Position numbers and translations under genes: made by a program
Part shown: positions 1-64,000 of the stretch, in pieces
Position numbering within the stretch: position 1 is the stretch's first letter
Layout of the letters: each line of letters starts with the position of its first letter
Assembly: GCA_024278075.1 (NCBI GenBank)
Contig: JAJRTW010000155.1
Coordinates: forward strand, 4,191-68,190
From: Bacteroidota bacterium
Lineage (GTDB): Bacteria; Bacteroidota; Ignavibacteria; Kapaibacteriales; UBA2268
Length of the DNA: 64,000 bases
Reading direction: 5' to 3'
Notes under the pieces: generated by a model
What the model was told of the DNA's origin: nothing
Database searches by the model: none
The model's input: only the letters and a program-made list of their open reading frames with translations

Positions 1-150
1 ATCCGGCTTTAGTTCAATTACTTTCAAGACAGCTTCTCTGCCATTCTTTGCGGTGCCAATAACTTGAATTTGATCTGTTGTTATTATTTTGGAAATAGTG
101 CTTCTCATAAAATAAGAATCGTCTACTACCAGGACTCTAATCGGTTTCAT
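1..150 (-). CDS. cheB: CheB-like response-regulator receiver domain, N-terminal 50 codons (partial; gene continues beyond window start)
   Basis: The reverse complement of 1-150 translates without stops to MKPIRVLVVDDSYFMRSTISKIITTDQIQVIGTAKNGREAVLKVIELKPD, a typical CheB/REC N-terminus. It lies downstream of cheA on the same strand. Confidence 0.55.
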   Translation of the reverse strand, partial: MKPIRVLVVDDSYFMRSTISKIITTDQIQVIGTAKNGREAVLKVIELKPD

Positions 151-249
151 ATATTTAATTTAAGGTGAATATTTTGAAAAAAACTCAAACTTTATTTCCA
201 AAGTAAAGGTCTTTTAAATCAACACTTTGGACATTTTTTATAATGACTT

Positions 250-770
250 GAAAAATAAATCGCTTACGAAATGTCATTCTGAGCCCATCGGCAGTCTATC
301 CTGAGCCCTTCGGCCTGGCTCTGGATAAACTATGTCGGAGGACTCTGGATAAACTCCGCGATGAATCTATAACTTTATACATTTTAAGTGTTTATAGATT
401 CTTCACTACGCTCCGACATAAATGTCCGAAGTACTGTTAAATTACAATCGAAATATAAAACGTCCCGTCGGTTGTTACAACTGGCAAAATACAACAGCTT
501 CTAAACACGCCGGTTGTAACATCCGGCTATATGAGAATATAAAAGGCTTTTGAATAAATTGCGAATATTTACCAGTAGTGTCCGGTTAAAAATGAGAACC
601 ACTCATAATATGTACCTGAATATTATGACTTGTCATTGCAGAACTCGTTTCAGAATCCAGTATTCACGGGCTATGTGGTCATATTGAGATGGATACCGGA
701 TTCCCGATAGCGGGATTACTTCCCAATACGGGAATTCGCTGGGCTCAACAAGTCCGGTATAACATGATTT
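250..770. repeat. Composite intergenic repeat element copy E1 (MITE/REP-like) between cheA and cheB
   Basis: It contains a 'gtcggttgttacaactggc' hairpin module (466-485) and a ~185-bp module (574-757). That module recurs inverted at 10611-10822 and its terminus 'agtagtgtccggttaa' recurs at 16227-16244. Internal direct repeats are 'ctctggataaact' x2 and 'ctgagccc[at]tcggc' x2. Confidence 0.6.
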
Positions 771-909
771 AATATTATATTTCACTAATTCAAAAATTGC
801 ATCCATAATGGCACACTATAGGCCAAAATGGAGTTTAATGCTGCAAATATCACAAATTGACTGATTGTTAACCGAACACTTGTAGCTGCAATTATTTACA
901 TAAAATTAT

Positions 910-2880
910 TTACATAAAATTATTATTAAACACTGTCTTTAATAAATCAGCAACGTCAATAATCATAATAACCCTTCCGTCGCCAAGTATGGTCGAGCCG
1001 GCAATTCCGGAAACATTGCCAAGATACTCGCCCAAAGATTTAATAACAATCTCCTGCTGCCCCAATAGTTCATCAACCACAACCCCGACCCTCTGGATTC
1101 CAAGCCCGACAATTACGGCGTTGCGGTCAACCAAATCCTCTTTCACAACCTCAACGCCAACGGCCTTATCGAGCCGGAGCAGGGGGTACACCTCGCTTCG
1201 TATCCTGATTACTTCCTGCTGGTTCACAGTATAAACGCTTTCCGGGTCAATCGAGACCACTTCTTCGACCGAACTCAAAGGTATTGCATAAGATTCGTTG
1301 TGCACCTTTACCAACAGTCCTTGAATAATTGCGAGAGTCAAAGGCAGCTTGATAATAAATGTACTGCCGGCCTGAAGCTCCGATTCAATTTCTATCATAC
1401 CTTTCAGATGCTGAATATTTGTTCTGACCACATCCATACCAACACCTCGGCCGGAGACGTTTGACACAGTCTTAGCGGTGCTGAAACCGGGAGTGAATAT
1501 CAACTGAAAAGCTTCCCGCGAGGTCATCTGTGATGCTTGTTCTTCATTAATCAACCCCTTTTCCAAAGCCTTTGCTTTAAGATTTTCGGGGTCCATTCCG
1601 GCGCCATCGTCGGAAATCCTAAGAACAATATTATTTCCTTCCTGATCGGCATCTAATGTAAGAATTCCCTCTTCCGGCTTGCCAAGTTCTTTTCTTTTTT
1701 CAGGGGATTCGATGCCATGGTCGCAAGAGTTTCTTATCATGTGGACTAACGGATCATTCAGCTCTTCGATAATTCCGCGGTCGATCTCGGTTTCTTCACC
1801 TTTTACAATTAGTTTGATTTTTTTCTTAAATTCCTTCGACAGGTCCCGGACTATTCTTGGAGCCTTTTGATACAGTTTGCCTATCGGCACCATCCTCATT
1901 CTCATAATCGCAGCCTGAATTTCGGATGTAACGAAATCAATCTGTGCGGTATTTTCAATCAGGTCCCGTATTTCATCCTTATGCTCGAATTCATGCTCGA
2001 GGATCTCTGTTATCTGAGCCAGCCTGTTTCTGCCTAGCACTAATTCACCGGATAGGTCCATTAGTGCTTCAACCCTATTGACATCTACCCTTATCGTCTC
2101 TGAAGCCATCTTCATATTGCCGGGCTTAATTATTTTAGCTTTGGGTTTGGTTTTGGTTTTTGGTTCAGCAGCTGGCGGCTCTGATTTATTGGCTTCTGCT
2201 TGCGAAGCCGGTTCTGCGGCGGCCTGTGTTTTGGCGGTGGCTTCCTTTTTTGCTTTCGGTTTCGGCTTGTTCTCTTCAACGAATTTCTGATTCAATTCAT
2301 CGAATGCGGCTTGAATCAAATCCAGTTCATCATTCGAGAAATCATCGGCGCCCTGGACCATTTCGGGATTATCTGTTACAGCTGACAAAGCATCTGTTAA
2401 CGGAGGCGTGTCGTCTTCCGGCCGGATGGCCTGTTCCTCTGGTGCATCGGTGGCTTCCTCATCATCGCCATCTAAGGCTTCGCCTGCATTCAGCTTTTTC
2501 AATTGCTTAATCGTTCCGGCAAAATCAACCGGCTGCTTATCTCCGGATTGTAATTTATCCATTAGTGTAACTATCCAGTCGTGCACTTCAAGCAAGACAT
2601 CAATAATAGGCAATGACACTTTAAGCTCTATACGGCGGAGCTTGTTCAGCAGGTCTTCGGCATGGTGAGTAATAGTAGTAATGGCATCGAACCCCATGAA
2701 TCCGGAAGTACCTTTGATAGTATGGAAGCTTCGAAAAATCCTGTTCAACAGGTCAAGGTCTTCCGGCTGATTTTCAAGGATCATCAAATCCTGCGAAACA
2801 TTATCCAAAAGTTCTTGAGTTTCAACAAGGAATCCCTCAAATATTTCCTGCATCTCCGGGTCGCTAAACTGAGAGTTCAT
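910..2880 (-). CDS. cheA: Chemotaxis histidine kinase CheA
   Basis: 656-aa ORF with an Hpt motif (HTIKGTSGFMGFD), a HATPase_c region (NSCDHGIE...GRGVGMDVV) and a C-terminal CheW-like domain. Confidence 0.9.
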   Translation of the reverse strand: MNSQFSDPEMQEIFEGFLVETQELLDNVSQDLMILENQPEDLDLLNRIFRSFHTIKGTSGFMGFDAITTITHHAEDLLNKLRRIELKVSLPIIDVLLEVHDWIVTLMDKLQSGDKQPVDFAGTIKQLKKLNAGEALDGDDEEATDAPEEQAIRPEDDTPPLTDALSAVTDNPEMVQGADDFSNDELDLIQAAFDELNQKFVEENKPKPKAKKEATAKTQAAAEPASQAEANKSEPPAAEPKTKTKPKAKIIKPGNMKMASETIRVDVNRVEALMDLSGELVLGRNRLAQITEILEHEFEHKDEIRDLIENTAQIDFVTSEIQAAIMRMRMVPIGKLYQKAPRIVRDLSKEFKKKIKLIVKGEETEIDRGIIEELNDPLVHMIRNSCDHGIESPEKRKELGKPEEGILTLDADQEGNNIVLRISDDGAGMDPENLKAKALEKGLINEEQASQMTSREAFQLIFTPGFSTAKTVSNVSGRGVGMDVVRTNIQHLKGMIEIESELQAGSTFIIKLPLTLAIIQGLLVKVHNESYAIPLSSVEEVVSIDPESVYTVNQQEVIRIRSEVYPLLRLDKAVGVEVVKEDLVDRNAVIVGLGIQRVGVVVDELLGQQEIVIKSLGEYLGNVSGIAGSTILGDGRVIMIIDVADLLKTVFNNNFM

Positions 2881-2949
2881 TTATCCGCCTGCAATATATA
2901 TTATGAAATTATTTGGTTGGAATAATAAATTGTGAAAATCATTCAGCCA

Positions 2950-3987
2950 TTATTTTCCGAACATAGCATCTATATCATCCTGAGAAAACGGCTCTGAATG
3001 ATCGTCATCTTCCGATTCTTCAATTTCAATTCTATCAACTTTATTCTCAATATTCGTTGGTTCGGTATCATTATTATTCGTGTCGGCACTGCTGTTAATT
3101 GCCGCCGTTCCCGAATTGGCTTCGGATTCTTCAGTTTCGATATTTCCATTGAACATCGCATCAATATCCTCAGGCGTTACCGGCTCACGGCCGCTATCGG
3201 CATCTGCACGTCCATCAAAAACTTTGTCTACTTCGGCCTGCCTGGATTCTTTGTTGTCATAGGAGTTAACGGCTTCCGGGTCGAAAGCAATGTCTCTGTG
3301 AAGCCTTGACACGTTAATCTTCTCCGTATCATCTTCCTCCGAAACAATATCGCTAATATCGGTTGATTTAAACGTAGTCATTATCTTCGACAATTTATTG
3401 TGAATCGTTTCAAGCAAATGATTCACAGCAGCAATTTGCTGGGAAGAAATATCCTGAACCTGAAGAGACATCATAATCGAATTAGTATCGTTGCGGACAC
3501 TATCCAATATTTCGTTGGTCTCATTTTTCATTTTAATATATTCTTTATTCGGCTGCGATTTCAAGCCTTTGATAGAATTAGACAGTTGCGGCAGGATTTC
3601 CTGCAGATCGCTTTTCTGCTGAATTGCCTTGTGAATAATTTCAAGCAATTTAATCGGATTTTGCTTAGATTGCTCAACGATTTCGTCCATTCTTGCCATA
3701 TTCGTTGAAATAAGGTCTGCCTTGTAGAACAAACCGTCCACTATATCCATTATTTCGGTTGTTGCATGTTCGGTAGCCTCGGTAACTTTCGAAAGCTGTT
3801 CGGAAGCTCCGGGCATTTTCTTCATGTTGTCTTCAATCGATACGTTTATTTCATCAAGAACGGGATGAATCTCTTTTACAAATAAAAATATCTCTTCAAG
3901 AAATGGAATAACCCTTTGGCCAAGAACAAATAATAATCGTAATTCATCGGCTTTTTGCAACAATTCAGTAATATCTTTATCTTTCAT
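2950..3987 (-). CDS. CheZ-like CheY-P phosphatase candidate with two C-terminal FliM-N-like CheY-docking motifs
   Basis: 345 aa and helical. The motif 'LQVQDISSQQIAAV' matches the CheZ active-site pattern QD-x-x-x-Q (E. coli 'AQDFQDLTGQVI'). The acidic disordered tail has 'PEDIDAMFNG' and a terminal 'SQDDIDAMFGK' resembling FliM 'LSQDEIDALL'. Located inside the che operon. Confidence 0.45.
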   Translation of the reverse strand: MKDKDITELLQKADELRLLFVLGQRVIPFLEEIFLFVKEIHPVLDEINVSIEDNMKKMPGASEQLSKVTEATEHATTEIMDIVDGLFYKADLISTNMARMDEIVEQSKQNPIKLLEIIHKAIQQKSDLQEILPQLSNSIKGLKSQPNKEYIKMKNETNEILDSVRNDTNSIMMSLQVQDISSQQIAAVNHLLETIHNKLSKIMTTFKSTDISDIVSEEDDTEKINVSRLHRDIAFDPEAVNSYDNKESRQAEVDKVFDGRADADSGREPVTPEDIDAMFNGNIETEESEANSGTAAINSSADTNNNDTEPTNIENKVDRIEIEESEDDDHSEPFSQDDIDAMFGK

Positions 3988-4011
3988 AATTTATGCTCCG
4001 GTCAAAGGGAT

Positions 4012-4389
4012 TTATCCTAAATTAGTGGCCTTAAGTACAGCATCGAGCTTTTCTTTCAGTACATGTGGTGTAAATGGCTTAACGACATAATTATTAACTC
4101 TGGCCTTTAAAGCATCAACAATATCCTGCTTCAGGCCTCTTGTTGTCACCATCAGAATCGGCAAATGTTTGTATTTGTCATTGGACCTTATTGATTTAGT
4201 CAATTCCAGCCCGCTCATAATTGGCATATTCCAGTCGGTTATAACAAATTCCACCGTCCCCTTTTCCAATTGTTCCATAGCTTCAAATCCATCACCGGCC
4301 TCGAGCGTATCAGTATAGCCAAAAGTTTTTAAGGCGTTGATAACGATTCTTCTCATCGTAGGCGAGTCATCAACAACTAAAAATTGCAT
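4012..4389 (-). CDS. cheY: Chemotaxis response regulator CheY
   Basis: 125-aa single REC domain with DD...D...T...K residues (VVDDSPTMRR, DWNMP, VTT, KPF). Confidence 0.85.
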   Translation of the reverse strand: MQFLVVDDSPTMRRIVINALKTFGYTDTLEAGDGFEAMEQLEKGTVEFVITDWNMPIMSGLELTKSIRSNDKYKHLPILMVTTRGLKQDIVDALKARVNNYVVKPFTPHVLKEKLDAVLKATNLG

Positions 4390-4431
4390 GTCAGACCTTA
4401 TATTTTAGTTAACAATAATTCAAATTTTAAT

Positions 4432-4797
4432 CTACCCGATGTACTTTGCCACCTCATACTGTATTCGCTTTTTGTTAAAAGGCTTAATCAGGTAGGAATC
4501 CGCCCCGGCTTCCATGCCGCTTTCCACATCTTCATCCTTGGATAGCGAAGACAATATAATTACGGGCAAATCAATAAATTTCGGATCTTCCCTAATGGTT
4601 TTAATTAATTTCAGGCCATCAATATTTGGCATGTTCAAATCGGTGATCAACAAATCAATTCCCTCTTCCGGAAGTTTCTCAAGGGCATCCATCCCATCTA
4701 CCGCAGTTATGATTCTATAGCCTTCAATTTTAAGGGCCATGGTAATAAATTTTCGCACTGAAGCAGAATCTTCGGCAATCAAGATTGTTTTTGACAT
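4432..4797 (-). CDS. Single-domain response regulator (CheY-like)
   Basis: 121-aa REC domain (LIAEDSASVRK, DLNMPNIDGL, KPF). Confidence 0.8.
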   Translation of the reverse strand: MSKTILIAEDSASVRKFITMALKIEGYRIITAVDGMDALEKLPEEGIDLLITDLNMPNIDGLKLIKTIREDPKFIDLPVIILSSLSKDEDVESGMEAGADSYLIKPFNKKRIQYEVAKYIG

Positions 4798-4854
4798 ATT
4801 AATTTCTCTATGAATTATATTAATTCTATTATTAAAAAAAGGGAATTCTGATTA

Positions 4855-5772
4855 TTACTCTTTCTTATATGCCATTGCCTTTGGCAAATGTATAAGTTTG
4901 AATGCTTTGGATATGCCATGCAGAGATTCGGAATAACCTATAAAAAGGTAACCGTTCTTTTGCAGGGCATTGTATAGATGCGCCACCACTTGCTGCTTCG
5001 ATGGTATATCGAAATAGATTAATACATTACAGCAAAATATCACATTGCAGTTTGTAAATGCCTTCATCTCGATCGGGTCGTAAAGATTGACCTTCATAAA
5101 TTTCACTAAGCGCTTAACCTCGTTGCTAAGGATATACGTATTGCCCGACTGGGTAAAGTATTTAGCCATATATTCAGGCGGTACGTTGCGCACGGCATAT
5201 TCTTTGTAGACTCCTTTTCGTGCTGTTTCCAATACTGCATTATTAATATCACTTGCCAGTATTTGAAAATTAATATGCGGATATTTCGGCTTTAGCCTTT
5301 GAAGAACAATCATAGCCAGTGTATATGCTTCCTCGCCGGTGGATGAAGCAGCGCTCCATATACGAAAAGTGGTAGGCGCTCGTGTGGGTTTTGATCTTAA
5401 TATCTCGGGCAGCAAAATATTCACAAAAGCTTCAAATTGCTGTTCGGCCCTAAAGAAATATGTTTCATTTATTGTTATTACTTCGAAGAGGCTGTTTATT
5501 TCCTGACGGCTGCCCGGGGATTTAATATAATTCAAATACTCTTCATAAGAATTCATTTTCCGATATGTAATCCGCTTCGAAATTCGACCTTCGAGCAAAT
5601 ATTTCTTGCTTTCGGTATAGTAAATTCCGCAGAGCTTATATATCTCATCACGAAGCTCCCGAAAGACTGAATCACTTAGTATCAATTCCTTATCTTGCGA
5701 TGCCGTTCTGCCGGATACGGCTGCCGTGGGCTTCGTTTTTGCAAATTTAAATTTAAATAATTGTTGTGGCAT
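4855..5772 (-). CDS. cheR: Chemotaxis protein methyltransferase CheR
   Basis: 305 aa with CheR N-terminal and SAM-MTase motifs (FFRAEQQFEAF, FRIWSAASSTGEEAYTLAM). Confidence 0.85.
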   Translation of the reverse strand: MPQQLFKFKFAKTKPTAAVSGRTASQDKELILSDSVFRELRDEIYKLCGIYYTESKKYLLEGRISKRITYRKMNSYEEYLNYIKSPGSRQEINSLFEVITINETYFFRAEQQFEAFVNILLPEILRSKPTRAPTTFRIWSAASSTGEEAYTLAMIVLQRLKPKYPHINFQILASDINNAVLETARKGVYKEYAVRNVPPEYMAKYFTQSGNTYILSNEVKRLVKFMKVNLYDPIEMKAFTNCNVIFCCNVLIYFDIPSKQQVVAHLYNALQKNGYLFIGYSESLHGISKAFKLIHLPKAMAYKKE

Positions 5773-5820
5773 ATAATATTGTCTCGCAAAAAATAATAAT
5801 TAATCAATATAATGAGCAAG

Positions 5821-7182
5821 TTAATCGACAAGTAACTCTTGTGCTTTATCACTGTTTTCGTCGCCGGCAGCACTAATTAGCTCTAATTCTTCCCTGAAAT
5901 TGTCTGCTCCCATCTGCTGTATTAAATCTAAAAGGTTCGCTATTGCCTCTTTATCGCATGAAACAAACAAACCTTTAGATGATAATATTACTTCCTCTGC
6001 ATCTATTTTAATAAGTAATTCTATAAATTCGGTAGAATAGCCTTTTGGGTTTATAACGGCTTCTGTGATGATTGAATTAATTGCCCTTGAAATGTTTTCC
6101 CGCGGCGAATCCTCGTGAAACATTCCTATCAAGCCTATTAAGTCGACAAAAGAAGTATCTATGTCGGCCTTATGATATAATGTATGGAAGAATTTCGAAA
6201 CCGATTCGGGGGCAGAGTTTACAAGCAGATTAAAAATAATGAGTTGCTGGGTTTCCGCATTGTTTGTCATTATCTCATTTATCAGCCCGTCTACATCTTC
6301 CTCAAGGTAATCATCGCCCAATGCTATCAATCCGGCTGCCCTTGTGTCCGGGTCCTCGTCCATCAAAGCATTCTGGGCAACATAGCGAAGCCTATAGGGC
6401 AGCTTTATTTTCATTTCGAGCCTAAAAGCTATTGCAAATATGGCTATCAGTACATACGATTGAATTTCCGCAGGTGCGTTTGGCAATTCTTCCATCAATT
6501 GTTCGCAGATAGAAAAATCAGAGCCTGCGTGGGCCAAAGCGTCAATACATGAAGTTTGCAGGAATATGTCATCTTCGGTTTGCAACTTTGATAAAAGGAA
6601 TTCCTGAGCCTCGGGGCCGCCGATTTTGCCGATGGACTCCACCACGTTGGGCTGAATTGATTCATCGATGTCATATATGCCGAATAAATGCTCAAGCGCC
6701 TTAGTATCGCCAAGATTGCCAAGAGCTTCCACGGCCGACGCCCTTACATTGGCATCATAATTTCTCAGCAACGGATAAATATTTTCAATCACATCGGTAT
6801 CATCGATAATACCAAGAATATCACATGCATATTTAAGGACATCCGGATCGTCGCTTTCGAGAAACGGCACCAGAACTTTAGCCGAATCCCGGCCTAATTT
6901 TATCATCAGGTCGCCGGCTAAATTCCTGACTTCAATATCATCGGAAGATATGAACTCCGATACATGTTTTGCAGAGCTGTGTTTAATCTCATCAGGTACG
7001 TTCAGCAGGCCAAGAAAGCAAACATCACGCACGCCAATGTCCTGGTCCATCAATCCATGGGCCAATGATTTTAACGATTCATCCGAATATGACCCGGCCG
7101 ACACGATTGCCTGCGCCGCATTTCGCCGCTCTTCGGGGTCATCACTTTCACTAAGGGCCGACAGTAACTTTATTTCATCCAT
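5821..7182 (-). CDS. HEAT-repeat (PBS lyase-type) protein
   Basis: 453 aa with repeated 'xVRxxAxxALGxLGD' HEAT motifs (NVRASAVEALGNLGD, DTRAAGLIALGDD). Confidence 0.6.
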   Translation of the reverse strand: MDEIKLLSALSESDDPEERRNAAQAIVSAGSYSDESLKSLAHGLMDQDIGVRDVCFLGLLNVPDEIKHSSAKHVSEFISSDDIEVRNLAGDLMIKLGRDSAKVLVPFLESDDPDVLKYACDILGIIDDTDVIENIYPLLRNYDANVRASAVEALGNLGDTKALEHLFGIYDIDESIQPNVVESIGKIGGPEAQEFLLSKLQTEDDIFLQTSCIDALAHAGSDFSICEQLMEELPNAPAEIQSYVLIAIFAIAFRLEMKIKLPYRLRYVAQNALMDEDPDTRAAGLIALGDDYLEEDVDGLINEIMTNNAETQQLIIFNLLVNSAPESVSKFFHTLYHKADIDTSFVDLIGLIGMFHEDSPRENISRAINSIITEAVINPKGYSTEFIELLIKIDAEEVILSSKGLFVSCDKEAIANLLDLIQQMGADNFREELELISAAGDENSDKAQELLVD

Positions 7183-7435
7183 AATTTATTTCATCCGTAA
7201 TTTATCTCTATTAATTAAAATCCTAATTGTTGCTCAAAGTATTAACAGCAATAATTTTGCCAAAAATTCCGGAAAAAAAATACTCAATCATTATTTGAAT
7301 AATTTCATGTGCGGATTTATTAAGATAACTTATGAATATGTTAAAATCAAGTAGTTTTTAGTCCTTAGCAATATATTTTTTCAGCAATATTAACGATTGT
7401 ATTCATAAAGTGCCGTTATCCTCCCAAATCCCTCA

Positions 7436-8350
7436 TTACGAAGGTGCCGTTAAATCATTTTCCGCATCGGGATTATTGCCGGCCAGCTTCTTCAAGTCAT
7501 ATATGAATTTTGCCACCTCGGCCGAAATTAATATCATCAGCGAGGAATAATAAATCCATAGCGCTATTGAAACTATTACGGCATAAGTTCCGTAGAACCT
7601 GCCATAGTTACTAATGCTGCCTATATACCAGGCGAAAATGTATCGCGACAGTTCAATCATTAGCAGCGAAGAACCTGTTGCTATCAGCCGGATTGTCCGG
7701 GGAAGCTTTTTGTTCGGAACCGACCTGAAAATGAAATAGAATAACCCGAATGAAGTTAGCAGCGATAATACATTGAACGTTACTTCCGAGAGTATCCAGT
7801 TTACTCTTTCGGGGAAATATTCATTAATAAACGACAATGCAACCGTAATTATTGGAACTGCATAAGAATATAACATAACAAGGACTGTCATAACCAAAGT
7901 CAGCAAGATGTCTTTCAACCGGTAGAAAACAAATATATTAGGCGAATGCAGCCTGAATACCGCATTCAGGCCGGTTCGGAGCGAGCTAATCAATGTGGAT
8001 GAAATCCATAGAAGCACGCCCATGCCAATCCAGCCAAAGAAACTGCTGTTCTTGAGTATCAAATTGACTTCGCCAACCAGGTCTTTAAGGAAACCGGCCG
8101 ACCTGCTGTCGGGTGGCAATAGGTCTATGAGTATTTTCTCAAGCGATGCTGATAAATTTTCGGCACCGAAAACAAGGTTCACCACATAGACTGCCACAAG
8201 AAACATGGGAAGAAGGTATAATAATATATTGAATGCAATTCCGGCGGCGAGCATAAAAAGATGGTGCTGCTCTATGCGTTCGACAATTATTGCCACCGAC
8301 CTGTAGATCTTATATGGCTTGCCGTCTTTTACTAAATACTTCCTGAGCAT
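7436..8350 (-). CDS. YihY/BrkB family inner-membrane protein
   Basis: 304 aa, multi-TM. N-terminal 'AAGIAFNILLYLLPMFL' is typical of YihY/virulence factor BrkB. Confidence 0.65.
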   Translation of the reverse strand: MLRKYLVKDGKPYKIYRSVAIIVERIEQHHLFMLAAGIAFNILLYLLPMFLVAVYVVNLVFGAENLSASLEKILIDLLPPDSRSAGFLKDLVGEVNLILKNSSFFGWIGMGVLLWISSTLISSLRTGLNAVFRLHSPNIFVFYRLKDILLTLVMTVLVMLYSYAVPIITVALSFINEYFPERVNWILSEVTFNVLSLLTSFGLFYFIFRSVPNKKLPRTIRLIATGSSLLMIELSRYIFAWYIGSISNYGRFYGTYAVIVSIALWIYYSSLMILISAEVAKFIYDLKKLAGNNPDAENDLTAPS

Positions 8351-8418
8351 ATTATTAATGTCCGGTTATAGATGAGAGACGTTCGTGGTTTATTTCTTGA
8401 TTTCCTTTGCCTGTCATT

Positions 8419-8572
8419 CAGAACTATTCAATAGCCACGTGCTTTAGCTCGTGGAAGCCCAAATCCCCGAATTAAAACTCGGAGCTATATATTCCTTCAT
8501 ACTTCAATAGCCATGTGCTTTAGCTCGTGGAAGCCCAAATCCCCGAATTAAAACTCGGGGCTATAAATCTTT
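8419..8572. repeat. Tandem direct repeat, 2 x ~77 bp
   Basis: Units 'ttcaatagcca[ct]gtgctttagctcgtggaagcccaaatccccgaattaaaactcgg[ag]gctata' at ~8428 and ~8505 are ~97% identical. Each has an inverted repeat ccacg...cgtgg. Confidence 0.8.
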
Positions 8573-8605
8573 GCCGTTTATGAAATTATTTATAACTTTA
8601 AAATT

Positions 8606-10297
8606 ATGAAAAAAATATTAAAATATAAACTAACTCTGCTTATTATAATATGTTCTTGCGCCAATCCGCAGCCACCGTCGGGCGGCCCGGCAGATAAAAC
8701 TCCACCGGAAATAGTGGCGTTCGAACCTGCCAGCGGAGTTCTGAACTTCAAAGGCGGTTCGATCATTATCGAATTTAGTAAATATATGAACAAAAGCAAG
8801 GTAAGGGAAAATATTTTTATCTCGCCGTCGGCCAAACTTGATTTCGATTGGAGTGGCAAAGAGCTTGGAATTGAATTTCTTGAAGAACTCAGCCCGGACA
8901 AGACTTATGCCCTGACGCTGGGCACTGGCTACTCGGATTTGAAAGGCAATAAACCCACCGAAGCCTTCACTTTGATTTTTTCGACCGGAAATGTAATTGA
9001 TTCCGGAACCATTAAAGGAAAATTATTCGACGCCACGCCTTCCGGCATATATATCTATGCCTACAAAATCGACAGCATGAACGTTGATACTTTCGACATC
9101 AGGAACAACAAACCGAATTATTGGACGCAGATTGGCACGAATGGCAATTTCCTGATTATGGCTTTGAAGGATGGCACTTATAGGTTAATAGCTATCCGCG
9201 ACCAGTTCAAGGACGAGATTTACTCCGAGGGGGCTGATGCGTTTGGCGCCCCCGTCCGGGATGTTACAGTAATAAATGGCTCCGCACCGGAAGTTAAATT
9301 AAAAATCGGACCGCCGATAGACATTATTAAGCCTCAGTTATACACTGCATATTCAACATCTGACAGGTCAATAGAAGTTTCCTTCAGCGAAGCAATCGAC
9401 CCTTCGTCATTATCGAAGAACTCATTTGTTATAAGTGATTCAGCCGGAAGCCAACTCCGCGCCATAAATTCCCTGTATCCGGATATTGAGAATAAAAGCA
9501 AAATAATAGTTTTCGCTTCCGGGCCGCTGGATACCGCTGTCAAGTGGAAGTTAACAGCCTTGGCCAATGCGGAGAACTGCCCGCGGGACACTATAGGGTT
9601 CTGCATAGACGACACTGCAAATACGGCTTATTTTTTCAGTGACACGTCTATTGATTCTACTCTTCCCTCTGTCATATCATCGCCTTTCCCGGATAGCACT
9701 TATGATTTGCCGATCAATCAACAATTCGAATTTATTTTTAATATGAGCGTAGCCGAAGAGAATTTTAAGGACAGAATCAAATTAATAAAGTCAGCAGATT
9801 CTTCAACGGCCGGCTTTGACATCAATTTTATCAGTGGCAATGATTTTGAATTAATTCCTTAGGAGTTTCTCGAGCCTGACACCTGGTACCGGGTTGAACT
9901 GCGGCTGGACTCACTTGCGGGCGGCAACGGAATGCTGGCAAAGGATTCGTTAATCAACTTGAACTTCCTGACACAGGATCAAAGAAAGTACAGTCAAATA
10001 GGCGGCACCTTGGCGGACTCATCTCTTTGCGACGGCCCTTATTATGTTATACTTAAGGCAAAAAGCGGAAATAAGGCAATCACCGCAAAAGTAGCCGACG
10101 GTGGCAGCTGGGAATTCAAAGCATTACCGGTCGGGATTTATAGTTTCGAAATATTTTGCGATTCCGATGGCAATGGCATCTATAGCTTTGGCAATGCCAG
10201 CCCTTTTGAATTCGGCGAAAGATTTTCCGCAATCGAGCAGGAAATCGAAGTAAAAGCCAGGTGGGAAGTCGAGAACATCAAATTAATCTTTAAATAA
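8606..10297 (+). pseudogene. Ig-like (SbsA-type) domain lipoprotein, interrupted by an in-frame amber codon at 9860-9862
   Basis: ORFs 8606..9862 and 9932..10297 are in the same frame, separated only by a TAG. Translation reads sensibly through it (..NDFELIP*EFLEPDTWYRVELRLD..). Lipoprotein signal 'LLIIICSCANP' and 'PADKTPPEIV' Ig-like N-domain. Confidence 0.5.
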
Positions 10298-10339
10298 TTC
10301 TAATATGAATACAGTAGTGCATCATCTCATAATAAATTA

Positions 10340-10825
10340 ATATTTAACGTTCCGTCAGTTGTTACAACTGACGAATGACGAGAGTTTCTATATTGCCAGT
10401 TGTAACAACTGGCGAAAGCAAAGGTGTAACAAAGCTGGTGGCTTTGATACAAGGGTTAACATTGCAATTGTTTCTGAGATGCCGTATTAGTGTCCGGTTA
10501 AAATGCAGCCAATTTGTGATAATCGAAGTAATAAGCTCCTTTTTGGCCTATATTGTGCTATAGTGGATACAATTTTGAAATTAGCAAAAATAATATCTAA
10601 ACGTGTCATTCCGGACTTATTGAGCCCAGCGAATTCCCGTATTGGGAAGTAATCCCGCTATCGGGAACCCGGAATCCATCTCAATATGGCCACATAGCCC
10701 GCACATACTGGATTCTTCACTACGCCACAAGTGGCTTGCCATAGATGGCTTTGTTCAGAATGACAAGTCATAATATTCAGGTACATATTCTGAGTGTTTC
10801 TCTTTTTTTACCGGACACTACTAAT
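10340..10825. repeat. Composite intergenic repeat element copy E2 (contains inverted copy of the E1 185-bp module)
   Basis: Hairpins 'cagttgttacaactgacg' (10356) and 'ccagttgtaacaactggcg' (10398). A B-start fragment 'tattagtgtccggttaaaatg' is at 10486. The reverse complement of the E1 module spans 10611-10822. Flanked by the 12-bp direct repeat 'ctaatatgaata' at 10301 and 10821. Confidence 0.65.
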
Positions 10826-11695
10826 ATGAATAATATAAATCCGAATACACCCAAATCGAACAAAGATATTATCCTTGAAATTATTGCAACGGGAATTTCA
10901 AGATACTCGGCCAATCTTGAGCTGTGCAAAAAAGCGTTCTCCGAAGAATCCGTGCATGGCCTAAGGGTATCCATCCGGAGGCTAATAACCATTGTTCGTG
11001 TGATAAATAAAATAATCCCGAATGAAAATGTACCATCATTGCTTTCATCTTTTAAATCGCACCTAAAATTGTTCAATCCCCTGCGCGATACGCAAGTGAT
11101 GATGCTAAAGATAGAGGAAATGGCCCAAAGGCATCCGGCACTTGAAGTTTTCGGCTCCGAACTAAAAGAACGCGAAAAAAATTATATATTAGCTCTGAAA
11201 AAGGGAATTCAGCATTTGTCATTTTCCCGGATTCAGCCTGCTCTCGACGAAATGAATGAATCCTTAGGTGCGTCGGTTGTTTCCGGCAGCATTATTTTCG
11301 CCCATATAATTAATTCAATGAATTCGTCTTTCACAAAAGTTATTGAGCTTAATAATATTGCCACAAGCGATAACATGGAATCTTTGCATAAAGTCAGGCT
11401 TGCGTTCAAGAAGTTCCGCTACCGAGCCGAAGCTTTCACAAATATTATCAACTATCCGGAATGCAGGCGAAAGCAGCTTGGGAAATTCCAGGATACACTC
11501 GGGGCAATTCAGGATAATTCCGTACTGATGAAGAATATCGAAGAATTTTCCATTAACAATAATTTGGAAAAGGACTTCTTGCCGGCAATAATTGAATTAC
11601 GTGAGGAAGGGGTACTTTTGGTTAATAATTATTTCAGTAATTCGGATTTTATATTTAATTTTTGGTCATTGCCGCAACCGCCGGCGCTATCTTGA
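10826..11695 (+). CDS. CHAD domain-containing protein
   Basis: Motif 'VHGLRVSIRRLITIVRV' is typical of CHAD. The start was moved to the internal ATG (MNNINP...) because the longer ORF start lies inside the repeat element. Confidence 0.55.
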   Translation: MNNINPNTPKSNKDIILEIIATGISRYSANLELCKKAFSEESVHGLRVSIRRLITIVRVINKIIPNENVPSLLSSFKSHLKLFNPLRDTQVMMLKIEEMAQRHPALEVFGSELKEREKNYILALKKGIQHLSFSRIQPALDEMNESLGASVVSGSIIFAHIINSMNSSFTKVIELNNIATSDNMESLHKVRLAFKKFRYRAEAFTNIINYPECRRKQLGKFQDTLGAIQDNSVLMKNIEEFSINNNLEKDFLPAIIELREEGVLLVNNYFSNSDFIFNFWSLPQPPALS

Positions 11696-11879
11696 GTAAA
11701 ATGACTCTTCGGGTTGTGCAGTGATTACAGAGAATACCCAAAAATTCCTAAGCATCACCTACAGAGCCTTTTGCACACCATTGCCTGTTATTAAGAAATA
11801 ATTTGGTGTTTGGCGTGGCCATTTTGTAATTTTGGAAGATGCTATATCCGAGGAATTGAAAAGTAACAAATATATTCTA

Positions 11880-13856
11880 ATGCAATTTCATATAAATATA
11901 TTATCACTAATCCTGATTCTGTTTTTGATGCTAATATGTAATTCAGTTTCGAAGCCTATGCCGGGGAAACTAACGGAGCCGCAAAATGCTTCAATGCTGA
12001 ATTCGGAGGAAAATGATTTTGCTCCGTCATGGAATAAGTACCGGGGGGAGTTATTTTTTAGTTCCGGCCGCCGCGGCAAATCACTGATATTCACTTCAAC
12101 TCTCATCGGGGAATCAGGCAATAATGAATCCGGATTCACCCAACCTGCTTTAGTAAAAGGCAGCCTGAATGACCCCAAATCAAACCGGTCATATATCACT
12201 TTTGCAAGCCGCAAACTTGCATATCTAACTTCAATAAGGCAAACATCCGATTACCCGGTAGCAAATATTTACTATTCAATATTCCGCAAACAGGTGTGGA
12301 ATTCACCCCTTGAATTCGAGCCGCTGCTTTCGGATGATTTCTCAGCACAACCGGCAATTTCGCCGGATGGTTTCATAATGATTTTCTCTTCGGACAGGCA
12401 GGCGGAAGAAGGCGATACCGATCTGTGGATGATTGAAAAGCAGGAGGACGGCTCGTGGAACAACCTCCGGGCTTTGGATAATATAAATTCGCCCGGCAAT
12501 GAGATTACTCCGTTCCTTGCCTCGGGCGATACCCTGTATTTTGCTTCCGACGGCCAGGGCGGCCCCGGCGGATTCGACCTGTATATTTCCGTAATGTCGG
12601 ACGGAGAGTGGCAGCGCCCCGAGCCAATGTATCAAATAAACACAGAACACAACGAATCCGATCTCACGGTTTTGCCAGGCGGTTTATTTTTGTTTGCCTC
12701 AGACAGGCCCGGAGGAAAGGGCAAACTGGACTTATACTTTACGGGTTATGATTTGGAAGCAGCCATTGACAAAGTTTTGCCGGAACTCGAAATATCGCTT
12801 AATATGCCTATTAAATCCGTGAAGGCTAAGAATTTATATTCGTACCAATTGCTCCCGGTATCTCCGTATATCTTTTATTCCCAGGGGTTTGCCAGCCCTT
12901 TTGGAATTGACGGATTGTCTTTCGGCCGATTTGTGCCCTCCGAATTGTTTAATATTGACTCCGTATATCAATACTCTCCGGTTATAATATCACAAAGACT
13001 GAAAGAATTCCCCGGCTCTGAGCTTTTAATTTATTCATGGAAAAGCCCCAATACTGAAATAAGCAAAGAACAGAATTCTCATGCCAAAGATGTGTTCGAA
13101 TTCTTTACCGGCTTGCAGGGCATTGATGAAAACCGGATAGCAATCGGCATCCAAGATTATTCCGGCCCATCTGGCAGCCATGAATATTTTGTCCACCTGA
13201 CCTCGTTCAATCCGGAAATATTTGCGCCAATTGAAATCAGGCAGGATTCGATTATCCTCAGCCCCCGCAATGCCGAAATCAATTGCGACATTCGTCCGTC
13301 CGGCATTCTTAAGAGCTGGGAGTTGTTCCTGCAATTTGGCAACGGGGAGAATGTCCTGATTGCCGAAGGCAGGCAAATTCAGAAAAGCATCAATATTGAT
13401 TTAGCGCAATATGCTTCGGAAATAGCTTATTCTGATTCTTTAATTTTTAGTTTTTATTGCAATGACAAATATGGCAGGAGTAAAATCAAAAGAATGATGA
13501 TTCCCGTTACACATTCGGGAATTAAGAGCAAAAGCTCAATTGAAATCAGTGGCAAAAGATATGAGGAGTATTTCGCATTCATCACATCACCTCTGCATAT
13601 CGAAACCGGCAGGCCCTATGATTCGTTTTTTCAATTCCTAAGGTCAGGTATGGCCGCGGGCAATAATATCATCATTCAGTATTTCGATAAATATAGTATA
13701 AATAATGCAGAAGCTTTCGCAGACAAGATTTCCAATGCAATTGATATGAGCAAAGACGATATTAGCATTATCTATCAAAAGTATTCCGCCGGCCTGCCCT
13801 TTAATAAAAAATTCAAATCAATAATACTCAGAATACTAAAAGAGAAGCCGCATTAA
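11880..13856 (+). CDS. PD40 (TolB-like beta-propeller) repeat protein with signal/lipoprotein N-terminus
   Basis: Repeated 'SP/DG..(i)xFxSDR..G..DL(Y/W)' units. The start was set at MQFHINILSLILILFLMLICNS. Confidence 0.6.
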   Translation: MQFHINILSLILILFLMLICNSVSKPMPGKLTEPQNASMLNSEENDFAPSWNKYRGELFFSSGRRGKSLIFTSTLIGESGNNESGFTQPALVKGSLNDPKSNRSYITFASRKLAYLTSIRQTSDYPVANIYYSIFRKQVWNSPLEFEPLLSDDFSAQPAISPDGFIMIFSSDRQAEEGDTDLWMIEKQEDGSWNNLRALDNINSPGNEITPFLASGDTLYFASDGQGGPGGFDLYISVMSDGEWQRPEPMYQINTEHNESDLTVLPGGLFLFASDRPGGKGKLDLYFTGYDLEAAIDKVLPELEISLNMPIKSVKAKNLYSYQLLPVSPYIFYSQGFASPFGIDGLSFGRFVPSELFNIDSVYQYSPVIISQRLKEFPGSELLIYSWKSPNTEISKEQNSHAKDVFEFFTGLQGIDENRIAIGIQDYSGPSGSHEYFVHLTSFNPEIFAPIEIRQDSIILSPRNAEINCDIRPSGILKSWELFLQFGNGENVLIAEGRQIQKSINIDLAQYASEIAYSDSLIFSFYCNDKYGRSKIKRMMIPVTHSGIKSKSSIEISGKRYEEYFAFITSPLHIETGRPYDSFFQFLRSGMAAGNNIIIQYFDKYSINNAEAFADKISNAIDMSKDDISIIYQKYSAGLPFNKKFKSIILRILKEKPH

Positions 13857-13857
13857 C

Positions 13858-13885
13858 CCGCCTATTGCGGGACTTTTACTCTTAT
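13858..13885 (+). terminator. Rho-independent terminator candidate
   Basis: Hairpin cccgc-ctatt-gcggg followed by 'acttttactctt', directly after the stop of the PD40 gene. Confidence 0.45.
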
Positions 13886-14073
13886 GCTTTGTATCTATTT
13901 GGAACCATGAGGCTTAGTCAGATATTGTATGATGATATTGGGCTCAATATTGAGAATAAAATAATATTCGTATCAATTGCTTGACATGCATCTTGGATAT
14001 TTTATGAATAATGCGGGTTAACGACTAACGCCCGGCATTTGCATCCGTCAACCTGCATCAAGCGTCTAAAGCC

Positions 14074-15165
14074 CTATTTCCGATAGTCAAGCAATGGCCA
14101 AATAACATCACCGCCTCTATTGATATAATAAACAACATCGTCCTTCCAAACGGTAGCCAAGCCATTGTCAAACCCCCTGGCAAAATCATATTTTGGCTTG
14201 ATGACTCTGTTTTCTTCTTTATTTATGAAGCCCCATTTCCCTCTGATTTTCACGCATGCAAGGCCTTCGGAAAAATTCTCAGCCGCCAGGTACGTTGGCT
14301 GAATTACCATATTTCCAGTTGTATCAATAAAGCCGTATCTACCGTTGGCCTTAACACTGGCCAAGCCTTCGGAAAATTCACTTCCATAATAATAAGACTG
14401 GATGTTAATGAAATTTCCACTCTTATTAATATATCTTATTTTACTTTTAATTACTACTCTTGCTACTCCGTTATTAAATTCGAAGGCTCTGTCGAATGCC
14501 GGATTGATGATAATTTCTTTAGCCTTATTTATATAACCCCATTTATCTCCAATCTTAACGCTTGCAAGACCTTCGGAGAAATTGGATGCATCTTCGAATT
14601 CCGGCACAATCACAAACCGGTCTGTTTTATCTATATAGCCATAGGTGCCACCCCGAAGCCGCACCAGGGCTAATCCGCCGCTGAAAGGGCCTGCATAAAC
14701 AAACCCCTTGGATATTTGAGTTCCACCATCTTTCCCAACATAATCATATTCGTAATCCCCTGTGGAATCATAGGCCACCCGGATTTTCTTTGTTGCCAGC
14801 CCTTCGTTGAAGTTGGAGATTCCCGATGATTCCGGCTCAGTTATGAAATTGCCTTTGGTGTCTATCAGAGCGAAATCATAACTGATTATGAACCATATCC
14901 AAAACCTATTGGCTATTTTGACGGTGGCGACGCCCTCGGAAAAATACGTGTTCTGTTGAAAAACAACAGCCTTGTATTTTTTCTTGCCGTCAATATAATT
15001 TATATATTTGATTTTAGTATCGAACTGAGGCTCGATTGCAACCCTGCCGTCAATGTCAATATATCCTACTTTCTCTTCTTCGTCAATAACTGGATAGAGT
15101 TGCTGTCCGCTAAGTGATGCGATATTGAAAATAATGATTAATAGAAATAGTATCTTTTTTATCAT
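14074..15165 (-). CDS. WG-repeat (KWG) containing secreted protein
   Basis: Signal peptide plus about 8 repeats of 'FSEGLA.VK..GKWGFI(D/N)'. Confidence 0.7.
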   Translation of the reverse strand: MIKKILFLLIIIFNIASLSGQQLYPVIDEEEKVGYIDIDGRVAIEPQFDTKIKYINYIDGKKKYKAVVFQQNTYFSEGVATVKIANRFWIWFIISYDFALIDTKGNFITEPESSGISNFNEGLATKKIRVAYDSTGDYEYDYVGKDGGTQISKGFVYAGPFSGGLALVRLRGGTYGYIDKTDRFVIVPEFEDASNFSEGLASVKIGDKWGYINKAKEIIINPAFDRAFEFNNGVARVVIKSKIRYINKSGNFINIQSYYYGSEFSEGLASVKANGRYGFIDTTGNMVIQPTYLAAENFSEGLACVKIRGKWGFINKEENRVIKPKYDFARGFDNGLATVWKDDVVYYINRGGDVIWPLLDYRK

Positions 15166-15198
15166 AGTGCCGTTAAGTATGTTTCCAAAATACTCGGG

Positions 15199-15807
15199 TT
15201 AATTGCCTTTGTTCTCAAAATGAACGAAATCAATAAGAAAGACTGCCCCAAGGAGCACAGCTTTAAGATTTGGGCCAACGGCTTCCTTGAATTGAATCCC
15301 AAAACTATCGGCGTCGGTAATTGCTTCTTTAACGAACCCGCCCCATTTTTTCCTCAATGTTCCGATTTCCAAGCCGCCTTTTGCTATGCTGAAAGTCCAG
15401 GGCTTCAGGGCCGGTGCGTCCAGCCGGCACATTTCATAGCCAAAATTATCAATTGCAACGTATTTTTTCCTTATCAATGCAAACTCCCACTTAACGGTTC
15501 CAAGCTTTTTATCATTGCTGTCAAACACGTAACATTCATGGAATAACCACTTGAAAGGCCGTTTGACTTTAAGGAGGATATTGCCGGATGAATCAAGGAT
15601 ATGGATTTCAAAAGAACGCATTGCTTTTAGAAACAACCTGCCCATGGCCGATCCGCCAACCTCGACGGCAAAGAATATCCTATTACCGGATTGATCGAAT
15701 ATTTCATATTTATTTTTCTGTTCGAATCCGGTCAGGATTTCGCCCCATTCCTTCACCTGGGAAATGCCAAATACCGATATACTGTCCAGAAATGTTAAAT
15801 CTGCCAT
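15199..15807 (-). CDS. Scramblase/LURP-one-related (tubby-like) family protein
   Basis: 202 aa. The pattern 'FEIHILDSSGNILLKVKRPFKWLFHECYVFD...LGTVKWEF' resembles the PLSCR/LOR fold. Weak call. Confidence 0.35.
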   Translation of the reverse strand: MADLTFLDSISVFGISQVKEWGEILTGFEQKNKYEIFDQSGNRIFFAVEVGGSAMGRLFLKAMRSFEIHILDSSGNILLKVKRPFKWLFHECYVFDSNDKKLGTVKWEFALIRKKYVAIDNFGYEMCRLDAPALKPWTFSIAKGGLEIGTLRKKWGGFVKEAITDADSFGIQFKEAVGPNLKAVLLGAVFLIDFVHFENKGN

Positions 15808-15984
15808 GTGGATATATTCACAGATTAATAAAAAAAACCTTTTTGATGATTATTCAACAATCAAATTAACAAAAAAGTTACCAAGCCGGAAATAAATCGT
15901 GCGTGCCCGAATGCGGCAGATATATGTTATGGAATAAAATAATTATAGAATAATAATATAGAATAAAATAATGGGATCTTCATT

Positions 15985-16244
15985 GCCAAGTCAGGTGTTA
16001 CACCTGACGTGCTTGAGCTGTCTTGTTTTGTCAGTTGTAACAACTGACGGTACATGGCAGGATGCAAACCTTTCAATCATTTGTAGGGGACGGTTCATAA
16101 CCGTCCCGAAATAATTGTCGTGTTGTTAGGGCAGGTTTGGAACCTGCCCCTACGATTCTTATTCTGTTATTGGCAACTTGCGATAACATAACGTAGTATT
16201 CGAGTATAAATTATGAGCCGCTCTTATTTTAACCGGACACTACT
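15985..16244. repeat. Repeat element copy E3: cluster of four perfect hairpins ending in the shared terminus 'ttttaaccggacactact'
   Basis: Hairpins tcaggtgttacacctga (15991), gtcagttgtaacaactgac (16030), gggacggttcataaccgtccc (16086) and agggcaggtttggaacctgcccct (16128). Flanked by the 18-bp perfect direct repeat 'tgttatggaataaaataa' (15915 and 16245). Confidence 0.65.
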
Positions 16245-16261
16245 GTTATGGAATAAAATAA

Positions 16262-16300
16262 AAATATAAATAAAAAATAAAAAATAAAAAATAAAAAATA
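16262..16300. repeat. Simple sequence repeat (aataaaa)n
   Basis: 'aaataaaaaataaaaaataaaaaataaaaaataaaat'. Confidence 0.8.
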
Positions 16301-16399
16301 AAATAATGGAATATTTTTGAGGAGTGCCGAATTTAACGACGGATGGAGGATGCAATCGTAAAAACAATAGTCATCGAATTATTCAGATGCTTCCTACTG

Positions 16400-17113
16400 T
16401 TAGAAATTCCTGAGCTTCCTGTAAATTTCGCCTTTATTGCTGATTTTCCTTAGGAATATCAAATTCCCAATGCCCCAGTATCTTAGAGGTTTCTTTAATT
16501 CATAATAGATGGTTCTTACAAAATTTCTGGGCGATTCGAATAGCTCGGATGTGAATTTGCTTCGATAAACAGGCCATGAGTCAATTTCATATAAAATTTT
16601 GTAGTCGTGGTTCCTGATAATATATGTAACAAGCTTATGGATTGCTTTTATATCGAGATCGTGGAATCCAATAATTCCATTTGCTTTCAATACCCTGTCT
16701 ATAAAAATAAAATCCAGCATCGACAGGCAAAACAAATGAGATGCATCGATGAATGCAAAATCCACGGGGCCGATATTTGGCAGAACGTTCTCCGGAAAGT
16801 CTTCCGAAAATTTAAACCTTCCGGCAAAACCTGCTTTTTTAACCATAGTCAATCCGCTATAGCCGTATTCTTGTTGATAAGGGTCGATTGCGTGATGGAA
16901 GCCAATTCCGTTGCCATGGATTGCCTGCAATATTGATAAAGTAGAAATTCCCTGCGCAAAACCCAGTTCGGCAGATTTCTCCGGCTTCGATCGCGGGACA
17001 ACTTCATAGAGTAATTCAGCCTCTGATTCCGAAATATTACTATCCAGTGGGAGTTGTTCGTTCTTATCATTCAGAACTTTTCTTGTCCGAAATATTTCAT
17101 CTAATATATTCAT
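16400..17113 (-). CDS. Class I SAM-dependent methyltransferase (TylF/MycF-like O-MTase family)
   Basis: 237 aa with motif 'ELGFAQGISTLSIL' and an Asp-rich region 'FAFIDASH'. Confidence 0.5.
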   Translation of the reverse strand: MNILDEIFRTRKVLNDKNEQLPLDSNISESEAELLYEVVPRSKPEKSAELGFAQGISTLSILQAIHGNGIGFHHAIDPYQQEYGYSGLTMVKKAGFAGRFKFSEDFPENVLPNIGPVDFAFIDASHLFCLSMLDFIFIDRVLKANGIIGFHDLDIKAIHKLVTYIIRNHDYKILYEIDSWPVYRSKFTSELFESPRNFVRTIYYELKKPLRYWGIGNLIFLRKISNKGEIYRKLRNF

Positions 17114-17541
17114 GTTGCGTTGTTGAAATCAGCACAGTGCGGCTACTCATTAAAAAATCTTGTCATTATATTGAACTTATTGTTAGCTCCCCCTGCGTGA
17201 ATTATATTGCTTAATGTTCTTTATGGTCGAGGCCCATTGTTTTATGGAAATCATTGTCCTTAAATGCCAGGGTGGTGAAACGATAAAATGCATAACTTGA
17301 ATTTTTAGTGCAAATATACTAAATGTAAGGCTGATAATTTCATCCCGGCCAACTTTTTGAGTAAACCCTAAATATTCAACTATAATAAAATGCGGCTTTT
17401 ATATTAATGTATTATTTTTCAGAATTCCTTAATTATGCTATATTGCAATATCAGAATAAATAAGTTGCTATAATTTTAACTTGACGTGTGGCGTTATTTT
17501 AGAAATCATTGATTTATTAAGAAACAGAACAGGAAAATATT

Positions 17542-18780
17542 ATGCATGAAAAAGTATTAGACAAATTATTGAGATATGTAAAGATTGATACCCGCTCGGA
17601 AGATGGCACCGGGAAATTCCCAAGCACCGATAAGCAATTCGACCTTGCTAATCTGTTGGTTAAGGAATTAAAGGAGCTTGGCGTAACGGATGTGGAAATC
17701 ACTGATAAATGCTATGTTTATGCCACCATTCCCGGTAATACCAACTATGAAGTCCCGGCCGTTGGCTTTGTTGCGCATGTGGATACCTCGCCGGATGTGA
17801 GCGGCGAGAACGTGAAGCCGCAAATAATCGAGAATTACCAGGGCGGTGACTTGGTGCTGCCCGGCGACGAATCGATTGTTATCACAGTGGGCGAGAATAA
17901 ATCTTTGAACAAGTGCATCGGCCATACTATTGTTACCACCGACGGGACAACTCTGCTCGGCTCGGATGATAAATCAGGCGTGGCGGCAATTATGATGCTG
18001 GTTCAGACGCTAATGAACAGCCCCGGATTTGAGCATGGCCCTATCAAAATCGGATTCACTCCCGACGAGGAGATTGGCCACGGAGCCGACCATTTCGACA
18101 TCGAACGATTTGGTGCAGAATACGCCTATACTATTGATGGCGATATGCCGGGCGAATTGAATAAAGAAACATTCAGTGCAAACAGCGCCATTATCCGCTG
18201 CTTCGGCCGCGACATCCATCCGGGAACCGCAAAGGATATTATGGTGAATTCCATGCGCGCCCTGGCCGATATTGTAACGCGTATGCCAAAGGGCATGGCG
18301 CCGGAAACCACCGATGGCTACGAGCCGTATATCCACCCTTATCAATTCAAGGGGGCAGTGGCCGAATCCGAACTCAAAATACTTCTTCGCGATTTTATGA
18401 CTTCAGGGCTGGATGTTCAAAAGAAGATGCTCGAAGATATAATCGCCGAAGTGCAGCCGGACTATCCCAAAACTAAAATCGAACTTGAAATCATCGAAAT
18501 GTATAGAAATATGCACGACAAATTAGAGGAGCAGCCGCATGGCCTGAATCATCTGTGGGAAGCTGCCGAGCGCAGTGGGGTGCAGCCCTACTGGAATCCT
18601 ATCCGGGGCGGAACCGACGGGTCGAGGCTGACTGAAATGGGACTGCCGACGCCAAATATATATACCGGCGGGCAGAATTTCCACAGCCGCACGGAATGGG
18701 TGTCTATTGATGCCCTCGAGAAAACGGTTGAAACAGTTATTAACCTTGTACGGGTCTGGGCGGAGAAATCAAAGAAGTAG
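17542..18780 (+). CDS. pepT: Peptidase T (tripeptide aminopeptidase, M20B)
   Basis: 412 aa; N-terminal 'MHEKVLDKLLRYVKIDTRSEDG' and 'HVDTSPD' are typical of PepT. Confidence 0.85.
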   Translation: MHEKVLDKLLRYVKIDTRSEDGTGKFPSTDKQFDLANLLVKELKELGVTDVEITDKCYVYATIPGNTNYEVPAVGFVAHVDTSPDVSGENVKPQIIENYQGGDLVLPGDESIVITVGENKSLNKCIGHTIVTTDGTTLLGSDDKSGVAAIMMLVQTLMNSPGFEHGPIKIGFTPDEEIGHGADHFDIERFGAEYAYTIDGDMPGELNKETFSANSAIIRCFGRDIHPGTAKDIMVNSMRALADIVTRMPKGMAPETTDGYEPYIHPYQFKGAVAESELKILLRDFMTSGLDVQKKMLEDIIAEVQPDYPKTKIELEIIEMYRNMHDKLEEQPHGLNHLWEAAERSGVQPYWNPIRGGTDGSRLTEMGLPTPNIYTGGQNFHSRTEWVSIDALEKTVETVINLVRVWAEKSKK

Positions 18781-18895
18781 GCAATTAGGAAGGCTCTTAT
18801 TCATATTGTCCGCAACCTGAAGCAATGTATTGCAAGCACGTGGCGATTGAATAGAATATATTTCTATATAAATTACAAACAAATCGGAGTAGCTA

Positions 18896-20884
18896 ATGGA
18901 TCATCAACCTACCAATAAGACAGGATTGCCGGAGAATGCATATCGCGAGCTAAAACCGGGTGAAGTCTACCGGCCGGTGATGTCGCCGGAATATAAATTC
19001 CCCGAGGTAACCATCTGGTCAGTCGTTTGGGGCCTTGCAATGGCGATTGTTTTTTCGGCTGCGGCGGCTTTTTCGGGCTTGAAAATCGGGCAGGTGTTAG
19101 AGGCGGCAATACCAATATCGATCATCGCCGTGGGGGCTTCCACTTTCTTCAAAAGGAAAAAAGCCCTGGGCCAGAATGTTATCATCCAGTCCATCGGAGC
19201 CAGCAGCGGAGTGGTAGTGGCCGGTGCCATATTCACCATACCCGGGCTGTATATCCTGAATCTTGAAGTAAGTTTTTTCCATATATTTCTTGCGGCGGTT
19301 CTTGGCGGGTTTTTGGGGATTATTTTCCTGATTCCCTTCCGTAAATATTTTGTCCAGGACATGCACGGCAAGTTCCCATTCCCCGAAGCAACGGCTACAA
19401 CCGAGATATTGATAACCGGCGAAAAAGGCGGCAAGCAGGCGGGAATATTAATTATCAGCGGACTTGTCGGCGGCCTCTACGATTTCATGTTCCAAACACT
19501 GAAGTTGTGGGAGGAGGTATTTACCTCGAGAGTGCTGCCCTATGGCGAGGCACTGGCGGATAAGACCAAAATGCTGTTCCAGCTTAACGTAAGCTCGTTG
19601 ATTTTCGGCTTTGGCTATCTCGTCGGGCTAAGGTTTGCCACTATTATTGCGGTCGGTTCACTATTGTCCTGGTTTGTGTTGATTCCGCTGATTAATGAAG
19701 TGGGAATTATTGCCGCCGATGGTGGAGTCGGGTTCTTTTCGGCAATGTCGCCCGAAACCATATTTAGAGAATATGTCCGCCATATCGGTATTGGCGCGAT
19801 TGCCATGGCGGGAATCATAGGCATATTGAAGTCATCCAAAGTAATCGGCAGTGCATTCTCTTTGGCTTTTGCAGGGATATTCGGAGCGAAATCTAAGAAA
19901 AATGAACTGGAGCATCGGACTCAAAAAGACATTCGTATGAATTTCCTGATGTTCCTCGGATTGCTGACTATCATTGGAATATTTATTTTCCTTTTGGCCG
20001 GATTCGACCTTACTTTCGGCCAGGTAATAACGGCTTTGCTAACGGTTGTTATCATATCGTTTCTATTCACAACCGTGGCGGCGAATGCTATTGCAATCGT
20101 AGGCACAAACCCGGTTTCGGGAATGACTTTAATGACATTGATACTGTCTTCGTTTATCCTTGCCCAGGTTGGCCTCTCCGGCGAGCAGGGCATGATCAGC
20201 GCATTGATAATCGGTGCTATCGTATGCACGGCGCTGTCGATGGCCGGAGGCTTTATCACCGACCTGAAGATAGGCTACTGGCTTGGCTCTACTCCAATCA
20301 AACAGCAATCCTGGAAATTCCTCGGCACAATTGTATCGGCAGCGACAGTCGGCGTGGTAATCTTTGTATTGAATGAGGCATATGGATTTGTAGCCAGCCC
20401 CACCCACCCGGACCCAATGCTGGCACCGCAGGCCAACGCCATGGCAGCCGTTATCAAGCCTTTGATGTCGCCGGATGCGCATGTGCATTGGATATTATAT
20501 TTGGCCGGAGCCGTAATTGCAATTCTGCTGAACTGGCTGAAAATATCACCATTGGCATTTGCTCTCGGGATGTATCTGCCTTTGCATTTGAACACTCCGT
20601 TGGTGATTGGCGGCATATTAAATCATTTCGTTAATAAGAGCTCAAAAGACAAAAATCTTGTAAAGGCCCGCCACCAGCAGGGCACATTGATAGCATCGGG
20701 CTTTATTGCGGGTGCTGCTATCTTTGGCATTATCGGGGCGCTGCTTATTTACTGGGGTGCAGACATTAATTTCAACCCATGGGGCGAAGGGTCGCACGGC
20801 GGCGAAATTACTGCAATAATTATGTTTATCGCTCTTGTGGTATATGCAACAATGCATACTTATAGAGCGAAAGTCGATGACTAA
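18896..20884 (+). CDS. OPT family oligopeptide transporter
   Basis: 662 aa with about 16 TM segments and the OPT-family N-terminus 'YRELKPGEVYRPVMSPEYKFPEVTIWSVVWG'. Confidence 0.7.
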   Translation: MDHQPTNKTGLPENAYRELKPGEVYRPVMSPEYKFPEVTIWSVVWGLAMAIVFSAAAAFSGLKIGQVLEAAIPISIIAVGASTFFKRKKALGQNVIIQSIGASSGVVVAGAIFTIPGLYILNLEVSFFHIFLAAVLGGFLGIIFLIPFRKYFVQDMHGKFPFPEATATTEILITGEKGGKQAGILIISGLVGGLYDFMFQTLKLWEEVFTSRVLPYGEALADKTKMLFQLNVSSLIFGFGYLVGLRFATIIAVGSLLSWFVLIPLINEVGIIAADGGVGFFSAMSPETIFREYVRHIGIGAIAMAGIIGILKSSKVIGSAFSLAFAGIFGAKSKKNELEHRTQKDIRMNFLMFLGLLTIIGIFIFLLAGFDLTFGQVITALLTVVIISFLFTTVAANAIAIVGTNPVSGMTLMTLILSSFILAQVGLSGEQGMISALIIGAIVCTALSMAGGFITDLKIGYWLGSTPIKQQSWKFLGTIVSAATVGVVIFVLNEAYGFVASPTHPDPMLAPQANAMAAVIKPLMSPDAHVHWILYLAGAVIAILLNWLKISPLAFALGMYLPLHLNTPLVIGGILNHFVNKSSKDKNLVKARHQQGTLIASGFIAGAAIFGIIGALLIYWGADINFNPWGEGSHGGEITAIIMFIALVVYATMHTYRAKVDD

Positions 20885-20892
20885 GATATCAA

Positions 20893-20922
20893 CCGCCCGG
20901 CCAAACAACCGGGCGGTTATAT
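20893..20922 (+). terminator. Rho-independent terminator
   Basis: ccgcccgg-ccaaacaa-ccgggcgg followed by ttatatt, immediately after the OPT gene stop. Confidence 0.6.
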
Positions 20923-20959
20923 TAAAACTCATATATTTCCCCACAAATATAATTACTAA

Positions 20960-22009
20960 ATGAGTTCTTTATTCAAAAAAGTTTTGAAATACGGCCTGAC
21001 CGCCACTATAGCTTTTGCCTCGATATACTTAGCTTTCATGGATGTTCACATCGAGGACCTTTGGGATGCGCTGGCGGGCGCCGACTATAAATGGGCGTTA
21101 GTGCCAATCCCAATAATGCTGATTTCGCACTGGATAAGGGCATTGCGATGGAAAACCATGCTAAGCCCGATAATGAAGGTTAACTCTGTCTGGAACCTGT
21201 TCTCGGCTGTTATGGTTGGCTATTTATTCAACAATATTTTCCCGCGTGGCGGTGAATTCATAAGGCCTTATGTTTATAGCAAGCGAGAGAAAGTATCATA
21301 TTCCAGCACTTTCGCCACAATAATTGTCGAAAGGGTGATCGATGTAATTTCGCTGGCGTTTCTGTTCGGCCTGGCTTTTATAATACTGCATGATAAAATC
21401 AGCAAAGCCCTTACTATCGACATCAGCCCGACTAATATTGTTATTCTTGTAGCCCTGTTTTTTGTTGTTATTGTCGCCGGTTTCTACCCTCCTGTGATTG
21501 ATTTTTTTATGAGGAAGCTGATTAAGCCTTTTTCGGAAATCACATATTTGAGGTTAAGAGAATTATTCGCTAAGTTCCGCAAGGGTTTTGCAATAATCAA
21601 AAAGCCGTCGCAATATTCCAGGCTGATAATTGAATCTTTACTTATATGGTTTTGCTACGCACTGCCAATGTATTTCATGTTCTTCTGCTTCGGTTTCCAG
21701 GAGAATGCACATCTGGGGCTAATTGATGCGGTGCTGCTTGTAATAGTAGCTGGAATAGCAGCAACGATAGGGCTTACCCCCGGTTCCATAGGCGTCTACC
21801 ATGTTATGATCCGGACATCTATGGTCGACCTCTACGGCATCAGCCCCGAGCATGCCCTGGCCTATGCAACCGTAACCCATGCGATTAATTATTTTGTTCA
21901 GGTTGGATTCGGAGCTTTATTCCTGATGCGCGAGGATATAACGAAAATTCCGTTCAGCGAGAAATTCATGCATATTGACGATGAAGTACAGGCCAATACA
22001 ACTAAATAA
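20960..22009 (+). CDS. UPF0104/flippase-like (LPG-synthase TM-domain) membrane protein
   Basis: 349 aa, multi-TM, with N-terminal 'ATIAFASIYLAF...HWIRALRWKTML'. Confidence 0.5.
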   Translation: MSSLFKKVLKYGLTATIAFASIYLAFMDVHIEDLWDALAGADYKWALVPIPIMLISHWIRALRWKTMLSPIMKVNSVWNLFSAVMVGYLFNNIFPRGGEFIRPYVYSKREKVSYSSTFATIIVERVIDVISLAFLFGLAFIILHDKISKALTIDISPTNIVILVALFFVVIVAGFYPPVIDFFMRKLIKPFSEITYLRLRELFAKFRKGFAIIKKPSQYSRLIIESLLIWFCYALPMYFMFFCFGFQENAHLGLIDAVLLVIVAGIAATIGLTPGSIGVYHVMIRTSMVDLYGISPEHALAYATVTHAINYFVQVGFGALFLMREDITKIPFSEKFMHIDDEVQANTTK

Positions 22010-22022
22010 ATACAGTGAGATA

Positions 22023-23189
22023 ATGAATCAATTAAGATTAAAGAGACACGCAGGCCGCCGCCTCGGCTCGGGGCATCTTTGGGTGTTCAGCAATGAATTG
22101 GACAGTTTGCCGGATTTTCCGCCGGGCAAGCTTGTGGAGGTTATCGACAGCCGCGGCCAAAGCTATGGCACGGGGTTTTATAACCCCAACAGCTTAATTT
22201 CCGTCAGGCTGCTGTTCACCGATGAAAAAATTGATATTGATTTCTTTGCCGGCAGAATAAACAAAGCGAACCTGCACAGAAATGTGTTTTTCCCGGATGA
22301 GCAATGCTATAGAGTCGTTTTCGGTGAATCGGACTTCCTGCCCGGGTTAATAGTAGATAAATATGATGATTATTTGGCAGTACAATATTTATCGGCAGGA
22401 ATTGAAATTAGAAAGGATACGGTTATCGAAGCCCTGCTGAAGGTGTTTCCGAATACCATTGGCATAATTGAAAAAAATCAGTCCCGCCTAAGGGCGATTG
22501 AAGGCCTGGAATCATACGATAATACAGCGTATGGCACAATTCCAGATGAAATTAATATATCGGAATATGATATTAAATTGTCAATATCCCTGCTGGCCGG
22601 CCAGAAGACCGGATACTACCTTGACCAGAAATTGAACAGAAAGTACATTAGAATAATTTCACGTGGAAAAAATGTACTTGACTGCTTTTGCAACCAGGGA
22701 GGCTTTGCCCTTAATGCAGCTAAGGCCGGAGCCGGAAACGTATTAGGCATCGATTCCTCGGAGGAGGTTTTGCATAGGGCAAGAGCAAACGCCGGGCTAA
22801 ACGGGTTTGATGCCATAGATTTTGCTAAGGCCGACGTTTTTGATTTCCTCGAGAAAGAAATATCGAACGGTTCCGAATGGGACGTCGTGGTTCTCGACCC
22901 GCCTGCATTTGCAAAGAATAAGAAGTCCGTACCAACGGCGCTTGCCGGATACCGAAGGCTAAACAAATTGGCATTGCAAATTATACCGACGGGCGGCTAC
23001 CTGGCCACTTCAAGCTGCTCCCAGCATATATTGGAAGATAGGTTTGCGGGCGAGGTTCAGTCCGCTGCCTCAAGAACCGGCCGGCAGCTAAGGCTTATCC
23101 ACCGCGGCACTCAGCCGCCCGACCACCCAATACTATCATCAATGCCCGAAACAGCATATTTGAAATTTTTTGTTTATCAGGTGATTTAG
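22023..23189 (+). CDS. rlmI: 23S rRNA m5C methyltransferase, RlmI-like (PUA + class I MTase)
   Basis: N-terminal 'LKRHAGRRLGSGHLWVFSNEL'; MTase motifs 'DCFCNQGGFALNAA', 'GIDSS' and 'VVLDPPAF'. The start was set at the internal ATG after the upstream stop. Confidence 0.65.
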   Translation: MNQLRLKRHAGRRLGSGHLWVFSNELDSLPDFPPGKLVEVIDSRGQSYGTGFYNPNSLISVRLLFTDEKIDIDFFAGRINKANLHRNVFFPDEQCYRVVFGESDFLPGLIVDKYDDYLAVQYLSAGIEIRKDTVIEALLKVFPNTIGIIEKNQSRLRAIEGLESYDNTAYGTIPDEINISEYDIKLSISLLAGQKTGYYLDQKLNRKYIRIISRGKNVLDCFCNQGGFALNAAKAGAGNVLGIDSSEEVLHRARANAGLNGFDAIDFAKADVFDFLEKEISNGSEWDVVVLDPPAFAKNKKSVPTALAGYRRLNKLALQIIPTGGYLATSSCSQHILEDRFAGEVQSAASRTGRQLRLIHRGTQPPDHPILSSMPETAYLKFFVYQVI

Positions 23190-23334
23190 AGTGGCGGAAT
23201 TATTCTTACAAATAGTCTATAGGTGTTTAGGAAAATGATACACCAGATAGAGACAACCCCTATTTTTCGGGCAAACAATTAATCGATATTCAATTAGTCT
23301 TTACTGATGTTGAGAGTAACATTAGGAATATACT

Positions 23335-23928
23335 ATGAATGACTTCGTTTTTAAAATAAAATCTTCTATCTCGGAGAGCATAACAGTCAAAACCGCTTTG
23401 ATGAATAACTGTATTGCGGAGATTGAGGCCATCGGTAAAAAGCTGGCTGAGATAATTGGCAGCGGCGGCAAGATAATGTTCTGCGGCAATGGCGGCAGTG
23501 CGGCCGACAGCCAGCATCTTGCAGCAGAGCTCGTCGTCAGGCTCCGCAGCAGCATCAACCGCAAAGCCATCCCAGGGCTGGCTTTAACAGTAGATACATC
23601 AATCCTGACCGCCGGCGGCAACGACATAGGTTTTGCCAATGTGTTTGCACGCGCGGTGGAAGCTTATGGCAAAGAGGGCGATGCCTTAGTTGCCATATCA
23701 ACCTCGGGCAATTCGGAAAACGTACTGAATGCCGTTAGCACGGCAAAGCAAAGAGAAATAGTAACTATCGGGCTTCTGGGCGGGTCGGGCGGGACCATTC
23801 TTTCGGAGTGCGACCTGACGGTTGTTGTGCCGAGCAAAGTAACGGCGCGGATACAGGAATCGCATATTTTGATTGGCCATATATGGTGCGAAATGATAGA
23901 GGAAATTAATTTTCCGGATATGTTCTAA
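23335..23928 (+). CDS. gmhA: D-sedoheptulose-7-phosphate isomerase (SIS domain)
   Basis: 197 aa with 'KIMFCGNGGSAADSQHLAAELV' and 'ISTSGNS'. Confidence 0.8.
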   Translation: MNDFVFKIKSSISESITVKTALMNNCIAEIEAIGKKLAEIIGSGGKIMFCGNGGSAADSQHLAAELVVRLRSSINRKAIPGLALTVDTSILTAGGNDIGFANVFARAVEAYGKEGDALVAISTSGNSENVLNAVSTAKQREIVTIGLLGGSGGTILSECDLTVVVPSKVTARIQESHILIGHIWCEMIEEINFPDMF

Positions 23929-23977
23929 AAATTGTTTGGCAGCAATTCAAAAAAAGCCTAATTTTGCACTCGTTCTT

Positions 23978-24019
23978 TTTTGGCCACCTTAGCTCAGTGG
24001 TAGAGCAGCTGATTTGTAA
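23978..24019 (+). tRNA. Truncated tRNA-Thr(TGT): 5' half only (acceptor, D-arm, anticodon stem/loop), then divergence
   Basis: GCCACCT-TA-GCTC-AGTGGTA-GAGC-A-GCTGA-TTTGTAA-tc.. . The expected 3' anticodon-stem strand (TCAGC) and the T-arm are absent. Island junction. Confidence 0.6.
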
Positions 24020-24106
24020 TCTTCTATCTTATGCCGTAATCTGCTAAATAACAGCGTTTATTGATTGATGAGTAACCAGTGAGTAACCAAACAAACAGCT
24101 ACGGGA

Positions 24107-24325
24107 GTGGAAATGAGCGATTGTTATTCAAAACAAGAGAGAAAAGCAATTAACAGGAATTACTACTTACGGAATAGAGATACAATCATTAAGCGTTGCA
24201 TTAGGAACTATCATGCGAATAAAGATATTTACTTAGAAAAGCAACGCAGAAGAAGGGAAATGGACAGGATAAAATTGCACATGGCCGATGCTATGTTAGT
24301 TAATAATGACAGAGTATTGGACTAA
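24107..24325 (+). CDS. Small basic hypothetical protein
   Basis: 72-aa ORF at the island edge. Confidence 0.3.
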   Translation: MEMSDCYSKQERKAINRNYYLRNRDTIIKRCIRNYHANKDIYLEKQRRRREMDRIKLHMADAMLVNNDRVLD

Positions 24326-24477
24326 ATAAACTATGAAAAACGTTTTTCATATATCGCTAATGCCTTACCAACAATACATATAAGCGGCTATGAAAAACGT
24401 TTTTCATACGTCTTTCTTGGATACATACCTATAATACATTATTATTGCAGCAAATGTAAAATATTGCTGTAATACTA

Positions 24478-25191
24478 ATGACCTACATTCAGACACCAGG
24501 GACATATTTATCATCCGACAGTTGTGACTGTTGCGAGGACGAGCAGATCGTTCTGCAGTCGCTTTCTTCATTGTCAGAGAATGATGATAGTACGCCGATT
24601 GATTATCCGTTCAAGGCTTTGGTTTCATGGGTGTTCGGTCAGCTTGGACATAGCTACTACCAAGCGATTGCAGAGATTGCCAGCCGAATTAATTACAACC
24701 GAGGTTTCAAATGCTATCCCTTTCAATGGGATATGCTGACAAAAGCCTGCTTCAGAAACGATGAAATTGAAATCGTAGTTAACACCTACGGGAATCTCGC
24801 CCTCAAAAAAATAATTCAGGAATACAGCGAAAAAAAATTATCAGAAGCCGAATTGAATGTCATTATTCAAACGGTGTCCGAAGTAAGTGGAAAACCGTTA
24901 GCAAGGGTTGAGCTTATTCTTAAAAATTTATTTTGGGCAACAAAGGACGGTTCGGTGAAATGGGATGCACTCTTGCGGCCAAATACTTATCAGTCGTATT
25001 ATGAAATGAGGACAGTCCCTGAAGAATGGGACAAATGCTTCTGGGATTGCAAACTAAAGAACGCTCTGTTTGGTTCGCTCAAATGGATATTTATTGTCGG
25101 CGGTATTGTCGGCGTTGCTTATGTATATCCAAAGCTGCCAAAACACTTGCAGCCTCATAGGAAATTGTTGAAAGGTAAAGGGGATAAATAA
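24478..25191 (+). CDS. Hypothetical C-tail-anchored protein, paralog 1 of pair
   Basis: 237 aa with a C-terminal TM 'WIFIVGGIVGVAYVY'. The central region aligns with the next gene (NYNRGFKCYPFQW..ILKNLFWATKDG vs NHNRGKKCYPIKF..ILKNMFWAIYDG). Confidence 0.5.
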   Translation: MTYIQTPGTYLSSDSCDCCEDEQIVLQSLSSLSENDDSTPIDYPFKALVSWVFGQLGHSYYQAIAEIASRINYNRGFKCYPFQWDMLTKACFRNDEIEIVVNTYGNLALKKIIQEYSEKKLSEAELNVIIQTVSEVSGKPLARVELILKNLFWATKDGSVKWDALLRPNTYQSYYEMRTVPEEWDKCFWDCKLKNALFGSLKWIFIVGGIVGVAYVYPKLPKHLQPHRKLLKGKGDK

Positions 25192-25817
25192 TGAGCTATA
25201 ATTATGACAATACGGTTGTTCAAAGAATGCCTGCCCCGGTACGAGGGATGGACGGATTGAGCGGTGGCCTCAAGAAGTCCGTGCTTCCCTACAGATTAGC
25301 TACGTTTGAACTCCATAATCGAATTAATCATAATCGTGGTAAAAAATGTTATCCAATAAAATTTAGTTGGTTCACAGATGCCTGCTTTGACTATGATGAA
25401 ATAAGGACTGTCATTGATGACTATATTAAATTACTCTCCCAAGACACTATTAAAAAATATAATGAGAAGACATTAAGCCAATCCGAATTAAATAATATAG
25501 TACAGAAGGTAGCACAAGCCTCTGGAATTATTAGGGAGCGGGCAGAGATCATTCTGAAGAATATGTTTTGGGCAATATATGACGGCGATATTAAGCATGA
25601 TGACCTTGTCCGAGATGCAAACAATGGGGGAAACAACAATGGGGGGGCAAATCAGGATGGGGGGATAGATATTTCTGAACTTAAATCAAAAATATTGGTA
25701 GCAAGAGCGAGTAAATATGGTAATTGGATACTCGTTGCCGCTGCCGGTGTTGGCAGTATTGCGGCAGTTCAGTATTTCAGAAAAAAAGGCAAGAAAAAAT
25801 CCCGCAGCAGGAAATAA
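25191..25817 (+). CDS. Hypothetical C-tail-anchored protein, paralog 2; begins MSYN..GLSGG
   Basis: 208 aa with a C-terminal TM plus KKGKKKSRSRK tail. ATGA start/stop overlap with the upstream gene. Confidence 0.5.
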   Translation: MSYNYDNTVVQRMPAPVRGMDGLSGGLKKSVLPYRLATFELHNRINHNRGKKCYPIKFSWFTDACFDYDEIRTVIDDYIKLLSQDTIKKYNEKTLSQSELNNIVQKVAQASGIIRERAEIILKNMFWAIYDGDIKHDDLVRDANNGGNNNGGANQDGGIDISELKSKILVARASKYGNWILVAAAGVGSIAAVQYFRKKGKKKSRSRK

Positions 25818-26372
25818 ATGGAACTAAAGCGAGAGAATATCGGCAGTGGTGATTCTGCTGTGCGGAAAACGGTTAAGGCTCACATGATACGACTGGCTCG
25901 CAGGGATGCCGGCGAGGAAGCTATCATTGAGCTGGCAATTAAATTTCAGAAAAAAGCAGACGACGATCTGCACAAAGCGAAATTAGCTCTTGATTGGGTT
26001 ATTGAAAATATAGAGTACAAATTCGACAAGGAATTAGTCGAAAAATACTTCCCGGACGAAAAGAAACCGGAATCAGTCGAGTTTGTCACAGCCCCGGTTC
26101 ACCTGCTGAAAACCAAAGAGGGTGACTGCGATGATATGTCGGTATTGTTAGCGGCTTTTTATATCGCAATGGATTTGCCGGTGAATTTCAAAACGATTGC
26201 GTGGAAGGAAATTGAACCACGCAAGAAATCGAAAGACGCTTTCAGTCATGTCTATACCGAGGTCGGGCTGTTTATTGATGACGAACCATATTGGATACCG
26301 AGCGATCCGGTGATTAAGGAATTCGGCAAGGAAAAAGCACCCGTGAACAGAGCAGAAATATTTCGAGTATAA
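25818..26372 (+). CDS. Transglutaminase-like / papain-fold Cys-His-Asp domain protein (putative peptidase)
   Basis: 'EGDCDDMSVLLAAFYIAMDLPV' (G-x-C...L..A....G-x-P pattern), then 'SHVYTEVGLFIDDEPYWIPSDP' (His then Asp) matches the transglutaminase-like cysteine-protease core. Confidence 0.45.
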   Translation: MELKRENIGSGDSAVRKTVKAHMIRLARRDAGEEAIIELAIKFQKKADDDLHKAKLALDWVIENIEYKFDKELVEKYFPDEKKPESVEFVTAPVHLLKTKEGDCDDMSVLLAAFYIAMDLPVNFKTIAWKEIEPRKKSKDAFSHVYTEVGLFIDDEPYWIPSDPVIKEFGKEKAPVNRAEIFRV

Positions 26373-26401
26373 ATTATTATCAGCATATAGGGGAAATAAC
26401 G

Positions 26402-26938
26402 ATGGGATACAACTCAGGAACAGCTATTGCGAACCGAAATAGAAGTTTAAACGGGCTGGCCGGTTGCGGATGCGGCGGGGCCCCTGTAATGGGACTTAGA
26501 GGACTTAGTGCATTGACTGACGAAATGACGGCGAAAGTCCTTGCCCATATCAACAATCTTACGACAGCCAATATTGCGAATATCGCAGCCAAATTGGTAG
26601 CCGGCGACACAACACCTTTGGTCAATGAATTATACAATGCGGTCAGGGCTGCATGTAATACGGGAACCGAGGCTGAGGTTAAGAAAAAAATCACAGATTA
26701 CATTGCGACTATGAATCCGGCGGATTATACGGCTATCGGTGCTGGTATTATCACAGGCAACAGGGATGCACTTATCAGCCATGCTAACGCTGTAGCTAAT
26801 AAGGTATGCTCGGAGACTTTCCTTGAAAAAATAATCCCTGATGAATTAGAAGCAGGTTTCAAAAAGCATAAACCGACGTTGATAATTGCCGGTGCTGCAC
26901 TGATCGGTGTTATTATTTTGAAGAAACTAATGATGTAA
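26402..26938 (+). CDS. Small tail-anchored protein, paralog A (MGYN..GLAGCGCGG)
   Basis: 178 aa with a C-terminal TM 'LIIAGAALIGVIIL'. Shares the N-terminus and GCGCGG motif with the next gene. Confidence 0.5.
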   Translation: MGYNSGTAIANRNRSLNGLAGCGCGGAPVMGLRGLSALTDEMTAKVLAHINNLTTANIANIAAKLVAGDTTPLVNELYNAVRAACNTGTEAEVKKKITDYIATMNPADYTAIGAGIITGNRDALISHANAVANKVCSETFLEKIIPDELEAGFKKHKPTLIIAGAALIGVIILKKLMM

Positions 26939-26947
26939 GGTGACGCT

Positions 26948-27433
26948 ATGAGTTACAACACAAGCAATGGAACATTGAGCGGAATATCGGCATTGCCTTA
27001 CGGCGGTGACGGAGCGGCAATGCTGCCTTATAAACCCGTTGGGCAAACGGTTGTGAATGGGAATACGCCGATAGTGCCATATAAGCCTATTGGGCAAACT
27101 GCGGGTTGCGGTTGCGGTGGTAATTGCAATCATAACAACGGCCTGTCAGGGCTTTCGCAGGACGATATGGCGAAGGTGGCACTCGATCATTTCCAGAATC
27201 TCGGATTAGCAAAGCAATTATCCATTGGTGGTGGAATGGTGTCTGGCGATTTGAATCCACTTGCAGAGGAAATCGGCATTGCAGGGGCGAAGATTTGCAA
27301 GAAAGGGACTATTGAGGAATTAAAAGATAGGTGGGTTGCCGGCAAGGATTGGGTTTATATCGGTGGAATAAGTGTATTGAGCATGGTGATATTGAAACTT
27401 GTGTTGAACGCAAAGAATTCGAAGAAAAGGTAA
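26948..27433 (+). CDS. Small tail-anchored protein, paralog B (MSYN..AGCGCGGNC..GLSGLS)
   Basis: 161 aa with a C-terminal TM and an SD 'aaggtga' upstream. Confidence 0.5.
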   Translation: MSYNTSNGTLSGISALPYGGDGAAMLPYKPVGQTVVNGNTPIVPYKPIGQTAGCGCGGNCNHNNGLSGLSQDDMAKVALDHFQNLGLAKQLSIGGGMVSGDLNPLAEEIGIAGAKICKKGTIEELKDRWVAGKDWVYIGGISVLSMVILKLVLNAKNSKKR

Positions 27434-27445
27434 AGTGGAAAGATT

Positions 27446-27835
27446 ATGTCTTATAACGATGAAAATAACAGTGCAGGCTATGATACCGCTATATCTCAAC
27501 CTCCCATACGTTTTGAAACTCCTCTGAGGATCAGGACGGGGCAAGTGTCTGATTGCCTGAATCCTGGCAGCCTATCAGGATTGACGTTGAGGGAAATTAA
27601 AATTGATCTTGCTAAGAAATTAGCAGAGCTGACACCGGAAGAACAAGAGAAAATCAAAAAAGCAATGGCATCACGGGATCAAGATGAATTAGCGAAACAA
27701 GTAAATAATATTTTAGAAGAGACATCTGTCGAGGAAAAGACAGGTTTTGGGAAATTTTGGGCTGAATATAAATCGTATGTGATCGGGGCAGGTGTCAGCC
27801 TTATTGTATTAACAATCGTAAAGAAGTATATCTGA
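27446..27835 (+). CDS. Small tail-anchored protein, paralog C (MSYN..SLSGLT)
   Basis: 129 aa with a C-terminal TM 'VIGAGVSLIVLTIV'. Confidence 0.5.
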   Translation: MSYNDENNSAGYDTAISQPPIRFETPLRIRTGQVSDCLNPGSLSGLTLREIKIDLAKKLAELTPEEQEKIKKAMASRDQDELAKQVNNILEETSVEEKTGFGKFWAEYKSYVIGAGVSLIVLTIVKKYI

Positions 27836-27836
27836 T

Positions 27837-29387
27837 ATGGATATAGCAACATTAGAAGACCGTAATCTTGGTACAGTATCCGGCTTGGGCGGCTGGGGAG
27901 CTGATATGAATAAAAAGTGGGGAGGGACTACAGCATCGCTTCATCTGCAACCTATTCGTGAACGCAAGCTATATCATTATAACGATATTACGAGATGGGA
28001 AGATGCGAACGGCAATTCACCGAAAATCAAAGCAGAAATTGTCCGGCGTGGTGCCGTGCCGCATTATTCCATCCTTGGCCACTTGGGGCTTGCTCAACAG
28101 TTCATCAGAGGCGGAGATGTGCATATCTTCACCGATGATGTTGGGAACTTAATAATATTTGGGCTTTATGAATGCCGGAGTGATGACGTCCGGAAATGCT
28201 CGAAGCCTTCAAGGATGAGGGTGTTATATGATGCTGGAGTGCTGTTCAAAGATATTAGTCCCAGTATTGTTAATAAAACAATGGTCAAAACGGATAGGAA
28301 GACAGGTTCAGGATGGCCCGGCGAGACTACCAAGAATATATTTTGGGATAAAAAATGGATGAACAAAATGATACAGCGGGAAAATGAGGGGTTCTCTCCT
28401 GTGCCGTATCTGTATTTTGTTTATGATGTTAATCCGGTAACATTTAGCAGTGTTGTGATGGACATTGCGAATGTAGTATTGGCTTCTGCCGGCATGATTG
28501 CCAATTTCGTGACGGGCGGGGTTGTTAGCCCAATAGTCAATGCCGGTGTGAGTGTATTTACCAAATTGGTTGCGGGAGTTGCCAAAGACGGGAACATAAC
28601 GATCAATGATTTAACTGATGCCGTCGTTGCTTCAGCCCCGATATTGCTATCCGAAGATGACGTAGCCGCTACCCTGAAGAAAAATGTACCGATTGACATA
28701 AAGCCTCTTCAATCATTAGTCGAAGAAGGTGCTTTGGTATACCAAGCAGCGGCAAATGATGATCACGAATCTGTCTCGAAGTTGCTTGGAATTGATATTC
28801 GTTCGTTGGCCGGCCAGTTCCTCATGGCTGACCTGAAAAGTTATGATACTTATTCAATAACTGGTTCGGCACAGAAAAGATTATCTGATGTCGAAAAAAT
28901 CATGCAGTCGGTGCAAAATGCAGATATGATGTTGAATATGACAACGCAATACGACAGAATGAGCAGGGCGGCTTATGTCGAAAAAAACGCATTAATTCAT
29001 CACCCGATTCAGCAGTTTTTGATTAATGCTCAGGCAAATGTACAGATTAATAGCATGACAGATGAATTGAAGGGATTCATTGCCGGGTTCCCCAATGCTT
29101 TGGGTGCGGTTAAAATGATTGTACAAAACAATGATATGAATGTTCAAGAATTTAACGCTCTTTTGAATATCATTACGAACAGAGATATAGGGAAAAACGA
29201 TTTAGACCGATTAACAACAGACGCTTTAATGGAAAGGGCGAAGCATTATAAAGGCAAAAAATTTGTATTGCCATCGAACCTGCCTAACCATTTGATCGAT
29301 ACTGTTTCAGAAAAAATTAACAGGGAACTGCCTGGCGTAACAGTAATTAATCCAAAGAAACAGAAATATTACAGGGAGTTTGTATAA
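27837..29387 (+). CDS. Hypothetical 516-aa protein (N-terminus ..TVSGLGGWG..)
   Basis: Long ORF in the structural block with no Walker A, so not a terminase. The internal hydrophobic segment 'ANVVLASAGMIANFVTGGVVSPIVNAGVSVFTKLVAGVA' could be a membrane or fusion-like segment. Confidence 0.45.
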   Translation: MDIATLEDRNLGTVSGLGGWGADMNKKWGGTTASLHLQPIRERKLYHYNDITRWEDANGNSPKIKAEIVRRGAVPHYSILGHLGLAQQFIRGGDVHIFTDDVGNLIIFGLYECRSDDVRKCSKPSRMRVLYDAGVLFKDISPSIVNKTMVKTDRKTGSGWPGETTKNIFWDKKWMNKMIQRENEGFSPVPYLYFVYDVNPVTFSSVVMDIANVVLASAGMIANFVTGGVVSPIVNAGVSVFTKLVAGVAKDGNITINDLTDAVVASAPILLSEDDVAATLKKNVPIDIKPLQSLVEEGALVYQAAANDDHESVSKLLGIDIRSLAGQFLMADLKSYDTYSITGSAQKRLSDVEKIMQSVQNADMMLNMTTQYDRMSRAAYVEKNALIHHPIQQFLINAQANVQINSMTDELKGFIAGFPNALGAVKMIVQNNDMNVQEFNALLNIITNRDIGKNDLDRLTTDALMERAKHYKGKKFVLPSNLPNHLIDTVSEKINRELPGVTVINPKKQKYYREFV

Positions 29388-29863
29388 TGTATAACAGAGA
29401 AAATGTAGTTGCTACTATGCGTAAGCCGTGCAGTCAATCCTGTTTGCCAGACGATGCCGACTGTAACCCATGCGATCAGTCTCGTGGCGTTGATGGGACT
29501 GTGAATGTGAATTTAATATTAAACTCCGGCAATGACGCTTCAAGCCGAATGCCAATCGATGCAAGTACGCAGTCTCCGGTATTTCAGCCATACGTTTTAC
29601 AGCCGAATATGGTAACGCCTACGATGGTGCAACCGATGATGATTGAGCCGGGTATTTATGAAAATAAATACAATTCCGATGTCAATATTCAATATCCGGA
29701 CGGGAGTATTGTAGAAAGTGGCGACGGAATTATCTATGAGCCACAACCCGGCAACGGACAGCATATCCCCGAAGGCCATCGCCATAATCAATTCCAATAT
29801 ATCGACAGAGCGAGGGTGACAAAGAAAAGTTGTGTTGAGAAGTTTTACCCAGAGTTTATATAA
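29387..29863 (+). CDS. Cys-rich hypothetical protein (MYNREN.., CSQSC..DCNPCD)
   Basis: 158 aa; ATGT overlap with the upstream gene. Confidence 0.4.
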   Translation: MYNRENVVATMRKPCSQSCLPDDADCNPCDQSRGVDGTVNVNLILNSGNDASSRMPIDASTQSPVFQPYVLQPNMVTPTMVQPMMIEPGIYENKYNSDVNIQYPDGSIVESGDGIIYEPQPGNGQHIPEGHRHNQFQYIDRARVTKKSCVEKFYPEFI

Positions 29864-31278
29864 TGAGTTACAGAACTGCTAATAACACGATCCAGGGATT
29901 GGGGCAGGTTGATTATAACGCTGTCCTCGATCCGCTATGGGCTGATGCCAAGCGTGCTACCGACAGGTGGTCGCAGTCCAGCAACAATCCGGCTGTGCCG
30001 TTTCTCAATAAGATGTGGGAATTGCTTGGGGCTAATAATTGGATATATCGACTGGGCGGGGGGGCCCCCATCAGTGGGACTACATGGGACTTTGGCGACT
30101 ATCATATATCTTATACCGCAACGAACTTTGACGGGGGTAACCATCCGTCCGGCATTCCTGAATGGAATGGACAAAATCAGAGAGACCCGTACGGGCATGG
30201 CTGGCGGTTAAACTTCACGATATGCAAGCGGCCATTTGCGGGTGTGTTGTATGGCGATAGAGAGCAAGCATCGCAGACCACACGTAGGACAGCTTGGACA
30301 CCCGGCCCGCCAAAAATAAATAAATTCCCTCCGATTTACGATCGGGGTCTCCCGCTTTGCGGAAACGAAGTGCCTATTAATATAGGGTGTATCACAGAAT
30401 CAGTATTGAAGGGTGATTACTCGATAGACAAAATGGTTAATATGTATAGTGCGGCGGCTGATCCACCGAAGGTTGGTGATGATGGCAGCCTTTACCACAA
30501 CTATTATATTATGCCTGACGGCAAGATGTGGGGCTATTTCGGCGAGGGCAATGGCGAAACTATATACTGCTACCTCGGCAAATTGGACTGCCTGCCATTT
30601 GCAGCATTTCTTATGTATAATTCGTGGCCATCTGAAACATTCAGACATCCTTCCGGGAAGTTACGACTGGTAATGCCGGATGGCAGGCAATGGCTATATG
30701 ATGATTCAAGCGATGAGCCTAAGGACGATATTCGGGCAGATTGGATTAATAAAACAGGGCGAGTATGCCCTTTGACCGTAGAAAATTGTTATTTAGAAGC
30801 AGATTTTCTTAGAATATATGGCAACCCTGTTAGCACTGGCTACGATACCGGCAGAGGATACCGCTTGTATTATATGCAAGACGGGTCGGTATGGCATATG
30901 GACGAAGACAACGAATACCGGATATGTCCTTATCATTCAGGAAATCCACCCAAAGATAATCCACCAACGGATGGACAATGTAATTGCAATTGTGTTGAAG
31001 AGACAATACAAGAGACATTGTATCTGAATCCAATCAGGCAGAATGCCGATGACGTGCCGATTAATTTAATCAAGACTACGAGAATATGCGATCCTGCTCC
31101 ATATCAGGAAACGGTTAAAACAGATTGTGATGAATTATTGCCTGATATTGCCCGGCAGATGGCATTGATCCGAAGAGGTATTACACCGACGCCACAACAA
31201 TTTGCACCTGGCACTACGCCTGGCACACAACCAGAGGAAATATTTTATTTCCCAAATAATATTGGAAGAATAATTTAA
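29863..31278 (+). CDS. Hypothetical 471-aa protein (MSYR..GLGQ..) with C-terminal 5-Cys domain
   Basis: The C-terminus 'CNCNCVEETIQETLYLNPIRQNADDVPINLIKTTRICDPAPYQETVKTDCDELLP' is paralogous to the next two genes. Confidence 0.5.
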   Translation: MSYRTANNTIQGLGQVDYNAVLDPLWADAKRATDRWSQSSNNPAVPFLNKMWELLGANNWIYRLGGGAPISGTTWDFGDYHISYTATNFDGGNHPSGIPEWNGQNQRDPYGHGWRLNFTICKRPFAGVLYGDREQASQTTRRTAWTPGPPKINKFPPIYDRGLPLCGNEVPINIGCITESVLKGDYSIDKMVNMYSAAADPPKVGDDGSLYHNYYIMPDGKMWGYFGEGNGETIYCYLGKLDCLPFAAFLMYNSWPSETFRHPSGKLRLVMPDGRQWLYDDSSDEPKDDIRADWINKTGRVCPLTVENCYLEADFLRIYGNPVSTGYDTGRGYRLYYMQDGSVWHMDEDNEYRICPYHSGNPPKDNPPTDGQCNCNCVEETIQETLYLNPIRQNADDVPINLIKTTRICDPAPYQETVKTDCDELLPDIARQMALIRRGITPTPQQFAPGTTPGTQPEEIFYFPNNIGRII

Positions 31279-31287
31279 GAATAAATC

Positions 31288-31572
31288 TTGAGGAATATTA
31301 TGTATAGAACAGATAATCCAAACGGACTAAGCGGGTTGGGGCAGACTAACCCTGACTGCCCATGTACCTGTGTTGAAAAAACAGTGAAGGAAACATTGTA
31401 TATAAACCCAATTCGGCTTTCCGGCGATGACGTGCCGGTAACTGTTGCCAAGAGCGGGCGGAGATGCGATCCGATACAACAGACATCTGAATACGCTTGG
31501 GATTGCGAGACACTGTTGCCAAACATCAAGAGGAGCATTGAAAACAATCGTTACCGTGCAAGGGGTGCCTAA
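31288..31572 (+). CDS. Stand-alone copy of the 5-Cys domain (MYR..NGLSGLGQ..CPCTCVEKT..)
   Basis: 94 aa: 'CPCTCVEKTVKETLYINPIRLSGDDVPVTVAKSGRRCDPIQQTSEYAWDCETLLP'. Confidence 0.5.
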   Translation: MRNIMYRTDNPNGLSGLGQTNPDCPCTCVEKTVKETLYINPIRLSGDDVPVTVAKSGRRCDPIQQTSEYAWDCETLLPNIKRSIENNRYRARGA

Positions 31573-31631
31573 AACGGGCAGTAATTATTAAGCAAGCGAA
31601 TTATTAACTAATAAATTAAAAGGGGAATATT

Positions 31632-32123
31632 ATGCCACCGGACTTATGGATACCAGACGGAACAAGAGCATACCAGGGCGGAGAAACAGCAGGAGACTCG
31701 GCAACACGCCCTGGCGGAGGTGGAGTGCCTCCGAATAACACACAGCCTTGCCCGTGCGATTGCCGGGATGTAGTGGAGAACGAAACATGGTATATATCCA
31801 GGTCAGCATCGCAATATGCAATTCCGTTTGACATTACAAAAACGCACATGAATTGCGACCCGTATGAGGGCGAGCAAGTATACGACCCGAAGTGTCCTGA
31901 ATTCACCGCAGCCCTTCAGCAAATGGGATATACGGGGGTCAAGGGCATCAGCGGGTTGAATTGCGGCCACACAATAAGCGGATTAGCAGGCTACAAACCG
32001 GGTGACGGCGAAGCAAAAGCGAAGGCAGAAGAGCAGCCATATTACAAAAAGCCGGTACTGGTTATCGGGGCGGCTGCCGCAGTAGGCGGACTGACATATT
32101 TGTTTCATACAATGAATAAATAA
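31632..32123 (+). CDS. Third 5-Cys-domain protein with C-terminal TM anchor
   Basis: 'CPCDCRDVVENETWYISRS...IPFDITKTHMNCDPYEGEQVYDPKCPEF'; also 'GISGLNCGHTISGLAGY'. C-terminal TM 'VLVIGAAAAVGGLTYLF'. Confidence 0.5.
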   Translation: MPPDLWIPDGTRAYQGGETAGDSATRPGGGGVPPNNTQPCPCDCRDVVENETWYISRSASQYAIPFDITKTHMNCDPYEGEQVYDPKCPEFTAALQQMGYTGVKGISGLNCGHTISGLAGYKPGDGEAKAKAEEQPYYKKPVLVIGAAAAVGGLTYLFHTMNK

Positions 32124-32136
32124 TGAGGGTAGCGAA

Positions 32137-32352
32137 ATGTATCGTGCAAGTATTTTAGAAGGATTGGGTGGGGCCGAATATGACCCTTTAACCAATCCGC
32201 CCGGTGACACCGGACAGCCAACTAAATCCGATGAACAGAAATGCACAGGCGAGGATTGTTTGGACGAATGCAATGTGTATTGGCCTTTGTGGGGAGGGCT
32301 TGTATTTGTGCTATATACATGGTTTTTGCCCAAGCTAAGTACAAAGAGATAA
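32137..32352 (+). CDS. Small protein (MYR..LEGLGG..) with C-terminal TM
   Basis: 71 aa with the C-terminal hydrophobic segment 'LWGGLVFVLYTWFL'. Confidence 0.35.
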   Translation: MYRASILEGLGGAEYDPLTNPPGDTGQPTKSDEQKCTGEDCLDECNVYWPLWGGLVFVLYTWFLPKLSTKR

Positions 32353-32376
32353 TTAACAATTATATAATATATATCT

Positions 32377-33021
32377 ATGGAGGATTTTATGAAACGCAGG
32401 AGGAAAGGTAAGATTAATTTCGGTGCTAATTTCAAAAAAGCCACGGCCCAACCTGCCATTAACGAAAGCCTTTGGGCTTTGCTGGCTCTGCCATTGTGGA
32501 TAGTGCCATCGTCCGTTCTCAAGCTAACCGGCTGGAGTGGCTGGGCGATGAGTTTCGCAACCACATGGCTGGCCGGGGCATTGTTTGACAAGCCGGCAAT
32601 TCGATACGCCGCAGTAGGACTGGGCATTACTCAGATCGGTTATACGAAAATGAGCGGTGCTTTGAATGACATAGGCATACCGCCCTGGCGAATGGGCGGC
32701 GGAGCCGATTACAACGGACAGAAGATAGAAGCGAAAAAGGACGAATCCGGCGGGGCAGCAGGGCTGTTCGGGATGCAGGGCTATCCGAGTCCGATAGCAT
32801 TACCGGTGCAGGAAGGGGCAAGGGTGATTAACACACCACAAGGCCCGATTATGAGCAGACCCGCACCTGAATTGACAACAGCACCAGCACCATCGGATAC
32901 AATGATGGGCATGAGCGGCTATAACGCTGACGACGGCGGCCAGCTTAACGACAATGTAAGTTTAATGCCGGGAAGATTCCAGCGGCCTACATTGCATGAC
33001 GCATATAGCAAAGTGGGTTGA
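32377..33021 (+). CDS. Hypothetical membrane protein
   Basis: 214 aa with two central hydrophobic helices and a Gly-rich C-terminus. Confidence 0.4.
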   Translation: MEDFMKRRRKGKINFGANFKKATAQPAINESLWALLALPLWIVPSSVLKLTGWSGWAMSFATTWLAGALFDKPAIRYAAVGLGITQIGYTKMSGALNDIGIPPWRMGGGADYNGQKIEAKKDESGGAAGLFGMQGYPSPIALPVQEGARVINTPQGPIMSRPAPELTTAPAPSDTMMGMSGYNADDGGQLNDNVSLMPGRFQRPTLHDAYSKVG

Positions 33022-33079
33022 ATAAGACATTATTTTAATTAACAGTTATTAATTCATTTACTAATTAATGGAGTAGATT

Positions 33080-33712
33080 ATGGAACAGAAATTTCTACCG
33101 GGCAATGAAATAGTTGCGAAACCCGGAGCGCCACCACCAGGGACAAGGAGTGAGGACACCGTCTTGTTAGGCTTCGATACAGCTTATTGGGCATCCGGTG
33201 CAGTCACAATCGACGAACAGCAGTTGTTTGCACAGTCATCGGTGACAAAAACACCGAGATACAGGAGCTTCGTTTTTGATACGGAAGCTCAAAAGAAAAA
33301 CATGATAATCACGGGGCTTAGGGCTTCGCATATCATGGAGTTTGCAGCTCTTGGCACAGCACCGTCTGCTGTCAGCCAGATGGTATTTGAGGAATTCTCT
33401 CTTTTGGAGATTACACTTCGTGAGAAGAAATATCCTTCGATACCGCTTGCTGAATTGCTGCCATACAAAGGCTACTGGAACGGATCATCTGTCTCGCATC
33501 AGTTGAACGATTATCCGTATTACACACTGCCGGAGCCGATAATTGTTCCTGAAGCAGGTAACATCGACTTTAACTTCTCACCGCTTTCGGGATACACTAC
33601 CGGTGCGTCGAACAACAGCAACCCGCAGTTGCCAGGACTTGGATTAACAAGCAACTATGGCTTCTTTATCAAGTTTTATATCTATGGTAAACAGCGTAGA
33701 GCTATTGCGTAA
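33080..33712 (+). CDS. Hypothetical (possible virion/baseplate) protein
   Basis: 210-aa ORF with a consistent plus-strand coding run. Confidence 0.4.
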   Translation: MEQKFLPGNEIVAKPGAPPPGTRSEDTVLLGFDTAYWASGAVTIDEQQLFAQSSVTKTPRYRSFVFDTEAQKKNMIITGLRASHIMEFAALGTAPSAVSQMVFEEFSLLEITLREKKYPSIPLAELLPYKGYWNGSSVSHQLNDYPYYTLPEPIIVPEAGNIDFNFSPLSGYTTGASNNSNPQLPGLGLTSNYGFFIKFYIYGKQRRAIA

Positions 33713-33752
33713 CCAAGTGGTTGGTGGATTGATTTTAATAATCTCTGGTTCT

Positions 33753-33772
33753 CCCCCCGGTTGTCCGGGGGG
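33753..33772 (+). other. GC-only stem-loop (ccccccgg-ttgt-ccgggggg) in intergenic space
   Basis: A perfect 8-bp G/C stem within an AT-rich island, with no U-tract. It could be a regulatory or processing hairpin. Confidence 0.4.
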
Positions 33773-33800
33773 CGGATCAGTTTAAACAGAGAGGAAAGCA

Positions 33801-34652
33801 ATGGAAGCAAAAAGTCAATTATTTGGCTCTAAGATATTTAATGTGGTCAAGTCATTGTCGGTTACGGCGACAACTGGTACGGACACCGTAGAGGAGTATT
33901 TGCGTACACCGGATTCGTATATGAAGGTAAATGCAATTCGTGCGGAGGTGTGGCACGGCGGCACTAAAATATTGCCGACTGCTCTAAATTTGGACAATAT
34001 GACGGTGCAGCTTCAGGATGTAGGCGAATCGGATAGTTTGTTTGCCTCGAACCCGATTCATGTGTTCACATTGAATAAGCTCGGCAGCGGCGACAATTTC
34101 AGAGGCTTCGTTTTTGAGCCTGGAAAAAGGCTCAAGATAACATTTGTGCATGATGGTTCGGGTGCAGGGAATATCACTTCAGGCACACTTGAATTGCGTT
34201 TGATTTTCTCAGGCAAGAAAATTGAGAAACCCGAAGGCCGCCTGCTTTCATTAAGCCGGCAGTTCTATAATCATTGCATGAAATTCACTATTCCTGTCGA
34301 TAGTGATGGCGTAACGCTAAATATGCCTGCTCCGGGCTTGGATATGGCTATCGATCAGATGGCAGTCGAAGTAATAAACAACGGCACGATAATTCAGTGG
34401 AACAGTGCCTCGCAGGATAAGTTGAATTTGAAGATGGAGGAACTGCAAGGCGATAATTTGTTCGGAACCGGCAGTATGGATGTCTTCTCAATGGAAGAAG
34501 TGGGAATGAATATTAACTTTGAGGGATTCAACTTCGACGCAGAGACCGATATTGAAGCGACGGTGAGCCATTCATCGGTGAATGAGACTTCAAACGCCTA
34601 TACGGTAAAGCTAATATTTTCCGGCTCGCCCAAAAACGGAATATTATTTTAA
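33801..34652 (+). CDS. Hypothetical structural protein
   Basis: 283-aa ORF. Confidence 0.4.
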   Translation: MEAKSQLFGSKIFNVVKSLSVTATTGTDTVEEYLRTPDSYMKVNAIRAEVWHGGTKILPTALNLDNMTVQLQDVGESDSLFASNPIHVFTLNKLGSGDNFRGFVFEPGKRLKITFVHDGSGAGNITSGTLELRLIFSGKKIEKPEGRLLSLSRQFYNHCMKFTIPVDSDGVTLNMPAPGLDMAIDQMAVEVINNGTIIQWNSASQDKLNLKMEELQGDNLFGTGSMDVFSMEEVGMNINFEGFNFDAETDIEATVSHSSVNETSNAYTVKLIFSGSPKNGILF

Positions 34653-34663
34653 GGGAACAAACG

Positions 34664-35389
34664 ATGCTAAAAGCTCTTGATAGTACGGATTCCACTTACC
34701 TGGCCGGAGTGTATAAAAGCCGGTGGCAATCGGCGATTCTGTCTTGGTTTTCTTCTACTCAATCTACTCAGCCATCGGACTCTCACATGCCAGACCGTTG
34801 GGACGGGCTGATTTATGACAGCGGCGGTGTCGAAATGGAAAAGCTCGGTGCCGATGTTGCTTACACCGGTTCGGAAGATTTGCAGAATAATCCATATTCG
34901 GCACGTTTGAGACCTCTAACGGATTATAGCTTTCTGAAAGCAGCGAAAAATATAATGATAGTCAAATGTGTATTTAGTGCGTTTGATGCTACGAAGGTTG
35001 GCAGTTCTCATCAAACTACTGCCGTCAATACGGCTTTGTCAGATTCCCTGAGCAATGTAAACAACGCATACATACAGTCACGTTTTTTGAATGACATGCC
35101 TGTCACTTGGATGCCAAATTTATTCAGGCCCATAGTTAAAATCGGCGGTACGAATATCTTCAGGGAATTGAAGTTGTCGGCATTCGGCGATAATAATAAC
35201 AATGAAGGTGATTTAGGGATCGGATGGCCACTTCCATTTGAGTTTCACAAATACGAAATGTTCAATGATCCGATTGATACTATTGATGTTGAGGCGGCAG
35301 TCGGGCAATTCATCGACGTTAGCGGTACTTTGTATTGCAAACGGTATCCGGTGAGAATGGACATGGTTGTTACATATCAGAAAAAGTAA
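34664..35389 (+). CDS. Hypothetical structural protein
   Basis: 241-aa ORF. Confidence 0.4.
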   Translation: MLKALDSTDSTYLAGVYKSRWQSAILSWFSSTQSTQPSDSHMPDRWDGLIYDSGGVEMEKLGADVAYTGSEDLQNNPYSARLRPLTDYSFLKAAKNIMIVKCVFSAFDATKVGSSHQTTAVNTALSDSLSNVNNAYIQSRFLNDMPVTWMPNLFRPIVKIGGTNIFRELKLSAFGDNNNNEGDLGIGWPLPFEFHKYEMFNDPIDTIDVEAAVGQFIDVSGTLYCKRYPVRMDMVVTYQKK

Positions 35390-35390
35390 T

Positions 35391-35915
35391 ATGAAAATGA
35401 CATCACAGCAGGTGTACAATTTAATATTAAGCACCTCAATTTACATAACCGGACTGATAGACGATTTTGACGACATCGACCCGAGAGAACTGGCGGAATG
35501 GGGGCATTCGGTCGCCAAATACGAAAGCATGTACGACACGAAGGCCAAAAATCCCGCAAGCTCTGCTAAAGGGCTGATGCAATTAGTGGACAAGACAAAA
35601 GAATGGATGGAAAAGAAATACTATGGCGGCGAAATTGCCGAATCGAACAAAATGTATGACCCGAAATATAATGTTAAAATCGGGCTGGCTTATTTAGCGT
35701 ATCTGTTCAACAGGTACAAACACGAAAGCGACCCCTGGAAACGGGCGGTAATCGCATATTATTATGGGCATTATAAGTCCGAAGACCCTGACGGATATTG
35801 GAAACGTGTATTTGGGTATAATAAAGAATTTGACTACGGAGATTTAGGGAAAGATTACAAGCCCGAATATACTGATTTACCAAAGCAAAAGGGGTTCTAT
35901 TTAGAATTTACATGA
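35391..35915 (+). CDS. Lytic transglycosylase (SLT domain)
   Basis: 'AKYESMYD...SSAKGLMQLVDKT' (ES...GLMQ) and 'AYYYGH' (AYNxG-like) signatures. Confidence 0.65.
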   Translation: MKMTSQQVYNLILSTSIYITGLIDDFDDIDPRELAEWGHSVAKYESMYDTKAKNPASSAKGLMQLVDKTKEWMEKKYYGGEIAESNKMYDPKYNVKIGLAYLAYLFNRYKHESDPWKRAVIAYYYGHYKSEDPDGYWKRVFGYNKEFDYGDLGKDYKPEYTDLPKQKGFYLEFT

Positions 35916-35931
35916 TACATGAGGCAAAAAA

Positions 35932-37095
35932 ATGAAACGTAATATTGAAGCAATGAAGTTGAGCAATTTCGAGCGTGACCTTGTCTATACGATTGGCATT
36001 CCACGGACGAAATCGCCAATGGCAAGGAGAATCGAATTCGTATCGGGCGAAAACCCGATTACTCGTCATGGCAGATGGTTCCATGATAATGGCTATAAGA
36101 ATCCGATGGATTATTTCACAGCTAATCCTGACGGCCTCGACAGGAAGGCGTATAGTGTTTACATCACTAATGGTGACGGCACATATCAGCTATTTTACAT
36201 CGGCACACCTTCACTCGGCAATTCACAAAACACCGCACTGAATGACAATTTAACACACAACAGTTATGACCCGGGCAATTCAAAGGACATAAAAGATATG
36301 TCAGAAAAAATGTTTGAATCGCAAAATGAAAGTACCAAACAGCAGCTTGATACAATTAGGGATAACTTCAAGGAATTGATGGCAGGAAAAGATCAGCAAA
36401 TTGAGATGCTCAGAATGCAGATAGAAAACTTGCAGGTAAATTCCGGAGGGAACGTGAAAGAATGGTCGGAGATGCTCCAGCAGGCACGTGAGGAAATAAA
36501 TAGTTGGGCCGATAAATACGACGAGGTAGTCTCCTCGATGACAACGCAGATTATCGAAGCGGAACGAAGGACTAATGAAGCGGAGAAGAAATTTGAGACG
36601 GCACAGGCTGAATTTAAGGCAATGCAAGAGCAAAAAATATTTGAGAAAACGTTGCATGAAGAATTTGAGCAGGAAGCCGAGGAGACATTGAAGGGGTTAG
36701 AAGAGGCCAATGCAAGCAAGGGCAATCTTATTTCTGCTATTGCAAAACCCTTTCTTGAAAATGAACAGGTGCTGGGTTCTCTTGCGAATGCCGCCGCAAA
36801 ATTGGTTGAGAAACTATCAAACTTAGGGCAGGGGCAGCAGCCCCCGCAACCGATGTATCCGCCTAATATGTCAATGATGAATAATCAAATGCCTGTGCAG
36901 AATCCGATGCCGAATTCAATGATGAACGGCGGTACCCCGGGCGTGGCAATGCCAAATGTTGTAAATCCAAATGTTGCAAATCCGGTTGTTGAAGATATGT
37001 CTGTGCCGGTGTATAATCCGCCCGTTATGCCGGGCGTGGCGACAACAGGCGAAGCACAAGCAGGAACGAATTACAACGGGCAGCCGGAACAATGA
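35932..37095 (+). CDS. Coiled-coil protein with P/M/N-rich low-complexity C-terminus
   Basis: 387 aa. Residues ~120-260 are heptad-rich (EMLRMQIENLQ..). The C-terminus is 'QQPPQPMYPPNMSMMNNQMPVQNPMPNSMMNGGTPGVAMPNVVNPNVANP'. Confidence 0.45.
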   Translation: MKRNIEAMKLSNFERDLVYTIGIPRTKSPMARRIEFVSGENPITRHGRWFHDNGYKNPMDYFTANPDGLDRKAYSVYITNGDGTYQLFYIGTPSLGNSQNTALNDNLTHNSYDPGNSKDIKDMSEKMFESQNESTKQQLDTIRDNFKELMAGKDQQIEMLRMQIENLQVNSGGNVKEWSEMLQQAREEINSWADKYDEVVSSMTTQIIEAERRTNEAEKKFETAQAEFKAMQEQKIFEKTLHEEFEQEAEETLKGLEEANASKGNLISAIAKPFLENEQVLGSLANAAAKLVEKLSNLGQGQQPPQPMYPPNMSMMNNQMPVQNPMPNSMMNGGTPGVAMPNVVNPNVANPVVEDMSVPVYNPPVMPGVATTGEAQAGTNYNGQPEQ

Positions 37096-37400
37096 AAAAA
37101 CTTCAATTAATGTCGGACGTGCCGGATACGATCATAAAGGCTCTTGAGCAGATTAAGTTCGAGAAACTGCACGAAGCACAACGTGCGGGACTTATTTACG
37201 GCATGATAAATTTTATTCAGCAAAGCGGGTATCCGTATAAATCGGCTGACGTTGAATCGGAAACTATAAATACGATTATTCCGGCAGAGATGATCGACAC
37301 GATTAATCACCTGGATTTCAAGAAAATGACATCGGCACAGGTCAGGGTATTAAGGGAAAATATTATTAAGAGAACACCACAAAACTGGATAAGAATATGA
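37092..37400 (+). CDS. Hypothetical protein
   Basis: 102 aa; ATGA overlap with the upstream gene. Confidence 0.35.
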   Translation: MKKLQLMSDVPDTIIKALEQIKFEKLHEAQRAGLIYGMINFIQQSGYPYKSADVESETINTIIPAEMIDTINHLDFKKMTSAQVRVLRENIIKRTPQNWIRI

Positions 37401-37741
37401 ACGAGGAAAACGACGGTAATGGAATGAGCAGGGAAGAACATATGAAGAAGAAGAAAAGGCGTATCGATCATAATAAATTTGCCATTCTGTTTATGGTAAT
37501 CAATACGTTGTTTCTGCTTTATGTGATTGGATATACACATATTTCTTGGGATATGCTGGCATCGAAGATGTTCAACGTTTCGTTATATACGGTAATATTG
37601 TTTCTAATGATGAGATTTTTTAAGTCAAAATATGCAAGTACGACAAATAAGCTATGGGCCAATCCTATTGCTGTTGGTGTTTTCTTTATGGGCTATGCCA
37701 TTGGCCTCGGCCTCATACTCGCTGGCGGATCGAGCGTGTGA
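37397..37741 (+). CDS. Holin-like 3-TM small membrane protein
   Basis: 114 aa with three TM helices, sitting immediately before the CHAP peptidase. Confidence 0.4.
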   Translation: MNEENDGNGMSREEHMKKKKRRIDHNKFAILFMVINTLFLLYVIGYTHISWDMLASKMFNVSLYTVILFLMMRFFKSKYASTTNKLWANPIAVGVFFMGYAIGLGLILAGGSSV

Positions 37742-38327
37742 CAAGGCTCTTGAGTTCGACGGCATTAGAGAAACACCTGGCAAACAGAATACATCCCCTA
37801 TTATTGATAAAATGATTAAGCGGGGCGGCGGCCGGATTGGCTGGCCATGGTGCATGTACTTCGTTTACTATGTAGTAGATGAAGTATGCAGCACGCTCGA
37901 AATCGACAATCCATTGAAAAGAACGGGCAGTGTGGCCGCACAGCTTCATTTTGCCGAGCAGAATTATAGGAAAGGCCTGAAAGTTATCTACCCTTTTGAA
38001 TCGTATGCGAAATTCAAATCAATGAAAGGGGACATTCTGATCTTCAGGAAAGGGGGCAGCCTGAAGAAAAGCAGCCTGAAGGGACGATGGAACGGACATA
38101 CGGCTTTTGTTGTTAGTCAGATTAATGACAATCTGCTTGCTACGATTGAGGGCAACACTAACAAAAGAGGCTCCCGTGAGGGCGACGGAGTATATCGCAA
38201 AACACGTAAGATCAAATCGACAGGCCGGTTGAAATTAGGAGCGATTGTCAGAATGGAAATTACGATAGAAATTACGGTAGATATACCGGATTATGTGAAA
38301 ATACCATGTGATTTAGTGAGGAAATGA
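37632..38327 (+). CDS. Secreted CHAP-domain peptidoglycan hydrolase (endolysin candidate)
   Basis: Signal peptide MQVRQISYGPILLLLVFSLWAMPLASA. CHAP motifs are 'GWPWCMYFVYY' (Cys) and 'NGHTAFVV...IEGN' (His). The annotated start overlaps the holin-like ORF by 110 nt; an alternative start is at 37695. Confidence 0.55.
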   Translation: MQVRQISYGPILLLLVFSLWAMPLASASYSLADRACDKALEFDGIRETPGKQNTSPIIDKMIKRGGGRIGWPWCMYFVYYVVDEVCSTLEIDNPLKRTGSVAAQLHFAEQNYRKGLKVIYPFESYAKFKSMKGDILIFRKGGSLKKSSLKGRWNGHTAFVVSQINDNLLATIEGNTNKRGSREGDGVYRKTRKIKSTGRLKLGAIVRMEITIEITVDIPDYVKIPCDLVRK

Positions 38328-38328
38328 A

Positions 38329-39894
38329 ATGATAACAACACCACAAACACCGAGCTTTAATTTAGTACGCTACGCACCGGACGTGGACGATACCCTCATC
38401 GCCGACGGGTATATATTGAAATGGGACGACGCTAACAGCAAGTTCGTCTTTGGTGCCGAATCTTCGGGACTGCCTGCGGGTAGTTCAGGCGAGACTTTAT
38501 ACCATGATGGTTCTGATTGGGTAGTAAATAGTCTTTTCTTAAATAATGGGAGTCAAATTGGGGTTGGTGTTGCTCCATCATCAATAGGGTTCCAAATAGT
38601 TTATGATAATTCTAACTGGGATGCATTAAAAGCACATAATATTTCTGGTAGAGCAATTCAGGGGGTCACAGAGAATGGTTATGGTCTTGTTGGTTCAATA
38701 GGCAATGCTGGCACTGGTTCAGCAATTCTATCTTATATAAATTCAGTAAATGCAGTTGACTTTCTTGAATGTCGCTATAATCTTGTTCCTGAAATTCGTG
38801 CAAGAATAGCGGCCGATGGATCATTCTATTCTCTCCCCCTCAAAACACAGCCATCCCATCCGGGGGCATACAAATCATTATTCGTGGACACTTCCACCGG
38901 CCAAATCTATTCGCAGGATGTGCCGGTCGGCGGTGGGGGTGATCTGTTAGCTGACGGCACAATCCCGCTAACGGCGAATTGGGACGCAGGCGGATTCAAA
39001 ATCACGGCACAGCAGTTGGAATCTGACATTGTCACAGGCACAGCCCCGTTCGTTGTGGCTTCGACAACGGTAGTAACGAACTTAAATGCAGATACGGTCG
39101 ATGGCGTTGAGGGTGCGGATATAAACGCTAACACAACTCATAGGGGATTAACCAATAACCCTCATTCAGTCACAAAGGCACAAGTTAGTTTAACGAATGT
39201 AACTGATGAAGCACAAATAGCAAAATCTCTCGGCACGACTAAAGGCGATATTATCGTATTTACAGGGTCAGCAATTCCGGCACGTGAGGCTATCGGTGCA
39301 AACGATACGGTTCTAACAGCCGATTCGGCACAGGCAAGCGGAATAAAATGGGCTGCTCCTGCAGGCGGCGGGGCGTTCACAGCTTTAACCACTGTAAATT
39401 CAGATGTTGAAAATACGGCTTCTGCAATAGACGCTGTTAAGATTACGATACCAGCCGATGATTGGGCAGATGGTGAAACGATATTTATGATGTTTAGAAT
39501 AACAACATTGCAAAATTCTGGGGCGTCAATAAGTTTAAGAGAAATATTCAAATATGGTTCACAGGACTTATTCAACGAGGCTGCTAATGTGAGTAGCAGC
39601 ACATTTGAGGGGAGTTCAAGTAGATACTTTATTGCAACCAGAGTTGGAAGTACAATTTGGTATTCAACACAATCATTAACGAGCGAAGCATTTACGGGCT
39701 TTAGGATTCAAGATAAAATTCCTAACGATTATTATTCCCTTGATAATTCAAGTGTGAGGCAAGGCCGCCGCACAGTTCAAGTTTTCAACTCGCAAAAAGA
39801 TTTGGTGCTTAATTTGCAATGGGGTTCGGCAAATGCGAATGCTTATGTAAGAATCGAACAATCTCACGCTTACAAAATCGGAGGCACGGTATAA
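38329..39894 (+). CDS. Tail-fibre / receptor-binding-like protein
   Basis: 521 aa, Gly/Ser/Thr-rich and beta-rich. The N-terminus 'TPSFNLVRYAPDVDDTLIADGYILKWDDANSKFVFG' is reminiscent of phage fibre adaptors. Tentative. Confidence 0.3.
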   Translation: MITTPQTPSFNLVRYAPDVDDTLIADGYILKWDDANSKFVFGAESSGLPAGSSGETLYHDGSDWVVNSLFLNNGSQIGVGVAPSSIGFQIVYDNSNWDALKAHNISGRAIQGVTENGYGLVGSIGNAGTGSAILSYINSVNAVDFLECRYNLVPEIRARIAADGSFYSLPLKTQPSHPGAYKSLFVDTSTGQIYSQDVPVGGGGDLLADGTIPLTANWDAGGFKITAQQLESDIVTGTAPFVVASTTVVTNLNADTVDGVEGADINANTTHRGLTNNPHSVTKAQVSLTNVTDEAQIAKSLGTTKGDIIVFTGSAIPAREAIGANDTVLTADSAQASGIKWAAPAGGGAFTALTTVNSDVENTASAIDAVKITIPADDWADGETIFMMFRITTLQNSGASISLREIFKYGSQDLFNEAANVSSSTFEGSSSRYFIATRVGSTIWYSTQSLTSEAFTGFRIQDKIPNDYYSLDNSSVRQGRRTVQVFNSQKDLVLNLQWGSANANAYVRIEQSHAYKIGGTV

Positions 39895-40274
39895 TGGATA
39901 TTAATACTATAACGAAACATTTGATAGAGCAAGGGCAATTACAACCCATGCCAGAAGGCATTACTCAAAGGACTTATGAAGACTTGGTAAGGACTTCCGA
40001 AGGCAAGAACTGGACGCCGCCGACAAAGAAAAAATTATCAGATACTTGGAAAATCATAGAACCTGATATAAAAGCAGCCGAGCAATTAATTCAGAAAAGA
40101 GAAAAGTTTATATCTGATAGGCAAACTGCTTATGAACAAGTAGGCGTTACACAAGAGACTTTACTTGAAGCCTTAGTGGAAAAAGTAGCAGAAAACAGAC
40201 CGGAGAAATTAAACGCTCTGCAAATTAAACGAAATAAGGTGAAAACTGATATACCGAAACCAACGGGAATTTAA
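39894..40274 (+). CDS. Hypothetical protein
   Basis: The start was moved to ATG 39894 (TAATG overlap with the upstream stop). SD 'ggagg' at -12. Confidence 0.4.
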   Translation: MDINTITKHLIEQGQLQPMPEGITQRTYEDLVRTSEGKNWTPPTKKKLSDTWKIIEPDIKAAEQLIQKREKFISDRQTAYEQVGVTQETLLEALVEKVAENRPEKLNALQIKRNKVKTDIPKPTGI

Positions 40275-40380
40275 TATCAATATTATGAGGTGAAATGATG
40301 TTTTGGCTTGGCATAGGTATCGGAATAGTTATCGGCATAGTAATCACATTAGTGATTAGATTTATGATCTCAACAACCGA

Positions 40381-40689
40381 ATGGCATTAAGCAATTTAAC
40401 AGGAGAAGAAATGCAAAACACAGCAAAAACCAACGGCACGGCATTCACCGAAGAAGAAATCAAAAGAATGCAAGAGCAAATTGAAGATGAAAAGAAAAAA
40501 GAGGAAGAACGGGCAACGGAATGCTGGGATAAAATTCAAGCTATCCTCGAAGAATACGATCTGGAATTAACAACATTCGCCGGGCGGCAGCACATAGCGG
40601 AAATCACTAAGCAAATGATACTCGACCCGACGATACCGGGTGCGATGCTTGACATTAAAATCGGGAAAAAACAGGCGGTCAAAGCATGA
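40381..40689 (+). CDS. Hypothetical acidic protein
   Basis: 102 aa. Confidence 0.35.
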   Translation: MALSNLTGEEMQNTAKTNGTAFTEEEIKRMQEQIEDEKKKEEERATECWDKIQAILEEYDLELTTFAGRQHIAEITKQMILDPTIPGAMLDIKIGKKQAVKA

Positions 40690-40741
40690 GAACGGCTATA
40701 TTATTCAGGACTTATCAGATAAAATTAATAGGAGATTAGAC

Positions 40742-41038
40742 ATGAATATAGTAAATGAATTAAGAGATGAAATTGTAAAAATAGCGAAATCAAAACGATT
40801 AGGCATCCGCTTTACTGAAGCAAGCACGAGCGGTGCCGGCTATGGAAAAACATCTAAGATATTATTGTTCCCAATTAATGATCCACCCTGGGGTGTCCGA
40901 AGCAAAAGTGTTATAAAATACTGGAAATCCAACCAGGGTAAAAATGTAGGTACAACTAAAAATTCTGAACGATACAGAATATATCAAAAAGTAAAAATAT
41001 TCTTAAAAAGATATAAACCATCGAAAAAAACAAAATAG
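40742..41038 (+). CDS. Hypothetical basic protein
   Basis: The start was moved to the ATG preceded by the SD 'taggagatt'. Confidence 0.35.
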   Translation: MNIVNELRDEIVKIAKSKRLGIRFTEASTSGAGYGKTSKILLFPINDPPWGVRSKSVIKYWKSNQGKNVGTTKNSERYRIYQKVKIFLKRYKPSKKTK

Positions 41039-41049
41039 GCAGCAAAAGT

Positions 41050-41808
41050 ATGAGAACGGCTATATTATTCAGGGCTTATGACATGGATCAATCTACGTTG
41101 CTCCATTATTCGCAGTTGCAGAAGCAATGCAAGCACGTCCACATGCTCTACGACGCTACGGACAAACAGCCGGTTCACACAACGCTTGGTATGAATTTCA
41201 CCGAAGACGATTACCGCAAATCGGGTTATCCGTTGGCCACACTAAAGCAGATAGACGAAATGCCATCTGCACCAAAAAGTTCGCAACTGATATATTACAA
41301 CCCTGAAATATCTGTGCTATTGTTTTATAAGCAAAATCCGGGTTATGATTATTATCTGTCGCTCGAAAGTGATGTTATGTTCAATGGCGACTGGAACACG
41401 TTTCTTGATGCCATTGCGAAAGATGACAGCGATTTACTGGGGACATACACTACCCACGGGTGGGAGCGTGATCCCGAAACATTGAATTTCGATGTAGCGA
41501 ACAAACACAAAGAAATTATGTTCGGGCCGGTTCAGAGATATTCAAATAAGATGCTTGAAACTTTACATAAAGAGTATAAATCCGGCAAGCACGGTTTCTA
41601 TGAAGCGGTTGTACCGACAATAGCATTGATAAACGGGCTTTCGGTAAGCAATTTCGGGAAAGCAACTGGCAGGCAGTTCTACCACCCATTTACAATGTGC
41701 GGACATTACGTCCCTGCCTGGCAGGACATGATCGACATGGATAAATGGAAAAATCATCTTTTCCACCCGGTTAAAGACGAATTTTATAAGAATGCGGAGG
41801 CGGCCTAA
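41050..41808 (+). CDS. Hypothetical protein
   Basis: 252 aa. Its first 24 nt 'atgagaacggctatattattcagg' are duplicated at 40686. Confidence 0.4.
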   Translation: MRTAILFRAYDMDQSTLLHYSQLQKQCKHVHMLYDATDKQPVHTTLGMNFTEDDYRKSGYPLATLKQIDEMPSAPKSSQLIYYNPEISVLLFYKQNPGYDYYLSLESDVMFNGDWNTFLDAIAKDDSDLLGTYTTHGWERDPETLNFDVANKHKEIMFGPVQRYSNKMLETLHKEYKSGKHGFYEAVVPTIALINGLSVSNFGKATGRQFYHPFTMCGHYVPAWQDMIDMDKWKNHLFHPVKDEFYKNAEAA

Positions 41809-42254
41809 TGGACACGACAATAATAGCAGCATTAATATCGGGTTTCTTTGCCATTGTTACAATTGCCTGGGCATTGCTCGAAAGGAGCAAAAATAAAACA
41901 TTAACAACACAAATTGAGGACAGCAAATCTACTCAAGGAGAAATATTGGACAAGCTCTCAATGCTCAAAAACGACCTGGCAAAACAGATAAAAGAAATTC
42001 AAACTGAATTCAATAAGGAACTCAAAAGGATTGAAGAAAAAACGGCAACGAACACAGAAAAACTTGTCAAAGAATTGAATAATCATATCAACGAAATATT
42101 AAGTAAGATCAATTTGGTTCATATCAAAACAGTCGAAGATAAGAAAGAACTGGAGGCGATGAAAGAGGATGTAAAACACTTGAAATCACTTTATAAAGAA
42201 GTTGCATCGGTTAAAGTAAGCATTGCTCAATTACGGGAGAAATTGAATAAATGA
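41808..42254 (+). CDS. N-terminal TM plus coiled-coil protein
   Basis: 148 aa; TM 'IIAALISGFFAIVTIAWALL' followed by a heptad-rich region. Confidence 0.4.
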   Translation: MDTTIIAALISGFFAIVTIAWALLERSKNKTLTTQIEDSKSTQGEILDKLSMLKNDLAKQIKEIQTEFNKELKRIEEKTATNTEKLVKELNNHINEILSKINLVHIKTVEDKKELEAMKEDVKHLKSLYKEVASVKVSIAQLREKLNK

Positions 42255-42955
42255 GGATTACCAAGTTCGGATATGAAATGATTAAGCAGGCTTCGGCAGA
42301 CGTAACGCCGGAGAATATATGCTATGAAGTCACATCAAACCGTGGCGGCTGTATTGACCAGTTGAAATGCGAATACCTCGGCAATGTGGATTATTGTTAT
42401 TCGGACAGGGTCAGCAACGAGGCGTATTGTGCTATTGTACTGTGGACATGGGGAATGCGTGCTATTCGTGCATTAGGCTACTCTGACGAATTATGGATGA
42501 AAAATAAAACAATGGGTGCGTTGGATATGCTGAACAGGGCAAGGAAAACTGGTATTGAAATCACAACCGACCCACAGCCAGGCGACGGCTTCTACCGTAA
42601 AAGCGGTGCCGCTGGTTCATCCGGCCACACAGGGCTTGTGGTTGCCGTAGAACCGGAGAAGAAAATATTCCACACCATCGAGGGCAATAACGTATTTTAC
42701 TACCTCGGCAAGCGATACGAGGGAGTATGGGGCTGGAATTATCCATACGGATACATAGCAAAGAAGGGGTTCAAGTTTATGAAATATCAGAATATCTTCG
42801 ATAATAAATTAATCAGTTACAATATGCAAACTAATGAAGCCGGGCTGACGGTTGCAGGCGATTCACACCAGTTCAATATGGCCAGTATGGGAACATACGC
42901 AGGGATCGCATTACTCGCAGGTGCCGGGATAACTAAATATATGGGGAAATGGTAA
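42251..42955 (+). CDS. CHAP/NlpC-P60-like peptidase domain protein (second copy)
   Basis: 'SGHTGLVVAV...FHTIEGNN' parallels 'NGHTAFVVSQ...LATIEGNTN' of the 37632 gene, and 'EAYCAIVLWTW' is the Cys-motif candidate. No signal peptide, so it is possibly virion-associated. Confidence 0.45.
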   Translation: MRITKFGYEMIKQASADVTPENICYEVTSNRGGCIDQLKCEYLGNVDYCYSDRVSNEAYCAIVLWTWGMRAIRALGYSDELWMKNKTMGALDMLNRARKTGIEITTDPQPGDGFYRKSGAAGSSGHTGLVVAVEPEKKIFHTIEGNNVFYYLGKRYEGVWGWNYPYGYIAKKGFKFMKYQNIFDNKLISYNMQTNEAGLTVAGDSHQFNMASMGTYAGIALLAGAGITKYMGKW

Positions 42956-42956
42956 T

Positions 42957-43802
42957 ATGGCAAAGAGGCAAAAGAAGGAAGAGAGGCTGAAGCGGATCAT
43001 TGTGACACCGGCAGGGCGGCGACGCTATCTGAAAATACTAATGAATAATCTCGATAAAGAGATTAAACATTTCGACGAATGGCACTTGTGGATGAACACC
43101 ACAGACAAAGAGGATTTGAAATATATTAGGAAAATAGCGAGGGAAAACGATTGGATCAAGGCGATTAAATGCCCCGTTGATGTTTATAAAACGCTTACGA
43201 TAAGTAAGTTCTTCCCGGTGGACGCTGTTGATCCCGACGCTGTTTATCTGCGGTTGGACGATGACATTTGCTGGATAGCACTTGGGGCTGTGGACAAAAT
43301 GTTCACCTTCCGGATTGACAATCCTGAATATATGCTTGTGTTCGGCAATATTGTGAACAATGCAGTTTGCGGCCATCTTCATCAACGTTTTGGTGTGAAT
43401 GGCTATGAACACGGCAAAAACGGCTATGCCTGCATGGATACTGTCGGTTGGTACAAGCCTGAGTATGCAGAGATGGTGCATAATAATTTTCTGGACAGAA
43501 TGAAAAATCTGGGATTGGGGCAATATATATTCCCACGTTGGGAACTTTGGGACTACGAACGCTTTTCAATTAATGTAATGAGTTGGCTTGGAAAGGATTT
43601 TGCGAAATTCGGCGGCAAGGTAGATCAGGACGAAGAACCCTGGCTGACACATACATTGACTAAGGATAACGAGAGGATTGCCTGTATTAATGGCGAAGCG
43701 TTGTTTGTGCATTTCGCTTTCTATACGCAGCGGGAATTCCTTGAGAAGAATACCGATTTATTAAAGGAATATTATGATGCGAGTTTGTGCCGGTCGATAT
43801 AA
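42957..43802 (+). CDS. Hypothetical protein with DxD-like motif (possible glycosyltransferase)
   Basis: 281 aa with 'RLDDDICW'. Weak call. Confidence 0.3.
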   Translation: MAKRQKKEERLKRIIVTPAGRRRYLKILMNNLDKEIKHFDEWHLWMNTTDKEDLKYIRKIARENDWIKAIKCPVDVYKTLTISKFFPVDAVDPDAVYLRLDDDICWIALGAVDKMFTFRIDNPEYMLVFGNIVNNAVCGHLHQRFGVNGYEHGKNGYACMDTVGWYKPEYAEMVHNNFLDRMKNLGLGQYIFPRWELWDYERFSINVMSWLGKDFAKFGGKVDQDEEPWLTHTLTKDNERIACINGEALFVHFAFYTQREFLEKNTDLLKEYYDASLCRSI

Positions 43803-44320
43803 TGTATAAGTACGCACCGCATATTGTTGTTTTGATAATAGCCATTATTGCAATAGCGGTATTGCCGAAGTCGTGCGGGTCTGAAACGTTTGTGCCGGGC
43901 GAACCTATTGTTGTTTGGGACACGGTATATAAAGAAATCCCGGGCGAAGCGATATTCATTTATGACACAGTTTACAGGGAACGCAAAATCTATATACCGG
44001 CAGAGGCCGATTCGACACAAACTTACGAGTTCCTTAATCTGATTGATTCTTTGCAGGCGAAGCTCAGGGCTATGAATGTGGAACGAATTGCCGAGTTGGA
44101 TACGATTGTTCCGCCGGACACGATTAGCATCAAATATTGGGAATTCAAAAGCCATTGGCTCGTGGACATACGGCGTGGCAGCAGGATTGTAAGGATACCA
44201 AGCAAAACGATATATGTACCATTTGAGAAGCAAATATGGTACAATGAAACATGGTTTAAAGTTTTGTCACATATCGGGGCGGTGTATGTCGGCTATGAAG
44301 CGGGAAAGGGAACGAGATAA
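43787..44320 (+). CDS. Hypothetical N-terminal-TM protein
   Basis: 177 aa with TM 'IVVLIIAIIAIAVL'. Confidence 0.35.
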   Translation: MPVDIMYKYAPHIVVLIIAIIAIAVLPKSCGSETFVPGEPIVVWDTVYKEIPGEAIFIYDTVYRERKIYIPAEADSTQTYEFLNLIDSLQAKLRAMNVERIAELDTIVPPDTISIKYWEFKSHWLVDIRRGSRIVRIPSKTIYVPFEKQIWYNETWFKVLSHIGAVYVGYEAGKGTR

Positions 44321-44366
44321 CTATTTATACTAAGCATTTAATTAATCATTGTCTAAATAAATCAAG

Positions 44367-44552
44367 GTGAACGACATGGCTGCAAGACGCAGAACTAAAA
44401 AGAGCAAACTCTCCAACTTGGAAATATTTGGAGTTGGTGTTGTATTATTCGGATTGACCTACGGAGGCAAGCTGATGTTTGACAAAAATAAGGAGAAGAA
44501 AGCTATCGAATCTCCGGGTGTATCGGGCTATAATTACAGAATGTCCGGATAA
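44367..44552 (+). CDS. Small TM protein
   Basis: 61 aa with the TM 'IFGVGVVLFGLTYGG'. SD 'aaggtga' upstream. Confidence 0.35.
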   Translation: MNDMAARRRTKKSKLSNLEIFGVGVVLFGLTYGGKLMFDKNKEKKAIESPGVSGYNYRMSG

Positions 44553-44583
44553 ACTATAACATTTTACATAAAGGAACACCACT

Positions 44584-45852
44584 ATGGTCGAATCATGCGG
44601 ATTAAGTGATTCCTTCGTTGAGGACAAATCCAAACAGATTAACAGGGCCTTGAAAATGCTCAAGGCCCCGTTCTTCCGGGACTGTTCGAGACTTGGAAAC
44701 ACACGGAATAAAAAGCAATTCAGAATAACCTGGGGACGATTCACCGGTTCTTGTTCATTAGGGCAAAAAACACGGTGGGAATCGGAAAAGAATATCACTA
44801 AATGGCTCAAGAAGAATCTTGGCGTGTCATTGATAAAACTGAAGCGGAACCCAATCGGCTACGCCCAGGAAGTTATCAACAGGCGGAAGAAGAAAACCGC
44901 CGACGAAAAAGCTAAAGTTCTGGCCACCAGACAAGCGGCTAAAGCAAAGGTGTCTAAGCCGTCTAAAAAGAAAATGCCGAGGGTGTATCTGAAGACTACG
45001 GAAATGCGAAGACTAAAACGATTGAAGCCGTATAAATCGCAGGCCAGAAATGATACTCTTGTTGAATATCTGGATAAGAATTTCGGCAAACTGAAGAAGG
45101 CGTTCTACGAATACTACCGTGAAAAACCGAATTCAACGATTGACTTTATGGCTTTTGTTGTGCGTGAATTTGGCAAGAAAGGTTATGTTAAAAGTCCAGA
45201 GAAAATGTCATCAAGAGAAAAAGACCGAATCGCTGAAGAAGATAAATTAATAGCTAAACTGGAAAAGAAGCACAAAAAGGAAGACAAATCACCACCAAAA
45301 AAAGCGAAAGCAAAAACTACTAAGAGAATGCCTATCGCTAACAAGGTAGAGGTTGGGGATTATGTTGATTTTGGTAAAAAAGGGAAATGGTATGTTCCTA
45401 ATCCAGATTTTTCGGCAACGCACATGCAAGGTGTCTCTAATAAGTCCGCAAGATATACAGGTGGGGCGGAATACGAGATATTGCATAGGAAGCATGTCAA
45501 AAGAATAATTGAGAAGGGCGATGAAAATGTTTGGCAAGTACAGATGGCCAAGAAAGAAAAAGCAGCAGATGCCAAAACGAAGCAATCTAAAAAAGGTGGA
45601 ACCACACCAACATCAAAGCCGGCTGCAAAGGATAACTGCCCGAAAAAGGAAATACCGAAAGCGAAAGTGAAAAAAGCTGCACCAAAACCAGAAGCGAAAA
45701 CTACTAAAAAGGCAAAGCCAATGAAAATAGTAACGAAACCGACAGCGATTGCCCCTGTGAAGAAAATATCCGACGAGGATAAAAAGGCACAGCAGGCAAT
45801 AAATCAAATAGCAGAATTACAGAAGATGTTGGAAAAATCACTTGCGAGTTAA
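44584..45852 (+). CDS. Highly basic Lys-rich protein (histone/H1-like DNA-binding candidate)
   Basis: 422 aa with long K/A/P-rich stretches (KKAKAKTTKR.., AKDNCPKKEIPKAKVKKAAPKPEAKTTKKAKP). Confidence 0.45.
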   Translation: MVESCGLSDSFVEDKSKQINRALKMLKAPFFRDCSRLGNTRNKKQFRITWGRFTGSCSLGQKTRWESEKNITKWLKKNLGVSLIKLKRNPIGYAQEVINRRKKKTADEKAKVLATRQAAKAKVSKPSKKKMPRVYLKTTEMRRLKRLKPYKSQARNDTLVEYLDKNFGKLKKAFYEYYREKPNSTIDFMAFVVREFGKKGYVKSPEKMSSREKDRIAEEDKLIAKLEKKHKKEDKSPPKKAKAKTTKRMPIANKVEVGDYVDFGKKGKWYVPNPDFSATHMQGVSNKSARYTGGAEYEILHRKHVKRIIEKGDENVWQVQMAKKEKAADAKTKQSKKGGTTPTSKPAAKDNCPKKEIPKAKVKKAAPKPEAKTTKKAKPMKIVTKPTAIAPVKKISDEDKKAQQAINQIAELQKMLEKSLAS

Positions 45853-45950
45853 ACTAATAAACAGAGATCACCCGGGAGGAACTCATCACTATAATTCAAC
45901 CACATATAGAACTCGCATTTGAAACCACATTCCGTAGTTATTCAAAATTA

Positions 45951-48900
45951 TTGAGCAACTGGAACCGCAAGTGGCCTCGCAAAGCCGATACAAAACCATC
46001 ATTAATGCGTGTCCTGAAAAGAATTCATAAACATTATATAGGATATGGTGCAGAGGCATTCAAATATAGTTTAGACGAATATATTAGGCTCTACTTGGAT
46101 TATAGGTTCCAGGGAAAGGGAATCAATAACTATAAAGGTGATATCGAATCAAGAGAATATATTGTAATGTATTACGGACTTGATACGCTCCCTGAGCCGT
46201 ATGCTTCATTGGTAAACGATTTTATTGGTCAAAGCAAGAATATATCATCTCCAACAATAAATTCAGGCAAGGACATGACATTAATGGAACAAGCACAGCA
46301 CAACTTCGAGAAAATAACGAAGCTGTATTCATTGGCCAAAGAGAAAGGGAAAATCAAACCTGATATGATCTCCGCTCTTGACAATGGATTTGAGTCTATT
46401 GGTGACTTGATTGGTGTGGTATATGAACCGGTAAATATTATAAACCCAGATAAATTAAAGAAAATCAACTATGCACCCGGCAATACGACAACAATTGAAA
46501 CGCCAAACGAATCCATAAAAGCAAAGTATGTGTTAGTGCCACTCATGGACTTAATAGAATCTAATGATCCGTATTCGTTTAAAAGGAACCCGGATTATCC
46601 TGAATTTTGCCAAACCAGGAATTATGCACAGACGAAAGCCGAACAAAATAAGGTAATTAGCTTTTCCAAAGATTTCAAACCGGAACATCTGATTAATAAT
46701 TCGCCGGACGCCACAACAGGCCCACCAATTATCACAAAAGAAGGGATCGTGCTTGGCGGAAATGGACGGGCAATGATTTTAAAGCGAATTCATCATAAAA
46801 AAGGTTTTGATGAGTATTCTCAATTATTAGAACGGAATTTAGAATCATTCGGATTTAGTCCAGGCTGTGCGGCCCACATGATTCTTGCCCGCATGATTGA
46901 TATTGACTATAAAAAATGTGCCGCATATAGTAATAAACTTAATCAATCGACTATGCAGGAACGGGACGCAGTGACACTCGGTATCGGCTATGCGAAGCAA
47001 ATTAGTGAACAGGATTATACAACACTCGCAAAAATATTTGAGAATTCCGAAGAATCAACTTTTTCGGCCACACTGAATAATGCCGTTTCGCAACGACAAA
47101 TCATTTCCGTACTGGAGAAGTCAGGGCTGATTACTCCACAAAACCGTACTCAATGGATTAGCGAAGGCACCGGCGAACTTTCCAAGCAAGGCCGTGCGAT
47201 ATTAGAATCCGTTCTTATCGGCTATATTATGCCGGATAAGGCATTGATGGAAGCGGCACAGAACTATACAAATAAATTAGTCAAGTCACTGCCATTATTG
47301 ATACAAATTCACAATATGTCCGGCACGTGGAATATAGTGCCGGATATAAAAACGGCTATCCGGGAAGAAGTTAAACGACGGCGTGCAGGTGCGACAAAGG
47401 CGGATTATTTACGGCAGGATGATATGTTCGCAAGTGGCAAATCGGATATTGTGCCGGAGAATGTTCAATTAGTTTGGAAAGCCCTGGACGGTGGGGTATT
47501 GCAATTCCGTGATTTCCTCAAGAAATACATTCGCACGGCAAACAATGAAATGTCCGGCGGCTCGATGTTCGGCGAATCCAAAGTAAAATCAATCGACGTT
47601 CTTCGCAAACACATTAGCAATACAGGACTTGGTGATAATATGTCATTAATGCAACAAGCACAGCAGCAGTTCGAGAAAATAACGAAGCTGTATTCATTGG
47701 CCAAAGAGAAGGGGAAAATCAAGTCTGATATGATCTCCGCTCTTGACAATGGATTTAAGTCTATCGGCGAATTGATTGGTGTGGTGTATGAGCCGGTGGT
47801 AAAGACAAGGACACGGGAGTGGGCTTTGATAATGAGTATTCTGGACACACATGAATTTTGCATGCATAAATCAAATTCTTCACAAAGAGAACGTAAAGAA
47901 TGCAGAGAATTAAACGAGTCCCGACAAAAGGAATTGTTAATACTAACATTGACAAAACCAATTAAGCCCATAATGGATATAACAGATTTTAGTAAAATTG
48001 AGGAAACAGTATATAATATATTATATGCCCGCAGACCTAATACTATAATATCACAGTTAAAGAAATATAGGATAAATCAAAAGCTAACTGATGAAATGAT
48101 TCTTGACGTTACGGCTATATATATGTCCGGTGAAACAAGCCGAAATCAGCCGATATTCCATCGCAAAGTAGATGCTTTAATGAAGCAAAAGAAGAAGAAT
48201 ATTAGACTATGGAATAAGATGAGAGCTTATCTCCCTACTCTTGGTACGACCGATAATACATTATGGGACATAGCATTTAAGGAAAAAGGCGATATAGTAT
48301 CGAGACATGGAGAGGAGATAATCTTTTCACCAACTTATGAAGAACTTATTTATTGGATATATGAATATAGTGATATAAAGCCAAAAGCTGAGACAGTTCC
48401 CAAACCACAGGAAAAGAAAACGGAGACTAAAACAAATAACAACAAATTCCCGTTCCCTGGCGATGCAATAAAAAAGACTGAATTTGATAAATGGTTCGAG
48501 ACTGCCGAAAGGAACTACAAAGCTAAAGATTTAAGTTATTCTGCATTCCAGGAATTGGATGAAATGTTCGCTCCCATAGGTGAAGACGACCAGAAGGCCA
48601 TTGTTCAATATCTGTTCGCCAATGCACCGGACAAACTTAAGAAATTAGTAATGTATGGTAAAAAAGCAGCAACCACTGGTTGGTGGGAAGCTGATAATAT
48701 GAGTAAAAATGCACCTCCGACAAGTGATTTCGACGCAGGAAAAGATATTCCTGCTGAATTCCAAAAACATAGACGAATCAAAATTGTTGACTATGAATTG
48801 AAACCGGACAATGAAAATCTTTGGGGAATTATAGGAACAAGCATCAGTACAGATGTTCACCGCCCCCCAATGAATGGGGCTGAGTTTAATGATAAAGGTG

Positions 48901-50381
48901 TCGTAACAACTGACAGCTACCGTATCGCATTCATCCCGGGCAAAGTATCGAAAGTCAAAGAAGCAAAAATATTCAAAGAGACTAATTCTTATGGCCGAGA
49001 AAAGATTCATCCCGTCTATCACCCTGACGGCAGCTTTATTGATGAAACATTTGCACCCTGGGAAAGTGTTATTCCTAATATATCAACTACGATTGCAACG
49101 GCTAATACTCAGGAATTATTAAACCAATTATATACTTATAAATATTGGTTCCGTTGGGTATATCGAATTGGAAATGGCTATACAGCACCTGTGGTTATTA
49201 ATTTTGATGGCAATAAAAGAATGTCATTCAACCCGGATTATATGCTTGATGCTGTTACATTTATGGCAAAGTTAGGAGTTGAAACAATCTATTTCCAGGT
49301 TGACATGAGCAAACCTGAAGATGCACCTACTAAGCCATTAATTCTAATAGGTAATAAGAATGCTACCGCAAGTGATTGCAAAGTCCCGTTCCATTTAATT
49401 ATGCCTATACGATTAGATAATGAAGATTATCCCGATACACTGATTTATACCCGTATAGGTGCTGAACCTGGGAATGTAGGGCTGTCTGATGAACTATCAA
49501 TGAATGCCGATCCTTTGCAAATAGCATTATTCGACGATCAGAGAACGCCCGGCAACATCAGTAGCCTCGGCGACGACATTCAACCAAACGACATTCAGCC
49601 GATTGAAGAATTACAACCATTGCAACCGATTACTCCGATTGCGACTACGGGCGGGGATCAAGCAGCCTCAATAAACAACAGCGAAGTCCCCGACCCGGAT
49701 TATATTCCGTTCGACGATCCGAGGCATAATGTACTGCCTGAATTAGCAACGGCACAGGATATATCCAGTCAGGTATTTAGTAGCAAACCGTTGAAACTTG
49801 GCCGCACCCGAATATTGTTCGACAATATGTTGGATGATGCTAATATGTTAATCTACGGGCCAAGAGGCGAAGGCAAAACTACGTTTGCATTGCAATACAT
49901 AAACGATCTATCGAAAAACGGCGATGTATTATATGTAATGACCGAAGAGGGTATAAGCACACGATTGAAAGAACGGCTCCGGTGGAATAAAATAAATGCA
50001 AAAAATATCAGCTTCCTCGAAACAAGAGACTTCCACATCCTGAGAGAATATCTCGATTCTGGCAATTATAAATTTGTAGTGATTGATTCGCATAACAAAA
50101 TCGAAGGGGCTACTCAAAAACAAATCATCGAATTGCTTGATGAATATTCTAATATATCTTTTGTTATCATTGCACGGATGGACAAAGAAGCAAAAATATA
50201 CAGAGGTGATTCAGATTGGGAATATGACGTTGATACTGTTGTGAAACTCGAAAAAGGGAATGCAACAACTATTAAACACAGAGACGGCCCGTCAGGTAAG
50301 ATAATGCGGGTACTCCCAAGCAAAGCATGGGGACAATTAAATAATTCGCAATTAATAAATTCAAATGTTAAATCAGCATAA
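45951..50381 (+). CDS. Giant 1476-aa multidomain protein: ParB-like N-region (tentative), intragenic duplicated segment, C-terminal RecA/DnaB-like P-loop ATPase
   Basis: Walker A 'LIYGPRGEGKTTFA' and Walker B 'KFVVIDSHNK'. 'ITKEGIVLGGNGRAMILKRI' resembles the ParB GxxRxxA motif. A 155-nt near-identical duplication lies at 46270-46445 and 47634-47810. Confidence 0.55.
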   Translation: MSNWNRKWPRKADTKPSLMRVLKRIHKHYIGYGAEAFKYSLDEYIRLYLDYRFQGKGINNYKGDIESREYIVMYYGLDTLPEPYASLVNDFIGQSKNISSPTINSGKDMTLMEQAQHNFEKITKLYSLAKEKGKIKPDMISALDNGFESIGDLIGVVYEPVNIINPDKLKKINYAPGNTTTIETPNESIKAKYVLVPLMDLIESNDPYSFKRNPDYPEFCQTRNYAQTKAEQNKVISFSKDFKPEHLINNSPDATTGPPIITKEGIVLGGNGRAMILKRIHHKKGFDEYSQLLERNLESFGFSPGCAAHMILARMIDIDYKKCAAYSNKLNQSTMQERDAVTLGIGYAKQISEQDYTTLAKIFENSEESTFSATLNNAVSQRQIISVLEKSGLITPQNRTQWISEGTGELSKQGRAILESVLIGYIMPDKALMEAAQNYTNKLVKSLPLLIQIHNMSGTWNIVPDIKTAIREEVKRRRAGATKADYLRQDDMFASGKSDIVPENVQLVWKALDGGVLQFRDFLKKYIRTANNEMSGGSMFGESKVKSIDVLRKHISNTGLGDNMSLMQQAQQQFEKITKLYSLAKEKGKIKSDMISALDNGFKSIGELIGVVYEPVVKTRTREWALIMSILDTHEFCMHKSNSSQRERKECRELNESRQKELLILTLTKPIKPIMDITDFSKIEETVYNILYARRPNTIISQLKKYRINQKLTDEMILDVTAIYMSGETSRNQPIFHRKVDALMKQKKKNIRLWNKMRAYLPTLGTTDNTLWDIAFKEKGDIVSRHGEEIIFSPTYEELIYWIYEYSDIKPKAETVPKPQEKKTETKTNNNKFPFPGDAIKKTEFDKWFETAERNYKAKDLSYSAFQELDEMFAPIGEDDQKAIVQYLFANAPDKLKKLVMYGKKAATTGWWEADNMSKNAPPTSDFDAGKDIPAEFQKHRRIKIVDYELKPDNENLWGIIGTSISTDVHRPPMNGAEFNDKGVVTTDSYRIAFIPGKVSKVKEAKIFKETNSYGREKIHPVYHPDGSFIDETFAPWESVIPNISTTIATANTQELLNQLYTYKYWFRWVYRIGNGYTAPVVINFDGNKRMSFNPDYMLDAVTFMAKLGVETIYFQVDMSKPEDAPTKPLILIGNKNATASDCKVPFHLIMPIRLDNEDYPDTLIYTRIGAEPGNVGLSDELSMNADPLQIALFDDQRTPGNISSLGDDIQPNDIQPIEELQPLQPITPIATTGGDQAASINNSEVPDPDYIPFDDPRHNVLPELATAQDISSQVFSSKPLKLGRTRILFDNMLDDANMLIYGPRGEGKTTFALQYINDLSKNGDVLYVMTEEGISTRLKERLRWNKINAKNISFLETRDFHILREYLDSGNYKFVVIDSHNKIEGATQKQIIELLDEYSNISFVIIARMDKEAKIYRGDSDWEYDVDTVVKLEKGNATTIKHRDGPSGKIMRVLPSKAWGQLNNSQLINSNVKSA

Positions 50382-50393
50382 GGAGGGCATATC

Positions 50394-50675
50394 ATGCCAG
50401 CAACAGCGAAAGTATCCACAAAGAAAAATGTCCGAATTTCCGGGCTGACAAAAAAGGATAAAGTTCAGGAAATAAGTGTGCCGGGACATGGCTCATTTAA
50501 AAAAGTCAAAGCCCGTAAATCTTCATCGGCTTCCAAACGCAAGGCATCGGCTAAGAAAAGCACTCCCTGGACACCAGCCAAACGCAAGGCCGCAGCCAAA
50601 AAAGCAGCAGCCACCAGGAAGCGTAATGCACGAAAGAATAGGGCATCGAGCCGTAATAAGATGTTATACGGATAA
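50394..50675 (+). CDS. Small histone H1/AlgP-like K/A-rich basic protein
   Basis: 93 aa 'KRKASAKKSTPWTPAKRKAAAKKAAATRKRNARKNRA'. SD 'aaggaggg' upstream. Confidence 0.5.
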   Translation: MPATAKVSTKKNVRISGLTKKDKVQEISVPGHGSFKKVKARKSSSASKRKASAKKSTPWTPAKRKAAAKKAAATRKRNARKNRASSRNKMLYG

Positions 50676-50722
50676 TTCTTTCAATTTCAATCTATGGGGG
50701 GCATAAACGCCCCCACTTTATT

Positions 50723-51160
50723 ATGCAACACTTCCATTTCAATATGACTGAGGAGGAGGCGAAATTTTATTTTCTCAAACTCTCCAAACGATTGCACCCG
50801 GACAAAAATAACGCCCGGGATGCTAATAGCCAGTTCGATGAAATGAAAAAGGAATATGACGACTGGCTCGCCATTAAAAGGCACTGGAAGACATTAAAAA
50901 AACATTTCGGCACACCGCAAGTGATTATTAGAGAAGTAGTAAAGAAAGTGCCTGTTTATTATCCGCAATATATCGAACGGCAACCACAGCCGATTGATCC
51001 ACGCATAATGAATACCATTGAGAAATTGCCGGAAACGCTCGACAAAGGCATTGAAGCGGTCGGTGCCGCTATGAATTTGGTCTCGGGGCTAACCAAAGCA
51101 TTCAAACAAGGCGGGCAATATTACAGGCAGGTGAAAAAGGCAAATAATGGCCGACTATAG
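50723..51160 (+). CDS. J-domain (DnaJ-like) protein
   Basis: 'FYFLKLSKRLHPDKNNARDANSQFDEMKKEYD' carries the HPD motif. Confidence 0.6.
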   Translation: MQHFHFNMTEEEAKFYFLKLSKRLHPDKNNARDANSQFDEMKKEYDDWLAIKRHWKTLKKHFGTPQVIIREVVKKVPVYYPQYIERQPQPIDPRIMNTIEKLPETLDKGIEAVGAAMNLVSGLTKAFKQGGQYYRQVKKANNGRL

Positions 51161-51201
51161 ATGACTATAGCTATAGTTTGCATAATTTAAGGCAGTGTTA
51201 A

Positions 51202-51594
51202 TCAGGTATTCATCGTGTCACGATAAGCCTTTATCGCTTCATGGCCACCGAGTTTATTCAATTCTTGCATCCTTGACATAGGTGATTTGCCTCCATCACA
51301 AGGTTCAAAATTCTCATCTAACAACCCATGCTCTTGGGCAGTAAAGCAAGTGTACAATGCGTTATATCCAAGCCCCTCCGGCCATTTATTGGCTATGTGT
51401 TTGTAAATCCTCTCAGCTAACCCTATGCTGTCCACATGGACTCTAACTGTCTTGCGACCCCATGATATTGTTACCATTGGCCCGAATGCTTTAGCGAAGA
51501 ATCTTTTAAATCTGTTCTCTGGCAGAAGAGCTTCTTTAAATAAATCTTTCCGGTGTGTGCTAAAGAAATCTACAATTATTTCGTTTTTTTTCAT
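51202..51594 (-). CDS. Hypothetical protein
   Basis: The start was set at the internal ATG (MKKNEII..) preceded by the SD AGGAGG. Confidence 0.4.
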   Translation of the reverse strand: MKKNEIIVDFFSTHRKDLFKEALLPENRFKRFFAKAFGPMVTISWGRKTVRVHVDSIGLAERIYKHIANKWPEGLGYNALYTCFTAQEHGLLDENFEPCDGGKSPMSRMQELNKLGGHEAIKAYRDTMNT

Positions 51595-51632
51595 TATTAT
51601 TATTCCTCCTAACTTTATTATTAATAATATTA

Positions 51633-52163
51633 CTAACTCTGTTTCTGGCACTTCTCAATTAATTTATATAGGTCAACTTTGATTTGCAAATAGGTACCTT
51701 TCCATTTCTGGAGATTCGCCGGGTCTTTGGATATTCTAAGCGTCTCAGCGTTTTGCTCATCGAGGATTTCAGGCAGGTAATGTAAGTAGGTCATGCCTCC
51801 GGGTTTTGTCAGTATGCGTGTTGCGTAGTATTCGATCAATGACCACCGCCAGTTGAAATGCGTAACGCCGGGCTTCTTCCAGGCTATATGCGTTGCAATG
51901 GAACGCCACACGCCGAGCCATTCCGTCGTTATTCGCAAGAAGGCGTAGAACGATTCGAGAATATCGTAATGGGCTTTTTCGTCCTGAAGCCGATAAAATG
52001 TTATCACTTCAACAGAGAATTTCATTATTTCCTCATGCGACGCCTGCAATAATTGCTGATCCAGACCTTCGAAGCAATCCGTTTCGGACAATGTGGATGC
52101 TTCGGTGAACACCATGTTGCCGGAAGCCATCCTGTCGAATATTTTTTTGTATCTGTTTATCAT
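51633..52163 (-). CDS. Hypothetical protein
   Basis: 176-aa ORF. Confidence 0.4.
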   Translation of the reverse strand: MINRYKKIFDRMASGNMVFTEASTLSETDCFEGLDQQLLQASHEEIMKFSVEVITFYRLQDEKAHYDILESFYAFLRITTEWLGVWRSIATHIAWKKPGVTHFNWRWSLIEYYATRILTKPGGMTYLHYLPEILDEQNAETLRISKDPANLQKWKGTYLQIKVDLYKLIEKCQKQS

Positions 52164-52190
52164 TGGGAATCCCTAATTTTAGTAATAGTC

Positions 52191-52796
52191 TCAGCCATAA
52201 CAAACTATATGCTTGCCTTCAACAAATTTATCAATAATATTATCTTTGAATCTTTTTTTCATGTCTGGAGAGTATTTCTTGTAATAACTTTGCTCAATTT
52301 CACTCACCGGCTCAGATGGGTAATTACTAAAATATTTTTTCCAATGCTCAAGCAATGTTGCCTTATCAGTTACACAGGGCGAATCCCACATATCGTCTTC
52401 GTAAAATTTATCGTTAGCCCCTCTGCGTTGGTAGCCTACTTTCTTAGTCCTAAGACACTTTACTTTTTTCTTAGATAGAGGAGGGTTTATAAATTCGATT
52501 GATTTGCCATCGCTATCTCGAAAATAATAAGTCGCCTCACCTACTTCTTCACCAAAATCAGTATCGAGCCATTCTAAATCTTCCAATTTATTATATCCTT
52601 TCCCCAATGCCGCCTTATTCAGATCGTATTCTTCTATTTCTTTTAAAAATGACATGTCTGCAAAATTAATTAATCCCGGGTGTTTCTCCATCTCAATATA
52701 TTCCGTCCATTCCAGATTACTTATTTCTGATTCTTTTACCCACACGATCTCATATAATATGATATCTAAGCCCATCATTTCCTCTCCTTTTTCCAC
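52191..52796 (-). CDS. Hypothetical protein
   Basis: 201-aa ORF. Confidence 0.4.
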   Translation of the reverse strand: MEKGEEMMGLDIILYEIVWVKESEISNLEWTEYIEMEKHPGLINFADMSFLKEIEEYDLNKAALGKGYNKLEDLEWLDTDFGEEVGEATYYFRDSDGKSIEFINPPLSKKKVKCLRTKKVGYQRRGANDKFYEDDMWDSPCVTDKATLLEHWKKYFSNYPSEPVSEIEQSYYKKYSPDMKKRFKDNIIDKFVEGKHIVCYG

Positions 52797-53023
52797 TCAA
52801 TTAATTTATCCCGATAAAAAACAGTAATCATGCGGTTGCGTGCGTCCCGGAGGTAATCCCAATGCACACCTTCCAGAAGTTGTGGCCGGATGAAATACAT
52901 CTTCCCGTCCTTCTTCTTCTGATCGAATCCCCTGTAAAGCTGCGACAGAGTAGAAGGGCGGATACCGAGCAATTCAGCAGCCGCCTTCGGGGTTATATTA
53001 TCTAATATTGCTTCAACGTTCAT
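52775..53023 (-). CDS. Small HTH DNA-binding protein (excisionase/MerR-like)
   Basis: 'AAELLGIRPSTLSQLYRG' is a helix-turn-helix motif. Confidence 0.45.
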   Translation of the reverse strand: MNVEAILDNITPKAAAELLGIRPSTLSQLYRGFDQKKKDGKMYFIRPQLLEGVHWDYLRDARNRMITVFYRDKLIEWKKERK

Positions 53024-53083
53024 TTTGCTTCAAGTTCTAAATATGTTTATTAATACAATGGCTCCTCCGTATTCCAGAAACAT

Positions 53084-53389
53084 TTACGCTATTAATTCAA
53101 TTACATTAGGATTAGCAATATCTCCCCGGATATTCCAGTTGAAATATCCGCATCGGGTAATATCCACTTTGTATTTCAAACCAATTCTCTTTATTCCTAA
53201 TTGAACAGTTCCTGCAGGTTCTTTATCTACTGTATGATTTTCATTTATCATGCTATTGCCGTTTTTATCCACGCCCAAAGCCCAAGGAACAGTCCAGAAC
53301 CACTCATTAGCTGGCATATTTTTAATAACTCTCTCCAAACTCTCTTCTATCATTTTTTGCGGGAATTTACTTTTATCTTGTTTCTTCAT
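53084..53389 (-). CDS. Hypothetical protein
   Basis: 101 aa. Confidence 0.35.
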   Translation of the reverse strand: MKKQDKSKFPQKMIEESLERVIKNMPANEWFWTVPWALGVDKNGNSMINENHTVDKEPAGTVQLGIKRIGLKYKVDITRCGYFNWNIRGDIANPNVIELIA

Positions 53390-53434
53390 TTTGATCCGCC
53401 TGTTATATTTTAATTATATTGAATAATTATATTG

Positions 53435-53500
53435 AACTTTTTTTTGGAATGCAGGCAGGATTTGAACCTGCGTAACGCCGCCCGTTCTGCATTCGAGGGG
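53435..53500 (-). repeat. tRNA 3'-end-like element A (T-arm 'gcaggttcaaatcctgc' + acceptor-like inverted repeat gaatgcag/ctgcattc)
   Basis: Minus strand: gaatgcag-aacgggcggcgttac-GCAGG-TTCAAAT-CCTGC-ctgcattcc. It is too short (~48 nt) to be a tRNA. About 90% identical to the element at 54978-55043. Confidence 0.6.
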
Positions 53501-53523
53501 TTATAATATAGAGTCGTAACCTG

Positions 53524-54096
53524 CTAATGTGATGAAACTTTATATTTATTAATTATCTCAATTATTTTATTTTCTTGCCTTGCTTGTTCCTTATATTTAT
53601 CAGCACAATCTGTAGAAAAGTCTACAGCCATACAAGCATAGTTTGCAGCTAAAACTGCGTTGGAATAAGAGTTAGCGTAAGTACCATCATGAATATTCTG
53701 ATTATAATAGTAAGCAGTTTTCGCTGCAAATTCAGCAGCAAAAGCAGCGTGCGCAGGTGCAACATGTGCATCTTCATAATCAAAGTATTCAGCAGAATCT
53801 TTACCTGCTTTGCTTGCATAAGCAGCCGCATGAGCTGCAAATTCTCTGCCATCTTCTGTGTTGTAATTTAATACTGTTTTGGCTGCTTTTATAGCGTGTT
53901 TGGGGCTATCATTGCGAGGATGTTCTTCAATATAATAATGCAGAACATTTTCAGCACAATCGATAGCAAATTCTAATACTATTTTTTGTCTCAGTTCTTC
54001 GCTATCGATTCTGCTAACTGTTAGGTTTTTTATCAACCGTGCTGTGAATTCTTCTGTTAGTAAGTATTTCATTTCGATTTTCCTGTTTATTGTCAA
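53524..54096 (-). CDS. Ala/His-rich helical-repeat protein (immunity-protein-like?)
   Basis: 190 aa with 'AAHAAAYASKA..AHAAFAAEFAAKTAYY..AVLAANYA' repeats. ATGA overlap with the upstream gene. Confidence 0.4.
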   Translation of the reverse strand: MTINRKIEMKYLLTEEFTARLIKNLTVSRIDSEELRQKIVLEFAIDCAENVLHYYIEEHPRNDSPKHAIKAAKTVLNYNTEDGREFAAHAAAYASKAGKDSAEYFDYEDAHVAPAHAAFAAEFAAKTAYYYNQNIHDGTYANSYSNAVLAANYACMAVDFSTDCADKYKEQARQENKIIEIINKYKVSSH

Positions 54097-54707
54097 AACA
54101 TTTTCCCCGGCGAGAACAACACTGTTTCTTTATACCAAAATTCGCTTAACGGGCCTTGCCCCGTGTTGTTGATTGTTATAGTGTACAACTTTTCCGCTGG
54201 ATCCGGCTTATAATTGTAAGCATGTCTTTCATTGCCCAGGCCGGTGGCATGGGCAAGCACGTAACAGCGTGCCGTACCCTTCGACACGTTGTTAAATACC
54301 ACTTCTCCATTGACAAATATTTTTGATATTTGACAATTTCCTTTCATTGCGTCTTCTTTTATTGCCTTGACCACGAGTTCCCAATGTACTCGTGGTACCT
54401 TATATGATGTTATCCGCAGAGTTTCATGCACGGATACATCATTATTGTTGTTGCTTTTAAATCCCATCTGCTTTAATTCTATTGCAACCGGATTGATGTC
54501 CCCCCGACGGTCTTCTATTCCGTCTCTGGTGACGCCCACGACGCCTTCGACTCGAACCGCCGTGGTGTCGTCCCACGGGTCATCGATGTTTGACACTTTT
54601 AAAAGGCCGCTTGGCCAATATGCTTTTACTCTATACTCGCAACCGATGGCTGTGAGTATAACATCTCCAATTTGTAATTCATTTTTCGAAAATAATGCTT
54701 TTTTCAT
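54093..54707 (-). CDS. Hypothetical protein (first gene of repeat-bracketed two-gene cassette)
   Basis: 204 aa. Confidence 0.4.
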   Translation of the reverse strand: MKKALFSKNELQIGDVILTAIGCEYRVKAYWPSGLLKVSNIDDPWDDTTAVRVEGVVGVTRDGIEDRRGDINPVAIELKQMGFKSNNNNDVSVHETLRITSYKVPRVHWELVVKAIKEDAMKGNCQISKIFVNGEVVFNNVSKGTARCYVLAHATGLGNERHAYNYKPDPAEKLYTITINNTGQGPLSEFWYKETVLFSPGKMF

Positions 54708-54714
54708 CTCAATT

Positions 54715-54900
54715 CTCCTGTTTATTGTGTCTTGTTCTCAAAATCCCTTTCTCGTCCCTTTCCCTTATAATAACCCGTTTTGTATCCAAGTGTTCTTCTG
54801 ACAATCCCATCCACATCACTTGATCCCCATTTGCATCATATTCGGCTTGCCGATAAACACCGTTTCTTTCCCAAAACCTTACTTCATTTCAGTCTCCATT
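54715..54900 (-). pseudogene. Frameshifted partial duplicate of the N-terminus of the 55046..55540 gene
   Basis: The 24-nt 'catttcagtctccatttgaattatt' (RBS + METEM start) is duplicated at 54884 and 55524. The downstream +1 frame encodes 'FWERNGVYRQAEYDANGDQVMW..', the same Y-x-D-x-N-G repeat type. Confidence 0.45.
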
Positions 54901-54977
54901 TGAATTATTTATCCCATTCTGGCATATCTTCCCAAGCTGCAATCATATCTTCATTTGATTATTGATAAAAAAATTCT

Positions 54978-55043
54978 TGAACTCGATTTGGGATGCAGCC
55001 AAGATTTGAACCTGCGTAACGCCGACCGCTCTGCATTCTGTAG
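54978..55043 (-). repeat. tRNA 3'-end-like element B (copy of element A)
   Basis: 'gggatgcagccaagatttgaacctgcgtaacgccgaccgctctgcattc' is about 90% identical to element A, with the same 'gaact' leader. Confidence 0.6.
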
Positions 55044-55045
55044 CA

Positions 55046-64000: not shown

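Follow-up and report, generated by a model that had tools for sequence, protein, structure and literature searches.

The 759-bp gap between cheA and cheB in this chemotaxis operon is very probably a nest of small, old, non-autonomous repeats, accumulated in a junction that is only 14–215 bp long in relatives. In the mechanism that we propose, an IS4-family MITE with termini CAGTAGTGTCCGGT(T/A)AAAA would have enlarged the junction, its parent insertion sequence (IS) moving by cut-and-paste with a DUF4372+DDE transposase and leaving a 9-bp target duplication. Positions 462–527 would be inverted REP-like palindromes whose hairpin is maintained by compensatory substitutions, and positions 272–420 would contribute further hairpin-rich material of GTCATTC...GAATC-type motifs. 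These modules would be independent of one another and share permissive intergenic spots rather than form one composite transposon, and they were probably inserted in this lineage. Read-through, if it takes place, would yield a highly structured intercistronic RNA. By analogy with REP/BIME and Correia elements, such an RNA might block exonucleases or be cut by an RNase and so shift the cheA:cheB ratio to a modest extent; it could equally be neutral.

The window, by which we mean the whole 64-kb stretch of DNA that was analysed, begins within cheB. Its minus strand encodes a HEAT-repeat protein, CheR, two receiver proteins, a CheZ-like protein and cheA, followed by the gap and cheB. The features of the junction are as follows.

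1–150, minus strand: the 50 codons at the 5′ end of cheB, the rest of which lies beyond the window edge.
151–909, minus strand: cheA–cheB intercistronic spacer, 759 bp.
910–2880, minus strand: cheA, 656 aa, with Hpt, H-kinase_dim, HATPase_c and CheW domains.

The cheA stop at 910 and the cheB start at 150, both on the minus strand, lie where a preliminary description of this DNA had placed them. The cheB fragment is 62% identical over 50 aa to the N terminus of the CheB that follows cheA in one relative (L001), a protein with Response_reg and CheB_methylest domains. A 14-bp tandem duplication (AATTATTTACATAA twice, at about 890–917, read from the sequence) overlaps the cheA stop codon. Apart from the protein's own 100%-identical entry, the closest database matches to CheA are at most 67% identical, and the named ones are MAGs of Ignavibacteria, Kapabacteria or Bacteroidota; we class the window genome as Ignavibacteria/Kapabacteria-like.

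Eight orthologous cheA loci, whose CheA proteins are 60–67% identical to that of the window, were compared. In five of the eight, cheB directly follows cheA after gaps of 85, 85, 81, 215 and 14 bp; in the other three, different genes occupy that position and cheB is not there. In none of the eight loci is there sequence similar to the window spacer, and the IS terminus and the palindrome are missing from them too. The preliminary description had reasoned that a similar, conserved spacer of ~760 bp in relatives would mark an ancestral regulatory region rather than an insertion, and the relatives, with gaps of 14–215 bp, have no such spacer. Because the orthologous gaps are short and dissimilar, we regard the spacer expansion as lineage-specific; with CheA at most 67% identical, the relatives are too distant for this to be a true empty-site comparison.

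It is hardly credible, then, that the 759 bp represent a regulatory region which the operon inherited from an ancestor. Such a region is contradicted by the relatives, and half of the spacer consists of repeats found elsewhere in the window; we rejected it on the relatives' gaps. The junction does carry conserved non-coding sequence in part of the group: three relatives with gaps of ~83 bp (L001, L120 and L121) share a CCCCC(A/G)GATAAA...TGGGGG hairpin followed by a T-rich tract, and no CCCCC...GGGGG hairpin of this kind occurs in the window spacer. Since three relatives have both the hairpin and the T-rich tract, cheB may have been partly uncoupled from cheA already in the ancestor of the group, and not through the insertion.

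Comparing the spacer with the whole 64-kb window by blastn placed its repeated parts at two other loci.

Spacer 574–880: matches 10822–10489, inverted, 78.5% identity including gaps (E = 9e-80).
Spacer 452–527: matches 10339–10413, direct, 76% identity (E = 3.5e-9).
Spacer 462–521: matches 16053–15996, inverted, 78% identity (E = 1.5e-7).
Spacer 570–625: matches 16248–16194, inverted, 80% identity (E = 1.5e-7).

The preliminary description had seen here a single 520-bp composite repeat at 250–770 that filled the spacer almost entirely and had family members at the 10.3-kb and 16-kb loci. Sharing with these loci does lie far above chance, the terminal-repeat 16-mer occurring 8 times in the window against 0.52 expected and the palindrome 15-mer 15 times against 1.22, but only the MITE and the hairpin doublet recur. 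The proposed bounds have to be redrawn: the large repeat spans 573–888 and so ends 118 bp past 770, and 250–450 is otherwise unique sequence that recurs in the window only as 11–15-nt fragments within MITE copy B. The share common to another locus amounts to ~390 of the 759 bp (51%). Nor is there one composite element, as the modules differ in order and orientation among the three loci. Relative to the spacer, the 10-kb locus has the large repeat inverted and the neighbouring hairpin doublet direct. The 16-kb locus shares only ~58 nt of the doublet and ~55 nt of one element end, in changed order; its single large-repeat end lies on the other side of the doublet, with unrelated hairpins in between. 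Both hairpins quoted in the preliminary description were recovered, at 467–485 (GTCGGTTGTTACAACTGGC) and 509–527.

The large repeat accounts for the following features.

573–888, plus strand: MITE copy A, 316 bp, transposase-less; left end exact CAGTAGTGTCCGGTTAAAA, right end degenerate.
10485–10823, minus strand: MITE copy B, 339 bp, with 2/19 mismatches in each of its two recognisable terminal repeats.
16190–16245, minus strand: isolated fragment of a MITE or IS left end, with CAGTAGTGTCCGGTTAAAA exact and similarity over a further ~35 nt of subterminal sequence.
701–748: 48-nt block that does not differ between copies A and B and lies in a branched stem-loop (from alignment and fold).
564–572: possible decayed 9-bp target-site duplication, left copy, AATATTTAC.
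890–899: possible decayed target-site duplication, right copy, AATTATTTAC, with a 1-nt indel relative to the left copy; situated inside the 14-bp tandem duplication at the cheA stop.

Judged by its sequence, this repeat qualifies as a MITE derived from an IS4-family insertion sequence: its termini match the ends of autonomous IS copies, it is small and it has no transposase coding capacity. In its 64 kb the window holds the element twice in full and once as an end fragment. Copies A and B stand in opposite orientation; they align over 314 positions at 83.1% identity and differ by a 28-nt indel, and their terminal inverted repeats conform to the consensus given above (the terminus is also written CAGTAGTGTCCGG). 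Neither copy has a significant ORF, the only one present being a 57-aa chance ORF; their interiors show no similarity to the IS interior, and tblastn with IS4 transposases gave nothing significant in the 64-kb window. The subterminal sequence of the solo fragment matches IS ends of other genomes over 37–53 nt. The putative target-site duplication of copy A is imperfect (9/10 matches with an indel), and copy B has no 9-bp duplication at its ends (0/9 matches). Both copies appear to be old, and copy A, with its degenerate terminal repeat and imperfect duplication, looks decayed and is probably no longer mobile. The IS-type termini, together with the short and unrelated gaps of the relatives, support the earlier suggestion that the spacer was enlarged by inserted repeat DNA.

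Identity between the copies reaches 96.7% across 701–760 and is ~77–88% in the remainder, with ~77% directly on either side, so the identical 48-nt core hints at constraint or gene conversion over simple decay. Both copies are oriented alike relative to the flanking transcription, and one end of copy B lies 2 nt upstream of the ATG (10826) of a CHAD-domain gene.

Across genomes, the terminus leads to a widespread parent. An 18-mer from it (AGTAGTGTCCGGTWAAAA) was scanned against 185,579 species genomes, one per bacterial or archaeal species, and was found at no fewer than 110 loci in many phyla. Most of the matches lie no more than ~140 nt from the end of a contig, the expected place if assemblies break in a repeat. 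Among the matches listed are loci in Burkholderiales, Nitrosomonadales, Chlorobiaceae, Bacteroidota, Nitrospirota, Desulfobacterota, Planctomycetota and Verrucomicrobiota, and one in an Ignavibacteria MAG (L093). In 93 aligned ends, position −1 is C in 99% and conservation is absent beyond it, indicating that the element begins at that C. A homologous transposase of ~410 aa lies just inside the end at 32 loci among the matches listed. Against the NCBIfam model NF033592 ('IS4 family transposase'; cut-off 115), two of these proteins reach 262.7 and 212.3 bits; the domains are PF14294 DUF4372 and PF01609 DDE_Tnp_1, and a YQxRWxIELFFKxIK motif is visible. The matches listed also include 18 full repeat-bounded IS copies (1278–1546 bp) and eight transposase-less miniatures with these ends (94–387 bp), the latter hosted by Nitrospirota, Bacteroidota, Planctomycetota, Fibrobacterota and Thermodesulfovibrionia. 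Perfect 9-bp target duplications flank 17 of these 26 repeat-bounded elements, 6 of the 8 miniatures included. Since miniatures with these termini occur in other phyla, the IS group gives rise to them repeatedly.

The parent IS ends in CAGTAGTGT, of the pattern CA......T, and its size, end pattern and duplication length fit the IS4Sa subgroup, for which Table 1 of De Palmenaer et al. 2008 gives 1150–1750 bp, CA------T ends and direct repeats of 8–10 bp (PMC2266710). The closest named element found is ISGme2 on the Geobacter metallireducens plasmid NC_007515, with ends CACTACTGTCCGGT... and flanked on both sides by AGTGGAATA. In viral contigs the terminal 16-mer gave seven single matches, about chance for so short a pattern, and a literature search for the terminal sequence found no paper.

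The parentage bears on another reading, in which a site-specific recombinase inverts the terminal-repeat segment, making it a DNA switch (inverton). Inverted repeats bounding a ~300-bp intergenic segment that stands in both orientations relative to the adjacent doublet are what such a switch would look like, and it would explain the opposite orientations of the copies. However, the repeats correspond to the ends of a DDE insertion sequence whose homologues have 9-bp target duplications, and the two orientations are found at different loci, in copies 83% identical, rather than as two states of one locus. The right repeat of copy A is degenerate, and no promoter motif lies inside the segment. 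We rejected this reading on the IS termini and consider it extremely unlikely.

The second recurring module is a pair of short palindromes, present three times in the window.

462–527, plus strand: REP-like palindromic hairpin doublet; hairpins at 467–485 and 509–527 with loops TTA and TAA, two inverted units.
10352–10413, plus strand: REP-like doublet copy B; hairpins at 10352–10373 and 10395–10413; −30.2 kcal/mol, z = −5.9.
15990–16050, minus strand: REP-like doublet copy C; hairpins at 15990–16008 and 16030–16050.

At 3/3 window loci, two units with the core CAGTTGT-T/A-ACAACTG stand in opposite orientation at a spacing of 22–24 nt, and each doublet can form two hairpins or a single long one, with energies of −20.6 to −30.2 kcal/mol and a lowest z of −5.9. 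Beyond the window, a 20-mer of the palindrome (CGTCAGTTGTTACAACTGAC) occurs in 11 JGI metagenome contigs of 34–42% G+C. Identity at these loci extends beyond the query, up to three units are present per contig and the flanks differ. Across 18 units (6 from the window and 12 from the 11 metagenome contigs), the 9-bp stem is paired in 93.2% of cells, a percentage that is inflated because units were pre-selected for at least five of six inner pairs, and slid controls of the stem are only 20–51% paired. Double-sided changes affect 4 of the 9 stem pairs, two of these covarying pairs lying outside the filter, and amount to 7 cells against 1.5 in shuffles, a count matched by 0/500 shuffles.

We call the unit REP-like because it turns up in 11 metagenome contigs and shows compensatory changes. 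The doublet behaves as a REP/REPIN-type element, for which mobilisation by a RAYT is putative, and the hairpin unit appears to be dispersed in related low-GC environmental genomes. The 5′ head reads GTNN in 14 of the 18 units, and GTAG in only one. A tblastn search with an E. coli RAYT query, whose negative outcome carries little weight, found no RAYT-like match in the window or the metagenome loci.

The third module is the part of the spacer nearest cheB.

272–420: sequence unique in the window that folds strongly, contains direct as well as inverted repeats and includes fragments of the GTCATTCTGA / GATTCTTCACTACGC motifs.

As operon-sense RNA it folds at −53.8 kcal/mol (z = −5.2), and 0/200 shuffles are as stable. 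It holds halves of a GTCATTCTGAGC / GCGTAGTGAAGAATC motif that is also present inside MITE copy B. Kindred GTCATTCC...GGAATC forms are found next to the palindrome in metagenome contigs and, in three other phyla, within unrelated miniatures that share these termini. We take these motifs to resemble Neisseria dRS3 (ATTCCC-N8-GGGAAT) in form only, a comparison for which a search gave one literal hit, to a Neisseria paper.

How the modules came to lie together calls for an extra assumption. All three window doublets lie within ~200 bp of an IS-type end (~50–170 nt from it), so pure independence is insufficient, and one has to assume that the modules favour the same targets or that permissive sites are scarce; possibly the MITE prefers to insert near palindromes, or few sites tolerate insertion. 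Elsewhere, no association of palindrome and IS end was found in 11 palindrome loci and the 110 IS-end loci listed, all from other organisms. The same proximity, together with a weak similarity in the 46–71-nt linker between doublet and element at copies A and B, could be read as the trace of a single ~520-bp composite mobile element in which hairpin module and terminal-repeat element transpose as a unit. We find this very unlikely and rejected it on order and orientation, the variation in which argues against any larger composite unit. Between A and B the terminal-repeat element is inverted relative to the doublet, and at copy C the doublet sits on the inner side of the sole end with unrelated hairpins between them. 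The modules also occur singly, IS ends without the palindrome at the 110 loci listed and the palindrome without IS ends at 11, and 250–450 is not repeated. Separate small repeats that accumulated at the same spot therefore remain our preferred reading.

What the nest does to the operon transcript can be addressed through its signals and its folding. The whole spacer, taken as operon-sense RNA, has a folding energy of −201.8 kcal/mol, whereas its shuffles average −164.5 ± 5.6 (z = −6.7). No intrinsic terminator (a G+C-rich stem-loop followed by a T-run) is present in positions 1–1100 on either strand, sigma-70-like promoter matches are at chance (6 against 4.4 ± 2.6), and the Bacteroidota −7 motif TAnnTTTG was not found on either strand. 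With neither terminator nor promoter signals found, the spacer is most likely read through in the operon transcript. The idea in the preliminary description that the element could terminate or attenuate transcription, or supply a promoter, has no sequence signal in its favour. Rfam gave no match for the whole window at gathering thresholds and, for the two main repeat regions at E ≤ 1, only two far-sub-threshold, miRNA-shaped matches on the long hairpin. A tRNA or tmRNA origin was dismissed, as ARAGORN found none. Elsewhere, REPs act as IS insertion targets and change the stability of upstream transcripts (PMC3184786), and REP/SMAG and Correia-type structures can stabilise upstream segments or be cleaved (PMC3184786, PMC10969869).

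An alternative view is that the structured MITE core, the hairpin doublet or both now work at the RNA level, through exaptation, as a cis-regulatory or sRNA module (a processing site, stabiliser or attenuator) that actively decouples cheB from cheA. The identical 48-nt block in a branched stem-loop between flanks of ~77% identity would suit it, as would the common orientation of A and B relative to flanking transcription, the position of copy B, which contains the 5′ region of the CHAD gene and stops 2 nt before its start codon, the very strong folding of the spacer, the hairpin covariation and the precedents of Correia and SMAG elements (PMC10969869, PMC3184786). Yet there are only two full copies, so neither their conservation nor their orientation carries statistical weight, and a 34-nt piece of the MITE core has 0 matches in JGI metagenomes. 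The covariation of the palindrome is equally expected from recognition by a transposase at the DNA level, and the absence of an Rfam match, a terminator-like site and TAnnTTTG, with promoter-like matches at chance, also speaks against a regulatory module. We consider exaptation unlikely. A more elaborate idea is that the doublet and the GTCATTC...GAATC motifs belong to an undescribed Ignavibacteria-type REPIN-like system with its own mobilising enzyme, which attracts IS4-type MITEs, and that the 48-nt core is an exapted RNA setting the cheA:cheB ratio; this we regard as quite improbable.

A nest of decayed repeats has several practical consequences. Any ORF annotated within the repeats is spurious, and the CHAD gene has a MITE directly next to its start at 10826. 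The 19-nt terminus CAGTAGTGTCCGGT(T/A)AAAA marks a multi-phylum IS4-family group that spawns miniatures and breaks metagenome assemblies, which makes it useful for repeat masking and MAG curation. Should the spacer alter cheB expression, it would be one more case of repeat-driven tuning of operon stoichiometry.

Among known systems, the large repeat is closest to ISGme2/IS4Sa-type elements. The terminus reads CAGTAGTGTCCGGTTAAAA here and CACTACTGTCCGGTTAATA in ISGme2, the ends follow CA......T and homologues have 9-bp duplications. Unlike ISGme2, the window elements are 316 and 339 bp long, lack a transposase gene and have unrelated interiors, and the 64 kb contain no autonomous copy. [quoted passage not shown] 2008, describe as a few hundred bp long, A+T-rich and strongly folding, with terminal repeats of ~21 bp and 9-bp direct repeats, one copy sitting between operon genes (PMC10969869, PMC3184786). 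The window MITE is similar to that description in size class, A+T-richness, folding, terminal repeats and position within an operon. However, the Chunjie copies are described there as recent, with repeats and duplications intact, whereas the window copies are decayed, and the two are likened by description only.

The doublet has its counterpart in the REP, BIME and REPIN elements of Proteobacteria. These too are short extragenic inverted doublets between co-oriented genes, have stems with compensatory changes and cluster with other repeats and IS insertions. By comparison, the unit here is A+T-rich (CAGTTGTTACAACTG core) and without a clear GTAG head, in an Ignavibacteria-like host; and, in contrast to RAYT-associated REPs, no RAYT gene was found in the 64-kb window with the E. 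coli query. As a nest, the spacer resembles the Neisseria NIME/dRS3 and Streptococcus pneumoniae BOX/RUP/SPRITE arrays, in which several unrelated small families likewise sit at the same intergenic sites and, in the latter, bunch together and insert into one another (PMC10969869), although it has no sequence homology to those families. The feature is thus real but ordinary, such pile-ups of repeats being common in bacteria: both the MITE and the doublet are known kinds of repeat, and an oddly long gap in a conserved chemotaxis operon is explained without new biology.

In three relatives in which cheA is followed by cheB, the gap between the genes is ~83 bp and holds a hairpin, CCCCC...GGGGG, which is conserved and has a T-rich tract after it (L001 8011–8095, L120 6008–6092 and L121 6044–6124). 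This arrangement is a terminator- or attenuator-like signal within the operon. In a fourth relative, L122, the gap is 215 bp and is occupied by a tandem array of CCATTGACCATTAA instead. In the window, a 14-bp tandem duplication (AATTATTTACATAA x2, 890–917) overlaps the cheA stop codon and directly adjoins the right end of MITE copy A, the copy in the cheA–cheB spacer.

Copies A and B of the MITE share an identical 48-nt block, TTCCCGATAGCGGGATTACTTCCCAATACGGGAATTCGCTGGGCTCAA (window 701–748 and 10620–10667), between flanks that are ~77% identical, and the block folds into a branched stem-loop. A search for it in the JGI metagenomes, with a 34-nt MITE core as query, returned no match. Copy B terminates 2 nt upstream of the ATG of a CHAD-domain gene (10826); the promoter and 5′ region of the gene must lie inside the element or upstream of it. 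An in-frame ATG at 10745, within copy B, would give the CHAD protein 27 extra, element-encoded residues.

Among the matches listed from an 18-mer scan of species genomes for IS4-family termini (L009–L118; at least 110 loci), the 19-nt IS terminus is conserved exactly over many phyla, A/T is preferred symmetrically at both edges of the 9-bp target, and many MAG contigs break off ~120–140 nt inside the IS. Despite this exactly conserved terminus, the transposases at these loci share only ~35–37% identity with the Chlorobium copy. At window 8356 there is a 16-mer, TAATGTCCGGTTATAG, that resembles a degenerate IS end, with 3 mismatches.

The window holds several further repeats. The 16-kb repeat cluster sits between A+T-rich direct repeats of 47–66 nt (TGTTATGGAATAAAATAA...AATAATGG; 15925–15975 and 16244–16309), much longer than the 9-bp IS4 target duplication. 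Hairpins built on GCAGG(A/T)TT(T/G)(G/A)AACCTGC occur just 3′ of minus-strand genes (53443–53494 and 54987–55038) and within this cluster (16127–16150); they resemble a tRNA T-arm, although ARAGORN found no tRNA in the window. Two 66-nt tandem repeats, 95% identical and each with a hairpin, lie between divergent genes (8427–8568). A 158-nt direct repeat (46275–46432 and 47640–47797; 91% identical) has both copies within one 1476-aa ORF (45951–50381), giving the predicted protein an internal repeat.

Short hairpins of another type recur within the window repeats and at loci outside it:

Window 273–411, 632–658, 697–760 and 10605–10768; also L035, L066, L114, L126 and L130: GTCATTC(C/T)...(G/A)GAATC hairpins

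Outside the window, they are contained in unrelated miniatures that share the MITE's IS4 termini, from Nitrospirota, Thermodesulfovibrionia and Sphingobacteriia, and in metagenome contigs they adjoin the REP-like palindrome. In form, these hairpins are similar to the dRS3 repeats of Neisseria.

What the first reader, a model, noticed from the sequence alone, without database searches (positions are those of the whole stretch)
2950..3987. CheZ-like phosphatase candidate carrying two FliM-N-like CheY-docking peptides at its C-terminus
- Inside the cheA-cheY operon sits a 345-aa helical protein whose 'QVQDISSQQ' matches the CheZ catalytic D-x-x-x-Q signature.
- Its acidic disordered tail contains '..PEDIDAMFNG..' and ends with '..SQDDIDAMFGK'. 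Both resemble the FliM N-terminal CheY-P-binding peptide (LSQDEIDALL) and the position of the CheZ C-terminal docking peptide.
- Tandem duplicated docking peptides on a phosphatase would be an unusual solution for CheY-P recruitment in a non-proteobacterial lineage.
Basis: partly seen in the sequence, partly recalled or inferred. Interest (0 to 1): 0.6.

Follow-up and report, generated by a model that had tools for sequence, protein, structure and literature searches.

The report
CheZ phosphatase with repeated CheY-docking peptides
This gene encodes a distant relative of CheZ, the enzyme that switches off the bacterial chemotaxis signal, and its flexible tail carries two or three copies of the short peptide that catches the signal protein CheY instead of the usual one, a trait shared (1 to 7 copies) by its whole Ignavibacteria/Kapabacteria family and apparently not described before.

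Summary

- **ORF and family.** ORF 2950-3987 (-) encodes a 345-aa protein. It passes Pfam's CheZ threshold (38.6 vs 30.7 bits). Profile-profile alignment to canonical CheZ (E 3.6e-5) puts its invariant D179/Q183 on the catalytic D143/Q147.
- **Operon.** The gene sits in a conserved HEAT-cheR-RR2-cheY-cheZ-cheA operon.
- **Docking peptides.** The acidic disordered tail carries two FliM-N-like peptides (269-279, 333-343). They score 19 and 37 bits against a shuffled 99.9th percentile of 4.8. They are 91-100% conserved among close relatives, while the linkers are 19-41% identical.
- **A third site.** It is the best match, in sequence and in register, to the canonical CheZ C-terminal peptide.
- **Family-wide trait.** Among 166 relatives, 82% carry at least 2 copies (range 1-7), and arrays grow by in-frame tandem duplication. 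Canonical CheZ representatives carry one copy.
- **Likely partner.** The adjacent CheY keeps the docking face, including K119. RR2 has E119.

A CheZ in this lineage is already annotated, so only the multivalent tail is new: a new variant of a known kind. Peptide binding, phosphatase activity and the dimeric fold were not shown.

The parts
2950..3987 (-). cheZ-like gene, 345 aa
   Evidence: ORF. Pfam CheZ 38.6 bits against a cut-off of 30.7. 611 homologues, most with precomputed PF04344.
3313..3987 (-). helical catalytic domain, residues 1-225 (predicted helices 3-57, 61-123, 132-144, 147-208)
   Evidence: AlphaFold model, pLDDT mostly 70-92 in this part. hhalign maps residues 47-206 onto E. 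coli CheZ 37-170, with an insertion of about 33 residues at the hairpin tip.
3439..3453 (-). catalytic D179-I-S-S-Q183 (DxxxQ) within SLQVQDISSQQ
   Evidence: D179 and Q183 are invariant in 50 relatives. They align with E. coli D143/Q147.
3277..3303 (-). invariant block LHRDIAFDP (residues 229-237) at the start of the tail; role unknown. It occupies the position of the canonical 'LLNGP' linker motif.
   Evidence: H230, R231, A234, F235, D236 and P237 are invariant. P237 to Q250 is 13 residues, the same as P189 to Q202 in E. coli (sequences read). The local sub-profile alignment keeps that offset.
3211..3249 (-). proximal helix ESRQAEVDKVFDG (247-259): candidate counterpart of the canonical CheZ C-terminal CheY-docking helix
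   Evidence: Sub-profile hhalign against canonical 'Q.QVDDLL' scores 22.75, and 0 of 100 column shuffles reach it. R249, Q250 and D254 are nearly invariant or invariant. Predicted helix 246-261.
3151..3183 (-). internal FliM_N-like docking peptide PVTPEDIDAMF (269-279)
   Evidence: PSSM 19.1 bits against a shuffled 99.9th percentile of 4.8. 91% identical in close relatives while flanking linkers are 19-41% identical. Predicted helix 272-279 with a local pLDDT rise.
2992..3150 (-). acidic disordered linker (residues 280-332)
   Evidence: pLDDT below 50 for 281-332. 32% D/E and 4% K/R. 41% identity among close relatives.
2953..2991 (-). terminal FliM_N-like docking peptide PFSQDDIDAMFGK (333-345)
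   Evidence: PSSM 36.9 bits. 100% identical in close relatives. 115 of 117 relatives have a copy within 8 residues of the C-terminus. Predicted helix 336-344.
4012..4389 (-). cheY, 125 aa: the probable substrate and docking partner
   Evidence: 50% identical to E. coli CheY. D12, D13, D57, W58, N59, T87, Y106 and K109 are kept. Docking-face residues K92, I95, Y106, V108 and K119 are 99-100% conserved in 76 orthologues.
4432..4797 (-). second CheY-like response regulator (RR2), 121 aa: probably not a partner of the acidic peptides
   Evidence: 37% identical to E. coli CheY. L58 and S87. E119 in 100% of 72 orthologues, and D92 in 54%.
910..2880 (-). cheA (P1, P3, P4 and P5 found, no P2 match) immediately downstream of cheZ
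   Evidence: Pfam Hpt, H-kinase_dim, HATPase_c and CheW, with no P2 hit. Synteny conserved.
4855..7182 (-). cheR (4855-5772) and HEAT-repeat gene (5821-7182), the upstream members of the conserved operon
   Evidence: Pfam. The order HEAT-CheR-RR2-CheY-CheZ-CheA is found in 53 of 80 related loci, and the rest are cut by contig ends.

Best explanation
The gene encodes a remote member of the CheZ family of CheY-P phosphatases.

By analogy with E. coli CheZ, two chains would pair their long helical hairpins into a bundle. On that bundle, D179 and Q183 reach into the active site of phosphorylated CheY and position the water that removes the phosphoryl group.

Substrate capture is done by the tail. 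In place of one C-terminal amphipathic helix on a roughly 30-residue tether, this protein has a 120-residue acidic, disordered tail with three short helix-forming peptides:
- a proximal one (247-259) that corresponds to the ancestral CheZ C-peptide;
- two more distal ones (269-279 and 333-343) whose sequence (S-Q-D-D-I-D-A-M-F) is closer to the CheY-binding N-terminus of the motor protein FliM.

Each peptide is proposed to bind the alpha4-beta5-alpha5 face of the adjacent CheY (4012-4389), with its invariant Asp pairing with CheY K119. The captured CheY-P is then handed to the catalytic bundle. Several docking sites per chain should widen the capture radius and raise the on-rate and local concentration of CheY-P. 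Because they mimic FliM_N, they should also compete with the motor for CheY-P.

Copy number (1-7 in the family) changes by in-frame tandem duplication of peptide-plus-linker modules, so it is an evolvable setting.

Shown here: family membership by sequence, conservation of the catalytic pair, reality of and selection on the peptides, the conserved operon, and the conserved CheY docking face. Inferred: dimeric bundle, phosphatase activity, peptide-CheY binding, and any kinetic consequence.
For: - **Family.** Pfam CheZ 38.6 bits, above the gathering score of 30.7, E 1.4e-9. PF04344 is precomputed on most of 120 homologues, and several sources name them CheZ.
- **Alignment to canonical CheZ.** hhalign of the family profile against 56 canonical CheZ sequences gives probability 71.5% and E 3.6e-5 over 127 columns on both hairpin arms, with D179/Q183 on D143/Q147.
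- **Catalytic pair.** D179 and Q183 are invariant in 50 sequences.
- **Structure model.** AlphaFold predicts long helices, then a disordered tail with helices and local confidence rises exactly at 246-261, 272-279 and 336-344.
- **Peptide significance.** PSSM scores 36.9 and 19.1 bits against a shuffled 99.9th percentile of 4.8.
- **Register with the canonical C-peptide.** All three segments align in register with it: scores 22.75, 12.46 and 13.07, reached by 0, 0 and 2 of 100 shuffles.
- **Purifying selection on the peptides.** Identity among close relatives is 0.91 and 1.00 for the copies against 0.19 and 0.41 for the linkers. The two copies differ at synonymous sites.
- **Family-wide trait.** Copy numbers are 1:29, 2:92, 3:16, 4:19, 5:7, 6:1, 7:1.
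- **Tandem duplication.** In-frame tandem DNA repeats of 57-114 nt carry the motif in at least 8 relatives.
- **Control.** 81 of 115 canonical representatives have one motif and only one has a weak second.
- **Context.** cheY lies immediately upstream in 79 of 80 loci.
- **Partner.** CheY K92, I95, Y106, V108 and K119 are 99-100% conserved.
- **Literature.** A salt bridge between CheY K119 and FliM Asp12 is reported (bioRxiv 10.1101/781468). The tether-and-reel-in model of CheZ is summarised in bioRxiv 10.1101/607010.
Against: - The relationship to solved CheZ is remote. phmmer and the family profile do not reach any CheZ chain in the PDB.
- The NCBIfam CheZ equivalog scores 16.5 against a cut-off of 257.
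- The hhalign probability is only 71.5%.
- Foldseek of the monomer model gave no significant hit, and 1KMI was not in the top 50.
- The AXXFQ motif next to DxxxQ that is conserved in proteobacterial CheZ (PMC7750401) reads S-L-Q-V-Q here.
- The proximal helix does not fit the PSSM of the distal copies (-18.5 bits), so its docking role is the weakest claim.
- The FliM of this lineage was not available for comparison.
- The canonical control covers only relatives at least 37% identical to E. coli CheZ, so multi-copy tails in other remote CheZ lineages are not excluded.
Confidence: 0.72

Rival explanations
1. Only the terminal peptide, or only the proximal canonical helix, docks CheY-P. The internal copy is a by-product of repeat expansion in a low-complexity acidic tail and has no function of its own.
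For: Arrays expand by tandem DNA duplication. Copy number varies widely, and 29 of 166 relatives manage with one copy. The internal copy scores lower than the terminal one (19.1 against 36.9 bits) and has Pro in place of Gln.
Against: The internal copy is 91% identical among close relatives while its flanks are 19% and 41% identical. The two copies differ at synonymous sites and have unrelated flanks, so this is an old duplication kept by selection. 82% of relatives keep at least 2 copies. AlphaFold predicts a helix with a local confidence rise at the internal copy.
Confidence: 0.15
2. The FliM_N-like (EIDAL-type) peptides recruit a partner other than CheY, most plausibly the flagellar-number ATPase FlhG, which binds the same motif on FliM/FliY. 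This would place CheZ at the flagellar pole or the nascent C-ring rather than capture substrate.
For: The EIDAL motif of FliM is reported to be necessary and sufficient for FlhG interaction in Shewanella, as well as being the high-affinity CheY-P site (bioRxiv 10.1101/2022.04.21.489128). CheZ proteins are commonly localised to poles by varied means (PMC7750401). A canonical-type docking helix is already present at 247-259, so the extra copies could have a different job.
Against: No flhG or flagellar gene is linked to cheZ in the window or in the 80 related loci. The conserved neighbour is cheY. The CheY docking face, including K119 that pairs with the motif's Asp, is invariant. All known CheZ C-terminal peptides bind CheY.
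Confidence: 0.08
3. The protein is mainly a stoichiometric CheY-P sponge or scaffold with little or no phosphatase activity. Its helical domain would be used for oligomerisation or localisation.
For: The AXXFQ motif is altered to SLQVQ. Homology to characterised CheZ is remote. There are more docking sites than putative active sites per chain.
Against: D179 and Q183 and the surrounding 'MMSLQVQDI(T/S)SQQ' are invariant across 50 relatives at 47-84% overall identity to the window protein. That is hard to explain without catalysis. The region aligns with the catalytic helix of canonical CheZ.
Confidence: 0.05

Closest known systems
CheZ of Escherichia coli / Salmonella (Pfam PF04344; structure 1KMI with CheY-BeF3)
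   Same: Both have the catalytic DxxxQ on the second hairpin helix (D179/Q183 against D143/Q147) and the conserved 'P-x-A...L...TE.A' segment on the first hairpin helix. Both have a disordered linker followed by an amphipathic helix of the S-Q-x-x-(V/I)-D-x-L-(L/F) type. The Pro-to-Gln spacing of 13 residues before the proximal helix is the same. Both genes sit next to cheY.
   Different: Identity is only about 17% over the aligned core, and the NCBIfam equivalog threshold is not met. The N-terminal helix is longer, and there is an insertion of about 33 residues at the hairpin tip. The motif reads SxxVQ where canonical CheZ has AxxFQ. The tail after the catalytic Gln is 162 residues against a median of 66. 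It carries two extra FliM_N-like docking peptides beyond the canonical-type helix. The C-terminal 'SLGF' of canonical CheZ is absent.
Remote CheZ orthologues of Helicobacter pylori (HP0170) and Campylobacter jejuni (Cj0700)
   Same: They set the precedent that very divergent CheZ proteins keep DxxxQ and phosphatase activity (bioRxiv 10.1101/2023.01.06.523011 abstract; cited in PMC9321776).
   Different: They belong to a different lineage and a different gene context: cheZ-trhP, scattered genes of the F3 class. No repeated docking peptide is mentioned in the texts I could read.
FliM N-terminal CheY-binding peptide (EIDAL motif, LSQAEIDALL)
   Same: The core S-Q-x-(D/E)-I-D-A-(L/M)-(L/F) is shared. 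The Asp that pairs with CheY K119 is invariant in the terminal copy. The family's own motif matrix ranks E. coli FliM_N (-3.9) above E. coli CheZ_C (-9.4).
   Different: Here the peptide is in the C-terminal tail of a phosphatase and is repeated. In FliM it is a single copy at the N-terminus of a C-ring protein. The last hydrophobic residue is Phe rather than Leu.
FliY / CheC-type phosphatases with an N-terminal EIDAL peptide (Bacillus)
   Same: The design logic is the same: a CheY-P phosphatase that carries a FliM_N-type docking peptide (PMC12826062).
   Different: The catalytic fold is unrelated (CheC/CheX alpha-beta fold against a helical bundle). The peptide is single and N-terminal, and the protein is part of the C-ring.

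Membership tests
CheZ (Pfam PF04344) | Sequence match to the family profile above the curated threshold | tested here: met
   38.6 bits against a gathering score of 30.7, E 1.4e-9, residues 36-223 on profile positions 10-173 of 203. PF04344 is precomputed on most homologues. Profile-profile comparison with canonical CheZ gives E 3.6e-5, probability 71.5%.
CheZ (Pfam PF04344) | Catalytic Asp and Gln in a DxxxQ motif (E. coli D143, Q147) on the C-terminal hairpin helix | tested here: met
   D179 and Q183 are invariant in 50 relatives. They align with D143/Q147. They lie mid-way along predicted helix 147-208.
CheZ (Pfam PF04344) | AXXF(Y)Q motif directly preceding DxxxQ, conserved in proteobacterial CheZ (PMC7750401) | tested here: not met
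   The family has S174-L-Q-V177-Q178. Only the Gln is shared; Ala is replaced by Ser and Phe by Val. This motif was defined on Proteobacteria and linked to localisation, not catalysis.
CheZ (Pfam PF04344) | Long helical hairpin that dimerises into a four-helix bundle | tested here: inconclusive
CheZ (Pfam PF04344) | Disordered linker ending in a C-terminal amphipathic CheY-binding helix | tested here: met
   The terminal peptide PFSQDDIDAMFGK is predicted helical after a disordered linker. It aligns with the canonical SQDQVDDLL. It is present at the C-terminus in 115 of 117 relatives. The feature is multiplied here.
CheZ (Pfam PF04344) | Encoded next to cheY in a chemotaxis gene cluster | tested here: met
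   cheY ends 24 nt upstream of cheZ. The CheY-CheZ-CheA order is conserved in the related loci.
CheZ (Pfam PF04344) | Accelerates dephosphorylation of CheY-P | not testable with these tools
   This needs a biochemical assay.
CheZ, enterobacterial equivalog (NCBIfam NF008368) | Score above the equivalog cut-off | tested here: not met
   16.5 bits against 257. It is a remote subfamily, not an equivalog of enteric CheZ.
EIDAL / FliM_N-type CheY-docking peptide | Sequence consensus (L/F)-S-Q-x-(D/E)-I-D-A-L-(L/F) forming a short amphipathic helix | tested here: met
   The window has FSQDDIDAMF and VTPEDIDAMF; E. coli FliM has LSQAEIDALL. Helices are predicted at 272-279 and 336-344.
EIDAL / FliM_N-type CheY-docking peptide | Binds the alpha4-beta5-alpha5 face of (phospho-)CheY | not testable with these tools
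Indirect support: CheY K92, I95, Y106, V108 and K119 are invariant in orthologues, and a K119-Asp12 salt bridge is known in E. coli.
   The 345-aa protein has no Response_reg or other non-CheZ domain hit. The relatives carry Ignavibacteria, Kapabacteria or Chlorobiota labels.

The most novel reading that the evidence does not exclude
The tail is not just a longer tether but a tunable, multivalent decoy of the motor. Each CheZ chain would present up to three (up to seven or eight in relatives) FliM_N-like or CheZ_C-like helices. The phosphatase would then both sequester CheY-P in direct competition with FliM and queue it for hydrolysis. Copy number, which changes by tandem duplication, would set the gain and speed of signal termination, and perhaps drive clustering of CheZ with CheY-P. 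A possible extension is that the lineage's P2-less CheA uses its own conserved linker helix (DF[ST][DE][DE]E[LI]xL[IL]xAAF) in place of a P2 domain. Kinase, phosphatase and motor would then all address one CheY face through short linear peptides.
Probability: 0.25. Interest if true: 0.7.

Novelty: new variant of a known kind. Interest (0 to 1): 0.5.

Why it matters
CheZ is the textbook case of a phosphatase that finds its substrate through a single tethered docking helix, and how that tether shapes kinetics is still being studied. This work identifies a natural family, present in 465 species-level genomes in the scan, in which the number of docking helices varies from 1 to 7 on otherwise similar enzymes.

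That gives a ready-made series for testing how valency, tether length and motor mimicry affect the rate and cooperativity of signal termination. It also shows that the ancestral CheZ helix and FliM-like peptides can coexist on one chain, which bears on how docking peptides are exchanged between chemotaxis components.

Tried and rejected
- **Sequence search against the PDB.** The single protein and the family profile found no CheZ chain, only weak coiled-coil or designed-protein matches.
- **FliM of the lineage.** It is not encoded in the window or within 10 kb of cheZ in the 80 related loci.
- **Where else the peptide array occurs.** The 15-column motif profile was too short. A 45-column triple-motif profile returned only 76 candidates and one marginal hit, so the question stays open.
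- **Provenance.** The exact protein is not on record in the contig index. Cluster look-up gave no names.
- **Proximal helix as a third copy of the same motif.** Rejected by the PSSM (-18.5 bits). It is better described as the canonical CheZ_C-type helix.
- **CheA linker island as an EIDAL-type peptide.** Not supported: only 3% of linkers exceed the shuffled 99th percentile.
- **Recent DNA duplication of the window's two copies.** Rejected: the copies differ at synonymous sites, the flanks are unrelated, and there is no tandem repeat.
- **ChePep, CheA-P2 or FliS identity.** Rejected: no such Pfam hits.
- **Papers.** The 2010 paper on the remote CheZ orthologue and the 2010 classification of chemotaxis systems were not held.
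Full report
**Observation.** It contains SLQVQDISSQQ (D179-x3-Q183), PVTPEDIDAMFNG (269-281) and the C-terminal PFSQDDIDAMFGK (333-345). It lies in a minus-strand operon: a HEAT-repeat protein (5821-7182), CheR (4855-5772), a CheY-like regulator here called RR2 (4432-4797), CheY (4012-4389), the ORF itself, and CheA (910-2880). After an ORF-free gap of about 770 nt, a CheB-like receiver N-terminus runs off the left edge of the window.

**Family assignment.** Against Pfam the protein matches only CheZ (PF04344). The score is 38.6 bits, above the gathering score of 30.7, and covers residues 36-223 on profile positions 10-173 of 203. The relationship to the characterised enzyme is remote:
- the NCBIfam enterobacterial CheZ equivalog scores 16.5 against a cut-off of 257;
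- neither the protein nor a 50-sequence family profile reaches a CheZ chain in the PDB by HMMER.

I therefore took E. coli CheZ from the annotated MG1655 record. I collected 150 diverse canonical representatives through the 50%-identity library, aligned 56 of them, and compared the two family profiles. hhalign gives 71.5% probability and E 3.6e-5 over 127 columns, window residues 47-206 on E. coli 37-170.
- The first hairpin helix (MPgASeQLSKVTEATE against IPDARDRLyyvaqMTEQAA) aligns.
- The catalytic helix (SIMMSLQVQDISSQQIAAV against EIMMAQDFQDLTGQVIKRM) aligns, with D179 and Q183 on D143 and Q147.
- An insertion of about 33 residues sits at the hairpin tip.

D179 and Q183 are invariant in the 50-sequence alignment. 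The AXXFQ motif that precedes DxxxQ in proteobacterial CheZ (PMC7750401) reads S-L-Q-V-Q here.

**The peptides are real and under selection.** A database search returned 611 homologues. The best 120 are 44-100% identical to the window protein, and sources name some of them CheZ in Ignavibacteria and Kapabacteria.

I built a position matrix from 161 terminal copies and scanned the tails of 166 distinct family members.
- The window's terminal copy scores 36.9 bits and its internal copy 19.1 bits. The 99.9th percentile of the best score in shuffled tails is 4.8.
- Copy numbers above threshold are 1 in 29 proteins, 2 in 92, 3 in 16, 4 in 19, 5 in 7, 6 in 1 and 7 in 1. Two copies is therefore the commonest state, and 82% have at least two.
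- A copy lies within 8 residues of the C-terminus in 115 of 117.
- Linkers are 29% D/E and 6.6% K/R.

Among the three closest relatives (77-84% identical overall), identity to the window protein varies by region:

| Region | Identity |
|---|---|
| Helical domain | 0.89 |
| Internal copy | 0.91 |
| Terminal copy | 1.00 |
| Linker before the internal copy (260-268) | 0.19 |
| Linker between the two copies (280-332) | 0.41 |

The two copies in the window differ at synonymous positions (ATT/ATA, GCG/GCT) and have unrelated flanks. There is no tandem DNA repeat in the gene. The duplication is therefore old and maintained at the protein level. In at least eight relatives the copies lie in in-frame tandem DNA repeats: periods 57-114 nt, 77-97% matches, 2.3-2.8 units, each unit encoding one motif plus linker. 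Arrays therefore grow by module duplication.

**A third site.** hhalign of the family against E. coli CheZ aligned the E. coli docking peptide ASQDQVDDLLDS with ESRQAEVDKVFDG (247-259), not with the DIDAMF copies. I tested this with sub-profiles against the canonical C-terminal 39 columns.

| Segment | Score | Column shuffles reaching it |
|---|---|---|
| Proximal | 22.75 | 0 of 100 |
| Internal copy | 12.46 | 0 of 100 |
| Terminal copy | 13.07 | 2 of 100 |

- The proximal match has Q250 on Q202 at the identical offset.
- All three are in the register S-Q-x-x-(V/I)-D-x-h-h.
- The upstream invariant block LHRxIAFDP (229-237) puts P237 13 residues before Q250, as P189 is 13 residues before Q202 in E. 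coli (sequences).

My reading is that residues 229-259 are the counterpart of the canonical linker plus C-peptide, and that the DIDA(L/M)F modules are additions. The proximal segment does not fit the matrix of the distal copies (-18.5 bits). The same matrix ranks E. coli FliM_N (-3.9) above E. coli CheZ_C (-9.4).

**Control.** I applied one generic rule after the catalytic xQDxxxQ.
- Of 115 canonical representatives, 81 have one docking motif and 33 have none; those I inspected are fragments or frameshifted sequences. One has a weak second match.
- In this family, 148 of 168 have at least two.
- The length after the catalytic Gln has a median of 66 residues in canonical CheZ and 162 here.
- In the canonical set the match nearly always runs to the last residue, so extra length is N-terminal.
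- Limitation: these representatives are at least 37% identical to E. coli CheZ, so other remote CheZ lineages are not sampled.

**Context and partner.** A genome scan found relatives in 465 species-level genomes. Nearly all carry Ignavibacteria, Kapabacteria, Chlorobiota or unclassified Bacteroidota labels, apart from a few Chloroflexota-labelled MAGs; several records labelled 'Hyphomicrobiales' look mislabelled.

The order HEAT-CheR-RR2-CheY-CheZ-CheA is found in 53 of 80 loci, and the rest are cut by contig ends.

The CheY at 4012-4389 is 50% identical to E. coli CheY. It keeps D12, D13, D57, W58, N59, T87, Y106 and K109. In 76 orthologues, K92, I95, Y106, V108 and K119 are 99-100% conserved and identical to the E. 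coli residues. [quoted passage not shown] The corresponding Asp of the terminal copy (D340) is invariant in the family.

RR2 has Glu at position 119 in all 72 orthologues, Asp at position 92 in 54%, Leu58 and Ser87. It therefore seems unlikely to bind these acidic peptides. This step is inference.

**Mechanism proposed.** The established model for CheZ is that the C-terminal helix supplies most of the binding energy, captures CheY-P, and the disordered linker lets it be 'reeled in' to the catalytic bundle (summarised in bioRxiv 10.1101/607010).

I propose the same chemistry here, with D179/Q183 on a dimeric bundle, but with multivalent capture. There would be one canonical-type helix 70 residues from the catalytic Gln and two FliM-like helices 92 and 156 residues from it, on a strongly acidic and presumably extended tail.

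Expected consequences are a larger capture radius, higher local CheY-P concentration, possibly more than one CheY-P bound per chain, and direct competition with FliM. None of these was tested.

**Rivals.**
1. Only one peptide works and the internal copy is repeat debris. The selection data argue against this.
2. The EIDAL-type peptides recruit FlhG, which binds the same motif on FliM in polar flagellates (bioRxiv 10.1101/2022.04.21.489128). There is no linkage evidence for this, and the conserved CheY face argues for CheY.
3. The protein is a non-catalytic sponge. The invariant catalytic motif argues against this.

**Novelty.** CheZ outside Proteobacteria is documented (PMC12887009). CheZ was listed among the chemotaxis genes of Ignavibacterium album in 2012 (PMC3362086), and automated pipelines already tag many of these proteins with PF04344.

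I could not find any description of a CheZ, or any single chemotaxis protein, with repeated CheY-docking peptides. Full-text searches on CheZ with Ignavibacteria, remote orthologues, multivalent or disordered tails, the EIDAL motif, and 'CheY-binding motifs/sites' returned nothing relevant. The library lacks most subscription papers, so this absence is not proof.

I class the finding as a new variant of a known kind, of moderate interest. It is a natural valency series for a well-studied tethered enzyme.

**Dead ends** are listed in the tried-and-rejected section. The main gap is that no complex prediction or fold comparison with 1KMI could be run.

Noticed in passing
window 574-795 and 10573-10822: Inverted repeats bracket about 10 kb that holds the whole che operon, a BrkB-family membrane protein (7436-8350) and Big_5/fn3 surface-protein ORFs. 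One pair has 144-nt arms (652-795 and 10573-10716, 87% complementary) and the other has 64-nt arms (574-637 and 10759-10822, 94%). The left arm lies in the ORF-free gap between cheA and a CheB-like gene. The right arm overlaps the start of a CHAD-domain ORF (10745-11695). Each arm is upstream of an outward-reading gene. They could be a repeated leader or promoter, a small mobile element, or the ends of an invertible or mobile segment. There is no Rfam match.
   Followed up: partly
window 910-2880 (CheA), residues about 178-198 (window roughly 2287-2349): CheA has no P2-domain match. Its otherwise unconserved P1-P3 linker holds a conserved island, DF[ST][DE][DE]E[LI]xL[IL]xAAFxE[VI]N, present in all 69 orthologues aligned. 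It looks like the docking peptide by eye (FSDDEIDLI against FSQDDIDAMF), but it does not score with the CheZ-derived matrix: only 3% exceed the shuffled 99th percentile. It may be a CheY- or CheZ-binding linear motif that replaces P2.
   Followed up: partly
window 3277-3303 (CheZ residues 229-237): The block LHRxIAFDP is invariant (H230, R231, A234, F235, D236, P237) between the helical domain and the docking helices. It is more conserved than most of the catalytic domain. Its function is unknown. It occupies the place of the canonical 'LLNGP' linker motif, in which G188E is reported to reduce E. coli CheZ activity significantly.
   Followed up: partly
window about 24000-51000, + strand: A long co-directional block of ORFs, mostly without Pfam matches. 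It includes an SLT transglycosylase (35367-35915), a CHAP-domain protein (37632-38327) and a 1476-aa protein with a ddrB-ParB domain and a P-loop ATPase domain (45951-50381). GC skew changes sign at its borders. It is probably a prophage or another integrated mobile element.
   Followed up: partly
window 53443-53494 and 54987-55038: Two 52-nt direct repeats, 90% identical, whose sequence resembles the 3' part of a tRNA gene (…GGATTTGAACC…). They could be tRNA genes or att-like remnants near the end of the putative mobile block. They were not checked with ARAGORN.
   Followed up: no
window 8427-8568: A 66-nt unit is repeated twice in tandem (8427-8492 and 8503-8568, 95% identical) in the intergenic region between the divergent genes at 7436-8350 (-) and 8606-9862 (+).
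   Followed up: no
window 5821-7182: A 453-aa HEAT/PBS-lyase-repeat protein is the first gene of the che operon. It is conserved in that position in at least 58 of 80 related loci. Its role in chemotaxis is unknown.
   Followed up: partly
related loci L002, L006, L015, L017, L019 and others: Many public MAG records that carry this Ignavibacteria/Kapabacteria-type operon are titled 'uncultured Hyphomicrobiales bacterium'.
   Followed up: no

Follow-up and report, generated by a model that had tools for sequence, protein, structure and literature searches.

MIC231 of Bacillus cereus is a MITE, or mobile insertion cassette, derived from IS231, an element of the IS4 family. The repeat elements that we describe here, found in the window (the whole 64 kb stretch of DNA that was analysed), share with MIC231-type elements their short length and non-autonomous nature, the retention of IS4-family terminal inverted repeats (TIRs) only, a presumed mobilisation in trans, a target-site duplication (TSD) of the length used by the parent, and a modular interior. 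They differ in that the parent is not IS231 but an IS4Sa-like element with ends CAGTAGTGTCCGG and a 9-bp TSD, that the host is an Ignavibacteria/Kapabacteria-like bacterium, that the cargo consists of non-coding palindromes including a REP doublet, and that one end of the composite element has been cut down to 8 nt of the TIR. ISAbe18-like IS4-family elements of Acinetobacter plasmids, whose transposase is ~40% identical to that of locus L021, have related ends (CACTGCTGTCCCA...) and a TSD of 9-10 bp, but their TIR sequence differs from the one found here and no association with MITEs or REPs was seen in them.

Insertion sequences and MITEs may carry outward promoters, which are either hybrid, with the -35 hexamer in the terminal repeat and the -10 hexamer in the flank, or complete; Correia elements are one example. 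Activation of resistance genes by the outward promoters of insertion sequences has been reviewed (PMC9330008). The elements in the window likewise have an end that faces a gene and lies between a few and 35 nt ahead of its start codon, but their promoters are consensus matches only.

REPINs are REP doublets that are mobilised by RAYTs (Bertels & Rainey, PMC3116915, PMC3337134). One module of the elements described here is likewise made of two mutually inverted palindromic REPs with a short spacer, and identical REPs flank RAYT genes in two metagenome contigs (L137 and L141). In contrast to REPINs, the doublets in the window are never free-standing and are always embedded in TIR-bounded elements, each REP alone is an almost perfect palindrome, and the RAYT link comes from the contigs of other organisms.

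E2 is bracketed by a 9-bp duplication that contains the CHAD start codon

The copy E2 occupies positions 10312-10823 (512 bp) and is bracketed by a perfect 9-bp TSD, ATATGAATA, at 10303-10311 on the left and 10824-10832 on the right. The initial annotation had reported a 12-bp direct repeat with its left copy at 10301. The window indeed has exactly two copies of the 12-mer CTAATATGAATA, versus 0.04 expected by chance; the left copy, however, lies at 10300-10311, and the repeat resolves into the 9-bp TSD plus three chance bases, the extra CTA of the right copy being the final bases of the element itself. Intact IS copies with the same TIR regularly have a TSD of 9 bp. The right copy supplies the CHAD gene with its ATG (10826-10828), as had been claimed, together with codons 2 and 3, while the left copy contains the orphaned original ATG (10305-10307), 7 nt past the stop codon at 10295-10297 that ends the upstream gene. 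When E2 and one TSD copy are removed in silico, the CHAD ATG follows the stop codon of its neighbour at a distance of only 7 nt, which bears out the earlier suggestion that an element had recently inserted at the gene's 5' end.

The CHAD-domain gene itself (10826-11695, + strand, 289 aa; Pfam CHAD 1.6e-23) begins at this ATG. A database protein (P0001, 289 aa) that is 100% identical to its product begins at ATG 10826, and two homologues (P0002 and P0003, 71% and 67% identity) align from the same codon. The longer ORF from 10745, which reads into the element and had been taken for the gene and for a sign of insertion, is spurious as the CHAD gene because the identical protein and the homologues all start at 10826. 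A search for homologues of the 121-aa gene upstream of E2 returned the protein itself as the sole match.

E2 is made up of a TIR tip and two modules. The outer left tip, CAGTAGTG (10312-10319, + strand), is identical to nucleotides 1-8 of the IS4-type TIR, so that the left end has just 8 of the 19 TIR bases, and homology between E2 and the copy E1 begins at this tip, matching the E1 tip AAGTACTG at 429-436. The shortness of this end, which a transposase may or may not be able to use, is a point against reading E2 as a MITE. Module A (10320-10484, + strand) contains the REP doublet, which corresponds to the hairpins that had been annotated in it: palindrome 1, GTCAGTTGTTACAACTGAC, lies at 10354-10372 (hairpin centred 10356-10370) with a central T, and palindrome 2, GCCAGTTGTAACAACTGGC, lies at 10395-10413 (hairpin centred 10397-10411) with a central A, which shows that the two, 41 nt apart, are mutually inverted.

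Module B, the MITE body (10485-10823, - strand, 339 bp), is non-coding, rich in palindromes and inverted relative to its counterpart in E1 (573-884). It is entered through an inner TIR, TATTAGTGTCCGGTTAAAA (10485-10503, + strand), with 2 mismatches, both at the tip, and ends in the outer right TIR (10805-10823, - strand), which reads TTTTTACCGGACACTACTA on the + strand and has an A in place of the terminal G. The inner repeat at 10485-10503 had been described as a truncated forward start of module B and is actually the second TIR of the inverted module. The inversion was correctly recognised, but the inverted segment is not 185 bp at ~90% identity: 573-884 in E1 aligns with 10485-10823 in E2 (~312 and 339 bp, hence a module of about 310-340 bp) at 85.5% identity outside gaps, with an indel of 27-28 nt separating the two copies. 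Module A is more diverged than this between E1 and E2, at 75% identity, a difference that is awkward for the two modules always moving jointly.

Elements of the family measure 274-512 bp, their longest ORFs reach at most 62 aa and are not conserved between copies, and their reading frames are disrupted by indels of 1 nt and 27-28 nt. A search of Rfam at the gathering threshold across all 64 kb, and a second, permissive one limited to 10250-10900, gave chance matches to miRNAs and snoRNAs only, and a known structured RNA at E2 was ruled out by these scans without a family match. No tRNA or tmRNA was found.

The window holds three further copies

The family had been counted at three loci. The window holds four copies, E1-E4, the fourth being degenerate, and the shared terminus that had been noted, TAGTGTCCGGTWAA, is borne out by 6 occurrences at up to 2 mismatches in the window versus 0.55 expected.

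E1 (429-884, + strand) lies between cheA and a downstream response-regulator gene. Its tip (429-436) is followed by two REP hairpins, with centres at 469-483 and 511-525. Module B (573-884) then lies in forward orientation, its inner TIR at 573-591 being perfect and its outer TIR at 866-884 degenerate. No clear 9-bp TSD of the composite element was seen at E1, and a TSD candidate for module B only, AATATTTAC versus AATTATTTAC, is too weak for a claim. The spacer between cheA and cheB measures 759 nt in the window, with E1, versus 85 nt in the relative L149.

E3 (15972-16245, + strand) has a REP doublet at 15992-16006 and 16032-16046, an interior of ~180 nt made of other palindromes of the GTAGGGG...CCCCTAC type, and a perfect right TIR at 16227-16245; no left TIR is recognisable. 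Its flanks form an imperfect direct repeat of 47-63 nt (15925-15971 and 16244-16306) in place of one of 9 bp, which leaves the TSD ambiguous. The interior of E3 is 78.5% identical over 121 nt to an element located upstream of CHAD in the relative L112.

E4 (8353 to ~8570, + strand) consists of a TIR-like end, TATTAATGTCCGGTTATAGATGAGAGAC, which equals the E1 end at 20 of 25 positions, followed by two 66-nt palindromic units. Just 2 nt separate this end from the start codon that a BrkB-like gene on the - strand has at 8348-8350, a spacing like that at CHAD.

The terminal inverted repeats belong to an IS4-family insertion sequence

Module B lies between inverted repeats of 19 bp, CAGTAGTGTCCGGTTAAAA, matched with 0-2 mismatches at the two ends in E2 and with none at the inner and 5 at the outer end in E1; the TIR consensus was built from 113 IS ends. 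An 18-mer of this terminus, AGTAGTGTCCGGTWAAAA, has hits in over 110 contigs; these belong to GTDB genomes of many phyla, and the hits often lie ~120 nt from contig ends. Inverted pairs of the terminus, 1.29-1.54 kb apart (1294-1544 bp), enclose an ORF of ~410 aa with DUF4372 and DDE_Tnp_1 domains, and enclosed transposase ORFs match NCBIfam NF033592 (IS4 family; cut-off 115 bits) with 263 and 212 bits. Exact 9-bp TSDs flank at least eight two-ended elements, namely seven intact IS copies and a 183-bp MITE in L027, all with termini CAGTAG...CTACTG, and short MITEs of 183-186 bp occur in Nitrospirota. MITE-like was the initial description of the family (non-coding, with a shared terminus and TSD-like flanks), and it stands, the terminus being an IS4-family TIR and the flanks of E2 a perfect 9-bp TSD.

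The IS4Sa subgroup has ends CA------T, direct repeats of 8-10 bp, a size of 1150-1750 bp and a transposase with DDE and YREK motifs (PMC2266710 Table 1). The parent-type IS fits this subgroup, with ends CAGTAGTGT, direct repeats of 9 bp and a size of 1294-1544 bp, and the YREK spacing was spotted by eye in the transposase (...YQSRWQIELFFKWIK...). The target logo of the group shows AT-N5-AT only; ATATG was rejected as a general target on this basis, and the E2 TSD fits the weak AT-N5-AT preference at its first two positions only. The TIR group is a very widespread, uncatalogued IS4Sa-like group whose 19-bp end is conserved across phyla.

When E1-E4 were compared by blastn with 110 IS loci, the TIR was the sole part in common, and the comparison did not yield the parent IS of this lineage. 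Neither kind of transposase, IS4-family or RAYT, is present in the 64 kb window, and tblastn with the transposases gave no match there. A literature search for the TIR string returned unrelated primers only, a 20-mer from the core of module B had no match in JGI metagenomes, and viral contigs searched with the hairpin, the lineage-specific end and E3-type patterns gave no match.

Module A is a REP doublet

The six REP hairpins of the window, versus 1 expected, all lie inside E1-E3. The three elements are alike in that the first hairpin has a central T and the second a central A, with a start-to-start distance of 40-42 nt. The stem continues through paired flanking positions, and compensatory stem variants are seen, for example GGTG..CACC versus GTTG..CAAC. 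The same hairpin was found at 33 metagenome loci, mostly intergenic, and the TIR at none of the 33, so the REP and TIR components are separable. The hairpins of module A are REP palindromes, an element class distinct from module B.

RAYT genes flanked by these REPs are seen in other organisms. The metagenome contig L137 has a RAYT gene at 757-1296 (- strand; NF047646, 107 bits versus a cut-off of 80) with REPs at 648, 1336 and 1377, and the contig L141 has one at 8603-9145 (- strand) with REPs at 8554, 9184 and 9230. The whole family could be a REP/BIME-type mosaic moved by an IS200-like tyrosine transposase (a RAYT or one of the IS200/IS605 type) acting on hairpin ends, as the identity of the module A hairpins, their RAYT neighbours elsewhere and the crowding of the elements with further BIME-like palindromes might suggest. 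We consider this highly improbable, since Y1 transposases need no TIRs and leave no TSD and E2 has both, since the TIR belongs to an IS4-family DDE element, and since it is absent from the 33 REP-bearing loci of other organisms. The mobiliser of the IS200/IS605 type that had been proposed initially is accordingly set aside for the TIR-bounded element, and retained for the hairpins to the extent that these flank an IS200-like Y1 RAYT in the two metagenome contigs. Elements of the IS200/IS605 type have no TIRs, subterminal hairpins and no target duplication, whereas module B has 19-bp TIRs and E2 a 9-bp TSD.

A probable MITE with an acquired REP doublet

On the strength of its IS4-family ends and its perfect 9-bp TSD, E2 is, in our judgement, probably a non-autonomous IS4-family MITE of the IS4Sa-like subgroup that has acquired a REP doublet. 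The family is an IS4-MITE/REP chimera of an Ignavibacteria/Kapabacteria-like genome. As mobile DNA it is of an ordinary kind, and its chimeric make-up is slightly unusual.

A transposase provided in trans by a full-length copy elsewhere in the genome would bind the ends, excise the element and paste it into a staggered 9-bp cut, the repair of which would yield the 9-bp duplication. The 512-bp unit, comprising the 8-nt TIR tip, the REP doublet and module B, would have inserted between the 121-aa gene and CHAD, then 7 nt apart, where the empty site would have read AAATAATTCTAATATGAATAATATAAAT. Because the cut would have fallen on ATATGAATA, the duplication took in the ATG along with the first two codons, and the CHAD start stayed intact. 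CHAD is now separated by ~0.5 kb of hairpin-rich DNA from its former upstream neighbour, and its transcription would have to come from read-through or from a promoter in or at the element end.

The REP doublet lies between a duplicate of the 8-nt tip, which contains GTAG, and the full TIR, and on account of this position it may have inserted into the IS terminus; it might also have been captured through the use of a pseudo-end, and in either case would now move along with the MITE. Insertion of a REP into an IS terminus may represent cross-talk between Y1 (RAYT) and DDE systems.

The opposite orientation of module B in E1 and E2 would be explained by inversion between its inverted repeats or by the independent joining of module A to either of the identical ends. 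Recombination between copies, which the initial annotation had favoured, is a possible source of this arrangement, and independent insertion or composite formation fits equally. Module B might alternatively be a phase-variable inverton, in which a recombinase flips a promoter-bearing segment and thereby switches CHAD and other genes. In favour are the 19-bp inverted repeats on either side of it, the occurrence of both orientations with respect to module A, its position directly upstream of a gene and a conserved outward promoter-like match within it. The two orientations, however, belong to two different loci that are 85% identical and not to one, each locus having a single assembled orientation of B; the inverted repeats form the ends of a DDE transposon that duplicates 9 bp of its target, and E2 has such a TSD; no recombinase is found among the annotated genes around E1-E4; and the copy of B in E1 lies in a chemotaxis operon with the next start codon far off. 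An inverton is for these reasons even less probable than a mosaic moved on hairpin ends.

The contigs of relatives break inside such elements, as expected of multicopy repeats.

Recurrence upstream of CHAD and possible promoter role

Two diverged relatives, with CHAD proteins 67-71% identical, carry the same IS end facing CHAD, 9-35 nt upstream, and the interiors of the CHAD-upstream elements differ wholly among the three lineages, being B-type, E3-type and of a third type. Across these lineages the position of the end before CHAD agrees to within about 10 nt. It is hardly credible that the CHAD-upstream sequence is not mobile and serves the CHAD operon as a conserved cis-regulatory leader or a structured RNA, for although a similar end stands 9-35 nt upstream of CHAD in both relatives and module B folds somewhat better than shuffled sequence (z ~ -3.4), the interiors are entirely different among the lineages, the same ends are found at unrelated loci and, as IS termini, in unrelated phyla, E2 has a perfect TSD, and there is no Rfam match.

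For a MITE with IS4-family ends, the recurrent placement upstream of CHAD could reflect a hot spot or selection. A general preference of the IS group for start codons was rejected, since an outward ATG-ORF lies within 45 nt of 15/104 IS ends versus 13% of controls, which is no enrichment.

A sigma-70-like promoter match, ATGACA-18-CATATT (10760-10789, + strand), is directed outward towards CHAD and is a consensus match only. The 31-nt block in which it falls shows no difference between E1 and E2, the E1 site being 636-607 on the - strand. The TIR moreover contains a TTAACC/TTTACC hexamer, with a -10-like hexamer in the flank 16-17 nt further on (consensus matches only). In E2 and in L111 this -10-like hexamer overlaps or follows the ATG and is therefore unable to serve that start. 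Promoters of this phylum are not known to be sigma-70-like. Inspection of the outward ends by eye for Bacteroidetes-type promoter motifs (TTTG / TAnnTTTG) found none.

Selection could repeatedly have favoured the IS4-type end as a portable promoter or 5' leader by which genes are detached from the operons ahead of them. The transposase of this lineage may instead have a hot spot at ATATG start sites that it enters in one orientation, with the ORF preserved through the TSD. That these elements are more than passive MITEs, combining a portable 5' control module or a start-site hot spot with REP insertion into the TIR, we regard as unlikely overall.

Discussion

Reading E2 as an IS4-family MITE with a REP doublet explains a puzzling modular repeat as the fusion of two known kinds of mobile DNA. 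It fixes the start codon of CHAD and accounts for the longer ORF as an artefact of the insertion. MITE derivatives of this IS4Sa-like group are found in at least two lineages, and the elements appear to fragment MAG assemblies of the clade. If the recurrent, same-orientation placement at CHAD is selected or site-specific, the elements would provide a natural case in which transposon ends rewire operon structure in Ignavibacteria-like bacteria.

An inserted element separates two tightly linked genes

Copy E2 of the element family (10312-10823) lies between a 121-aa gene (9932-10297), which has no Pfam domain and matched only itself in a collection of 5.8 billion proteins, and a CHAD gene (10826-11695, + strand). 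The initial annotation described 12-bp direct repeats around E2, the first at 10301. The 12-mer CTAATATGAATA is indeed present twice, at 10300-10311 and 10821-10832 and nowhere else in the whole window (0.04 expected). With the termini of E2 taken as C...G, the target-site duplication (TSD) is the 9 bp ATATGAATA (10303-10311 and 10824-10832), and the additional CTA of the right-hand 12-mer is E2's own final bases, where A has replaced the terminal G. If 10312-10832 is removed in silico, the ATG lies 7 nt after the stop codon (10295-10297) that ends the 121-aa gene. E2 was therefore inserted between two tightly linked genes, duplicating the ATG through the TSD. The right-hand repeat thus supplies the CHAD start codon, as first proposed: a 100% identical database protein of 289 aa starts at 10826, and homologues at 71% and 67% identity start at the same position. 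The 316-aa ORF from 10745, earlier read as the longest form of the gene, is thus spurious, an artefact of its frame extending into E2.

Because the TSD encloses a terminal inverted repeat (TIR) tip on one side and the far TIR on the other, the unit that inserted comprised all 512 bp. Searches of the element found no conserved ORF, no Rfam match and no transposase; with the 9-bp TSD and the position between genes, this identifies E2 as a MITE whose mobilisation in trans we infer. The structure initially described is real, and the MITE reading of it was correct in kind.

The termini belong to an IS4-family insertion sequence

Six occurrences of the terminus motif were counted in the window (0.55 expected), one of them in the degenerate copy E4 at 8353. 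When AGTAGTGTCCGGTWAAAA was scanned against GTDB genomes, the matches listed covered more than 110 contigs from Burkholderiales, Chlorobiaceae, Nitrospirota, Desulfobacterota, Bacteroidota, Ignavibacteria and others, and very often lay some 120 nt inside a contig end, the mark of a multicopy IS at which assemblies break. Inverted pairs 1.29-1.54 kb apart enclose an ORF of about 410 aa with DUF4372 and DDE_Tnp_1 domains, which scores well over the cut-off for NCBIfam NF033592 (IS4 family transposase); among the matches listed, 31 loci carry a homologue. Exact 9-bp TSDs and CAGTAG...CTACTG termini were found in at least eight two-ended elements (seven intact IS and one 183-bp MITE), and the flanks of 113 listed ends give a weak AT-N5-AT target logo. 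These elements agree in ends (CA------T), 9-bp direct repeats and size with the IS4Sa subgroup as listed in Table 1 of "IS4 family goes genomic" (PMC2266710). Among named plasmid relatives, ISAbe18-like elements come closest, being about 40% identical and having related ends and TSDs of 9-10 bp. The probable mobiliser of E2 is an IS4-family DDE transposase, not the IS200/IS605 type first suggested.

Two MITEs of 183-186 bp with the same TIRs, L027 (about 3987-4169, TSD 9 bp) and L058 (1760-1945), come from Nitrospirota/Thermodesulfovibrionia, so MITEs have also arisen from this IS group independently in other phyla.

Module A is a REP doublet

The suggested IS200 link holds for the hairpins, which are of REP/RAYT type and IS200-related. 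E2 contains two near-perfect palindromes (centres 10356-10370 and 10397-10411). Module A hairpins form three doublets only in the window, all within E1-E3, each with mutually inverted centres (T then A) spaced 40-42 nt apart. The hairpin GTCAGTTGTWACAACTGAC was found in 33 JGI metagenome stretches, mostly intergenic, with extended paired flanks and adjoining other palindrome classes; no IS4 TIR was found near these loci. At metagenome locus L137, hairpins flank a 179-aa ORF that scores 107 bits against NF047646, REP-associated tyrosine transposase (RAYT; cut-off 80), and also matches Pfam Y1_Tnp; among the hairpins of this locus is a doublet like that of E3 (GTCAGGTG.../GTCAGTTG..., 41-nt spacing). 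At L141, a RAYT 45% identical to that of L137 has a similar arrangement of flanking hairpins. We therefore class module A as a REP doublet, REPIN-like in the sense of PMC3337134 and PMC3116915. No RAYT was found within the window.

Composite architecture of the copies

E1 (429-884) and E2 are homologous from an 8-nt TIR-tip copy onwards (AAGTACTG at 429, CAGTAGTG at 10312). The homology takes in the REP doublet and then enters a full TIR in the same orientation, after which comes module B, facing either way and bounded in both copies by the inverted repeat CAGTAGTGTCCGGTTAAAA. As initially reported, E2 carries B inverted 3' of its palindromes, but the homology is longer than the 185 bp at about 90% identity first given: 573-884 aligns with 10485-10823 at 85.5% identity outside gaps, with a 27-28-nt indel. 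The supposed truncated forward B-start is simply B's other terminus. The end adjoining ...AAAATGAGAAC... is well preserved in E1 and E2 and resembles the transposase-distal ends of the Chlorobiaceae IS and that of E3; the tip of B's other end is damaged in both.

Judging from these two copies, module A could have come to lie between the tip copy and the full TIR by inserting into the TIR with an 8-bp duplication or by use of a pseudo-end. B may have inverted by recombination between its own TIRs. Module A is more diverged (75% identity between E1 and E2) than B (85.5%), a difference that speaks against a simple common history. No convincing TSD was found for E1.

E3 (15972-16245) has a perfect right TIR and no left TIR. 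It is flanked by an imperfect direct repeat of 47-63 nt (15925-15971 and 16244-16306, TGTTATGGAATAAAATAA...AATAAAATAATGGRAT), with an (AAAAAT)n expansion in the right copy, which differs from the 9-bp TSD expected of the IS group. E4 contains two tandem 66-nt units (8427-8568, 95% identical), each with two hairpins (ATAGCCACGTG...CGTGG and CCCCGA...TCGGGG), resembling atagcccacgg...ccgtggg palindromes that accompany the REPs in the metagenomes, for example at locus L131.

Other repeats in the window

Two tRNA-like 3' halves, 90% identical and 1.5 kb apart, lie on the - strand at 53443-53494 and 54987-55038, each with a T-arm-like GCAGGTTCAAATCCTGC within the stem GAATGCAG...CTGCATTC, followed by CCA or CCCA. 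ARAGORN reported no tRNA in the whole window; the halves may be tRNA-like structures or what remains of att sites. A 158-nt direct repeat (46275-46432 and 47640-47797, 91% identical) has its copies 1365 nt apart.

Genomic context and recurrence upstream of CHAD

CheA homologues place the organism near Ignavibacteria/Kapabacteria (best named matches 60-67% identity). The cheA-cheB distance is 85 nt in a relative versus 759 nt in the window, where the spacer holds E1 and further REP-like units. Another REP-like class at 250-420 (gtcattctgagccc...ggataaact..gcgatgaatc) fills the remaining spacer between cheA and the response regulator, and is seen again where the contig of a relative ends (L112, 3500-3570).

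In both CHAD relatives available (L111; L112/L113), a TIR end likewise faces CHAD, 9 and 35 nt upstream of the ATG, and the contigs break within the element. Aligned on the coding sequence, the three CHAD-upstream ends, including that of E2, lie no more than about 7-10 nt apart. This could reflect a single ancient insertion or independent insertions into a hot spot; the latter are more likely, since the E2 TSD is perfect and the interiors differ (that of L112 is E3-like, 78.5% identical over 121 nt, and that of L111 differs again). Selection may lie behind the placement. A gap of 2 nt separates the degenerate end of E4 from the ATG of a BrkB-like gene, a spacing identical to that of E2 (ACCGGACATTAATAATATG versus ACCGGACACTACTAATATG); across the IS group, we found no start-codon preference.

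Promoter scans found an outward ATGACA-18-CATATT in a 31-nt block that E1 and E2 share unchanged, and hybrid TTAACC/TTTACC(-35)-16/17-(-10) matches at the TIR/flank junctions of E2, L111 and L112. Such matches were no commoner than in shuffled sequence, and those of E2 and L111 are badly placed relative to the ATG, so we propose promoter delivery only as a hypothesis. The CHAD-upstream element of L111 also carries an intrinsic-terminator-like hairpin and T-run (1-26, CCCCTCTCAAGAGGGG AATTTTTTAT) that points towards CHAD about 70 nt before the gene and would block read-through from upstream.

The element belongs to known classes but has not been described before. Its chimeric build is modestly unusual, and its recurrent position in front of CHAD deserves notice genome-wide.

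Follow-up and report, generated by a model that had tools for sequence, protein, structure and literature searches.

A hairpin cluster upstream of a scramblase-like gene is probably a decayed IS4-type MITE enclosing REP-like palindromes

The hairpin block lies in a 592-bp spacer (15808-16399) between two minus-strand genes of the window, i.e., the whole 64-kb stretch of DNA analyzed here. It is indeed positioned upstream of a scramblase-like gene, as stated in the original prediction, and the other neighbor codes for a methyltransferase. The genes and the features first apparent in the spacer are as follows:

15199-15807, minus strand: scramblase-like gene (Pfam Scramblase, 1.5e-42)
16400-17113, minus strand: class-I methyltransferase gene (Methyltransf_24)
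15990-16008: perfect palindrome GTCAGGTGTTACACCTGAC
16030-16048: perfect palindrome GTCAGTTGTAACAACTGAC
16087-16107: perfect palindrome GGGACGGTTCATAACCGTCCC
16129-16149: perfect palindrome GGGCAGGTTTGGAACCTGCCC
16167-16190: fifth, imperfect hairpin TGTTATTGGCAACTTGCGATAACA, present in the folds of both strands
16255-16303: microsatellite (AAAATAA) x 7.3 (TRF), in the right flank and outside the element delimited below

The four perfect palindromes fall within 160 bp (15990-16149), as had been predicted. Across the whole 64-kb window, perfect hairpins with stems of 7 bp or more number 51; hence, about 0.13 would be expected per 160 bp as against the four observed (Poisson P about 1e-5). The flanking 18-mer TGTTATGGAATAAAATAA is exact at both 15925-15942 and 16244-16261, with no third site in the window even when up to two mismatches are allowed (shuffled sequences give 0.05 matches). 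A second partial duplication, AATAAAATAATGG[GA]A, recurs at 15961-15975 and 16298-16312 with a 14/15 match. Both of these predicted duplications are therefore present; the predicted microsatellite is there too, but its copy number is 7.3 rather than five.

The predicted folding of the block is very stable (z-scores: plus strand, -6.3; minus strand, -6.5), and its terminal 52 nt also self-fold. Such stability in a block placed between two genes might indicate a transcribed array of structured non-coding RNA hairpins regulating the scramblase-like or the methyltransferase gene, which was one of the options initially put forward. However, the two strands fold equally well, a symmetry to be expected of DNA palindromes. 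A search of the whole window against Rfam 15 at the gathering threshold gave no match, and a relaxed search of 15700-16500 returned only noise at E-values up to 10, the best hit scoring 19 bits as compared to a gathering threshold of 62. None of the hairpins resembles an intrinsic terminator, and the perfect stems leave no covariation to test. Moreover, three related genomes (L111, L118 and L119) lack the block in the orthologous spacer, as does L112 in the 257 nt upstream of the gene. Against this evidence, an RNA array is very improbable. A tRNA/tmRNA scan detected none, and no ORF of at least 50 aa is listed as overlapping 15936-16245.

The right end of the block is more telling. The 18-nt sequence TTTTAACCGGACACTACT at 16227-16244, which had been singled out as a family terminus, recurs three more times in the window with at most one mismatch (574-591, minus strand; 10486-10503, minus strand; 10805-10822, plus strand), while shuffled sequences give 0.07 copies. 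In a scan of one genome per species, AGTAGTGTCCGGTWAAAA is exact in more than 110 contigs among the matches listed, coming from Bacteroidota, Chlorobiaceae, Ignavibacteria, Burkholderiales, Nitrospirota, Desulfobacterota, Acidobacteriota, Verrucomicrobiota and others. Among these listed matches it very often lies 120-140 nt from the end of the contig, which is the signature of a multi-copy insertion sequence. Three of the compared loci (L021, L043 and L084) show two facing copies of the repeat 1.3-1.5 kb apart with a single ORF of 408-413 aa between them. Its product combines the Pfam domains DUF4372 and DDE_Tnp_1 and scores 262.7 and 212.3 bits against the NCBIfam model NF033592 "IS4 family transposase" (cut-off 115). 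The stretch 16227-16245 is identical to the repeats of these three loci, which identifies TTTTAACCGGACACTACT as the terminal inverted repeat (TIR) of an IS4-family insertion sequence whose DDE transposase has about 410 aa.

Comparison of 117 ends by eye indicates that beyond the 18-mer only the neighboring C is near-constant. Directly outside the C…G ends, a perfect 9-bp direct repeat is found in 17 of the 32 inverted pairs of the compared loci, and these clean duplications are exactly 9 bp in all 17. Accordingly, elements of the IS group are bounded by C-AGTAGTG…CACTACT-G and duplicate 9 bp of their target. Short non-autonomous derivatives are numerous: the inverted pairs with a 9-bp duplication include MITEs of 92, 171, 183, 219, 284 and 385 bp. 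The nearest named relative of the transposase that we found, from plasmids, is ISAbe18, at about 40% amino-acid identity. Our literature search recovered neither a published name for the group nor a relevant paper containing the repeat sequence, and no full-length copy of the insertion sequence was found within the 64-kb window.

With the terminus identified, the boundaries of the element can be considered in terms of the following features:

15927-15935: left 9-bp target-site duplication TTATGGAAT, inside the left 18-mer (15925-15942)
15936-15975: A/T-rich stretch at the expected site of the left repeat, with a 13-nt tandem repeat x3 (15934-15970; TRF)
16190-16245, minus strand: MITE end, in which ~35 nt of subterminal sequence precede the 18-nt inverted repeat (16227-16244), with G 16245 as the last base
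16246-16254: right 9-bp target-site duplication TTATGGAAT, inside the right 18-mer (16244-16261)

Position 16245 is the last base of the terminus CACTACTG, and TTATGGAAT follows directly; this 9-mer has only the two copies given above in the 64 kb. As the interior lies to the left of this terminus, the hairpins are inside the element and the right 18-mer is flank, with its TG being the last two bases of the element. Since the single other copy of TTATGGAAT lies in the left 18-mer, the unusually long duplication that had been proposed breaks down into TG, an ordinary 9-bp target duplication at the expected offset and AAAATAA; the identity beyond the duplication consists of these seven A/T bases and loose low-complexity resemblance. 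The TG of the left 18-mer appears to be ancestral spacer, though the homology of the left flank with L111 is gapped and weak there. The implied element would thus span 310 bp (15936-16245). Two further MITE copies of the window, X1 and X2, have ends (at 573 and 10823, respectively) that align with its last ~55 nt, and the ~35-nt subterminal part, which is common to other MITE copies, holds a degenerate copy of the repeat in inverted orientation (16193-16217).

The left end is less regular. No match to the inverted repeat was found to the left of the hairpins with up to four mismatches allowed, and with this repeat absent a two-ended MITE has to be reconstructed from one end and the duplicated 9-mer. 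As an IS4 MITE, the 310-bp element has the terminus and the 9-bp duplication and is small, non-coding, multi-copy and polymorphic, but it does not have repeats at both ends. Two further candidates were tried and rejected. As a left repeat, the G+C-rich patch GTGCGTGCCCG (15900-15910) can be aligned only if gaps are introduced, and no 9-mer adjacent to it matches. As an independent mini-MITE of two back-to-back repeats, the terminal 52 nt (16193-16245) have flanks that differ (GATAACATA and TTATGGAAT).

The identity between the two 18-mers reaches 2 nt to the left and 7 nt to the right of the 9-mer, and together with the outer 14/15 match this is not accounted for by a plain 9-bp duplication. 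Within 15936-15975, the first 7 nt and the last ~14 nt resemble the right flank in a local alignment of the flanks. One might consider a complete element of an unconventional type whose insertion creates a long (18-50 bp) target duplication, for which the exact 18-mer and the second 14/15 block occur on both sides, the flanks align with a score of 51 (shuffles have a mean of 19 and a maximum of 36), and a duplication of ~22-40 nt also flanks a 1438-bp segment containing the block. Yet the right boundary is an IS4 terminus, a group whose 17 clean duplications are all of one length, and no other copy of such an element was seen. Moreover, the 18-mer itself contributes 36 of the 51 alignment points, the remainder being A/T-only low complexity. 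We hence regard insertion with a long duplication as highly unlikely.

Comparisons with related genomes bear on both the insertion and its timing. The window PepT shows about 70% identity to named Ignavibacteria and FCB proteins, its homologs indicating an uncultured genome of the FCB group that is Ignavibacteriota-like. In L111, whose scramblase is 81% identical to that of the window, pepT is directly beside the scramblase gene with a 271-bp spacer containing neither a methyltransferase gene nor hairpins, and the spacer of L119 is empty in the same way. In L118, a genome closely related to L111, a 261-bp MITE of this family sits elsewhere in that spacer, with flanking 9-mers that match at 7/9 positions. 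The presence of this copy where L111 and L119 are empty indicates that the MITE family is or was recently mobile and that the spacer is a landing zone. The absence of the block at this locus in L111, L118 and L119 bears out the proposal that it is inserted, transposon-derived DNA. The extra segment of the window relative to L111, L118 and L119 is larger than the block: it comprises 1438 bp (15931-17368), including the methyltransferase gene, and is flanked on both sides by ~22-40 nt of ancestral spacer. Because the target TTATGGAAT spans the left junction of this segment, the MITE probably arrived after it. In the more distant relatives L122 and L123 (PepT 80-82% identical), the 21 kb and 13 kb of sequence compared, respectively, contain no such repeats.

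A homolog of the methyltransferase, 81% identical, is encoded at another locus of the MAG that contains L111, beside secG. As a separate observation, the start codon of this homolog is preceded by two MITE right ends, at distances of 17 and 47 nt.

The palindromes themselves fall into two doublets, one headed by CGTC (hereinafter hp) and the other tagged with GTAG:

15990-16011, minus strand: REP-like palindrome hp2, CGTC-AGGTGT-A-ACACCT-GAC
16030-16051, minus strand: REP-like palindrome hp1, C-CGTC-AGTTGT-T-ACAACT-GAC, the conserved member of the doublet
16083-16107, plus strand: REP-like palindrome A, GTAG-GGGACGGTT-CAT-AACCGTCCC, with the GTAG unpaired
16129-16153, minus strand: REP-like palindrome B, GTAG-GGGCAGGTT-CCA-AACCTGCCC, inverted with respect to A

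The search of the window for further copies of the hairpins gave a split result: the hp doublet recurs, whereas the GTAG pair does not. The 21-mer of hp1 is found again at 10352-10372 and, with two mismatches, at 465-485, and the doublet as a whole, its 21-nt spacer conserved in part, is repeated at 465-529 and 10352-10413. Both recurrences are associated with other members of the MITE family:

10312-10823, plus strand: composite MITE of 512 bp, with a perfect 9-bp duplication ATATGAATA at 10303-10311 and 10824-10832
430-884, plus strand: family members, comprising the hp1/hp2 doublet (465-529) and MITE X1 (573-884)
about 430: possible degenerate repeat, recognized by eye only and more than four mismatches from the consensus

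From left to right, the composite MITE consists of a shortened left end (CAGTAGTG…CTCATAAT), the hp doublet, an internal repeat (10486-10503), an X-type body and the right repeat. Its X2 part (10486-10822) was tried as a simple nested insertion and rejected as the flanking 9-mers disagree at 9/9 positions. With no matching 9-mers around this inner part, the composite as a whole is the unit that last moved. The duplication around X1 matches only at 8/9 positions and is 6 nt out of register.

The hp doublet of the composite has the same polarity relative to the repeat as that in the hairpin block. All three doublets of the window place a T-centered before an A-centered unit and show one polarity relative to a repeat or repeat-like sequence, although at about 430 this depends on the by-eye repeat candidate, which lies beyond four mismatches from the consensus. 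Outside the window, the hp1 palindrome also occurs singly, as GTYCCGTCAGTTGTTACAACTGACG, in intergenic DNA of four metagenome contigs (L113-L116), in which no IS4 repeat was found near it.

The regular spacing of the two pairs (hp pair, 40 nt; GC-rich pair, 42 nt) raises the alternative of paired protein-binding operators, in which palindromes 40-43 bp apart would be bound by dimeric regulators. That the same hp doublet sits inside a mobile element (10312-10823), that the hp palindrome also appears at unrelated loci beside unrelated genes, and that the palindromes are not retained at the scramblase promoter in relatives make this exceedingly improbable. With four independent perfect palindromes and the same doublet in a mobile element, the anatomy likewise does not suit an integron attC site, and we rejected both candidates.

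Palindromes A and B have their tags pointing outward (an "HH" dimer) and their stems 21 nt apart. Their arms are 75% complementary over 28 nt and pair as one long hairpin in the MFE fold. The pair has the hallmarks of REPs: an unpaired GTAG, a stem in the range of 5-13 bp, a short loop and inverted units within 1-100 bp of each other. It has no second copy in the 64-kb window, the exact degenerate pattern occurs in none of 119 compared loci, and allowing up to six mismatches yields none in 12 loci. What links the GTAG pair to the MITE is its position alone. The hp units carry the CGTC tag but depart from the published stem, loop and tags-outward arrangement; since their stem and loop are unlike those of the published CGTC families, we term them REP-like rather than members of these families. 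The Pfam Y1_Tnp domain has no match in the 35 window ORFs scanned, all of them lying outside the phage-like cluster (24-50 kb). The earlier suggestion of an IS200/IS605-like hairpin element holds in that the palindromes are REP-like, i.e., of the RAYT-linked class, but fails at the terminus, which is an IS4 DDE repeat.

These observations leave two ways of relating the palindromes to the IS4 end. In one, they are chance neighbors: REP/REPIN palindromes spread by a RAYT (Y1, IS200/IS605-like) whose gene lies elsewhere in the genome gathered beside a solitary IS4 repeat in a permissive A/T-rich spacer and were never moved by an IS4 transposase. The good fit of the GC-rich pair to GTAG-tagged REP dimers (tag, 9-bp stem, 3-nt loop, tags outward, 21-nt spacer), the single hp palindrome without a nearby IS4 repeat in L113-L116, the lack of a left repeat in the putative MITE, and the fact that MITE X copies adjoin hp doublets in both orientations are all consistent with such an origin. 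However, the duplicated 9-mer brackets the hairpins together with the IS4 end, an hp doublet lies within a perfectly duplicated MITE (10312-10823), and the three window doublets share their polarity relative to the repeat or repeat-like sequence (by eye only at about 430). The GTAG pair being single-copy in the 64 kb and the lack of a Y1 transposase domain in the ORFs scanned also speak against it. We accordingly consider a chance neighborhood fairly unlikely.

In the other, which we favor as probable, the hairpin cluster is a decayed non-autonomous IS4-family MITE with REP-like palindromes that landed upstream of the scramblase-like gene. A DDE transposase supplied in trans from a full-length copy would have cut the element at its C-AGTAGTG…CACTACT-G ends and pasted it into the A/T-rich spacer, thereby duplicating the 9-bp target TTATGGAAT. 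The non-coding interior, with the GTAG-tagged inverted doublet and the CGTC-headed doublet, may have ridden as cargo between the transposon ends, as in the intact 512-bp copy with its hp doublet. The palindromes could nevertheless postdate the landing of the MITE. The left end would later have lost its inverted repeat, rendering the copy an immobile relic. As a guess at the manner of this loss, a break at the left end, e.g., upon abortive excision, might have been repaired by annealing of the left and right target copies with copying of the right flank, which would leave identity extending 7 nt further and resuming in part 40-50 nt on. A simpler possibility for the left end is an internal deletion combined with chance A/T-rich similarity.

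A more general version of the cargo idea is that REP-type palindromes, both GTAG-tagged and CGTC-headed, are carried and spread by IS4-family MITEs. Pointing toward it are the hp doublet in the duplicated 512-bp MITE, the presence of both palindrome types within the 9-bp duplication of the hairpin block, and a 186-bp MITE with the same ends in another phylum (L058), which encloses an inverted pair of canonical TGTC/CGTC-ATTCC…GGAAT REPs. In a strict scan, canonical CGTC REPs are found just inside the IS4 repeats at 2 of 56 non-redundant ends; given this low number, we make no claim of a general enrichment. This extension is offered as a rather doubtful possibility.

The object itself is ordinary: it belongs, in decayed form, to an IS4-type MITE family that is very widespread though unnamed. 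The hairpin array would thus amount to a dead MITE with REP-like palindromes, with no new RNA and no new transposition mechanism. Its value lies chiefly in the corrected annotation, and three lesser points may be of use. The 19-nt terminus CAGTAGTGTCCGGTWAAAA is the mark of an IS4 subgroup that is very widespread and apparently has no name, and it breaks metagenome assemblies in many phyla. That MITEs of this group can enclose REP-type palindromes hints at one route by which such palindromes travel. Locally, the insertion lies 130-440 bp upstream of the scramblase-like gene and downstream of the methyltransferase gene, and from this position between genes it may alter local transcription.

Among known systems, the element compares most directly with IS4-derived MITEs, with which it shares a terminal sequence equal to that of the autonomous insertion sequence, the 9-bp duplication, small size and the lack of an ORF. 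It further resembles them in the several copies in the window, the insertion polymorphism between relatives and the A/T-rich intergenic targets. It differs in that only one inverted repeat is recognizable and in that the interior consists of REP-like palindromes instead of an internally deleted transposase gene.

REP elements have been linked to IS200/IS605-like RAYT transposases. IS200/IS605 elements lack terminal inverted repeats, do not duplicate their target, and have a Y1 transposase and/or TnpB gene within them or close by. The present element is comparable to them in its hairpin-rich end regions and, conceptually, via the REP/RAYT link. In contrast, it has an IS4 repeat and a 9-bp duplication, and neither a Y1 nor a TnpB gene is found nearby, its neighbors being the scramblase-like and methyltransferase genes.

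A different kind of parallel is offered by a MITE of Porphyromonas gingivalis, which is reported to contain a minisatellite and represents a modular bacterial MITE with internal repeats (PMC4596501). The two are alike as MITEs of the Bacteroidota group built of short repeated modules, but they differ in transposase family and sequence.

In GTAG-tagged REPs forming "HH" dimers, the stem is mostly 6-9 bp and the loop 2-3 nt, frequently with the sequence CMA, and the two partners are separated by 20-100 bp (Di Nocera et al. 2013, PMC3733652). The GC-rich pair resembles the GTAG REPs and REPINs (PMC3733652; Bertels and Rainey, PMC3337134) in its unpaired GTAG, 9-bp G+C-rich stem and 3-nt loop, with one of its loops, CCA, fitting the published CMA (PMC3733652). 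It is similar as well in having inverted units with tags outward, 21 nt apart and foldable into a long hairpin. However, GTAG REPs are defined by a high copy number, while here there is one pair in 64 kb, with no RAYT gene seen among the 35 window ORFs, and it lies within the boundaries of a DDE-type transposon.

The CGTC REPs include dRS3 of Neisseria and RPE-4 and RPE-6 of Rickettsia and are reported in FCB-group bacteria (PMC3733652). They have a CGTC (or TGTC/CCTC) tag, stems of 8-9 bp starting with AT, and loops of 4-5 nt, and mostly form tags-outward dimers (PMC3733652). The hp units share with them the CGTC start, the occurrence as intergenic doublets and singletons, the FCB host and the lack of a dedicated transposase. 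In contrast, the hp stem following the tag is 6 bp (AGTTGT) and starts with AG, the loop is a single nucleotide, the tag itself is paired with GACG in some copies, and both hp tags of the block are on one strand. How CGTC repeats move without a dedicated transposase is a point left open by Di Nocera et al. 2013 (PMC3733652); if palindromes of this kind do travel as cargo of IS4-type MITEs, a DDE transposase would provide a mobility route for REP classes that lack a transposase of their own.

Three relatives (L111, L118 and L119) lack, in their scramblase-pepT spacers, the 1438-bp segment spanning 15931-17368, which comprises the hairpin cluster (15915-16262) together with the methyltransferase gene at 16400-17113. 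About 22-40 nt of ancestral spacer is present in duplicate, with one copy on each side of this segment. Among the four loci compared (L111, L118, L119 and L120), the methyltransferase of one relative adjoins secG, with two MITE ends lying shortly upstream of its ATG. The same scramblase-pepT spacer also harbors a polymorphic insertion: a 261-bp MITE occupies positions 1708-1968 of L118, a close relative, while the corresponding sites of L111 and L119 are empty. The 9-mers flanking this MITE are of the GATAACTT type and are equal at seven of nine positions.

The following related features are found elsewhere in the window:

about 430: candidate degenerate repeat, recognized by eye
465-529: doublet of hp palindromes (the CGTC-headed, REP-like hp1/hp2 pair)
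573-884: MITE X1
8354-8570: degenerate repeat ATTAATGTCCGGTTATAG, with four mismatches, and a hairpin array
10312-10823: composite MITE of 512 bp with a perfect 9-bp target duplication, ATATGAATA (10303-10832 as a whole)

The ORF at 9932-10297 has its stop codon on one side of the composite MITE, and a CHAD-domain gene starts on the other; at 10486-10503 the MITE contains a third, internal copy of the inverted repeat. The MITE copies X1 and X2 (10486-10822) lie in opposite orientations, whereas the hp doublets abutting each of them share the same orientation. A candidate target duplication flanking X1 matches at eight of nine positions, 6 nt out of register. The array at 8354-8570, situated in the spacer that separates divergent BrkB-like and Big_5 genes, again combines a single repeat with an array of hairpins: the degenerate repeat is followed by two 76-bp units in tandem, each with two hairpins (8427-8492 and 8503-8568, 95% identical).

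Separately, the region from about 24400 to 64000 of the window resembles a prophage or some other integrated element. It features a long gene cluster, entirely on one strand, with a 1476-aa ORF (45951-50381) among its genes. After the cluster come many small ORFs on the minus strand that lack Pfam matches; the ORFs that do have one comprise, among others, a DNA methylase, DUF5131 and an Imm5-like protein. The sign of the GC skew flips at about 51 kb. A 158-nt direct repeat within the 1476-aa ORF (46275-46432 and 47640-47797, 91% identical) is probably an internal protein repeat. Two identical copies of a 20-nt palindrome, TATGAAAAACGTTTTTCATA (24332-24351 and 24389-24408, 57 nt apart), lie just upstream of the gene cluster beginning at 24478 and have the appearance of a candidate operator. 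On the minus strand, a 52-nt repeat (53443-53494 and 54987-55038, 90% identical) resembles the 3′ half of a tRNA, with the T-arm GCAGGTTCAAATCCTGC and an acceptor end; ARAGORN called no tRNA in the window. These tRNA-like repeats could be att-like remnants of an integrated element.

The 18-nt IS4 repeat is widely distributed: among the matches listed, more than 110 contigs representing at least 10 phyla (L001-L110) carry it without a base change. Many of these listed matches lie about 120-140 nt from contig ends, indicating that this IS group often causes assemblies to break. In the literature searched, we found no name for the IS group with this repeat. The same IS4 ends also delimit a MITE in a Thermodesulfovibrionia MAG:

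L058 1760-1945: MITE of 186 bp

Enclosed within it are two canonical CGTC-type REPs in inverted orientation, members of the published class of short tagged palindromes (TGTC-ATTCCGGC… and CGTC-ATTCCCGC…).

Follow-up and report, generated by a model that had tools for sequence, protein, structure and literature searches.

The window, a 64,000-nucleotide stretch of a Bacteroidota contig, contains three consecutive genes on the forward strand that share one reading frame, are separated by 9-13 nt and lie co-oriented within a conserved operon. Member 1 (26402..26938, 178 aa) has an MGYN start and the motifs LAGCGCGG and GLRGLS. Member 2 (26948..27433, 161 aa) has an MSYN start, GCGCGG and GLSGLS, and member 3 (27446..27835, 129 aa) has an MSYN start, a single cysteine and SLSGLT. 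Purine-rich, SD-like stretches (GGGGA, AAGGTGA and GTGGAAAG) lie 5-8 nt upstream of the three starts. The separate ribosome-binding signals, MxYN starts and GLSGL-type motifs described in a sequence-only reading of this DNA are thus present in all three genes, and the exact hexapeptide GCGCGG occurs in two of them, as that reading had it (nt 26462-26479 in member 1 and nt 27104-27121 in member 2). The two GCGCGG copies show synonymous-site differences, and the serine codons of the MSYN starts differ (AGT vs TCT), which indicates that MSYN is conserved at the protein level.

Each of the three proteins contains one hydrophobic segment in a hydropathy scan, located at the C-terminus (residues 158-178 of 178, 134-156 of 161, and 111-129 of 129), and the scan found no N-terminal signal peptide or other hydrophobic segment. 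Lysine or arginine residues follow each helix (KKLMM, NAKNSKKR and KKYI). The C-terminal anchor with a basic tail proposed earlier is therefore confirmed at the level of prediction, with the helix no more than ~30 residues from the C-terminus, as in tail-anchored proteins. Lacking a signal peptide, each protein is predicted to keep most of its length on the cytoplasmic or particle-internal side. This predicted location makes the previously suggested receptor-binding role unlikely, as does the presence of a separate fibre-like protein (38329-39894), part of which resembles tail-fibre or minor tail proteins of phages. Member 2 combines a Pro/Tyr-rich disordered region with a three-helix domain; its AlphaFold2 model, built from 7 sequences and of low confidence (mean pLDDT 49), shows disorder at residues 1-66, three helices across residues 71-134, and an end helix at residues 137-160.

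Pairwise alignments show that the similarity extends beyond the first residues. Members 1 and 2 are clear paralogues (37% identity over 97 aa, E 2e-12), and member 3, the most diverged copy, is a weak relative of both (22% identity to member 2, full-length and collinear, E 2e-4; E 3e-3 to member 1). A further segment aligns between members 1 and 2 at E 6e-7, which suggests an internal duplication in member 1, whose helical domain may be duplicated; the direct comparison of its two halves was not significant (E 0.31). Identities are 22-37% between paralogues and 25-29% to orthologues, compared with 45-56% for the adjacent transglutaminase-like gene across relatives, supporting fast evolution of the family as judged from these identities. 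The three genes are real, and their membrane-protein products belong to one fast-evolving family that has expanded locally; by sequence comparison, this is a lineage-specific tandem expansion of one small family with predicted tail anchors.

Outside the window, a homologue of member 1 was found in one related locus (L076 3783-4403), and orthologues of member 2 were found in L001 (10554-10922), L004 (7850-8215) and L076 (4403-4759) and as proteins P0019-P0022. Just four other family members were found among 1.84 billion representative proteins. A word-indexed homology search with member 2 and with the 516-aa protein encoded downstream of the triplet returned no match besides the query itself. 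Member 1, searched by tblastn against 50,697 phage records, matched nothing at E up to 1 and so showed no homology to known phage membrane proteins, and the sole match to phage protein families was weak (PHROG 13193, a family of unknown function, at E 2e-4).

Several known classes of small protein were considered and rejected. LAGC in member 1 and LSGC in P0022 resemble the lipobox of bacterial lipoproteins ([LVI][ASTVI][GAS]C after a basic and hydrophobic signal peptide), but no hydrophobic stretch precedes them. The helix and basic tail recall a sortase, exosortase or rhombosortase signal, but the proteins lack a signal peptide and the island contains no sortase-type gene. Precursors of RiPPs or double-glycine bacteriocins are expected to be under about 100 aa, whereas these proteins have 129-178 aa and a membrane helix; no C39 peptidase-ABC exporter or modification enzymes were found in Pfam scans of the island. 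The triplet is also unlikely to encode holins, because it lies 10 kb upstream of the endolysin, where a separate two-helix protein precedes a CHAP hydrolase.

The surrounding gene block

The triplet is flanked by other genes of similar character, all on the forward strand. Upstream lie two paralogues of a ~200-aa tail-anchored family that is found 5' of the transglutaminase-like gene in all relatives. The first (24478..25191, 237 aa) has a hydrophobic segment at residues 196-216 and orthologues in L001, L028 and L030. The second (25191..25817, 208 aa), 48% identical to the first over 108 aa, has an MSYNYDN start, the motif GMDGLSGGL, and a weaker C-terminal hydrophobic stretch, WILVAAAGVGSIAAVQYF, which is below the scan threshold and is followed by the tail RKKGKKKSRSRK.

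Between these paralogues and the triplet lies a gene for a 184-aa enzyme of the transglutaminase fold (25818..26372) without a signal peptide. It matches Pfam PF01841 (E 2.4e-8, 34.7 bits against a cut-off of 23), and Cys104 (in GDCDD), His144 and Asp163 are invariant in 12 homologues. The PF01841 core together with this Cys-His-Asp triad places the product in the transglutaminase-like superfamily on sequence criteria, and it is a candidate cysteine protease. This gene is the best conserved of the block and is flanked on both sides by genes carrying the N-terminal signature described below. When its alignment was searched against 185,579 species-representative genomes, just distant, unrelated transglutaminase-like genes were found.

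Downstream of the triplet, a conserved 516-aa protein (27837..29387) has the N-terminal sequence ATLEDRNLGTVSGLGG and a central hydrophobic segment of ~30 aa (residues 203-231). Its orthologues in L001, L003, L004 and L005 are 24-31% identical, and its (L)VTLED start recurs in L071-L073 and L076. VTLED resembles the FTLIE of type IV pilin-like leaders, but no hydrophobic stretch follows it, and this assignment was rejected. Five further signature-bearing genes follow (29387..32352). They encode a Cys-rich 158-aa protein with an MYN start, a 471-aa protein with MSYR...IQGLGQ and a C-terminal CxCxC domain, a 90-aa protein (from 31300) with MYRTDNPNGLSGLGQ plus CPCTC, a 163-aa protein with a CPCDC domain and a C-terminal helix, and a 71-aa protein with MYR...LEGLGG and a C-terminal hydrophobic tail. 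The description of these genes as a tandem triplet therefore holds for the three paralogues, but the array is not isolated, as the two upstream tail-anchored paralogues and six downstream genes share parts of the signature.

The next genes (32377..35389) encode a conserved membrane protein of 214 aa and three conserved β-rich proteins of 210, 283 and 241 aa, the 283-aa protein being a tandem two-domain protein. Their orthologues in L001, L003, L004, L028, L030 and L071-L073 are 23-39% identical, and the three β-rich proteins are candidate shell proteins. Genes at 35367..38327 encode a 182-aa SLT lytic transglycosylase, a 387-aa coiled-coil protein, two small proteins, one of which is holin-like with two helices (37397-37741), and a CHAP hydrolase (37632-38327) that has a hydrophobic segment at the N-terminus. 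The holin-like and CHAP pair is kept in L001, L004 and L071. Farther downstream (45951..51160, forward strand) are genes for a 1476-aa protein combining ddrB-ParB and a RecA-like P-loop, a basic protein of 93 aa and a J-domain protein. Of these, the P-loop and J-domain proteins are conserved in the relatives of 24-35 kb.

The scan found a hydrophobic helix in 8 of the 13 genes between 24478 and 33021, and two more have weaker hydrophobic C-termini. So many membrane proteins are unusual in the structural modules of tailed phages and typical of membrane-containing phages (PMC6356626).

Related elements and copy number

Relatives were found through the transglutaminase-like enzyme, as metagenomic and IMG/VR contigs of 24-54 kb; Ga0208226_1000127, Ga0208228_1000014 and Ga0181346_1000205 are those of 24 kb. 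The syntenic block is present in ten related loci (L001, L003, L004, L005, L028, L030, L071-L073 and L076), which share the tail-anchored proteins, a ~500-aa protein, three β-rich proteins, the SLT transglycosylase and the coiled-coil protein. The element is coherent, with ~15 conserved genes across hosts of GC 28% to 49%, and the triplet family sits in a conserved ~13-kb block of this integrated, virus-like element. The element adjoins host genes or an integrase, and IMG/VR lists three of the relatives as viral contigs. The island encodes an SLT transglycosylase, a holin-like protein, two CHAP hydrolases and a segment resembling tail-fibre or minor tail proteins. These observations agree with the earlier view of a mobile, virus-like island. 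Judged from its predicted gene content, the block probably builds particles.

The particles, if formed, would be of an unusual kind. Pfam and PHROGs searches detected no tailed-phage hallmark genes in the element, and a tailed prophage was set aside. The only Walker A motif of the island is in the 1476-aa protein; each genome has a single one, in a ParB plus RecA-like (AAA_24/AAA_25/KaiC-type) protein rather than an FtsK/HerA-type packaging ATPase, and this protein may be replicative. Searches of the structural candidates against PDB sequences (as single proteins and family profiles), Pfam and PHROGs gave no sequence link. The transglutaminase-like enzyme, the two best-conserved β-rich proteins and member 1 had no match in the 50,697 phage records, and the region had none by blastn against phage and plasmid collections. 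Nothing was found in IMG/VR with the 516-aa protein or the 241-aa family alignment, in Pfam with 20 β-rich family members, or in Rfam, and profile-profile comparison showed no relationship between two β-rich families. The single-sequence model of the 283-aa protein is β-rich and of low confidence (pLDDT 44); Foldseek matches with this weak model and that of member 2 all had a TM of about 0.2 and are meaningless.

The failure to detect a capsid or terminase could also mean that the element encodes a non-viral DNA-transfer or secretion apparatus, with the tail-anchored proteins as small inner-membrane subunits. The combination of an SLT transglycosylase and a coiled-coil protein with numerous small membrane proteins and a large protein that has a hydrophobic segment in its core does recall type IV secretion sets. 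We consider this very improbable, as the whole island has one Walker A motif, with no VirB4, VirD4 or VirB11-type ATPase and no relaxase, on which grounds a type IV secretion system was rejected. The holin-like and CHAP lysis pair, the fibre-like protein, and the autonomous-looking contigs of 24-35 kb that IMG/VR calls viral also argue against it.

The array varies in copy number among related islands, as had been proposed for checking: it has no copy in some, one in most loci, three in the window and L076, and up to five. The slot 3' of the transglutaminase-like gene is a hot spot of variation, occupied in L075 by an AbiEii/DUF6088 cassette. Such moron-like behavior, together with the fact that the triplet family contains the fastest-evolving genes of the block, would fit accessory prophage membrane proteins that serve superinfection exclusion, lysis timing or host-membrane manipulation and diversify under an arms race, outside any particle. 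Exclusion factors often take the form of small inner-membrane proteins. Against this explanation, at least one copy is kept in almost every relative, compact 24-kb genomes included, the genes are tightly spaced and co-oriented within a conserved operon, and their N-terminal signature is common to large conserved proteins of the block. We therefore regard an accessory role, including the superinfection exclusion suggested earlier, as unlikely, though with some probability.

A signature shared across the module

M-x-Y starts, [LIV]-x-G-[LC]-[GST] sites and CxC motifs span ~10 consecutive genes (24478-32352). In the window, tyrosine occurs at residue 2-3 in 9 of 11 module genes, compared with 4 of 78 other ORFs (P 6e-8), and in the related loci in 23 of 64 module genes, compared with 13 of 208 other ORFs (P 2e-8). 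Sites of the form [LIVM]xG[LCG][GST] occur in the related loci at 3.3-3.9 per 1000 residues in the module and 0.25-0.5 elsewhere (P 7e-6), and a motif scoring matrix trained on the window also shows enrichment in the module genes of these loci (P 3e-5). CxC motifs are enriched with a z of about 5. That the triplet and the large conserved proteins have this signature in common suggests one shared step of targeting, processing or assembly rather than simple variant diversification. The earlier idea of a diversifying family thus keeps its fast evolution and variable copy number, but the module-wide signature points away from variant diversification as the full account.

One possible role of the [LIV]-x-G-[LC]-[GST] sites is cleavage by the adjacent transglutaminase-fold enzyme, which would act as a cysteine protease trimming leaders or separating domains during maturation, by analogy with the (M/I/L)XGX-G sites of adenovirus. 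Besides the enrichment in module genes, the site of member 2 falls precisely where the disordered region gives way to the first helix in the low-confidence model. Fused multi-domain homologues have a site before each CxCxC domain, and in the window the CxCxC domains are separate genes that start with the motif. The enzyme has an invariant triad and no signal peptide, and it is always encoded within the array. LapG, likewise a Cys-His-Asp transglutaminase-fold enzyme, offers a precedent, as it reportedly cuts an N-terminal piece off one particular partner protein, at a site of small residues. LapG differs in being periplasmic, calcium-dependent and of another Pfam family, and in acting on a giant adhesin, whereas the enzyme here is a 184-aa minimal core that is predicted to be cytoplasmic. 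We note that the pattern was drawn by eye from the window ahead of testing, and that the enzyme could cross-link or deamidate instead. Some family members (L003, L004) have no CxC, and in some the motif lies at residues 2-12. The family protein of L071-L073 begins directly with MCNCNSGVSGLG, where cleavage would take off hardly any residues, so the motifs may belong to the mature protein. Proteolysis at these sites is therefore a tentative and somewhat doubtful idea, which is compatible with the reading that we prefer.

Discussion

The explanation that we favor, at a probability of roughly 0.45, is a non-tailed virus-like particle that contains lipid and has the triplet products among its membrane proteins; the shared N-terminal signature may serve in their processing or targeting. 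The proteins are predicted to consist of a disordered M-x-Y N-terminus, CxC and [LIV]-x-G-L-[GST] motifs, a helical domain of 60-90 aa, a C-terminal membrane helix and a basic tail. They would enter the cell membrane post-translationally, and their helical domains would remain cytoplasmic and organize or mark a membrane patch that joins the particle built by the ~13-kb block. The signature would act as a common targeting or processing tag, whose most plausible reader would be the cytoplasmic transglutaminase-fold Cys-His-Asp enzyme encoded mid-array.

Viral precedents exist for this arrangement. P3/P6 of PM2 and the small membrane proteins of PRD1 are likewise clusters of small single-helix proteins in a structural gene block, with a helical ectodomain by the bilayer and a virion-associated transglycosylase encoded nearby. 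The triplet has no sequence similarity to these proteins, and the element is larger (24-45+ kb vs 10-15 kb) and has no recognizable double or single jelly-roll capsid protein or FtsK/HerA-type packaging ATPase. Internal-membrane phages (Tectiviridae, Corticoviridae, Sphaerolipoviridae-like) would be expected to have such an ATPase and a major capsid protein of the vertical jelly-roll type. A shared N-terminal M-x-Y / LxGL / CxC signature and a transglutaminase-fold enzyme are not known in PM2/PRD1-type phages. The role suggested here for the helical domains has a parallel in that proposed for P3/P6 of PM2, the patterning of the patch of membrane from which the virion membrane is made (PMC6356626).

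The predicted layout of the triplet is also that of cellular C-tail-anchored inner-membrane proteins of the ElaB/YqjD/YgaM type, which have no signal peptide, a helical cytoplasmic domain and an extreme C-terminal helix with a basic end. There is no sequence relationship and no DUF883 match in Pfam, and the triplet differs in its location on a mobile element, its tandem arrays and its Cys/Gly motifs.

For the signature, comparable cases are the viral maturation sites of adenovirus ((M/I/L)XGX-G), poxvirus (AG-X) and ASFV (GG-X) and the capsid-targeting sequence of T4, in which several structural proteins of one element likewise carry a short N-proximal motif. The adenovirus consensus is matched by the [LIV]-x-G-x-G form of the module motif. 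The candidate enzyme here has a transglutaminase fold (PF01841) and is not adenain/Ulp1, the host is bacterial, and the cleavage is putative.

A broader reading, which we consider improbable as a whole, is that the block represents an undescribed lineage of temperate, non-tailed, probably lipid-containing bacterial viruses of 24-45 kb, with shell proteins and packaging unrelated in sequence to all known ones. A code of M-x-Y, [LIV]-x-G-L-[GST] and CxC would mark many of the structural proteins, the tail-anchored array among them, and the transglutaminase-fold protease would read it for maturation or assembly-membrane targeting, as a bacterial counterpart of adenovirus-type maturation.

The array itself is a modest result, a gene-family expansion. 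Its setting may matter more widely, as sequence searches of Pfam, PHROGs and PDB recognize none of the element's putative structural proteins. If particles form, they would represent a new kind of non-tailed, probably membrane-bearing bacterial virus, in which a signal for maturation or targeting could be tested and a transglutaminase-fold enzyme would have a new role. The tail-anchored family, with its 0 to 5 copies, provides a handle on how such elements diversify their membrane components.

A tandem array of tail-anchored paralogues

Three consecutive ORFs share one frame on the + strand of the window, at 26402-26938, 26948-27433 and 27446-27835, exactly where the sequence-only reading had placed them. 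The encoded proteins (members 1, 2 and 3; 178, 161 and 129 aa) begin with MGYN, MSYN and MSYN, so the MxYN start claimed for the triplet is common to all three. The Ser codons of the MSYN starts differ (AGT and TCT), which indicates that the start is conserved at the protein level. The GLSGL-type motif is found in all three members in a GL(S/R)GL(S/T)-type form, and the GCGCGG hexapeptide reported for two of them is part of AGCGCGG in members 1 and 2, encoded by different synonymous codons. The proposed C-terminal anchors are also supported: in a hydropathy scan, each member has one hydrophobic segment, which lies at the very C-terminal end with Lys/Arg after it, and no N-terminal hydrophobic segment was detected. 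ElaB/YqjD-type proteins are tail-anchored with a short basic tail after the helix, and by analogy the short basic tails of the triplet are compatible with this topology. A low-confidence AlphaFold2 model of member 2 (pLDDT 49; 7-sequence alignment) contains an unstructured region (residues 1-66) and, beyond it, three helices within residues 71-134 and a last helix at 137-160, with GLSGLS at the border of the disordered and folded parts. Holin, lipoprotein, sortase-signal and RiPP readings of the triplet, as well as a pilin-like reading, each fail a defining feature.

The suspected paralogy was borne out by BLASTP, which matched all three pairs: members 1 and 2 (E 2e-12, 37% over 97 aa), members 2 and 3 (E 2e-4, 22%, collinear over the full length), and members 1 and 3 (E 3e-3). 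Member 2 has a single helical domain, to which each half of member 1 can be aligned; this suggests an internal duplication in member 1, although similarity between the two halves themselves is not significant.

A wider set of genes with a shared N-terminal signature

The triplet is a portion of a larger signature-bearing set, the module (24478-32352, 11 genes scored in the window). Two further tail-anchored paralogues are located 5' of the triplet (24478 and 25191, 48% identity over 108 aa), and genes of 516, 158, 471, 90, 163 and 71 aa on its 3' side carry parts of the same N-terminal signature. The 471-aa (at its C-terminus), 90-aa and 163-aa proteins have a CxCxC domain in common. Tyr is present at residue 2 or 3 in 9/11 module genes versus 4/78 other ORFs of the window (P 6e-8), and in 23/64 versus 13/208 in related loci (P 2e-8); it may serve for recognition or anchoring at the N-terminus, or may signal degradation or processing. 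The pattern [LIVM]xG[LCG][GST] has 9 sites in the N-terminal 90 residues of 8 of the 11 proteins, a circular count as the pattern was derived from the window. In independent loci, it occurs 3.3-3.9 times per 1000 residues in module genes versus 0.25-0.5 in other ORFs (P 7e-6), and a scoring matrix trained on the window is likewise enriched in their module genes (P 3e-5). A CxC motif was recovered by a Gibbs sampler (z about 5).

Relatives and copy number

In a 5.8-billion-cluster database, the 161-aa protein and the 516-aa protein are each a singleton. When 1.84 billion representatives were searched exhaustively with HMMER, the family gained only four further members (P0019-P0022, 103-127 aa). 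The family alignment contains M-x-Y, GCGCG (exact or near-exact in 7/10 sequences), GL(S/G)xLTDxE, IVxxHFKxLP, ICxxGxK, a helix and a basic tail. Relatives were located through homologues of the neighboring transglutaminase-like (TGase-like) gene (25818-26372; PF01841, E 2.4e-8), which are 40-59% identical, with Cys104, His144 and Asp163 invariant. A syntenic block surrounds these homologues in metagenomic loci L001 (54 kb), L003 (52 kb), L004 (39 kb), L005 and L076, in ~24-kb contigs L028, L030 and L034, and in IMG/VR contigs L071-L073 (29-35 kb). The block runs from a ~200-aa tail-anchored protein through at least one small tail-anchored protein, the TGase-like gene, the tail-anchored array, a ~500-aa protein starting with (L)VTLED and containing a hydrophobic segment (C-terminal in L071-L073, central in most loci), Cys-rich proteins, a membrane protein, three β-rich proteins, a transglycosylase and a coiled-coil protein to a holin-like protein with a CHAP hydrolase. 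Several loci adjoin host genes or an integrase, indicating that the elements integrate. The ~500-aa homologue of L005 (6404-7039) and L006 (1284-2099) starts with three tandem copies of LVTLEDNLSGMQ, the repeated unit being the N-terminal motif itself. In L075 (GCA_038317825.1), an AbiEii toxin and DUF6088 cassette (831-1882) lies directly 3' of the TGase-like gene on the opposite strand, filling the slot held by the triplet in the window.

The expected copy-number variation was observed. In the interval from the TGase gene to the ~500-aa gene, there are 0 tail-anchored genes in L005, 1 in L001, L003, L004, L028, L030, L071-L073 and the P0012 contig, 3 in the window and, independently, in L076, and up to 5 ORFs in one ENA contig. 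This variability, together with the hot-spot behavior of the slot, would suit an array of accessory or exclusion proteins, but the family is nearly universal in the relatives and the signature is common to the whole module, both of which argue against that explanation.

The element in the window

Genes of the host, among them chemotaxis, M20 peptidase, OPT transporter, LPG-synthase-like, methyltransferase and SIS-domain genes, extend to about 23.9 kb. Within this host region, 66-nt tandem copies with hairpin-like content (8427-8492 and 8503-8568, 95% identical) stand upstream of a Big_5-domain gene at 8606, and related short palindromes (CAGTTGTTACAACTG) are present again at 10352, 10393 and 16028. 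The virus-like island lies on the + strand, begins at about 24.1 kb and extends to 51.2 kb or beyond; it encodes a lytic transglycosylase (SLT), two CHAP hydrolases, a 521-aa protein with a segment resembling phage tail-fibre or minor tail proteins, a 1476-aa ddrB-ParB + RecA-like ATPase and a J-domain protein. Genes for a terminase, a portal, an HK97 capsid or a tail were not detected in the island. That the block is a non-viral transfer machine is disfavored, as the required ATPases are lacking and lysis genes are present.

The island contains one Walker A motif, as do L028 and L034. The RecA-like P-loop protein is always closely followed by the small J-domain (DnaJ-like) protein (window 45951-51160, L028 32-2697, L071 604-2855), and the pair is found again in the relatives of 24-35 kb. 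The 24-kb relatives have no Walker A protein other than this P-loop protein, which could therefore function in replication, in packaging or in both. A 158-nt direct repeat within the 1476-aa gene (46275-46432 and 47640-47797, 91% identical, 1365 nt apart) points to internal duplication of a protein segment. A conserved β-rich protein has a single ~140-150-aa domain in L004 (13822-14280), L071 (15771-16196), L072 and L073, and two tandem domains in the window (33801-34652, 283 aa) and L001 (15647-16723, 358 aa), a single-versus-double pattern that recalls, in domain count, single and double jelly-roll capsid proteins.

Beyond the island, a minus-strand block with methylases, DUF5131 and an Imm5-like gene continues to 64 kb. 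Two copies of a tRNA-like mini-element (90% identical) lie there on the - strand between small minus-strand genes, at 53443-53494 and 54987-55038, each with an 8-bp acceptor-like stem, a short hairpin, a T-arm-like hairpin (GCAGGTTCAAATCCTGC) and then CCA. Folding is good for the first copy (-20.3 kcal/mol, z -2.5) but not for the second, and neither was called by ARAGORN or Rfam. The mini-element may be what is left of an attachment site, or it may mimic a tRNA.

Proposed role of the tail-anchored proteins

Small membrane proteins within a virus structural block are of a known kind. No described system in the resources searched matches the family, its signature, its occurrence together with a transglutaminase-fold enzyme or the whole element. 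Capsid and membrane are putative features of the element, and there is a low but real probability that it represents something more distinct.

The signature across the module argues that the tail-anchored and large conserved proteins share one step. The obvious candidate to carry it out is the cytoplasmic transglutaminase-fold Cys-His-Asp enzyme, which is embedded in the array and encoded by the best-conserved gene. Proteolysis at [LIV]-x-G-L-[GST] would be an attractive form of this step, given where the site falls in member 2, the sites preceding each CxCxC domain in fused homologues, and the precedent of LapG, a transglutaminase-fold enzyme (PMC3032545). Cross-linking by the enzyme or a purely structural role of the motifs is possible instead.

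The block is conserved, co-oriented, tightly packed and rich in small single-helix proteins, and the same element carries cell-wall hydrolases, a fibre-like protein and a separate lysis pair. From these features, we infer that the element is non-tailed and probably lipid-bearing. Its tail-anchored proteins may be membrane components of the particle or its assembly site, comparable to what has been proposed for P3/P6 of PM2 and for the membrane proteins of PRD1 (PMC6356626).
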